Virus record (IMG/VR): IMGVR_UViG_3300000227_000004
Span: 55,274 to 75,273 of that record
Reading direction: 5' to 3' (one strand)
Source of the DNA: an uncultured virus (IMG/VR IMGVR_UViG_3300000227_000004)
Taxonomy: Duplodnaviria; Heunggongvirae; Uroviricota; Caudoviricetes
DNA length: 20,000 nt
This document shows, in pieces, positions 1 through 20,000 of the stretch. The position numbers were made by a program, and so were the translations under genes. Within the stretch, counting starts at the first letter, position 1. Every line of letters begins with the position of its first letter. A model generated the notes under the pieces. It saw nothing but the letters and a program-made list of their open reading frames with translations. It did no database searches and had not been told where the DNA came from.

Positions 1-827
1 AGCGCATCAGTGTCGTTTAGTACGTGGTTACTGGCTGTAAGGGGTTGTTCTATCCGACCCCAACATGTGCTTGAAAAGAAGTATGTCAATGAATCTGACA
101 GGATTCTAGTAAGGTTAAATTTTGCAAAGTTGTTGTTATTTATGATGTTTTCCGTAAAGCTGACACTTTTACTATCCCCAGTTGAATACTGCATGCCTTC
201 TGGGTATAACAAATCGGCCATAGATGTTACCGGGCAAATAAATATAAAGGGCTGTCTAGTAATAAACGGGGCTAACATAGTTGCGAGGCCAGTATCTATA
301 TTTCCCTCCAGGATTATCTCAGTTCCATCAAGCCACTTGCTCCCTGCCGCCTTCGTTTGCTCTAGCTCCGAGAGGGGGGATGGGTTATCTCTGGATGATG
401 AAGATCCACGTCGTTCTGGGGGAGAGCATAGAACAGATCCTGCGGGAGATATGAGCTTATATGTCAGCACCATACCTTTCCCAAAGTACTTTTTTACTAT
501 TTTCTCACTCTCCCGCTGTAATATGTCCATGTCCCTTGCCAGTGGTGCAGACGCGGCCTCCCCAGATTCTATCTCAGTATCTCTATACAATGATATTGCA
601 AGCCCCTTACCGCACTGAGTAATAAAGAAGTGACCTTCTTCTGCAGGACGAGAGTATGCTGCTATCGCCTCTTTGAACGAAGATTGGAAGGAGTAAGCAG
701 TGCTGCATCCCTGCAGTGATTGGTGCTTAGCCGTGAATATATTTCTATCGTAATAGACAGAATTTAAAACCTCGTTTCTGTTTAGTGCGACGGTTTTAAG
801 GTCATCATTTGTTAGTATCTTTTTCAT
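1..827 (-). CDS. Hypothetical protein, running off the left window edge (>=275 aa); absent from the ORF track
   Basis: Manual translation: ATG at 827 with AAGGAG 7 nt upstream, MKKILTNDDLKTVALNRNEVLNSVYYDRNIF..., open to position 1. Overlaps the end of the upstream 186-aa gene. Confidence 0.8.
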   Translation of the reverse strand, partial: MKKILTNDDLKTVALNRNEVLNSVYYDRNIFTAKHQSLQGCSTAYSFQSSFKEAIAAYSRPAEEGHFFITQCGKGLAISLYRDTEIESGEAASAPLARDMDILQRESEKIVKKYFGKGMVLTYKLISPAGSVLCSPPERRGSSSSRDNPSPLSELEQTKAAGSKWLDGTEIILEGNIDTGLATMLAPFITRQPFIFICPVTSMADLLYPEGMQYSTGDSKSVSFTENIINNNNFAKFNLTRILSDSLTYFFSSTCWGRIEQPLTASNHVLNDTDA

Positions 828-1365
828 ATATTAGCTCCTTTGATTGTCCACCCTCTAACGGATAGGATACTTCCACTGCCCCGTTGTCAAGCAGACTAAC
901 ATCCAGCTCCGCGCCAGCTATTATTTTTATTTTTGGAGAAAAAGTAAGTTCATAAACGTTCTTTCCGTTCTTAGCCGCCCATAAATAGTCCACATCTAAG
1001 CCTACTTTTTCAGCAGTCGCCCCAGTGATATGGGCGAGTTGCACCATTTTTGCAGTCCCTCCAGAAGTCACAATATGTATGTTACTCGGGGATGCTCTTA
1101 TTATTGTCGACAAAACATACCTGATCACACACAGAAACTCTTTGTTGCCGTAAAACGGGTTGTCTATTGGAATGGGTATGACCATTGAGCTCCTGGTAAG
1201 AGGGGCCGCTATCTTAGTTACATTTGAAAATGTCTTAGGGTAAAGTATTATCGAATGTGTGACATAGTATTTTTTAATATGCTGCACAAATGCAGAAAAG
1301 TAATCCTCTTTCTGCGTTGCTGTTTGCCCCGTGGGGAAGATCATTACAGATGAAGGTCTTTTCAT
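805..1365 (-). CDS. Hypothetical protein, possible stand-alone CARF-like (Rossmann) domain
   Basis: 186-aa ORF in the gene run, starting 2 nt after the upstream stop. Alternating beta/alpha pattern. N-terminal MIFPTGQT and IHIVTSGGTAKMVQLA resemble the CARF [DN]xTGGxKxM motif. The fold call is by eye only. Confidence 0.45.
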   Translation of the reverse strand: MKRPSSVMIFPTGQTATQKEDYFSAFVQHIKKYYVTHSIILYPKTFSNVTKIAAPLTRSSMVIPIPIDNPFYGNKEFLCVIRYVLSTIIRASPSNIHIVTSGGTAKMVQLAHITGATAEKVGLDVDYLWAAKNGKNVYELTFSPKIKIIAGAELDVSLLDNGAVEVSYPLEGGQSKELIYEKDTNK

Positions 1366-1367
1366 TG

Positions 1368-1949
1368 TTATTTACCAACTTTTCCAGGAACTACTTTCCC
1401 ACCGAAGGCCACTGCGTTATGCAAGAACAATATTTTTTGGCCCGGCTTAGGCGCAGGGGCAGAATGATAGTTCGGATGAATCTCTACCTTATTTTCACTC
1501 TCTGTAAAAACTATCATGAATGGTTCTTCAACGTAGTTTTCTATGAGAATTTTTCTCTCGTTAGCGTCTGCCTGCGCAGTAGCCACAGGCTTCGGAACTT
1601 CTCTCGATCTGACTGGAGGTGCTGGGTCTTGAGTGGGGGGTGGCGCCTTTGCATACAGCCCCACACTCGGTATAGAAGTATTCTTGCAGAATTTTGCAAA
1701 GGCGGCTTTGTCCATATCAATGGCAGCCAGTATTTTATCCAAGCTACTATCTGGGATATCTTCGAACATGCCCTCTAGAAAGGCCTTAAGTCTGAGGTCA
1801 GAAAGGTCAGCCACGTTGGCTAGGTCTTTCTGTGTAACGCTTTTACCGTCTTTTTTGTAGTTATTAACGAGTTTTTTAACTAGCTCACCGCGAGTTTTTA
1901 TCTCTTTGGTGTTTCTTAGTATTAACCCTTCGTACCATTTTGCTGGCAT
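1368..1949 (-). CDS. XRE-family helix-turn-helix protein with Pro-rich linker
   Basis: VTQKDLANVADLSDLRLKAFLEG...SSLDKILAAIDM fits the Cro/CI-type HTH pattern. AAGGAG RBS upstream. Overlaps the helicase 3' end. Confidence 0.65.
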   Translation of the reverse strand: MPAKWYEGLILRNTKEIKTRGELVKKLVNNYKKDGKSVTQKDLANVADLSDLRLKAFLEGMFEDIPDSSLDKILAAIDMDKAAFAKFCKNTSIPSVGLYAKAPPPTQDPAPPVRSREVPKPVATAQADANERKILIENYVEEPFMIVFTESENKVEIHPNYHSAPAPKPGQKILFLHNAVAFGGKVVPGKVGK

Positions 1950-3643
1950 AAAATGCTCTCCTTGGTCAGTTTTGTTGTTTCGAGATCAATGATTTTTGGC
2001 AAATCGGTCTGGATGTTCACGTCTCCTATTATGTAATGACTCCTGACCGAGAATGTTTCGATTATAGTCTTCGTTCTTTTCTTGCTGCTTCTCTCCAAGC
2101 CGCGGATTTTGTTGTCAACAAAATCTATGACAAAAGCTACCTGCTTCCCGTGCGCAGATCGCACCACCCTACCAGCACGCTGTATTATTGTAACAGAGCT
2201 TTCAAAAGGAGTTGGGAAAAGTATCGCGTCTAAATTGGGGATGTCAACGCCTTCATCCAAAGTTGTTGTTGCCAAAATCACTTTGTTTTCTTTTTTAATA
2301 GTATCTTCTAATATTTTTGCCCTAGCTGCGGCCTTAGTCTCTCCGATGATTGAGGCGTTTTTTATACCCATACTATCTAGGTTCATCTGCAACGCTTCAA
2401 TTAGCCAAAGGTGATTTCCACAAACTACTGCAGAAGTTAGACCTTTAGAGGCCAAGACACGCAGCACGTTTATTACTGCACTAAATCTGCCAGGTTCAGC
2501 TAGAAGTTCTTTGTAAAACTCCGAGTTATGGAAAGAGAAATTATTTAACTTGTCCACTGAATCTGGGAATAAGTAGCCCTCGACATTTACTTTTAATAAA
2601 GATATTTCTGCTAAGTGCTGAGACACACTAGATTTTCCCACCATCACTTTCCTTTCTGAGAAAAGACCTTCCAGCATTAATACTTGTCCATCAGTCCTGT
2701 TTGGGGTAGCGCTGCAGCCATATACAACTGACGCACCAAGCGACGAAACTATGTTATAGTATGAGAACGTAGGAGCCACATGAGCCTCGTCCACTACGAC
2801 CATTGACTGAGGACTCTTCATGTTTTCATCCCCGAAACCGAGGTCTCGCAGCCCCTCTTTGTGCTTAGATTTTATCAGAGGCGGCGGGATTGGGAGGGAT
2901 GCTACTTTTTGGCCTGTTATCAAATCTGGGACGGGCTTACTCAACACAATCGCTTCATTGTAATCTGTAGCGTTTGCTAAAGACTTAAACGAGGCAATCA
3001 GTACGTTGGAATCTTTGTCCCCGCAGGTCAATGTTCCACTTGCCAACGTGCTGGGAGCCTTCCCTGTAACAATCTTTAGCGCCTTCTCCCATTGCGGGAT
3101 TAGCATTAATCTGTGACAAAGTATTATTGTTGGAAATGAGAAGTGTTTTATGGCGCCTGACATAGTCATAGTTTTACCACTACCTGTCATGGCGACTAGC
3201 AATCCTCGCTTGTTTTGCACTAATGAGTTGACACTGGCCTGCTGGTACTCTCTAAGTATGTTTAGCTTTTGCGGAATTTTTTCAAATACTGACATAGTCT
3301 CCTGTGAGAGATCCTTGTATCTACCTGTGGAGTCATGCACATAAACTACTCGTGTCGATATAGATCTTAACACCTTCCGTAGCAGGCCCAACGGCACTCC
3401 AGTGTATCCCATAACTCCCGGGCAGTTACTTACTGGAGTGGCGGCCATTAAGTATCTTGGTAAATAACTTGGCACTGTCCATCCCATAACTCTGCTCATT
3501 TTCTCTGCATGAACTAATCTGGGGTTTTTCTCCATTAACACCTGCCGGGCCATTGCAGCAAGCACGGGCTCGTCAGATTCATCTTGAGAAAGTACATCAA
3601 AGCTATTATAATATATATTAATCCTGATCATTGGAGACTCCAT
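1922..3643 (-). CDS. Superfamily 2 DExH helicase (UvsW/XPB/ResIII-like); true start may be the ATG at 3631
   Basis: Q motif LREYQ, Walker A AMTGSGKT, motif II VVVDEAH, motif III SATP, motif V DEGVDIP, motif VI QRAGRVVR. Confidence 0.92.
   Translation of the reverse strand: MESPMIRINIYYNSFDVLSQDESDEPVLAAMARQVLMEKNPRLVHAEKMSRVMGWTVPSYLPRYLMAATPVSNCPGVMGYTGVPLGLLRKVLRSISTRVVYVHDSTGRYKDLSQETMSVFEKIPQKLNILREYQQASVNSLVQNKRGLLVAMTGSGKTMTMSGAIKHFSFPTIILCHRLMLIPQWEKALKIVTGKAPSTLASGTLTCGDKDSNVLIASFKSLANATDYNEAIVLSKPVPDLITGQKVASLPIPPPLIKSKHKEGLRDLGFGDENMKSPQSMVVVDEAHVAPTFSYYNIVSSLGASVVYGCSATPNRTDGQVLMLEGLFSERKVMVGKSSVSQHLAEISLLKVNVEGYLFPDSVDKLNNFSFHNSEFYKELLAEPGRFSAVINVLRVLASKGLTSAVVCGNHLWLIEALQMNLDSMGIKNASIIGETKAAARAKILEDTIKKENKVILATTTLDEGVDIPNLDAILFPTPFESSVTIIQRAGRVVRSAHGKQVAFVIDFVDNKIRGLERSSKKRTKTIIETFSVRSHYIIGDVNIQTDLPKIIDLETTKLTKESILCQQNGTKG
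3584..3612 (+). promoter_or_regulatory. Sigma70-type promoter for the small plus-strand gene
   Basis: TTGAGA (3584-3589), 17-nt spacer, TATAAT (3607-3612), followed by GGAG (3633-3636) and ATG 3644. Confidence 0.6.
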
Positions 3644-3943
3644 ATGTTGTTAGAACTCATCAAAGCCGCTATCACCAAAGAAGCCGCTAGCAAACTTAAT
3701 GCTATTACTAAGTCCATCCCGCTAAGCAATAGTCAGAGTAATAAAAAACTAGATAAAATATCGCCTCCTAAGCAACCAAAGGCCACTGCCCCGTCAAGCT
3801 TAAGTGGCATGGATCTCATGGCCCCTCCTACTAACCCACAGGGCAATATGAAAACTCCAGGAATGGCCTACGTAGACAACATGGTCTCGGCCCCAGCTCC
3901 AGCCTTAGTAACAGAACTTAAGGCAGTGAATGCCGGCAGTTAA
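3644..3943 (+). CDS. Small low-complexity hypothetical protein (99 aa), opposite in orientation to its neighbours
   Basis: ATG 3644 with GGAG RBS and a near-consensus promoter. It fills the polA-helicase gap, and its TAA overlaps the polA stop (TTAA 3940-3943). The ORF-track TTG start at 3584 coincides with the -35 box and is unlikely. Confidence 0.65.
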   Translation: MLLELIKAAITKEAASKLNAITKSIPLSNSQSNKKLDKISPPKQPKATAPSSLSGMDLMAPPTNPQGNMKTPGMAYVDNMVSAPAPALVTELKAVNAGS

Positions 3944-6546
3944 AAACTACTTAAGTATTTCTCAACCGACATAGTACTCCCCCAGTTATCTCCAACACTT
4001 ATACCCACAGACATACTCAGGCATTCTGGGAAGCGATACTTAGTGTATAGTGGGATATCTTTTGTCATCCCAGCCTCTATGGCAGATATAGTCTGCAGAA
4101 TATTATCTTTATTTTTTGGGCAGATCGCTAGGATTTCATCATGTATAAAGCCAATGATTTTTGCCTGAAAGGGCAACTCACGCATTCTCGCACTTGCGTA
4201 TATGCCCCCCTGCTTGGTCATCTCGGCTGCCGATCCCTGTATAGGATGGTTTTGACTTCGTCTCAGGCACGACATCAGAGTTTTATAGTGCTCATACCCG
4301 TACTTTAGGCCCTCTATCGACAAGTCTTCTCTTACAAAGGGCTCACGACTGAAAAGACTATCTGCGCTATTTATTGGAATTGTAGGATCTAGTGGCGTGT
4401 AATACCGTCTACGGCCTAGGACATCTTCTGAGTATCCATTTTTAATTGCAAACGAATACTTCTCTCTGATCCAAGGTTTTATTCCTGGGAATGCAGAAAA
4501 ATAATCCTGGAATATCTGCTTAGCAGACTCCAAAGTAATCCCAGTTCTTTGAGCGAGAGTGGGCTCAGATCCACCGTAAACTAGCAAAAACGTTACAGCC
4601 TTTGCAATGTTTCTTAGCTTAGGGAATTTTGCCTTAATTTCCCATATTGGCGTATCTCCAATTTGTGCAGCAAACACTTTACTGGTTACTAAATCATGAA
4701 CTTCTATTCGTCTACAGTAGTCAGGTGTCCCAATGCTTGGGGTTATCTTTGGGCAGTGGTGTTTATCGTGAATTTTACTACACTTATAACACGGGTTATA
4801 TGCCCTGAGAAGGTACTCATCAAGGCAGCTGGCTGCCAGTATAACTACTTCCTGCCCAGAATAGTCAACTGATATTATACAGTATCCGTCCGGGGGGATA
4901 ATTGCTCGTCTTATCAAATCTGAAGCTTTTTTCGGCAAATTCTGGAGATTTGGGTTTGTACATGAGATTCTGCCGGTTTCAGCAACGGTCTGTAGAAAAG
5001 ACGGGTGGACATTATTAGTGACTGGATTCAGCCTTTCTATGAATGAAAGCGTGTAGGTGCTTTCTAGCTTTTTAAGCCCCCGCCGCTCAAGTATCTTTCC
5101 AAGTATTGGATCTCCAGTCTTTTCGGCGAGCTTCTCCAGTGCCTCTACGTCCACTGATGGGCTTCCTGATCCTGTTTTCTTCTCCGGAGTATAATTTTTG
5201 ACAGTATACAGTTCGTTGCACAACTGGGCTGCTGAATCTACATTTATGCCGTTTAGCGCAGCTGACAATTCAACTCCCATTTCGTCCACTTGCTTTCTAA
5301 GCCGTAGATTCAATTCTGTCAAGTACTCCCGGTCAAGACCAAAACCAGTGAGTTCAGCTTCAGCCAATACTTTCAGAAATGGCATATCCACATCTTTGAG
5401 GAGATACTTAAAGTCTTTGTACAATGGCCACATTTGGGCCATCATTAGCAGCGCCTCATTGCAACAGTCCTTCACACAATAATTAGCTATCTTGTTTATG
5501 GGCACTGACGGAAGAGCTTTGAAGAAAGATTTCCCCTCTTTCCACTCCTCAATCATAGGAAAGCGATCGGCCACCGAACTCCCTAAGTTAAACCGACCAC
5601 TCAGTCGGCAGTCTAGTATGTATTCACCTATCATTGTGTCTAAAAGCAAATCTAATGATACTGAGAAATTAGTTTTAAAGAACTGGTACTCAAATTTAGC
5701 GTTATGTGCTACTATTTTTCGCTTCACCAATATTTCATGCACAAATTCGTGGATTTTTGACTTAGGTAGTATCTTTGCGTAAGTTATGTCTTCGGTTGAC
5801 TTAATGCCTTCTGAGGAGAATGATGCCTGGTAGTCTAGCTGCCCCCCGATAGGCTGCTTACACGGAATGTAAAAACCTTCAGATGCATCTACGCAAAGCC
5901 CGATACCTAGTATGTCACTAGTATATGGGTCTAGTCCAGACGTTTCTATATCTATAATTATGGGGTATGCTTTCTCTGTAATTTTTGAGACTAGCTTGGA
6001 TAAAGTGGCGTCGTCATGCACTACATGCACTTTACAAGGCATCCCCTGTGCTGTTAGTACGTATTTCTCAATTATGTCTTTAATTATTTTTCCAATTTTT
6101 TCCAGATCAACGTCACTAGCTACCGCACCGGACGCCAGCAAAGATTCATAGTCTCGTTTTATTAAATCTTCCAATAAATAGCCCTCTGTGGCATTTTTAG
6201 CGTATAGCACTGTTTCTTGGGCAAGAGCTGCGCTACCATTGGTTGAGAAGACAGTCATTGTGTGTGGTGCGCTCTTGGCGTTAATAAATCGGTTATATTT
6301 AAGTGCTGCGTTTAAATCGCTGATCTTTGGCTGAGATAAATGCCTGCTGTTAGGCACCAGCAGGTTAAATAGTCGAGATATGTCCGCCAAATTTTTTGGA
6401 AGGGAGGCGGAAACAAGCTGTATGACTCTGTCCAATCCTGCCGGATATGGCAGAAAGCCAAGCCCAGGAACAGACACGGTAGTGCGCGGCACCACCCCCA
6501 CTTCTACCCGGTGTCTTGGCCTCTTAATTATGTCTGACAATGTCAT
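3940..6546 (-). CDS. polA: Family A DNA polymerase with 3'-5' exonuclease (phage type)
   Basis: Exo motifs IIDIETSG, HNAKFE and YCVKD. TGRISCTNPNLQNLP, motif A VDYSGQE, motif B RNIAKAVTFLLVYG, NHPIQGSAA, motif C IHDE. AAGGAG RBS. Confidence 0.96.
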   Translation of the reverse strand: MTLSDIIKRPRHRVEVGVVPRTTVSVPGLGFLPYPAGLDRVIQLVSASLPKNLADISRLFNLLVPNSRHLSQPKISDLNAALKYNRFINAKSAPHTMTVFSTNGSAALAQETVLYAKNATEGYLLEDLIKRDYESLLASGAVASDVDLEKIGKIIKDIIEKYVLTAQGMPCKVHVVHDDATLSKLVSKITEKAYPIIIDIETSGLDPYTSDILGIGLCVDASEGFYIPCKQPIGGQLDYQASFSSEGIKSTEDITYAKILPKSKIHEFVHEILVKRKIVAHNAKFEYQFFKTNFSVSLDLLLDTMIGEYILDCRLSGRFNLGSSVADRFPMIEEWKEGKSFFKALPSVPINKIANYCVKDCCNEALLMMAQMWPLYKDFKYLLKDVDMPFLKVLAEAELTGFGLDREYLTELNLRLRKQVDEMGVELSAALNGINVDSAAQLCNELYTVKNYTPEKKTGSGSPSVDVEALEKLAEKTGDPILGKILERRGLKKLESTYTLSFIERLNPVTNNVHPSFLQTVAETGRISCTNPNLQNLPKKASDLIRRAIIPPDGYCIISVDYSGQEVVILAASCLDEYLLRAYNPCYKCSKIHDKHHCPKITPSIGTPDYCRRIEVHDLVTSKVFAAQIGDTPIWEIKAKFPKLRNIAKAVTFLLVYGGSEPTLAQRTGITLESAKQIFQDYFSAFPGIKPWIREKYSFAIKNGYSEDVLGRRRYYTPLDPTIPINSADSLFSREPFVREDLSIEGLKYGYEHYKTLMSCLRRSQNHPIQGSAAEMTKQGGIYASARMRELPFQAKIIGFIHDEILAICPKNKDNILQTISAIEAGMTKDIPLYTKYRFPECLSMSVGISVGDNWGSTMSVEKYLSSF

Positions 6547-9065
6547 ATTTTGTCACTCCTTTCCACAGACATCATAGCTGCGAGACTCTCTATTTCCCTA
6601 ATCTGAGCTTTAGTTACAGATGCTGCCATATCTATGAGACCATACGAAAGCTCTTTTATCTTGGGATATATCTTCTCCCGAATATCACGAACTATGTTTT
6701 CAAACATCAGGTAAAGCTCCGAGTATTTATTATGGGAAACAGATACGGCCCAGGCAATCTCCCCCCGAAGGACATTCACAGTGTGGGGAAGTCTCAAATG
6801 AGAGAGCCTATCATACCCTTTCGGAAAATACTGCTTTATGTAGCTATCTGATGGGCAGATTAATCCAGTTGTGTCCATCCATTTAAGATACACTGCTGCA
6901 TATTTTTTTAAATTATGAATCTTTGCCCTCAAGTTTCTTGACTTGCCCCTTGCCAGTCTAATCGTTACCCCAGGCTTGGGGCCATCATACTCAAGAAAAG
7001 TAATACCGAACACCTCACGCTTTTTCGTCCCTAGTATAAACTTAGTTTTTTCCGGAGAAATATGTAAATTTAGCTTACTAAATGCTTTCTTAATAACACT
7101 AATTATCTTTGACTTTACCTCGGTGTCAGGGGCTTGATCTAGTATTACTGTCCAGTCATCTACATAAACACGCACGTGCCCCCCTAGACTGGCCAGATCT
7201 TTTGATACTGAGTCAGCCAAATAAGTCGCCACATAGTTAGCCAACACCGGACTCGTTCTAGTGCCCTCCGGCAATCCATCTGTGTGGCTCGTCATCAAAT
7301 CCAAAGTCAATTCATACCCAGTCAGTATGCCGGCTTCTACCTCTTTCCAATAAGAAATATCGTTAGTAAAATCACAGAGCTCCGTCCTGTTACTTCTAAA
7401 GATATGTACCAGATCTGTAAGCGTTGACAGTGGCAAATCAACCGAGTAATATCTGCTCCCCACTTCTAAGATTAGTTTACTTGCCGTAGTTCGGTGTGTG
7501 CATATTCTCACTTTTAAGTTGTCTGGGGCTGTGAGTAGGGAGAACCCAAGCCCCGGCTCCGATAAATAAAGATATTTATCTCCCGCATAGATATACTCAG
7601 TACCTGCTATTTCCACCGACTTCAGCACTTCTAGTTGACCCTCCTCTGTAGTACTCAAGTAGGTCAATGTTACGTTTGCATTCGGAGTGCAGGTATCTGT
7701 CCTCTGCTTAGTATCTAAATAAATAAGCTTATCGGCATGTGAAAACTTAGATATATTTGGAACTATTGATATATGATAATATTTATCCGCTAGTAGCGCA
7801 GTGTAATCTTTACCTTTTATTGTGAAAGTGTGTGACCCGTTACTCGCATCCAGCACTGTGCATACGCTTCCATATGGGACTCTATGTGCTGATATTTTGG
7901 GCACGTCCGCACTTGCAATTTGCATCGGGTGAAAGTCACTTAGGTCATCTTTTGTAGGATCAGTGTCCAGCCTTATAATAAATCTTTGTCCAGGTGAGAC
8001 TGGTGCCCCGGGGAGTGGGAAGTCAGCTGCGCAATCTTTCGGCAGAATTTTTGGGCAAGGGGAGATCAACAGCAGGCTTTTGTGCATACTCAAGACTATT
8101 GTGTTCATGTAGTTTGCAATATGTACTAAGTGTGCCTGAAGTGCTGCCTTTCCATCTTCTGTCCACCTCCCTATCTCTGGAACTAAGCTCGACACTTTAT
8201 CCATTGAGAAGGCCCTGCTATTCATTACTCCAAACTTAGATGAATGTAGCGTCTTTAGAAGAATGAGAAGAAATATTACTGGATTTACTTGCAAAGCCTG
8301 AGCTCTGCACAGCAAGGCCAGCTTGGATAAGTATATGCTGATGTGTAGCAGGGCAGCCCCTACTTCTGACGTAGATGAATCTACTCCCAAGGATAATGAT
8401 TCGTTCTTAAAGAGAGAAGAGCCCTCACAATCTATTACCGGCACCGAGTAGTCACTCAATGAGTCAGGACTGAAGACTATTTCGTCAGGACTAACGTGTT
8501 GTAATATTGTGGGCTGTGGGGAAATGCGGGTCCGAAACTTATCGCTGGCCGTAAGGAGTGAGGAAAATAATATCAGTGCCTCTTTTTTAACAACGTAAGC
8601 CATGGACTTTATAACGGCAGGCCTTTTTGTTTCCCTAAAATAACTCTTAATATCAGTCTTAAAGACTGCCGCTTTTTTGTATGCCAGTCTCGGTATCTCT
8701 GTGACGTGCCGGCCGGCAACACCTCCGACAATCTCTTCTGGTATCAGGTTGGCAAATAGAGCCGAGTTCGGGTTCACTGTTAGAAATTTTTTGCTTTCGA
8801 GCACTCGTAAGTCTTGCGCAGTCGTCGCATCTCGTCTTTTTATGAGAGTAGAGAAACCTTCCGTGCGCCAAAACTCTCGCAGATGGACCCTTCGTGCGAA
8901 GACGGTCTTTTGATGATTTTTAAAAGTTGTGTGGCCTATCTCCAAAAGTTCACACGGCTTGAATATGTATCTAAACTTAGTCCCATTAGATTTTGGTATC
9001 TTGCTTATTTTATATAGAGATCGTTTTATTTCTGGAGTCATTATTCGTGCCATTTTCTTTCTCAC
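6543..9065 (-). CDS. Retron-like reverse transcriptase with a large internal insertion (840 aa; start could be GTG 9065, ATG 9053 or ATG 9041)
   Basis: YKISKIPKSNGTKFRYIFKP (RT1), GGVAGR (RT2), FKTDIKSYF (D138), GLPEGTRTSPVLAN (aa 597), YVDD (aa 634-637, nt 7155-7166), ISPEKTK, EVFGI and a retron-like thumb RNLRAKIHN. Confidence 0.9.
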   Translation of the reverse strand: MRKKMARIMTPEIKRSLYKISKIPKSNGTKFRYIFKPCELLEIGHTTFKNHQKTVFARRVHLREFWRTEGFSTLIKRRDATTAQDLRVLESKKFLTVNPNSALFANLIPEEIVGGVAGRHVTEIPRLAYKKAAVFKTDIKSYFRETKRPAVIKSMAYVVKKEALILFSSLLTASDKFRTRISPQPTILQHVSPDEIVFSPDSLSDYSVPVIDCEGSSLFKNESLSLGVDSSTSEVGAALLHISIYLSKLALLCRAQALQVNPVIFLLILLKTLHSSKFGVMNSRAFSMDKVSSLVPEIGRWTEDGKAALQAHLVHIANYMNTIVLSMHKSLLLISPCPKILPKDCAADFPLPGAPVSPGQRFIIRLDTDPTKDDLSDFHPMQIASADVPKISAHRVPYGSVCTVLDASNGSHTFTIKGKDYTALLADKYYHISIVPNISKFSHADKLIYLDTKQRTDTCTPNANVTLTYLSTTEEGQLEVLKSVEIAGTEYIYAGDKYLYLSEPGLGFSLLTAPDNLKVRICTHRTTASKLILEVGSRYYSVDLPLSTLTDLVHIFRSNRTELCDFTNDISYWKEVEAGILTGYELTLDLMTSHTDGLPEGTRTSPVLANYVATYLADSVSKDLASLGGHVRVYVDDWTVILDQAPDTEVKSKIISVIKKAFSKLNLHISPEKTKFILGTKKREVFGITFLEYDGPKPGVTIRLARGKSRNLRAKIHNLKKYAAVYLKWMDTTGLICPSDSYIKQYFPKGYDRLSHLRLPHTVNVLRGEIAWAVSVSHNKYSELYLMFENIVRDIREKIYPKIKELSYGLIDMAASVTKAQIREIESLAAMMSVERSDKI

Positions 9066-9690
9066 TTTCGTTTGTTATTATTTTTGATAAATCCGCCAAT
9101 CCGATTTCTAACGGAAAATACGTGTTTACTCCGGTCCCCAACTGTTTTGGGTCTGTCGGTCTGGCGTAATTTATGGCTGCGTATAGGCATGCCTCTGGGT
9201 ATCTATCTATGTCCGTCCTTATTATGTATTTCAATGCGGGATTCGCTTCCCACATTTCCCTAGGTAACTGTGCTGGGTGTTTGACACCAACCCTGGACGC
9301 TCTGTATACTTCCCTCAGCACTATTGCCCCTGTGTTGGTGTATATTCCTAGACACTTTAACAGACCGATTACTAAGGCTATATAAGTCAGTGGATCAGTT
9401 TTTGCTTTCACTGTGGTTAACTTTGCACACATGACTGCATCTTCAGAAATAGGTATCGAATAATAATTTCTGAAGAAATTCAGATGGACTAGTAGCAGCT
9501 TTTTAAAAGTAAATCGTTTTATTCCAAAAAGCCTGACTAATTCCACTATGCACATTGGGGAAGTGCTCTCGGCCACATACTTGGCAAGAGTTTCTATGGA
9601 CTTGTCTAAACTGGATCTGCTTAGATCGGTGGCATACTTAATTTTGTATCTTCCATTAGTTAACTTCCGAATCTCTTCCGAATATATCAT
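9010..9690 (-). CDS. Hypothetical protein (226 aa) directly upstream of the RT
   Basis: GAGGAG RBS before ATG 9690. Overlaps the primase-helicase end and the RT start. No family recognised. Confidence 0.75.
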   Translation of the reverse strand: MIYSEEIRKLTNGRYKIKYATDLSRSSLDKSIETLAKYVAESTSPMCIVELVRLFGIKRFTFKKLLLVHLNFFRNYYSIPISEDAVMCAKLTTVKAKTDPLTYIALVIGLLKCLGIYTNTGAIVLREVYRASRVGVKHPAQLPREMWEANPALKYIIRTDIDRYPEACLYAAINYARPTDPKQLGTGVNTYFPLEIGLADLSKIITNESEKENGTNNDSRNKTISI

Positions 9691-12600
9691 CTATACTCTC
9701 CTCAATTGGCTTGACTTCTCCGGAAAAGATTATATCGTTGGACGTAATACCAGACAGCTTTCTGTCACGTAAGTCTCTGGCTAATTTGTACAGCTTGGCA
9801 GTAGGTTTATATGTGCCTCCAGTATACTCTGTGTCTAGCATATTATCTGCGGCCAGAAGTTGCAGGACTTTAATTACGTCATTTCTGTTGAGTTTAAGGT
9901 GCATTGCAAGTTCTTCGGCCCTTATCCTGTTAACTTGATTTATGTGAAAAATTATTTCGGTAATGCTCACGGTAGTTGGTATCTGGTGACGTGCCAGCAC
10001 TCTTGAAAAATACTGAAGCCAATCGGCAGGAACTTCTACTTTTCTACGGCATTCTGCTGCCTCTTCATCTAATGCTACTGATTTTGAACCATAAGTCCCG
10101 TCCAGCAGGGCATACGCATTTTCTACGTCTTCAATTGTCACAGTTACTTTAACAAAATCGTCACTTCTCATGTTAAACATCGCCATGGATGCACTAATTC
10201 TAGCAACTTTCTCATGAGTATCCGTGGAAATTAGTGGCAGTGTCGTAGCTGCAGCGTAGTACTTATCCATTAGAACCATGGCTTTTTTTAATATTTCCCG
10301 GGTAACTTCCGGAGGAAATATTATTTCTGCGGGGCTCCTGGTCCAGGACCACAAAAGCCCCGTCCTAACTACGTCCTGCGGCACAGTGAGTTTAACATCT
10401 GTCACTTCTTTTAAGATTACACTGGCGTCAACTTCATCTTTGAAGAAGAACTGAAATATATCAAATCTTCTAGCATCAGGCGTTTCCATAATCTCCATTA
10501 TTGCTTGACAGCCACGTTTATAAGTATCCATTGATAGGCCTTTTGCCGGATTTGCCGAAGCGATTAAACGTACTCGGCAAGCTTTAGACCCTCGCTTAAT
10601 TTTTGTAATCATGGCTCTGCCGGTAGACCTTATTTCTCTTAAAGCACTTAAGGCGAGTGTGTTACTTTGCAGCTTTTCCATTTCATCGATGAAAACGATT
10701 GTTTTGTCACTAATAGGCAACAGCCCCCAGGATATATATTGGTGGTTGTCATACTTATCCACGCCCCCAATTAAGCCGGCAGTAGTAGCATTCCCCCCGC
10801 TTACGTGGTTATACGTCCCAAGGAATTTCAAAATATGTTCTGGCATTTTTGATTTGCCCTGTGAGGAATCTCCGATGAAGCATGTCTCCACCCAGCCTCT
10901 GTCTAGCATACGGCCGTTAAACTCAATCTGTAGTGGACTGAATAGGGTGAGCATTACAGTGAGTGCCTCTCTGTATCTACCCCTAATGCCGCAAACCTGG
11001 TCTGCCATTGAGTATACGAGCTCCTGCTTATCCAGAGCCTTGTAAGCTTTCAGCTGCTCCAGCTGTTCTGGAGTAGGATTGAATTGGTCTAAATTACCTA
11101 ACATTCGTTCTACTTTAGAGAAGACGAAAGTAGTTTTTTGATCTTTCGGATGTGGATGGACTCGGCCAATTCCAATATAGTCAGTCGACACATTTATGCT
11201 GTGGCCATTAAAATATGAATAATATGTCCTAGGCTCTATGGAGAACCGGCTTTTAAATAGCATGTTTCTCATAACTTCATCCGCAGATGATATCATGATG
11301 GGCTGTACATGGTGGTGGGATTTTTCAGTCATTTTTAGAAAAGCCGGCTTTACACACGGTATTCTAGCAAATCCCATCAGAACCCTCTTGTTGTTTGCCT
11401 CAGGGATACCTATACATGAGATCAGGTCTTTCCCATCAGACGAAACTACATATTTAGTCTCACCCGATTTATTATTAAAATCGCAGATGACTTTATTGCC
11501 AGTCCTGGCTGGGCACCCTTCCGAACAAGTAAATATTACTTCTTTAGGAACATGGTATGAGCCACCAACTAATGAGTCAGCTTTGAATGGGACTGATATT
11601 GACTTACCTATTACTTGATACTGCTCAACTTGCTCAACCAGTTCAAGCCTTTGATCTACCTTTGATTTAGGGTATGCGAGTTTTATGGGGGACAAGCCTC
11701 CCCGGTCTATGATCTCAGCACAATTCTTGGCGCAAATATGGATGTTTTGCATTCTGGCGCAAGACATCGGAATGTACTTCTTCTGATCTCTCGCATGCCG
11801 TATCATCTTTTCAGTTTCTTCTTTGCTGTAGTCAGAGCAATTAGCGATAATCTCATGAAGTTTTTCAGCACCGCTCTCACCAAAATGTATGCAAAAAGTC
11901 ATCAGACAGACTCGCTCTTCGTGTAGTAAATGATGCTCTTTCTGTGCCTTGTTAATTAATCTTTTCAGCGCATTGCATCCGCTCAGCATGCTACTAATAG
12001 AAGCACACGTAGGGGGCTTGGATAAGTCCTTTATCTCTCCTTCTGGAGAATAAGTTCCCACGTTTAATTGTATATTGTTTATTTTGTCTAGGAGCTCTCC
12101 AATGTCATCCATCGAAAGCTTTCGTGTCTTTTTTAGGTAATCAAATTGAGATAGGGGTGGCTTATTCGCATCCTGGAACAGATCTACGAAATACCCTCGT
12201 TTACCAGTAACTCGGTGCACGCCTAGTGGGAGCTTTATCAAGCTTCCATATGCTCCCCCTGACGCCATCTGTTTTGGAAAAACCTCTAGAGATTTAGGTA
12301 GTTTTGCTTGAGTTTTTATAATAGACGCGAAGTTGTACACGGTCTTGACAGGTATGGGTCTGTCGAAAAATATGTCTAAATGCCAGCCTTTACTGCCTGA
12401 GAAAGAAACTAAATACATGTCGTTGGTTATGCCAACAGAATTCAAGTAAATAATAAAGTCTCTAACTTTGTTTTCTAGCACTAACAAAGCCTGGCTAAAC
12501 GCCTCATCTCTAGCCTTAGAGTCCGTTATCTGCTCGATCCCCCGTCGGTCTTCGATTCCAAGGTCGAAGTCAAAGGTGCAATGCAGGCAGCAATCTTTAC

Positions 12601-12841
12601 TGGGCTCTTCAAGTATAATCGTGTAAACACCAAGAGTTCGGCTCCCATCTAAATGACTAATTAGAGCCTCATCGAAATCTGCGTTCGGGCCTTCTATTTT
12701 ATTGTACCTGGATTTGTTATTCTCGTTAGGGGGGAGTTGCTCGGCGTAGCAGTGCTTATTTGTTTTATAAAAGCTGCTGAATAGCGAAACATTTTCCGGA
12801 GTTAAATCTAGCTGCTCATAAAGAACGGTACCATCCGTCAT
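9656..12841 (-). CDS. Primase-helicase fusion: AEP primase, PriL-like Fe-S domain, MCM-type AAA+ helicase and C-terminal winged helix
   Basis: AEP motifs FDFD, SFSGSKGWH and IKLPLGVH. Cys pattern C...HLLHEER...Y.PMSC..MQNIHIC..NC..SPI like the PriL C-terminal domain. MCM Walker A GDSSQGKS, Walker B IDEMEK, LIASANP and R-finger RRFD. AGGAG RBS. Confidence 0.88.
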   Translation of the reverse strand: MTDGTVLYEQLDLTPENVSLFSSFYKTNKHCYAEQLPPNENNKSRYNKIEGPNADFDEALISHLDGSRTLGVYTIILEEPSKDCCLHCTFDFDLGIEDRRGIEQITDSKARDEAFSQALLVLENKVRDFIIYLNSVGITNDMYLVSFSGSKGWHLDIFFDRPIPVKTVYNFASIIKTQAKLPKSLEVFPKQMASGGAYGSLIKLPLGVHRVTGKRGYFVDLFQDANKPPLSQFDYLKKTRKLSMDDIGELLDKINNIQLNVGTYSPEGEIKDLSKPPTCASISSMLSGCNALKRLINKAQKEHHLLHEERVCLMTFCIHFGESGAEKLHEIIANCSDYSKEETEKMIRHARDQKKYIPMSCARMQNIHICAKNCAEIIDRGGLSPIKLAYPKSKVDQRLELVEQVEQYQVIGKSISVPFKADSLVGGSYHVPKEVIFTCSEGCPARTGNKVICDFNNKSGETKYVVSSDGKDLISCIGIPEANNKRVLMGFARIPCVKPAFLKMTEKSHHHVQPIMISSADEVMRNMLFKSRFSIEPRTYYSYFNGHSINVSTDYIGIGRVHPHPKDQKTTFVFSKVERMLGNLDQFNPTPEQLEQLKAYKALDKQELVYSMADQVCGIRGRYREALTVMLTLFSPLQIEFNGRMLDRGWVETCFIGDSSQGKSKMPEHILKFLGTYNHVSGGNATTAGLIGGVDKYDNHQYISWGLLPISDKTIVFIDEMEKLQSNTLALSALREIRSTGRAMITKIKRGSKACRVRLIASANPAKGLSMDTYKRGCQAIMEIMETPDARRFDIFQFFFKDEVDASVILKEVTDVKLTVPQDVVRTGLLWSWTRSPAEIIFPPEVTREILKKAMVLMDKYYAAATTLPLISTDTHEKVARISASMAMFNMRSDDFVKVTVTIEDVENAYALLDGTYGSKSVALDEEAAECRRKVEVPADWLQYFSRVLARHQIPTTVSITEIIFHINQVNRIRAEELAMHLKLNRNDVIKVLQLLAADNMLDTEYTGGTYKPTAKLYKLARDLRDRKLSGITSNDIIFSGEVKPIEESIDDIFGRDSEVN

Positions 12842-12882
12842 AAGACACTCCTGGTTGGAAAATAGTAAAAAAAATAAAATCG

Positions 12883-12914
12883 AAAAAAGGCCCCGGAACT
12901 AATCCGAGGCCTTT
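12883..12914 (-). terminator. Intrinsic terminator after the SSB-like gene
   Basis: Minus strand reads AGGCCTCGGA-TTAGT-TCCGGGGCCT followed by TTTTT and further T runs. Confidence 0.8.
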
Positions 12915-12920
12915 GTTAGC

Positions 12921-13790
12921 TTAAAAAGCAAGATCGTCCAGATCTGGATTATCCACAATCTCAGCATCCGAAACTGAAGCTTCTGGCTTAACACGTCCTG
13001 TAACTTTGTTAAACAGTGTTTTTTCCACTGGAGCAGTCTGATGTTTGCCAGATGTGCCGCTATTTTTAATAGAGTTAGCGGCATTCATTGCGCCGTAAAT
13101 GTTTTCAAAATATTTTAACAAATCTTTCTGTTCGCGCAGACGATTTTGAGCTTCTTTTGCAAGCTCGACCTTGCTTTCGGCAGTCAAGGGCGTGAAAGTA
13201 AACTCAAACATGGACCATTCAGAATTCCCATCTTTCTTAGATGAGAGCCTGATTGAAAAGTCGAATAAACACAGCGGTGACTTAGAGGCGCTCTTGAGCT
13301 CCTGGATCTTTTTATTAAAGGCACCGACGCTAGTCTGAGGAATTTTAAGCTCTACGGGTCTGTCAATTTTTGGAATTTTAATAAGAAGTCTGTGCGAAGA
13401 TGAGCACTCTCTGTACTTACCCTCACCCACGCGTTTGTCCTTCCACTCATGGTGTGGGCATGTTTCACAGCTTTCGAATTTTGAGGGTCTTCCATGGTTG
13501 ATAGCTACGCACACTGGTGCTTTGTTTTCATCCTCACCCTGGTCTTCCCGCTTTTCGTAGTATTCCATGAATGAGGCATGAGTGACAACCCAGCCCTTCA
13601 ATTCTTTCGTGACTGAGTCATCGGGTAAACTAAACGTCTGGTTGGAATGACCCACCTTCACTTTAGGGAACCTGTTGATTCTGGCACCAAAGGCCGCGAT
13701 GTCATGCTGGGCACTCTCTTCGATGAGGGCAGCGAGCTCCGGATTGTCTGTCAAAATACTGGCGTCAATTGTGGTAAGGTCGGTGTTCAT
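12921..13790 (-). CDS. Phage single-stranded DNA-binding / annealing-type protein (289 aa)
   Basis: Start reassigned to ATG 13790 (AGGAG RBS, ATGA overlap with the upstream stop). Acidic aromatic-ending tail DNPDLDDLAF, CxxC motif, and position between nuclease and primase-helicase. Confidence 0.65.
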   Translation of the reverse strand: MNTDLTTIDASILTDNPELAALIEESAQHDIAAFGARINRFPKVKVGHSNQTFSLPDDSVTKELKGWVVTHASFMEYYEKREDQGEDENKAPVCVAINHGRPSKFESCETCPHHEWKDKRVGEGKYRECSSSHRLLIKIPKIDRPVELKIPQTSVGAFNKKIQELKSASKSPLCLFDFSIRLSSKKDGNSEWSMFEFTFTPLTAESKVELAKEAQNRLREQKDLLKYFENIYGAMNAANSIKNSGTSGKHQTAPVEKTLFNKVTGRVKPEASVSDAEIVDNPDLDDLAF

Positions 13791-14686
13791 AAATCGTCTC
13801 CTGTTAAAAAATTTGGTTTGGGTTTTGATAATAGCATTTTTAGGTTCTCTTCGTCCAGGCAATATTCAGCATATTCACACGGGCAGTTGCCATTTCTGTA
13901 ATTCCTGCTGATTTTATTATTCCTAAGAATATCATCTACTAAGTCTATTCTTTCGAATAATTCTTTTTCTGCCGACTGGATTTCTTCTGGGGTAAACATG
14001 TATGAGTAAATTTTAAAATTCTTAGTTAGAATAAACTCATGTATCTCGTAAGACTCTATTATAATGTCAGTCTTTTGTTCTATGGCCTTTTTGTAAACCA
14101 GTAACTGTTGCTTGAATTCTTGCCTAAGCTTCATTTTATGGAACTTGTTACTTAATGGATCTTTAGGGTGGTCCTGCCCTGCGGTTTTAAAGTCGATCAG
14201 TCGTCTGTCATACCGCAAATCTAGCTGGCCTTTGAACTTCTTTTTTTTTATGATGATTTCATCATAAGTTTGTTCAGTGTCAATAGCCGCATCGTGTGTC
14301 TGATACTCAAAATTGTTAGCTAAAAAATCTCCCATACCAGTTATTAGGGCGGAATTACTTTCTAAAATCTCAGCTGACTGTTTCAAGACATCTTCATCAA
14401 TTAGTTCTTTCTTTTGTTTCTTGAAGAACTCTACTGCTTGATGAAGACATTCTGAAAATGTTTCTTCCGCACCTCTTGGTGCAGATTTGCTTTTGATTTT
14501 TAGAAAGTAATTCTCTAAAGCCTTGTGTATTATCTTACCTTTGGTTAGGGCAGGGGACTTACAATGAAAGGGGAGCCTTAGGATTGAGCCTAAGACCCCC
14601 TTCATTGAGCATGCCAGCATTGTAGACAGAAAAGATGGGGACATGTGCCCCCGCAATTCTAGGTTTAAAAACATAAATTCCTTCAT
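13787..14686 (-). CDS. PD-(D/E)XK exonuclease, Cas4/AddB/RecB-like, with probable Fe-S staple
   Basis: SPS...C, GKIIHKALE, KGQLD...LIDFKT, QLLVY and C-terminal CPCEYAEYC. Confidence 0.85.
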   Translation of the reverse strand: MKEFMFLNLELRGHMSPSFLSTMLACSMKGVLGSILRLPFHCKSPALTKGKIIHKALENYFLKIKSKSAPRGAEETFSECLHQAVEFFKKQKKELIDEDVLKQSAEILESNSALITGMGDFLANNFEYQTHDAAIDTEQTYDEIIIKKKKFKGQLDLRYDRRLIDFKTAGQDHPKDPLSNKFHKMKLRQEFKQQLLVYKKAIEQKTDIIIESYEIHEFILTKNFKIYSYMFTPEEIQSAEKELFERIDLVDDILRNNKISRNYRNGNCPCEYAEYCLDEENLKMLLSKPKPNFLTGDDL

Positions 14687-14865
14687 AAGCTACACCTTTA
14701 CAATGTGTTTGTTTTGATTGTGCAACGTTGTCCTCCCAATATGGATTTAGGGCGATTTGGTCCTGAGATGTTTTGATCCTGGTAGTCTTGTTCTCCTTCC
14801 ACAGTCGGGTGACTAATAATTACCTTTTATTATTAGTCATCCGACTGTGGAGGAGAACAAACAAG

Positions 14866-14904
14866 TTTTAAAGTCATATGCGTCGATGACAACGCTAAGT
14901 TCTA
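14866..14904. repeat. Conserved repeat copy 1
   Basis: TTTTAAAGTCATATGCGTCGATGACAACGCTAAGTTCTA; 36/39 identical to copy 3. Confidence 0.95.
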
Positions 14905-15089
14905 AAGTGTGTATATATTGTCTTTCACTACATGTGCGTGTCTCGTGGTTCCAATTTTGTTTTTATTCAAACGTCTACCTGGATGGTCCAACCGTCGCTG
15001 CTGTCATGTTGGTCGTACTTCTCGGATCGTGATCCAGAGGACGATCAACATGACAGCAGCGGAGGTTTGGGCCATCGTATATTATGTTT

Positions 15090-15118
15090 ATATGCGTCGA
15101 TGGCAACGCTAAGTCCTA
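15090..15118. repeat. Conserved repeat copy 2 (29-nt core)
   Basis: ATATGCGTCGATGGCAACGCTAAGTCCTA; 27/29 identical to the copy 1 core. Similarity to copy 3 extends ~11 nt further (TGTGAAAGATT vs TTTGTAAGATT). Confidence 0.95.
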
Positions 15119-15268
15119 TGTGAAAGATTTTTTTGTTAAAAAAAATCGGCAATCTTACCCTGTTCTGGCCGGCCTTACACTTTGCGCGGGGCAGACCTTA
15201 CATCTGATTGGGGTCTACCTTAAGCCTGTATGGGGCAGCGGTTGCCCCAGGTTGGGATTGCCGATTAA

Positions 15269-15307
15269 TTTTAAAGTCATATGCGTCGATGAGAACGCTA
15301 TGTCCTA
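15269..15307. repeat. Conserved repeat copy 3
   Basis: TTTTAAAGTCATATGCGTCGATGAGAACGCTATGTCCTA; unit periods are 214 and 189 nt. Confidence 0.95.
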
Positions 15308-15349
15308 TTTGTAAGATTACTGTCCTTATAACGTATTTTTCCGTTTTTT

Positions 15350-17107
15350 TTATGCTGGCCCTTCTGAGAACCTTCTTGACCAAAATTCTGTCTTTCTAAC
15401 TTTGTTCCAGCTTGATAATGGGACGAAGTACCCAATTATTCTTGTCGTGTAATCTACTATTTTCCCTTTGCAAATCGGGCATTCACTGTGTTTTCCTATA
15501 GTATTATGCTGATTCTCGCATTGAGCATACACATGTGTCGGTGCGAAATGAGTCATCCCTGCCTTTGCGGCCATTTTTATCAATGAAATCATGCTTTTGT
15601 TCGTCAGTTGTTTTTCTATATTCAGATGAGTAATCGCACCCCCCGTAAAGTATTCATCCAGCTCTCCTGCGTATTTCACTCTGTCTAATAGATCAACATC
15701 TTCCCAAAGTGGTATATACTGATTGCTTAATATCTGGAGGCCCACTTCCTGCCCTAACTCTGCCGCAGCACTTTCCCCAGGTATCTGCTCTATGTTTATT
15801 GGCATTTTTAGACACTTAGACATGCATGATACCGAATCTTTTATTATGAGCATGATGCTCTTTATTTCCTCGATTATCTCTACTAATTTTGGCGATTGAA
15901 CACCTTTCTTACTTAGGGATATTATTGCCCCTTCCCAGATGCCTATAATACCTACAGTGGAGAAAAAATTCTGATCTAGGTTCTCCCAATTATTCTTAAA
16001 GAACTTTAAAAACTTCCCAGACTTATGCGACACTAAACTTCTTAAAAGTTCTCTATGGGTCTTAAGCACTTTTATGGCGGTGTTTGTATACTCCTCTAAA
16101 GATTTCCCGTCTGAGATTATTTTCGGGATATTTAAAGTAACGACTCTGTGAGAGCCTATTCTGACCCCCCCATTGCCAAAAGAGTCTACGCCTGCCATGT
16201 CCATAAGTAAATCTAAATCATTTGACATTCGGCAACATGATGCGAACTTCCTGGCATCTTTAGAGATGTATATGTTAAGTCTACCGGTTTTTAGGTAAGA
16301 GGCTATCTCATGGAGCCACTCTTCGTCTAGAATTTCTCTTGTTGGTGAGAGGGCTATATTGGCCGTAGTTACGGGGAATCTAAAAGGCTTGCCCTTTATC
16401 CCTTTAGCGAATTCTTCAAGAAAGACTTTCTGTAGCGCTTTTATAATTAGTATCTGCTCTGGCGTTTGCTTGAATACTACATCAAGCGTCGGAGCGTCCG
16501 CGATAGTCACATTTACAAACGGAGATTGGCCTGATGGCCTCACTTTTCTGTGGAAGGTAAAGATCATTGATTGGTATACATTAGCAATGTGGTATTTCTC
16601 TTGATTAACATGCTCGACAGATTTAAAAAACTCAGCGGAGTTTACAAACAAGTCTGGGATTGCTATTGCGCCGGCATGATCTTGTGCCATCTCTAGAACT
16701 AGGTCTATGACCTGCATAACATAGCTGTCAAATCTCTTGGGCCTGTCTGATGGGTAATCCTCTACATACTGGAGTCCCTCAAGTAGTATTCTACCAGTAG
16801 AAGTGGCATAGCAATATGGTATGATGCCCTTAGTTATGTCATGAAAATAGAAATATTTAGGGGCGGCCGGCCCGGACATGTGTGCTTCTTCACGCCAGAA
16901 TTTATCTAACTCCTCACGAGTCATGTGCTCTGAAAGATTATCATACATCATTTTTACGGTCAGGTCTGCAAGACCTTTTGCTGCGTAGTCCATGGCAAAG
17001 TTACTGAAAGAAAAGTTAGCGGCATTGGCATTTTTATCGTAAGCTATTTCACCTGGCTCTTCAGTCATGTGTTTCTGGAACATTTGGTAAGATCTATCAT
17101 CTAACAT
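15350..17107 (-). CDS. nrdD: Anaerobic (class III) ribonucleoside-triphosphate reductase, no ATP-cone
   Basis: YFHD, PYC, QSPFVN, active-site ASCCR, EQIPGES, GGAITH, Zn site C..H...CPIC and glycyl-radical loop TRIIGYF. Adjacent activase. Confidence 0.95.
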   Translation of the reverse strand: MLDDRSYQMFQKHMTEEPGEIAYDKNANAANFSFSNFAMDYAAKGLADLTVKMMYDNLSEHMTREELDKFWREEAHMSGPAAPKYFYFHDITKGIIPYCYATSTGRILLEGLQYVEDYPSDRPKRFDSYVMQVIDLVLEMAQDHAGAIAIPDLFVNSAEFFKSVEHVNQEKYHIANVYQSMIFTFHRKVRPSGQSPFVNVTIADAPTLDVVFKQTPEQILIIKALQKVFLEEFAKGIKGKPFRFPVTTANIALSPTREILDEEWLHEIASYLKTGRLNIYISKDARKFASCCRMSNDLDLLMDMAGVDSFGNGGVRIGSHRVVTLNIPKIISDGKSLEEYTNTAIKVLKTHRELLRSLVSHKSGKFLKFFKNNWENLDQNFFSTVGIIGIWEGAIISLSKKGVQSPKLVEIIEEIKSIMLIIKDSVSCMSKCLKMPINIEQIPGESAAAELGQEVGLQILSNQYIPLWEDVDLLDRVKYAGELDEYFTGGAITHLNIEKQLTNKSMISLIKMAAKAGMTHFAPTHVYAQCENQHNTIGKHSECPICKGKIVDYTTRIIGYFVPLSSWNKVRKTEFWSRRFSEGPA

Positions 17108-17700
17108 TTTTTTATCTCCTGTAAGTTTTTATCTTCAAATTCTGGTCGATATTGTCCAATAATTACATCTGTGATAGTTGCATGGCCGTCCTTGGCTAAC
17201 GAGAGTTGCTTTACCACTAACCCATCAGAGTTACGTAGTCTGCCCCACAGAATTGCGTCTATTTCCTTAAGTCTGCACTTGTCCTCACCCCCCTCTTCAG
17301 AGAAATCGGCCCCCGTATACCAAATGATCTTAACATAGGGGCATAGAAGCTTAATTTTATGCACTAACGCTAGCCAATCTTCTAACTGAAAGAAAAAATC
17401 CCCCCCAGAACCCACAACAGTCAGGTCATGGCAGGAGACTTTTTTTAAAAATTCAGATTTAGCTTTTATTATCTCTATGATTGCCTCTTCATGCAAACCA
17501 GTGTTATCATCATTTAATTCAAAGCATTGTAGCGATTTATTATGACAGCCGGGACAGGCCCACTTGCATCCTACTGCATAAAGAACTAGGGAGGGGTTTT
17601 CGAAAACTATGTCATCACTGAACGAGCACGATACGGTTGCTACTCTTAGCATAGGGCTGCTCCTGAAAGATCTCTTATGTTTGTCGGGAATAGAAAGCAT
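17101..17700 (-). CDS. nrdG: Class III RNR activase, radical SAM (start may be ATG 17652)
   Basis: GCKWACPGCHN (CxxxCxxC), SGGD, IWYTG; overlaps the nrdD start. Confidence 0.9.
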   Translation of the reverse strand: MLSIPDKHKRSFRSSPMLRVATVSCSFSDDIVFENPSLVLYAVGCKWACPGCHNKSLQCFELNDDNTGLHEEAIIEIIKAKSEFLKKVSCHDLTVVGSGGDFFFQLEDWLALVHKIKLLCPYVKIIWYTGADFSEEGGEDKCRLKEIDAILWGRLRNSDGLVVKQLSLAKDGHATITDVIIGQYRPEFEDKNLQEIKKC

Positions 17701-18736
17701 TTACAGTATTCGATGCGGGAGCAACGAATACCGCTACTTTGTTAATGAGTGCACAAAGAGAGTCGGTCATGGTTGTGGTATTTTAATCTGGGATGAGATA
17801 TTGCCAGATCTCCAGAAATTGCAAAAGCATTATACAGCATTCCAATTTTTTTATAAAGGCAAACAAAAAGCGAATATCTCCATTTCAATAGAGTATAATA
17901 ACAACGAAACGCTGTATCAAAGGCTAGTCTCTGGACTCGTTAACAGTAAAAAAATTATTTTCATAAATTTTCCAAAAAATATCTTAAATTTAGCAGTAGA
18001 TAAATTAACTGCCAGTATTGCACTTGGCAAAAACTGGGCGGACATTACCACTACGGCCGGCAACAAAGTACAAGATGTCGTTATGGGAAATACCCTCCAA
18101 GATATAAAAAATATAGTTTTACACATAAAAAACGAAAGTACATGCGAACTGCGTTCTGAGTATAAATTCTGCAATTCATGCGAGGTGTGCGCCCTTGACA
18201 TTTCCATGCAGAGTACTGGTGTTGCGGCGCTGTGCGAAATCGATGGTCAATCCTCAATCTTACTTGGTAAAATAAAATCATCAGCCGATTTGGATGACAT
18301 TTCCAGAGGGTGGAGAGCTGCTGAGGAGCTTCGGAGGGTGACCATGTTAAGCATTTCTACTGGGGAGAAATTTATAGTAGATGTGACAAGAGCCGCATCC
18401 TTGGTTGTAGAGGGGGGAGCCTTGGGTGCGATTCAGGGCGCATATAGAATAGGAAGATTCTCAGGAGCTGTGCTGAGTGCTTTCTCAAATAAGACAGTTC
18501 CTATGGAAGTAAGCCCTACCAGACTAAAACTGGTAACTACTGGAAAGGGCAGAGCAGAGAAGTTCCAAATGATTGCGGCAGCCAGAGCACATTATAACAT
18601 TCCAGATAGTATTTCAATTTCTGACGATGAGGCGGATGCACTCTCGTTACTCAGGTACAAGATAAGTCAGCCGGAACTGGATAGGGGCTTCCCCATAAAA
18701 TCTAAAAAAACCAAAAGGAGAAAAAAATGTCAATAA
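17609..18736 (+). CDS. ruvC: RuvC-like Holliday junction resolvase with an uncharacterised N-terminal extension; true start probably downstream of 17609
   Basis: C-terminal half has ALDISMQSTGVA, LVVEG, PTRLKLVTTGKGRAEK and DDEADAL. The annotated start overlaps nrdG head-to-head. Confidence 0.8.
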   Translation: MSSLNEHDTVATLSIGLLLKDLLCLSGIESIYSIRCGSNEYRYFVNECTKRVGHGCGILIWDEILPDLQKLQKHYTAFQFFYKGKQKANISISIEYNNNETLYQRLVSGLVNSKKIIFINFPKNILNLAVDKLTASIALGKNWADITTTAGNKVQDVVMGNTLQDIKNIVLHIKNESTCELRSEYKFCNSCEVCALDISMQSTGVAALCEIDGQSSILLGKIKSSADLDDISRGWRAAEELRRVTMLSISTGEKFIVDVTRAASLVVEGGALGAIQGAYRIGRFSGAVLSAFSNKTVPMEVSPTRLKLVTTGKGRAEKFQMIAAARAHYNIPDSISISDDEADALSLLRYKISQPELDRGFPIKSKKTKRRKKCQ

Positions 18737-19368
18737 AAATAAAATTTTGTTATCCACACATAAAACTTCTTGCTTTTAACACCGACGCTGTGTTACCCGC
18801 CATAAATACTTGTTATGATCTGAGTGACTGTGACGAAAGCCGCATACCTCGCGTCATTTCTAGCTCTGGACACTTGTCTGTACTTAGACATGGATTTGCC
18901 AGCGTCAAGATTATGGGAATTAGCCGGGCTACTGGGCGACAGATACTTAGGAAAGGCCATGCTGACTACCTAGAGAAGTCTCAAAGGTATGTAGATGTTA
19001 GAAACGCTGCTTTTTCGATACCTAAAAAAATAGTCTCCAACCCAGAATACATTAAAAAATACACCCAAGCTCTGCGTAAGTCTTTAGAGACATACGCATG
19101 GCTCAGGAATAACGGCGTCACCAAAGAAGATGCAAGAGATGTTTTGCCCCAGTCGATAGAGACGACAATAACTATGTCTGGAAATCTTCAAATGTGGTGG
19201 GATTTTTTTAATCTTAGAATTGACGGTAAAGTACAGGAGCAGTGTAGAATAGTTGCAGTGTTGATATTAAACGCCTTTTGTGGCAAAAGCGATATTTTCA
19301 AGATTCACCCCAAGATAAACGACAATCATTATCTAAGGCATATTTCTGAGATCGATGCCCTTTGCTAA
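18727..19368 (+). CDS. thyX: Flavin-dependent thymidylate synthase-like protein with an altered signature motif
   Basis: GHLSVLRH, ISRATGRQILR...SQRY, KEDARDVLP, GNLQMWWDFFNLR...Q.Q.R. AAGGAG RBS. Confidence 0.88.
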   Translation: MSIKIKFCYPHIKLLAFNTDAVLPAINTCYDLSDCDESRIPRVISSSGHLSVLRHGFASVKIMGISRATGRQILRKGHADYLEKSQRYVDVRNAAFSIPKKIVSNPEYIKKYTQALRKSLETYAWLRNNGVTKEDARDVLPQSIETTITMSGNLQMWWDFFNLRIDGKVQEQCRIVAVLILNAFCGKSDIFKIHPKINDNHYLRHISEIDALC

Positions 19369-19749
19369 TAAGTTGTTTAAGCACTCGTTTAGATATGCCT
19401 CGTCGTGCTCTGGGTATATATGCACTGGTGGGCAGGATTTAGGAAGAGACAGAGGCCCTCCCGGCGTCGAAGGCATGGCCTTCCTTCTGTATTCTGGGAA
19501 AAACCATTTGTAATCTGGAGTAAATTCTCTACGTATCATCTCCCAAAGTATTTGCGTGTGATACATATATAGCATCTCGGGTGGGTGAGTGGAAACGTAA
19601 CTGAGCGCACGATAATATTCCGCTAGAGTGATGGGTGGTGGGCATACGTTTCTAAGACACTTCCTACAAACGCCATGAGAGATTAGCCTCTCTCCGGTGT
19701 TGTCATCGACATACGTTATTATTTCTAGGTCATCACAACTACATTTCAT
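19333..19749 (-). CDS. Hypothetical protein with N-terminal Cys cluster (138 aa)
   Basis: Start reassigned to ATG 19749 (ATGA overlap with the upstream stop). MKCSC...CRKC suggests a Zn ribbon. Converges on and overlaps thyX. Confidence 0.6.
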   Translation of the reverse strand: MKCSCDDLEIITYVDDNTGERLISHGVCRKCLRNVCPPPITLAEYYRALSYVSTHPPEMLYMYHTQILWEMIRREFTPDYKWFFPEYRRKAMPSTPGGPLSLPKSCPPVHIYPEHDEAYLNECLNNLLAKGIDLRNMP

Positions 19750-20000
19750 ATTTTCAACCCTTCTGCCGCTTCGAGCGCGGCGAAGACTGCTTCTGTAAGC
19801 ATATCCCTGCAAATCTCTGCCGTGTGCTCGCTGTTTTTTGTATATGCATCGGCGGCATAGTCGACGTCACGAGCAGCAGCGGCGGTATGGGCACAGGCAG
19901 CAGCGGCGGTATGGGCACAGGCAGCAGCGGCGGCATAGGTGGCGGCACAGGAAACAGCGGCGGCATAGGTGGCGGCGGTAGCAGCGGCAGCATAGGCAGC
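19746..20000 (-). CDS. C-terminal part of an Ala-rich repeat phage protein (continues past the right window edge)
   Basis: Manual translation AAYAAAATAATYAAAVSCAATYAAAAACAHTAAAACAHTAAAARDVDYAADAYTKNSEHTAEICRDMLTEAVFAALEAAEGLKI*. The stop overlaps the next ATG. GCN codon periodicity supports this frame over the Pro-rich one. Confidence 0.75.
   Translation of the reverse strand, partial: AAYAAAATAATYAAAVSCAATYAAAAACAHTAAAACAHTAAAARDVDYAADAYTKNSEHTAEICRDMLTEAVFAALEAAEGLKI
19873..19980. repeat. Intragenic tandem repeats (2 x 24 bp exact, then 2 x 30 bp imperfect)
   Basis: GCAGCAGCGGCGGTATGGGCACAG at 19873-19896 and 19897-19920; related 30-bp units at 19921-19950 and 19951-19980. Confidence 0.9.

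Follow-up and report, generated by a model that had tools for sequence, protein, structure and literature searches.

Tandem retron-like modules at the head of a phage replication operon that encodes a retron-like reverse transcriptase

Introduction

Retrons are bacterial defence elements with one RNA per reverse transcriptase (RT), and the branching G of the retron msr primes cDNA synthesis via its 2'-OH. Which RNA would be read by a retron-like RT that is encoded by a phage, within a replication gene run so tightly packed that no RNA gene fits beside it? This question is raised by a locus in an uncultured member of the Caudoviricetes (IMG/VR record IMGVR_UViG_3300000227_000004), of which we analyzed a stretch of 20,000 nt (positions 55,274–75,273), referred to here as the window. 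An earlier note on this DNA had proposed that the RT copies several different hairpins from an array of repeats lying upstream of it. Titles and abstracts searched revealed neither a multi-unit retron-like array nor a retron-like RT within a phage replication operon, and the accessible portion of a comparative paper on jumbo phages (PMC7824862) contains nothing on such RTs.

Results

Layout of the locus

All genes of the replication run around the RT are on the – strand. The features of this region are as follows.

1922–3643, – strand: helicase, part of the gene run
3940–6546, – strand: PolA, directly after the RT gene
6543–9065, – strand: reverse transcriptase, 840 aa (RVT_1, E 2e-10)
7155–7166, – strand: catalytic YVDD, RT motif 5 (translation VRVYVDDWTV)
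7302–8570, – strand: insertion of ~430 aa, from motif 3 (FKTDIKSYF) to motif 4 (LPEGTRTSP), delimited by comparison of the RT family
9010–9690, – strand: 226-aa ORF, overlapping the primase–MCM and RT genes
9656–12841, – strand: AEP primase fused to an MCM-type helicase (PF22548, PF00493, PF04104)
12921–13862, – strand: 313-aa ORF, part of the gene run
13787–14686, – strand: PD-(D/E)XK nuclease, Cas4/RecB-like (PF12705, E 7.8e-12), the first gene past the array
14687–15349, – strand: non-coding array of three units (a, b and c), filling the 663-nt gap between nrdD and the nuclease gene
15350–17107, – strand: NrdD (PF13597, E 1e-67), upstream of the array
17101–17700, – strand: NrdG activase (PF13353), next to NrdD

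Because the genes overlap, there is no space for an RNA gene beside the RT: the 226-aa ORF shares 56 nt with the start of the RT gene and 35 nt with the end of the primase gene, as the earlier note had argued. Its view of the array as the only large non-coding gap stands as well. What looks like a second gap, at 3644–3939, is a conserved small gene on the + strand, and the array is the largest intergenic stretch found in the contig by a crude tiling of ORFs. From the end of the array (14687) to the start of the RT gene (9065) there are 5.6 kb, occupied by four genes on the same strand with no large gaps.

Primase–MCM is 43–60% identical in related phages; among cultured phages only relatives of 22–24% identity were found, in Bacillus and Microbacterium phages, and IMG/VR yielded relatives of the AEP domain only. 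The position of the 226-aa ORF is kept in relatives (209–249 aa, 21–27% identity), and the protein has no match in Pfam, PADLOC, PHROGs, NCBIfam or PDB and weak leads only, below 0.9, in the Atlas. Searches assigned no family to a 1940-aa ORF, and no tRNA was found.

The RT appears closest to retron RTs

The earlier description of an intact-looking RT in a phage replication run agrees with the family alignment. Residues Y634, D636 and D637 are invariant in 12 family sequences, the Asp of motif 3 (D138) is invariant or nearly so among these members, and all 12 match RVT_1. With these catalytic residues kept, the active site is intact. The protein has retron-like fingers at residues ~7–165 and a palm/thumb at ~589–800, with the insertion in between. 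In relatives the insertion measures roughly 200–800 aa and is poorly conserved. No Pfam domain was found in it in the 12 members searched, and neither the Atlas (TM ≤0.30) nor PDB gave a usable match.

For the window RT, the best PADLOC matches are retron RT models, which cover residues 590–734 only. Retron RT models also come top for all four members tested (E 5e-16 to 1e-27), in the C-terminal half only. Beyond the RT family itself, the next matches are full-length retron RTs, and the family profile aligns to the solved retron Ec78 and Kva2 RTs in two stretches, one N-terminal and one in the palm. Matches to the Drt2 and Drt3a models are weak, and weaker than those to retron RTs, while the NCBIfam model retron_St85_RT gives the window RT 49.3 bits, far below its cut-off of 235. 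By sequence comparison, then, the nearest known family appears to be the retron RTs, in both halves of the protein.

The available part of PMC8632793 gives VTG in RT motif 7 as a retron signature. The retron string R-H-V-T-G-V aligns with the consensus R-e-i-l-G-v of this family; the window RT reads REVFGI, with VFG at the place of VTG, and other members have LFG, IFG, ALG, ILG or VFR there.

Relatives of the RT were found neither in IMG/VR nor in GTDB genomes, and a word-based protein search returned the window's own protein only. The gap and the RT had no match among 50,697 phage records, and the gap had none among plasmids.

Three units with a common repeat

The elements of the array, all on the – strand, are listed in the order in which that strand is read.

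15325–15332, – strand: GTTATAAG box, putative promoter element, ~22 nt upstream of the first unit
15123–15323, – strand: unit a, with a handle (the short hairpin common to the units) at 15283–15298 and a multibranch domain at 15136–15274, followed by U8–9
14909–15134, – strand: unit b, with the handle at 15094–15109 and a long hairpin at ~14975–15080
14687–14920, – strand: unit c, with the handle at 14880–14895 and a long hairpin at 14786–14863

Three copies of a repeat (14865–14915, 15079–15129 and 15268–15318) are spaced by 214 and 189 nt, and the intervening inverted repeats, whose arms measure 23, 30 and 27 nt, are unrelated to one another, which bears out the claim of three units that share a repeat and differ in their long hairpins. 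The units have a ~45-nt element in common, after which each has a different, very stable structure. Whole-unit folds are more stable than those of shuffled sequences (z = –8.3 for b, –4.5 for a and –7.9 for c), with 0 of 200 shuffles folding as well. In unit b (z –8.27), a terminal helix (15120–15127 with 14921–14928; UCUUUCAC/GUGAAAGA), the handle and the long hairpin are all present in both the MFE and centroid folds. Unit c (z –7.86) has a terminal helix formed by 14896–14913 with 14691–14724, the 3' arm of which lies over the ribosome-binding site of the nuclease gene; in its MFE fold the handle is displaced by pairing with a downstream complementary stretch. The candidate end pairing of unit a (15310–15321 with 15148–15159) comes from RNAduplex only (–12.7 kcal/mol, z –3.4) and is absent from the MFE fold. 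A single long hairpin is seen in units b and c (arms of 30 and 23–35 nt), instead of which unit a and most units of relatives have two to four shorter hairpins.

The GTTATAAG box also precedes the first unit in two related contigs, L005 and L006. It occurs five times in the contig, always on the – strand, and three of these occurrences are intergenic, just upstream of – strand genes; such placement suggests a role as promoter.

The repeat appears to be confined to this array. Its core pattern occurs in the 75,273-nt contig three times in forward orientation and never in reverse, and a reversed control pattern is not found there. The handle is seen nowhere else in the contig or in the 8–23 kb loci of relatives, and a covariance model of the repeat recovered only its 17 training copies from 813,341 bases searched. 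In IMG/VR, an exact 20-mer pattern of the handle had no match. Looser handle matches were obtained at 42 and 71 loci, with a single match each, and were set aside as chance rather than arrays. Two exact words from unit a gave nothing in GTDB genomes or IMG/VR. No Rfam family reached threshold in the window, the matches being to hairpin-shaped microRNA models only (13–36 bits, compared to gathering scores of 44–144). We also considered the handle as an intrinsic terminator and rejected this, as U-rich tails follow some copies in L005 and L006 and none in the window or L007. High-depth look-alikes of unit a are present in the source sample.

The array is kept in related phages

An array lies at the same site (nrdD, array, nuclease–primase–RT–PolA) in all three related metagenomic phage contigs that reach it, with four units in L005, four in L006 and at least six in L007, unevenly spaced by 155–230 nt. 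One more contig, L004, shares 98% identity with L006, stops short of the array and was left out of this count. The earlier note had called for a test of whether array and RT co-occur in homologues, and the two do occur together in all four genomes in which both regions are visible (the window, L005, L006 and L007). As a test of a functional link this does not discriminate, because the four genomes are syntenic and every gene of the module co-occurs; no relative was found with the array and no RT, or the reverse. The arrays of relatives have a G+C content of 0.47–0.50, compared to 0.43–0.45 in the flanks, with no obvious A+T-rich unwinding element. They also carry a surplus of 6-bp palindromes.

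A covarying handle and an invariant G

Statistics on the handle and on whole units are based on 17 units: three from the window, four each from L005 and L006, and six from L007. The handle is a 6-bp hairpin in which 101 of 102 cells are paired (99.0%) and three of the six pairs change on both sides. None of 500 shuffles reached its pairing or covariation score, and controls slid along the sequence had 21.6–79.5% of cells paired. It is seen in 14 of the 17 unconstrained MFE folds. A G is kept in all 17 copies, 6–7 nt 5' of the handle and at, or close to, the point where the 5' arm of the terminal helix ends. Among the 13 units that show the helix, nine leave this G unpaired, and in five of the six L007 units it comes immediately after the helix as an unpaired base.

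In 11 of 17 copies, pair 5 of the handle reads U.G on the gene strand, which on the other strand would be C.A, and the alignment-based consensus fold is –8.92 kcal/mol on the gene strand compared to –4.80 on the other. This U.G position is the sole indicator of strand; by the remaining measures the strands are not distinguishable. Terminal helices favor the gene strand in nine units and the other strand in seven, with one tie, and 12 of the 17 whole units fold better on the other strand. The variable domains of the window reach –58.9, –79.3 and –74.5 kcal/mol on the + strand versus –52.7, –60.6 and –63.3 on the – strand, with similar z-scores, and G.U pairs over all units number 60 on the gene strand and 73 on the other.

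Units are closed by complementary ends

The plan of a closed module, in which the ends of each unit are complementary to each other, is first recognized in this analysis. Duplex energy averages –12.6 kcal/mol for a 5' end with its own 3' end, versus –8.4 with those of units from other genomes, and in 15 of 17 units no 3' end of the same genome is a better partner than the unit's own. Within genomes, the true pairing of ends ranks first among 6, 24 and 24 permutations and in the top 10 of 720; when these were combined, 2 of 200,000 re-pairings matched the observed sum. The second units of L005 and L006 keep the terminal helix despite changes on both sides. It forms in 13 of the 17 unconstrained MFE folds and is missing from four. 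Relative to shuffles, end pairing is modest (mean z –1.5), with a fraction ≤0.01 for only three of 17 units.

On the strand of the RT gene, each unit presents a short conserved hairpin followed by variable hairpins, within complementary ends, so the order of repeat and then hairpin claimed for this strand was correct. Closed units, a handle, variable hairpins and a conserved G make each unit resemble a retron msr–msd RNA. Common features of these RNAs, in the portion of PMC8632793 available to us (section 7), are complementary ends, a short stem-loop, a variable hairpin and a conserved G.

Comparison with known systems

Several properties are shared with retrons: units with complementary ends, a short stem-loop on the 5' side, longer hairpins on the 3' side and a conserved G close to the 5' arm; an RNA located upstream of the RT on the same strand; and an RT whose nearest known relatives, in both halves, appear to be retron RTs. 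In type I-A retrons, effector genes lie between the RNA and the RT. However, the accessible part of PMC7736814 defines retrons as contiguous cassettes, whereas here RNA and RT are separated by four genes and 5.6 kb. There are three to six modules per RT rather than one, and the RT differs in its ~430-aa insertion between motifs 3 and 4, in VFG rather than VTG, and in being encoded by a phage, within a replication operon and with no recognizable effector.

In DRT2 and similar defence systems, too, a structured non-coding RNA and a prokaryotic RT share a locus, and the RNA serves the RT as template, but they have one RNA that adjoins the RT, and DRT systems are host defence genes found outside phage replication modules. 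Phage diversity-generating retroelements (DGRs) share a phage-encoded RT with YxDD, although the best matches of this RT are retron rather than DGR models. Searches for a DGR template/variable pair gave matches between the gap and the 75-kb contig at chance level only (≤13–15 nt), with ~59% of the genome outside the contig, and no Avd-like accessory protein was matched in domain and phage-family searches. For group II introns, no Rfam intron model matched the window at E up to 1, and the RT gene overlaps its neighbors. CRISPR arrays and phage repeat mimics likewise alternate a hairpin-forming repeat with unique sequence. Here, in contrast, the unique parts are structured, 120–190 nt long and uneven in length, and the repeat is enclosed in a module with closed ends instead of flanking a spacer. 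Pfam, PADLOC and NCBIfam matches included no cas genes, save the Cas4-like nuclease, which is sub-threshold (23.4 bits with the cas4 model, cut-off 65). The statement that hallmarks of DGRs, group II introns and CRISPR-Cas are lacking thus agrees with our searches of the window and contig.

The leaders of the T7 and lambda early operons are structured and carry RNase III sites or nut-type hairpins, and like the array these leaders combine several hairpins with small conserved protein-binding hairpins between the promoter and the first gene. They differ in that here the handle and hairpins are enclosed by their own terminal helix, in three to six tandem modules. No relation of the array to T7 or lambda leader elements was found with Rfam.

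Discussion

The reading of the gap that best accommodates these data, to which we assign a probability of roughly 0.45, is that it encodes tandem retron-like non-coding RNA modules with a shared handle that is read by the RT, which makes several different cDNAs. The array would lead the replication operon and be transcribed on the gene strand. Modules are made up of four parts: a terminal helix of 7–12 bp (a1/a2-like), a single-stranded stretch containing the conserved G, the handle (msr-like) and the variable domain, a stable hairpin domain that changes quickly (msd-like). The most likely reader of the shared handle would be the RT, whose gene lies 5.6 kb downstream. After binding, priming would occur at the conserved G and each variable domain would be copied into a different small cDNA, for which roles as decoy substrates for host nucleases or in starting replication can be envisaged. 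The link from RT to array is one we infer, with odds somewhat short of even. One point against it is that the insertion and the place in the operon may mean another job for the RT, with no need of such an RNA. The structural, retron-like half of the earlier interpretation holds up, and the interpretation as a whole is partly supported. A more specific version, that a lytic phage makes multicopy hairpin DNAs from three to six modules with one retron-derived RT, for use as decoys or sensors, we regard as unlikely. In relatives, the parts that would be copied are packed with many different 6-bp palindromes resembling the targets of type II restriction enzymes, and the hairpin DNAs could soak up nucleases of the host or of rivals, or sense DNA-modifying enzymes, in either case as counter-defence.

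The main rival, which seems to us somewhat improbable yet the strongest of the alternatives, takes the array as a structured leader that serves the replication operon independently of the RT, while the RT acts on something else. Its elements would work in cis, as sites bound by some other protein of the phage or the host, as stabilizers or as processing stalks of the RNase III type, and would set the level, timing or translation of nuclease–primase–RT–PolA. A closing helix with internal hairpins is the plan of RNase III processing stalks and of many other RNAs too, and RNase III requires about 20 bp, so that the window stems, with arms of 23–35 nt, are long enough as substrates of a double-strand RNase. 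The location of the array would suit a leader, with a conserved promoter-like box ahead of it and the first operon gene after it. So would the terminal helix of the last unit in the window, L005 and L006, whose 3' arm overlies or borders the nuclease gene's ribosome-binding site, and the alternative pairing by which unit c of the window displaces its handle. Moreover, some retron-type RTs, of types VIII and XI, are without a recognizable ncRNA according to the available part of PMC7736814. A leader leaves unexplained, however, why tightly packed genomes should hold three to six autonomous closed modules with a common handle, why their number varies, and why their plan agrees with that of retron RNAs in one feature after another, and it leaves a conserved, intact retron-like RT with no candidate RNA in its operon.

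A further alternative is that the array serves as an origin of replication or provides priming signals; ssDNA hairpins of the gene-sense strand would then be recognized by the AEP primase–MCM helicase, after the model of the single-strand initiation signals of some plasmids. In its favor, no other non-coding stretch of the contig is as large, the array is located within the replication module, the motif is found nowhere else, and DNA hairpins tolerate G.T pairs. The turn in cumulative GC skew at ~17.5 kb, 2.3 kb from the array, would make the – strand the lagging-strand template at the array, but it points this way only weakly because it coincides with the switch in gene orientation. Covarying complementary segments 150–200 nt apart fit a folded single strand and not duplex DNA, the arrays of relatives are richer in G+C than their flanks with no obvious A+T-rich unwinding element, the spacing of 155–230 nt is unlike that of iterons, and nothing ties the primase to the motif; we consider an origin very unlikely. 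A shade less probable again is that the repeat is a promoter, of the sigma-70 type or the hairpin type of phage N4, and the units separate small-RNA genes. On the – strand the window repeats do read TTGNCA-16-TAAAAT, TAATAT or TAAAAC (two flagged by a scan and the third by eye), and the stem at the end of unit a has a run of eight or nine U after it. Yet the –10-like element has not been preserved in L005, L006 or L007, and the scan gave six promoter-like sites where 4.8 are expected. Covariation is not expected within a promoter spacer, no single-subunit or N4-type RNA polymerase was found, the phage having a fused beta/beta' polymerase and a sigma factor, and the repeat is preceded by the 5' arm of the terminal helix, so the RNA must start ahead of the repeat.

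If the RT does read the modules, a shared handle would program one RT to copy several unrelated templates, which would be relevant for retron-based DNA production and genome editing. It would also mean that phages use retron chemistry for their own ends, and that very large insertions between RT motifs 3 and 4 are compatible with kept catalytic residues. Even with no role for the RT, the array represents a new, well-supported class of structured phage RNA with a clear module plan.

Replication module of the phage contig

The window forms the final 20 kb of a 75,273-nt virus contig with a completeness rating of 41%. Outside the window, this contig also encodes a DNA ligase, the large terminase, tail proteins and its own transcription components. 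Within the window, the replication module is a run of minus-strand genes, read in the order NrdG, NrdD, a 663-nt gap, PD-(D/E)XK nuclease, a 313-aa protein, AEP primase–MCM helicase, a 226-aa ORF, the reverse transcriptase (RT), DNA polymerase A (PolA) and a helicase. Adjacent genes of the module abut or overlap, and hence the 663-nt gap is conspicuous. It is also the sole large non-coding gap, as the earlier note had claimed, since a second apparent gap (3644–3939) turned out to hold a conserved small gene on the plus strand.

G000:C1:5133-11243, plus strand: fused beta/beta' RNA polymerase of 2036 aa, one protein with Rpb2-type and Rpb1-type domains (outside the window)
G000:C1:13510-14319, plus strand: the phage's own sigma-70 family factor (outside the window)
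Window 3584-3943, plus strand: small gene of 119 aa between helicase and PolA, with its own ribosome-binding site, conserved in the related contigs L004 and L005

A family search with the 119-aa product found no family, and Atlas and PDB searches gave no recognisable family for the 226-aa ORF beside the RT. In L005 (13595–17808), four ORFs of 539, 235, 271 and 241 aa replace the single PolA gene (868–873 aa in the window and L004); the polymerase gene of this relative may have been split or invaded. The extreme end of the contig (19873–20000) carries a G+C-rich tandem repeat with periods of 24 and 30 and up to 3.9 copies, lying within ORFs on both strands.

An array of units with a shared handle

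The gap holds the three copies of a repeat that had been described there, spaced by 214 and 189 nt and separated by unrelated inverted repeats; within the contig, the repeat core is confined to the gap. Folded on the gene strand, the three whole units gave z-scores of −8.3, −4.5 and −7.9. No Rfam family or tRNA accounting for the units was found, and the gap is not explained by any DGR-type repeat pair, in line with the reported absence of DGR hallmarks.

Gene order in the related contigs is identical to that of the window, and an array is present in all three that reach the nrdD–nuclease junction, with four units in L005, four in L006 and at least six in L007, a contig that starts inside or just before its array. 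Unit spacing in these relatives is 155–230 nt.

L005:3451-4225: array
L006:3500-4273: array
L007:1-1006: array

Across the 17 aligned copies, each unit contains a conserved short hairpin, the handle, with a 6-bp stem and a 3–4 nt loop. Base pairing is kept in 101 of 102 cells, with both sides changing in three of the six pairs (stem variants include GCGGUG/CGCCGC, GUGAUG/CGUCAC, UUGUCG/CGACAA and ACGUCG/CGACGU), and neither shuffles nor slid controls come near this. Because the changes are compensatory, they speak for a single strand folded by base pairing and not for a duplex palindrome read by a protein. On the gene strand, 11 of 17 copies have U.G as pair 5, where the other strand would have C.A; this is the sole clear pointer to the strand, and it agrees with operon direction and with a conserved GTTATAAG box that precedes the first unit. 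Conservation extends 5' of the stem into a 13-nt single-stranded stretch, which contains a G in every copy (17/17).

The box recurs immediately 5' of minus-strand genes and of the array, and in L007 lies directly before the RT gene. It is possibly the promoter −10 element of this phage group.

Window 15325-15332, minus strand: GTTATAAG box that precedes the first unit
G000 48294 and 2601, minus strand: further GTTATAAG boxes
L005:3473, L006:3518 and L007:6692: further GTTATAAG boxes

Each unit is a closed module, a point absent from the earlier note. The 25 nt 5' of each handle pair with the final 60 nt of the same unit, 150–200 nt away, and a unit's own 3' end is its best within-genome partner in 15 of 17 cases. 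The true assignment of ends was the top permutation in three genomes and ranked within the first 10 of 720 in the remaining one; combined, only 2 of 200,000 random re-pairings were as good. Shuffle z-scores for single units are modest (mean −1.5), and these terminal helices do not discriminate the strand. Pairing of unit ends explains why L005 and L006 have two identical blocks in a unit that is otherwise unalignable: AGTAATCAATA, which precedes handle 1, and the complementary block that ends unit 1; in unit 2 of these two phages, the helix is kept despite different letters on both sides. Of the 17 units, 14 showed the handle and 13 the terminal helix when folded without constraints. In L007, the conserved G comes immediately after the terminal helix and is unpaired in five of six units; outside L007, it is either bulged in the helix or only a few nt from its end. 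Within the variable parts, predicted pairs changed on both sides number 10/27, 4/25 and 6/20 between L005 and L006, a weak hint, from two sequences only, that these parts retain structure while their sequence drifts.

A retron-like reverse transcriptase

The RT, described as intact-looking in the earlier note, is a protein of 840 aa with YVDD at 7155–7166. An all-against-all HMMER search (E 0.001 or better) retrieved 19 proteins, of which 15 constitute the RT family (the window protein and 14 relatives) and four are ordinary retron RTs. Complete members span 460–1197 aa. Common to the family are fingers at the N terminus (IPKxxGxxFR, FKTDIKxFF) and a palm/thumb at the C terminus (LPEGAxTSP, YxDD and a basic helix).

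Window 7302-8570, minus strand: insertion between RT motifs 3 and 4, also in P0004-P0015; roughly 200–800 aa across the family, poorly conserved and very variable

No recognisable domain or family was found in the insertion (Pfam in 12 members; Atlas search). Telomerase has a much smaller insertion at the same place in its fingers. Against solved retron RTs (Kva2, Ec78 and others), the family profile aligns in two separate stretches that flank the insertion. Retron RT models were the top defence-system matches for all four members tested, with coverage limited to the C-terminal half, and the RT scores far below curated model cut-offs. The RT is thus retron-like in its nearest kin, has intact catalytic residues and is no standard retron RT.

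Relatives were found in the metagenome collection only. Full-length or near full-length family RTs (34–36% identity) occur in L004, L005, L006 and L007; most of the remaining 70 loci match only the C-terminal palm/thumb part, the single exception being L065, whose match also ends inside the palm. L004, which ends before the gap, is 98% identical to L006, and coding DNA of L005 and L006 is 72–74% identical. The lineage was not found in cultured phages, plasmids, GTDB genomes or IMG/VR beyond the window's own record. RT and array occur together in 4/4 genomes, all of them syntenic, so this co-occurrence says little.

Palindromes and strain differences

Relative to dinucleotide-preserving shuffles, 6-bp palindromes are in excess in the arrays of L007 (51 vs 17.2, z 8.2; 31 kinds), L006 (25 vs 12.0, z 3.9; 23 kinds) and L005 (22 vs 13.5, z 2.4; 21 kinds), and not in that of the window (13 vs 9.7, z 1.1). 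Outside the arrays, counts in each locus are near random expectation. The palindromes of these arrays mostly differ from each other, and some stretches resemble a cloning polylinker.

In X1, the single public DNA run containing this phage, phage contigs on either side of the unit-a domain have a depth of about 45 and break there. Short contigs at depths of 163–748 match this domain (about 15142–15266) at 90% or more and continue into unlike flanks, with no handle within the 25–30 letters reported; as the contigs derive from a mixed sample, these depths are neither copy number nor evidence of cDNA. The matches suggest that other replicons of higher abundance carry relatives of this one domain; scanning GTDB genomes and IMG/VR for exact words from it found nothing. 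The X1 strain differs from the window at four positions in 13500–15129, three inside hairpin b (15036, 15055 and 15056) and one (14976) 14 nt before its 5' arm, with no difference in the remaining roughly 1,550 bases of the contig piece or in 15313–16500.

Possible roles of the array

There is good support for the gap being a conserved array in which structured RNA modules share a recognition handle. The data fit less well with an origin or priming role for the array, or with the repeat being a promoter; the long-range covarying helices and the upstream 5' arm speak against both. The main rival, which we consider rather unlikely, is a leader function independent of the RT. Favouring such a leader, unit c, the last unit, closes its terminal helix with a 3' arm (14691–14724, minus strand) that overlies the ribosome-binding site of the first gene downstream, the nuclease gene. 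The final units in L005 and L006 show pairing with a site of this type as well. Moreover, a downstream stretch can pair with the handle of unit c, which lies within 14880–14913, and displace its own stem; unit c could be a translational RNA switch, as these predicted folds would allow.

Section 7 of PMC8632793 describes validated retron RNAs as sharing complementary 5' and 3' ends, short msr stem-loops, a long-stem msd hairpin and a conserved branching G. Window unit b is predicted to match all the features described there, in MFE and centroid folds alike. Unlike retron RNAs, however, the phage RNA is not contiguous with the RT, more than one RNA accompanies each RT, and units of the relatives have multiple short hairpins instead of one long one. 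VTG of retron RTs is absent from the phage RT, whose family has [VLI][FL]G at the aligned position.

The best single explanation, to which we tentatively assign a probability of about 0.45, is that the RT reads the array: it would recognise the shared handle and copy the variable part of each unit. Such a role would account for the plan of the modules, the confinement of the handle to this location, and the presence of an intact retron-like RT in an operon with no other RNA candidate.

Follow-up and report, generated by a model that had tools for sequence, protein, structure and literature searches.

Between nrdD and a Cas4-like PD-(D/E)XK exonuclease gene of an uncultured phage lies a repeat array that resembles a control or start signal more than a vehicle for variable RNA cargo. 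The original prediction had described a modular noncoding RNA with a constant handle and a variable cargo. A constant element does lie beside variable, strongly folding segments, but an informative cargo is not supported: hairpin 3 is itself one member of a family of dispersed repeats, a phage variant exists without exactly that unit, and unit 2 carries strain differences, two of which break pairs. As judged by sequence comparison, the constant part is under selection, since about 25 nt remain some 90% alike in a phage whose proteins are 43 to 62% identical and whose intervening DNA has diverged beyond recognition. This core probably marks where a key factor (a regulator, an initiator, or a polymerase) engages the genome. 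It is the only strongly constrained noncoding sequence seen in the replication block of a phage lineage that is almost without relatives in public data and that encodes a fused RNA polymerase of its own along with an AEP-MCM primase-helicase and a large, unusual protein with a reverse transcriptase (RT) domain. Its partner and acting strand would reveal how replication is switched on or begun in such phages; should the array be an ordinary leader or origin, the result is a useful annotation and no more.

The conserved core and its locus

Our window is a 20,000-nucleotide stretch of a phage record of 75,273 bases, a contig that is 41% complete, with 59% of the genome missing. On the ORF map of this 75-kb contig, the array occupies a 663-nt noncoding gap (window positions 14687 to 15349), the largest of 19 gaps of at least 40 nt. 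The genes, repeats, and promoter-like motif of the locus are as follows.

6543 to 9065, minus strand: 840-aa protein with a C-terminal reverse transcriptase domain (YVDD), in the same strand block as the array
9656 to 12841, minus strand: AEP primase/PriL-like/MCM helicase fusion (Pfam), 62% identical in the relative L004; candidate replication initiator
12921 to 13862, minus strand: 313-aa Pam3_Gp34-like protein, second gene past the array, with an intrinsic terminator behind the gene
13787 to 14686, minus strand: PD-(D/E)XK exonuclease gene (Cas4-like, Cys cluster; Pfam PDDEXK_1, E 7.8e-12), first gene past the array
14865 to 14915, minus strand: repeat 1; core 14876-14904, mini-hairpin 14880-14895; 67% identity to the middle copy
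15079 to 15129, minus strand: repeat 2; core 15090-15118, mini-hairpin 15094-15109; the middle copy and identity reference (100%)
15268 to 15318, minus strand: repeat 3; core 15279-15307, mini-hairpin 15283-15298; 80% identical to repeat 2; the first unit when the array is read in the sense direction
15325 to 15332, minus strand: promoter-like motif GTTATAAG, a putative promoter 24 nt upstream of the TAGCGT of the first repeat
15350 to 17107, minus strand: nrdD, anaerobic ribonucleotide reductase (Pfam NRDD, E 1e-67); the gene that precedes the array when read in the sense direction

The core had been predicted at 14876, 15090, and 15279, and its plus-strand pattern matches there with 0 mismatches, against 0 of 200 dinucleotide shuffles. 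The predicted period of about 200 nt likewise holds, with spacings of 214 and 189, and the repeat family extends to 51 nt. Read on the gene strand (minus in the window), the core comprises a flank, AGRACTWA, a 6-bp stem, GCGTYG/CGACGC, around a loop of 3 to 4 nt, and then AT, about 25 nt in all. A distant relative, L004, has four core copies at the same locus, and its neighboring proteins are 43%, 43%, and 62% identical to those of the window. All seven units of the two phages retain AGRACTWAGCGTYG-loop-CGACGCAT, the loop being 4 nt in the window and 3 nt in L004; the first window unit has a 6-nt loop and has lost the innermost stem pair. The hexamer TAGCGT, which spans the flank and the first stem bases of the mini-hairpin, is present in six of the seven cores, and the orientation of every copy (7/7) is that of the flanking genes.

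Conservation around the stem is asymmetric, covering 8 to 9 nt on one side and 2 nt on the other. Across the seven mini-hairpins, sense-strand pairing holds in 41 of the 42 stem cells; five of these are G.U or G.T pairs, which correspond to A.C mismatches on the opposite strand. Recognition of the core therefore looks single-stranded and asymmetric. Double compensatory changes are absent from the stem; it is thus the sequence as such that is read, which also fits recognition of double-stranded DNA. This comparison draws on two genomes and seven units, and the three copies of the window may go back to a single ancestral variant. Apart from the cores, BLAST between the two gaps found only one stretch in common, 19 nt around GTTATAAG, a motif that has the identical 24-nt spacing in L004. 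No conserved peptide links the gaps (best E 0.053 over 16 aa).

Within the whole 75,273-base record, a pattern search allowing up to 2 mismatches and a covariance model both found only these three copies, and the depth of the core in the source metagenome is at phage level (45 to 57). Scans with the core DNA pattern gave 0 loci and then 5 lone matches in the viral contig collection and 5 lone matches in the genome contig collection, with no arrays in either; under the covariance model, the lone matches reach at most 23.9 bits, versus at least 41.9 for the seven true copies. BLAST against phage and plasmid records gave zero matches. Protein-guided scans (nuclease, NrdD, P0002, and primase plus nuclease alignments) led only to L004 and to L019, a distant and unrelated locus where the array is absent. 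An Rfam search, proposed earlier as a check, returned 0 matches at the gathering score over the window and thus no known family; with E up to 10, there were only generic hairpin (miRNA-precursor) matches of 13 to 36 bits against cutoffs of 44 to 160. L004 gave two weak, unrelated Rfam matches.

The array was also correctly set apart from CRISPR. Its inter-repeat segments are self-pairing and measure about 160 to 190 nt in the window and 113 to 249 nt in L004, versus spacers of about 25 to 50 nt. Neither Cas1 nor Cas2 was found among the 16 window ORFs scanned with Pfam, and the neighboring exonuclease is only Cas4-like (PADLOC Cas4, 1.2e-5; TIGR00372, 23.4 bits against a cutoff of 65), with Cys residues that are invariant in the alignment of the window phage and L004.

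The variable hairpin segments

The long hairpins and the polymorphic unit lie at the following positions, without assignment to a strand.

14788 to 14860: hairpin 1, near-perfect palindrome of about 32 bp with an 8-nt loop; arms 14798-14820/14829-14851 (23 nt, 96%)
14982 to 15076: hairpin 2, imperfect palindrome of about 40 bp, paired up to a 4-nt tip; arms 14990-15019/15038-15067 (30 nt, 87%)
15130 to 15318: 189-nt unit (hairpin 3 plus repeat 3), missing from a coexisting phage variant
15136 to 15274: hairpin 3, arms 15136-15162/15248-15274 (27 nt, 81%); copy of a dispersed repeat family

An arm search recovered all three hairpins as originally drawn (about 32 bp with an 8-nt loop, about 40 bp and imperfect, and a perfect 11-bp stem, which is located in hairpin 3 at 15144-15154/15256-15266). 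Each ends 12 to 15 nt before the next core on the plus strand, in agreement with the claim that a different long hairpin directly precedes each repeat. Folding of both strands, another proposed check, gave z-scores of -11.0 (minus) and -11.1 (plus) for the 650-nt region, with 20 shuffles each; fold energy is therefore similarly extreme on the two strands. The segments have no sequence in common among themselves and zero matches to the rest of the contig or to L004; thus, neither antisense targeting of the phage's own genes (75 kb) nor template/variable repeat pairs of the DGR type are supported.

The claim that structure and position are kept while sequence is not holds inside the window but only loosely in L004. 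Unit spacing across both phages is 189 to 274 bp, and the L004 segments, taken alone, exceed shuffles in stability only slightly (z -0.5 to -3.7). A local hairpin follows soon after the core in five of the seven units: all three window units and, in L004, units B and C. Two L004 units are enclosed by arms of 19 to 24 nt that lie 170 to 180 nt apart, a distance at which pairing needs a single-stranded state and cannot extrude from duplex DNA. When the stability of the duplex between the 5' flank and the 3' region of each unit was compared with that of 300 shuffles of the flank, enclosing arms scored 0/300 in two of the seven units, 0.01 in one, and 0.053 in another, with three at chance; the arms stop 5 to 16 nt before AGC. 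It may be that long-range, core-enclosing arms replace the local hairpins in L004. The wobble counts of the long stems conflict between the two phages on the acting strand: all five G.T pairs of the window stems are on the plus (antisense) strand, 5 versus 0, whereas the L004 arms give 2 versus 1 in favor of its plus strand, which is the sense strand.

The source metagenome shows that the array varies within the population. In a variant contig of 21,369 nt, the tail of repeat 2 joins directly onto the sequence after repeat 3, while the window's form is backed by a 135-nt contig at depth 36. Repeats 3 and 2 differ at 10 of 51 positions; unit 3 therefore did not arise by recent duplication, and a deletion is the better account of the variant. 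Over 830 nt of covering contig, all four strain differences fall in unit 2, three inside hairpin 2 and the fourth, at 14976, just outside it; two break pairs. Since the segments are not conserved, one unit is deleted in the variant, and the strain differences cluster in unit 2, the variable parts look like interchangeable filler, and the supposed cargo appears dispensable.

The layout of hairpin 3 (an A-run, a stem, inner sub-hairpins with CCTTAnA...GGGG units, and then a T-run on the minus strand) is that of an intrinsic terminator able to work in both directions, and T-runs also stand behind other members of its family. Behind hairpins 1 and 2, a U-run on the sense strand is absent; a T-rich stretch lies behind each hairpin on the plus strand. 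The summed depth of the hairpin 3 interior (about 15142-15266) is 200 to 1400, versus 45 for the phage, and comes from short contigs with foreign flanks, which indicates that hairpin 3 is a member of a repeat family scattered in high copy through the source metagenome. An exact 19-nt pattern of this family found 0 loci in the viral contig collection. There were 0 matches in the 4 genomes reached through loci, and 401 genomes of one phylum gave only 2 marginal matches of 21 to 29 nt, which we take as chance.

Such behavior raises the question of whether the array is an intergenic-repeat mosaic without a dedicated function, of the BIME, NIME, or PeSL type, in which palindromic, partly mobile elements and terminator cassettes accumulated between two operons and were reshuffled by recombination between direct repeats. 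The elevated depth of the hairpin 3 interior fits this scenario, as does the unit that is present or absent within the population, with its junction at a repeat boundary. In addition, the T4-type PeSLs, which are conserved promoter-plus-stem-loop cassettes, give rise to such indels (PMC4122927, PMC2839356). Yet the core is not dispersed, having phage-level depth, no other copy on the contig, and lone matches in public collections, and the units have no ORFs between them, unlike PeSL cassettes. The locus, the orientation, and the 24-nt offset of GTTATAAG are the same in two phages that have diverged at nearly all other noncoding bases, which is the signature of a functional cis element. We consider a mosaic of this kind quite improbable.

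Candidate functions of the array

Several signals bear on transcription through or from the array. YTATAAS motifs are enriched in intergenic DNA (13 found versus 2.1 expected), mostly upstream of genes and in the correct orientation. On the gene strand, repeats 2 and 3 contain sigma-70-like hexamers (TTGCCA-16-TAATAT and TTCTCA-16-TAAAAT, 9/12 each), and TTGTCA-16-TAAAAC can be made out by eye in repeat 1. A scan of the L004 copies gave 0 of 4, and the -10-like part is outside the conserved core. Inside the L004 gap, there is no terminator-like site on the gene strand, and its segments are not terminator-like; thus, read-through from nrdD is likely.

Our tentative preference is for a cotranscribed leader of reiterated protein-recognition hairpins, each with a generic barrier hairpin, that would gate the downstream operon. 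The elements, their conservation, orientation, and folding, and the polymorphism are observations; from them we infer transcription, a factor, and gating. The noncoding gap would be cotranscribed with its neighbors as a series of modules, three in the window, two in the variant, and four in L004. Each would present, on the gene strand, the conserved element of about 25 nt first and a fast-evolving, self-pairing segment some 5 to 20 nt behind it. The element would serve as a recognition hairpin for a phage-encoded or host nucleic acid-binding factor acting on the single-stranded sense strand, most likely nascent RNA. The long hairpins would be generic barriers, of the terminator or double-strand-RNase type, whose passage or cleavage the factor controls, and reiteration would tighten the gate ahead of the exonuclease/annealase, and perhaps primase, genes.

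In favor of such a leader, we count that only the core is conserved across both gaps, that it is asymmetric, with wobble pairs on the sense strand and a variable loop length, and that the seven copies share the orientation of the genes. The 24-nt offset of GTTATAAG in both phages together with the YTATAAS enrichment, and the hairpin soon after the core (5/7) together with the enclosing arms of L004 and the terminator-like hairpin 3, point the same way, as do the variable segments, with their filler-like behavior. Against it, we count the lack of a U-run behind hairpins 1 and 2, L004 segments that are not terminator-like and fold weakly, and the conflicting strand counts of wobble pairs. The stem without compensatory change, the two-genome sample, and the fact that no candidate binding protein for the core was identified count against it as well.

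A replication origin, an alternative already named in the original prediction, is nearly as likely as the leader. The dyad GCGTYG-N3/4-CGACGC would then be the binding or loading site of an initiator, probably the AEP-primase/MCM-helicase fusion; the palindromes between copies would aid melting or offer priming hairpins, and transcription from the upstream motif might activate the site. The array fills the largest gap of the contig, a gap that belongs to the replication/recombination block and precedes the primase-helicase gene by 1.85 kb. Its motif is confined to one locus and conserved across two phages, the number of units is flexible, and A/T runs accompany near-perfect palindromes that are paired to the tip (hairpins 1 and 2). 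However, iterons usually form tight clusters, unlike these copies at intervals of 189 to 274 bp; the dyad is also conserved asymmetrically, and the two phages differ by 1 bp in half-site spacing. The intervening DNA of L004 is richer in G+C than the genome (0.49 to 0.54 versus 0.43), unlike an unwinding element, and its arms, 170 to 180 nt apart, cannot extrude from duplex. Cumulative GC skew turns near 17,500, where the gene strand switches, and not at the array, a signal that is confounded by gene orientation.

An unlikely third option is a tandem set of small transcription units, in which each element is a polymerase start signal that gives short hairpin RNAs or primers, either as a sense promoter with an embedded stem-loop or as an N4-like hairpin on the sense template that fires antisense. 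The sigma-70-like hexamers of the window repeats would place starts at the first base of each hairpin. The geometry resembles that of the N4 early promoters, with a small stem, a 3-nt loop, a one-sided flank, and three tandem copies (PMC4496689). With a sense template, plus-strand RNAs would reconcile the G.T pairs of the mini-hairpins, formed in sense DNA, with the long stems and their G.U bias of 5 to 0; a T-rich stretch follows each hairpin on that strand, and the phage encodes its own fused beta/beta' RNA polymerase of the multisubunit type, the only RNA polymerase found. In contrast, none of the four L004 copies is sigma-70-like, the -10-like part is not in the core, and the 5' arms of L004 are upstream of the element and hence outside any RNA started there. 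A promoter class should recur, yet none does in the remaining 75 kb, and there is no gene into which antisense products would run. In the 41% of the genome available, a polymerase of the T7/N4 type was not detected. A 1940-aa orphan protein has zero matches in Pfam, PHROGs, NCBIfam, and PDB sequences, and a word-index search found no close relatives of it or of the RT. Somewhat more doubtful is the narrower proposal that the core is a hairpin-type single-strand initiation signal on the gene strand, an analogue of an N4 promoter or a primase signal in a phage with a fused multisubunit RNA polymerase and an AEP-primase/MCM helicase, from which each unit would launch a short RNA or primer with strong folding. 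Initiation of this sort would explain why mini-hairpin G.T and long-stem G.U pairs are on opposite strands, and, if true, it would represent a new kind of reiterated hairpin-dependent start site at a phage origin.

We also considered the 840-aa RT-domain protein as a partner of the array, with no link established. The array would be a set of templates or captures, either retron-like noncoding RNAs with a constant msr-like part and a variable msd-like hairpin or segments acquired through the RT and the Cas4-like nuclease. The RT palm (YVDD) has its best PADLOC matches among retron-type clades (RT_VI, E 4.9e-16), with 49 bits to retron_St85_RT, and the small conserved hairpin, the long hairpin, and some enclosing inverted repeats recall a2-msr-msd-a1. 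Moreover, one segment is related to DNA elsewhere in the sample, and the polymorphic unit adjoins the promoter-like "leader." Yet the RT gene is 5.6 kb away, with four genes between, and the 49.3 bits to retron_St85_RT are far below the cutoff of 235. Enclosing arms are clear in only two of the seven units and end 5 to 16 nt before AGC rather than adjoining it. Unit 3, with its 10/51 differences, is not a fresh duplication, the 16 window ORFs include no Cas1/Cas2, and no segment matches the rest of the contig. An RT-linked array is, in our view, very improbable.

Comparison with known systems

In the lambda nut/N leader, boxA and the boxB hairpin are followed by terminators and an RNase III hairpin. 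The array resembles it in having a short conserved linear motif beside a small hairpin, with strong hairpins next, ahead of timed genes. It differs in its three to four tandem copies and in a stem whose sequence is conserved while the loops are not; in addition, no N-like or Nus-related protein was identified, and action at the RNA level is putative. Among origins, the lambda iterons are themselves dyads, long palindromes accompany the binding boxes of HSV origins, and plasmid pRN1, which has an AEP primase-helicase, needs a stem-loop of about 100 nt. Like lambda ori, HSV oriS/oriL, and pRN1, the array joins long palindromes and A/T runs to a reiterated dyad placed in a noncoding gap among replication genes. 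Unlike in iteron/dyad origins, about 200 bp separate its copies, which are conserved asymmetrically and vary in half-site spacing. By the features of iteron origins, it is inside the replication block, its spacing of 189 to 274 bp is atypical, and its A/T runs are only short.

The repeat families offer a mixed comparison. As in NIMEs/BIMEs, longer variable segments, including at least one dispersed element, are interspersed with a short conserved dyad repeat (PMC3733652); unlike in those families, the short repeat of the array is locus specific and conserved across divergent genomes rather than scattered in high copy. High-copy dispersal of the REP/BIME/NIME kind is absent from the core and present in the hairpin 3 interior only. 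The GTAG- and CGTC-tagged REPs were considered and rejected, as their tags are unpaired end motifs of dispersed repeats. T4-type PeSLs share with the array a conserved composite with a stem-loop in or beside promoter-like hexamers, an intergenic position, and recombination indels (PMC2839356, PMC4122927). PeSLs, however, are dispersed in hyperplastic regions and flank ORFan genes, whereas the array copies lie in one ORF-free gap; the variable part of the array is a long hairpin, not a gene, and its hexamers are not conserved in L004. A sigma-70-like promoter combined with a stem-loop, as in PeSLs, occurs in two of the three window repeats and in none of the four L004 repeats.

The single-strand origins of the ssoA type in rolling-circle plasmids carry CS-6, TAGCGT/A, in the terminal loop of a big hairpin (PMC4598088, PMC10378824, PMC5703833). 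The array likewise combines large, sequence-variable hairpin regions with TAGCGT in six of seven cores. Its hexamer is in the flank and stem of a mini-hairpin, and the context in pE194 is unlike that of the array; we therefore rejected this reading and take the match as a coincidence.

The early promoters of the N4 virion RNA polymerase are three tandem elements of about 18 to 25 nt with a GC-rich stem, a 3-nt loop, and a one-sided flank, recognized in single-stranded form (PMC4496689). The array matches this description in geometry only, with a 6-bp stem, a loop of 3 to 4 nt, an 8- to 9-nt one-sided flank, and three to four tandem copies. In contrast to N4, its loop is not conserved, there are no downstream genes in the implied direction, and no T7/N4-type polymerase was found in the available 41% of the genome. 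If recognition of the hairpin in single-stranded form proves true, hairpin-dependent initiation, so far described chiefly for N4, would reach into a different realm of polymerases.

A repeated core kept at one locus in two phages

The array lies in a gap within a long minus-strand gene block of the virus record (75,273 bases, judged 41% complete, with the window as its final 20 kb). The gap is bordered by two genes:

15350-17107, minus strand: nrdD
13787-14686, minus strand: gene for a PD-(D/E)XK, Cas4-like exonuclease

In transcription order, the block comprises nrdG, nrdD, the gap, the exonuclease gene, and genes for a 313-aa Pam3_Gp34-like protein, an AEP-primase/PriL/MCM-helicase fusion, a 226-aa protein, an 840-aa protein with a reverse-transcriptase (RT) domain, a family-A DNA polymerase, and a helicase. 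A greedy ORF map of the contig has 19 gaps of at least 40 nt, and none is larger than the array gap, at 663 nt. The repeats and hairpins of the original prediction were confirmed: the core pattern has three mismatch-free matches in the window (shuffles with a match, 0/200), and three long hairpins were found as described. Folding of the array region beats that of shuffles by about 11 standard deviations on either strand. Each repeat can be followed over 51 nt, and the copies are spaced 214 and 189 apart.

A search of 5.8 billion proteins returned a single relative of the exonuclease (42% identity). Its metagenome contig, L004 (6.2 kb), carries nrdD, a gap, the exonuclease, a homologue of the 313-aa protein, and the primase-helicase in the same order as the window, with identities of 43%, 43%, and 62% for the last three. 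The gap of about 875 nt holds a 25-nt repeat four times (spacings 274, 243, and 206), which is the reverse complement of the window repeat; read in the gene direction, each of the seven units in the two phages has AGRACTWAGCGTYG, a loop, and CGACGCAT. When one gap was compared with the other by BLAST, only the core and one 19-nt stretch around GTTATAAG matched. Under a covariance model derived from them, the seven copies score 41.9-49.1 bits, and nothing in the rest of the contig or the other 13 sources searched exceeded 23.9 bits. Taken together, these results place the core under purifying selection. It is limited to one locus, every copy runs in the direction of the genes beside it, and the segments between its copies are free to change. 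This goes beyond the original prediction, since a second phage conserves the core at the same locus.

Acting strand and probable transcription of the gap

The core stem has 6 bp (GCGTYG/CGACGC), and its loop has 3 nt in L004 and 4 nt in the window, except for the first unit, where the innermost stem pair is lost and the loop has 6 nt. On the gene strand, 41 of the 42 stem cells are paired; five of these are G.U or G.T, where the other strand would have A.C mismatches. No pair has changed on both sides in the seven copies. Beside the stem, 8-9 nt are conserved 5' of it and only 2 nt 3' of it. This asymmetry, the difference in loop length, and the wobble pairs favour recognition of a hairpin in the single-stranded gene strand (RNA or DNA) over binding of duplex DNA by a symmetric dimer. 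The core may yet be recognised as duplex, as the stem sequence is invariant and the sample small (about three independent wobble events).

In both phages, the distance from GTTATAAG to the TAGCGT of the first unit downstream is exactly 24 nt. YTATAAS motifs, often GTTATAAG, number 13 in the 4.5 kb between genes, where 2.1 would be expected (six-fold enrichment), mostly in the right orientation and 27-130 nt upstream of gene starts. Examples are:

window 15325-15332, minus strand: YTATAAS motif
contig 48293, minus strand: YTATAAS motif
contig 2600, minus strand: YTATAAS motif
contig 5060, plus strand: YTATAAS motif
contig 11625, plus strand: YTATAAS motif

YTATAAS is a candidate promoter element of this phage. 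The sole intergenic copy on the gene strand of L004 is the one before the array, and the gap there has no terminator-like site on that strand; hairpin 3, with a run of eight T, is the nearest such site behind nrdD in the window. From the placement of promoter-like motif and terminators, the gap is very probably transcribed in the gene direction, as the nrdD 3' region or as the leader of an exonuclease operon. The 313-aa and primase-helicase genes are separated by a canonical intrinsic terminator, a GC hairpin with a T-run (12842-12920, minus strand). The exonuclease and 313-aa genes, which follow the array, may therefore make up a two-gene unit of their own.

A replication origin, an alternative named in the original prediction, ranks second among our readings and is nearly as likely as the leading one, a co-transcribed leader. 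That the units are tandem start signals ranks third and seems improbable. Sigma-70-like hexamers occur inside the repeats on the gene strand in two of three window copies, with the -10-like part outside the conserved core, and in none of the four L004 copies.

Variable segments between the cores

In the window, a long hairpin starts within 12-15 nt after each core in the gene direction. L004 units B and C have a local hairpin 7-14 nt after the core, but the dominant feature there is long-range arms around the core and its segment: in two units, arms of 24 and 19 nt, 92% and 95% complementary, lie 180 and 170 nt apart, a distance at which they pair only in the single-stranded state. When pairing of the 28 nt upstream of each core with the unit's own downstream region was compared with shuffles, none of 300 shuffles did as well for these two units; the first and second window units gave 0.01 and 0.053, and the remaining three were unsupported (0.58, 0.12, and 0.28). 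Of the structural conservation originally claimed, what stands is thus the abundance of inverted repeats in every segment, and nothing beyond it. Folded alone, L004 segments are barely beyond shuffles (z -0.5 to -3.7), and window segments reach z -3.9 to -8.4. Wobble counts in the long stems disagree between the two phages (window, 5 G.T versus 0 A.C on the plus, antisense strand; L004, 2 G.T versus 1 A.C on its plus, sense strand).

Contigs from three DNA runs of one study were aligned to 14300-15700. Phage depth was about 45, and summed depth over the hairpin 3 interior (~15142-15266) was 200-1400. The excess comes from short contigs that are 80-99% alike and have foreign flanks; some of these contigs continue into T-runs. 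A palindromic, terminator-like family is therefore dispersed in the source community, and hairpin 3 is one of its copies. The cores do not belong to this family, which was not found in the further collections searched. One 21,369-nt contig joins the repeat 2 tail directly to the sequence after repeat 3, so that precisely one unit of 189 nt (15130-15318) is missing; the three-unit form is backed by a 135-nt contig at depth 36, and both join one downstream contig. As repeats 3 and 2 differ at 10 of 51 positions, the shorter form is best read as a recent deletion between direct repeats rather than a pre-insertion state. Over 830 nt, the 21,369-nt contig differs from the window at four positions, all in unit 2 (14976, 15036, 15055, and 15056). 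With all four changes, hairpin 2 is less stable on the plus strand (-66.4 instead of -72.3 kcal/mol).

The segments have no matches elsewhere in the contig or L004, and no conserved peptide was found between the two gaps. Nothing supports variable, sequence-specific RNA cargo, the most attractive part of what is otherwise a real finding; the segments fit interchangeable, partly selfish palindromic filler. A mosaic of repeats without any function is slightly less probable than tandem start signals, given the selection indicated for the core. Separately, two 19-nt stretches 24 nt apart (~19874-19892 and 19898-19916) are 89% like part of a hairpin 2 arm (BLAST E 1.3), a likeness probably due to chance or to a short repeat in coding sequence close to the end of the contig.

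Candidate roles and known systems

The array fits a reiterated cis-acting recognition hairpin with filler between copies. Our leading reading, held tentatively, is a co-transcribed leader in which a factor would bind the core hairpin and control passage or processing at the next barrier hairpins, thereby gating the downstream recombination and replication genes. The ranking of the five readings is soft, as two genomes and seven units are too few to tell them apart.

The fifth, a template or capture array linked to the RT, is very unlikely. The best matches of the RT-domain protein are retron-type RT profiles, yet far under family cut-offs; its gene is 5.6 kb from the array, and retron-like enclosing arms are clear in just two of seven units. 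This protein and two others are encoded as follows:

window 6543-9065, minus strand: RT-domain protein, 840 aa, YVDD, RT domain C-terminal, between the primase-helicase and DNA polymerase A genes
L010:5133-11243 (contig coordinates, outside the window), plus strand: fused multisubunit RNA polymerase, single 2036-aa ORF with beta-like Rpb2 and beta'-like Rpb1 domains
L012:10278-16100 (contig 50278-56100; N-terminus at window 3-827), minus strand: orphan 1940-aa ORF

The RT protein family is rare (19 hits among 1.84 billion representatives in a full HMMER scan, mostly 965-1197 aa with the RT domain at the C terminus), and the N-terminal ~580 aa matched no family. The fused polymerase ORF heads the structural-gene block. 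The 1940-aa ORF is unmatched in Pfam, PHROGs, NCBIfam, and PDB sequences and has no relative in a word search of 5.8 billion proteins. At the contig start (L010:1-67, outside the window), about 5.5 tandem copies of the 12-nt unit CGGAGCTGGTGC represent a coding repeat cut off by the contig end or, alternatively, an edge of the assembly.

No Rfam family reached its gathering score; the hits were generic hairpins far under the cut-off. The array is not CRISPR, as originally stated, because the segment lengths are unsuitable and Cas1 and Cas2 are absent from the 16 ORFs scanned. TAGCGT is also the CS-6 of ssoA-type single-strand origins (PMC4598088, PMC10378824); we take this as coincidence, since CS-6 sits in a terminal loop and its surroundings in pE194 differ from those here. 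On a distant exonuclease-bearing viral contig, a non-coding stretch of about 570 nt (L019:650-1220) is structured and contains a 22-nt inverted repeat; it bears no likeness to the array and is unrelated.

N4 early promoters, as described in PMC4496689, consist of three tandem copies of a small stem whose loop has 3 nt and which is flanked by conserved sequence on one side; recognition is of the hairpin on the template strand. The array shares this geometry, and no N4-type polymerase was found in this phage's sequence (41% complete). Among phage repeats, the nearest architectural analogue is the PeSL cassettes of T4-type phages (PMC4122927, PMC2839356); as described there, PeSLs are dispersed and gene-flanking, whereas the array units are neither.
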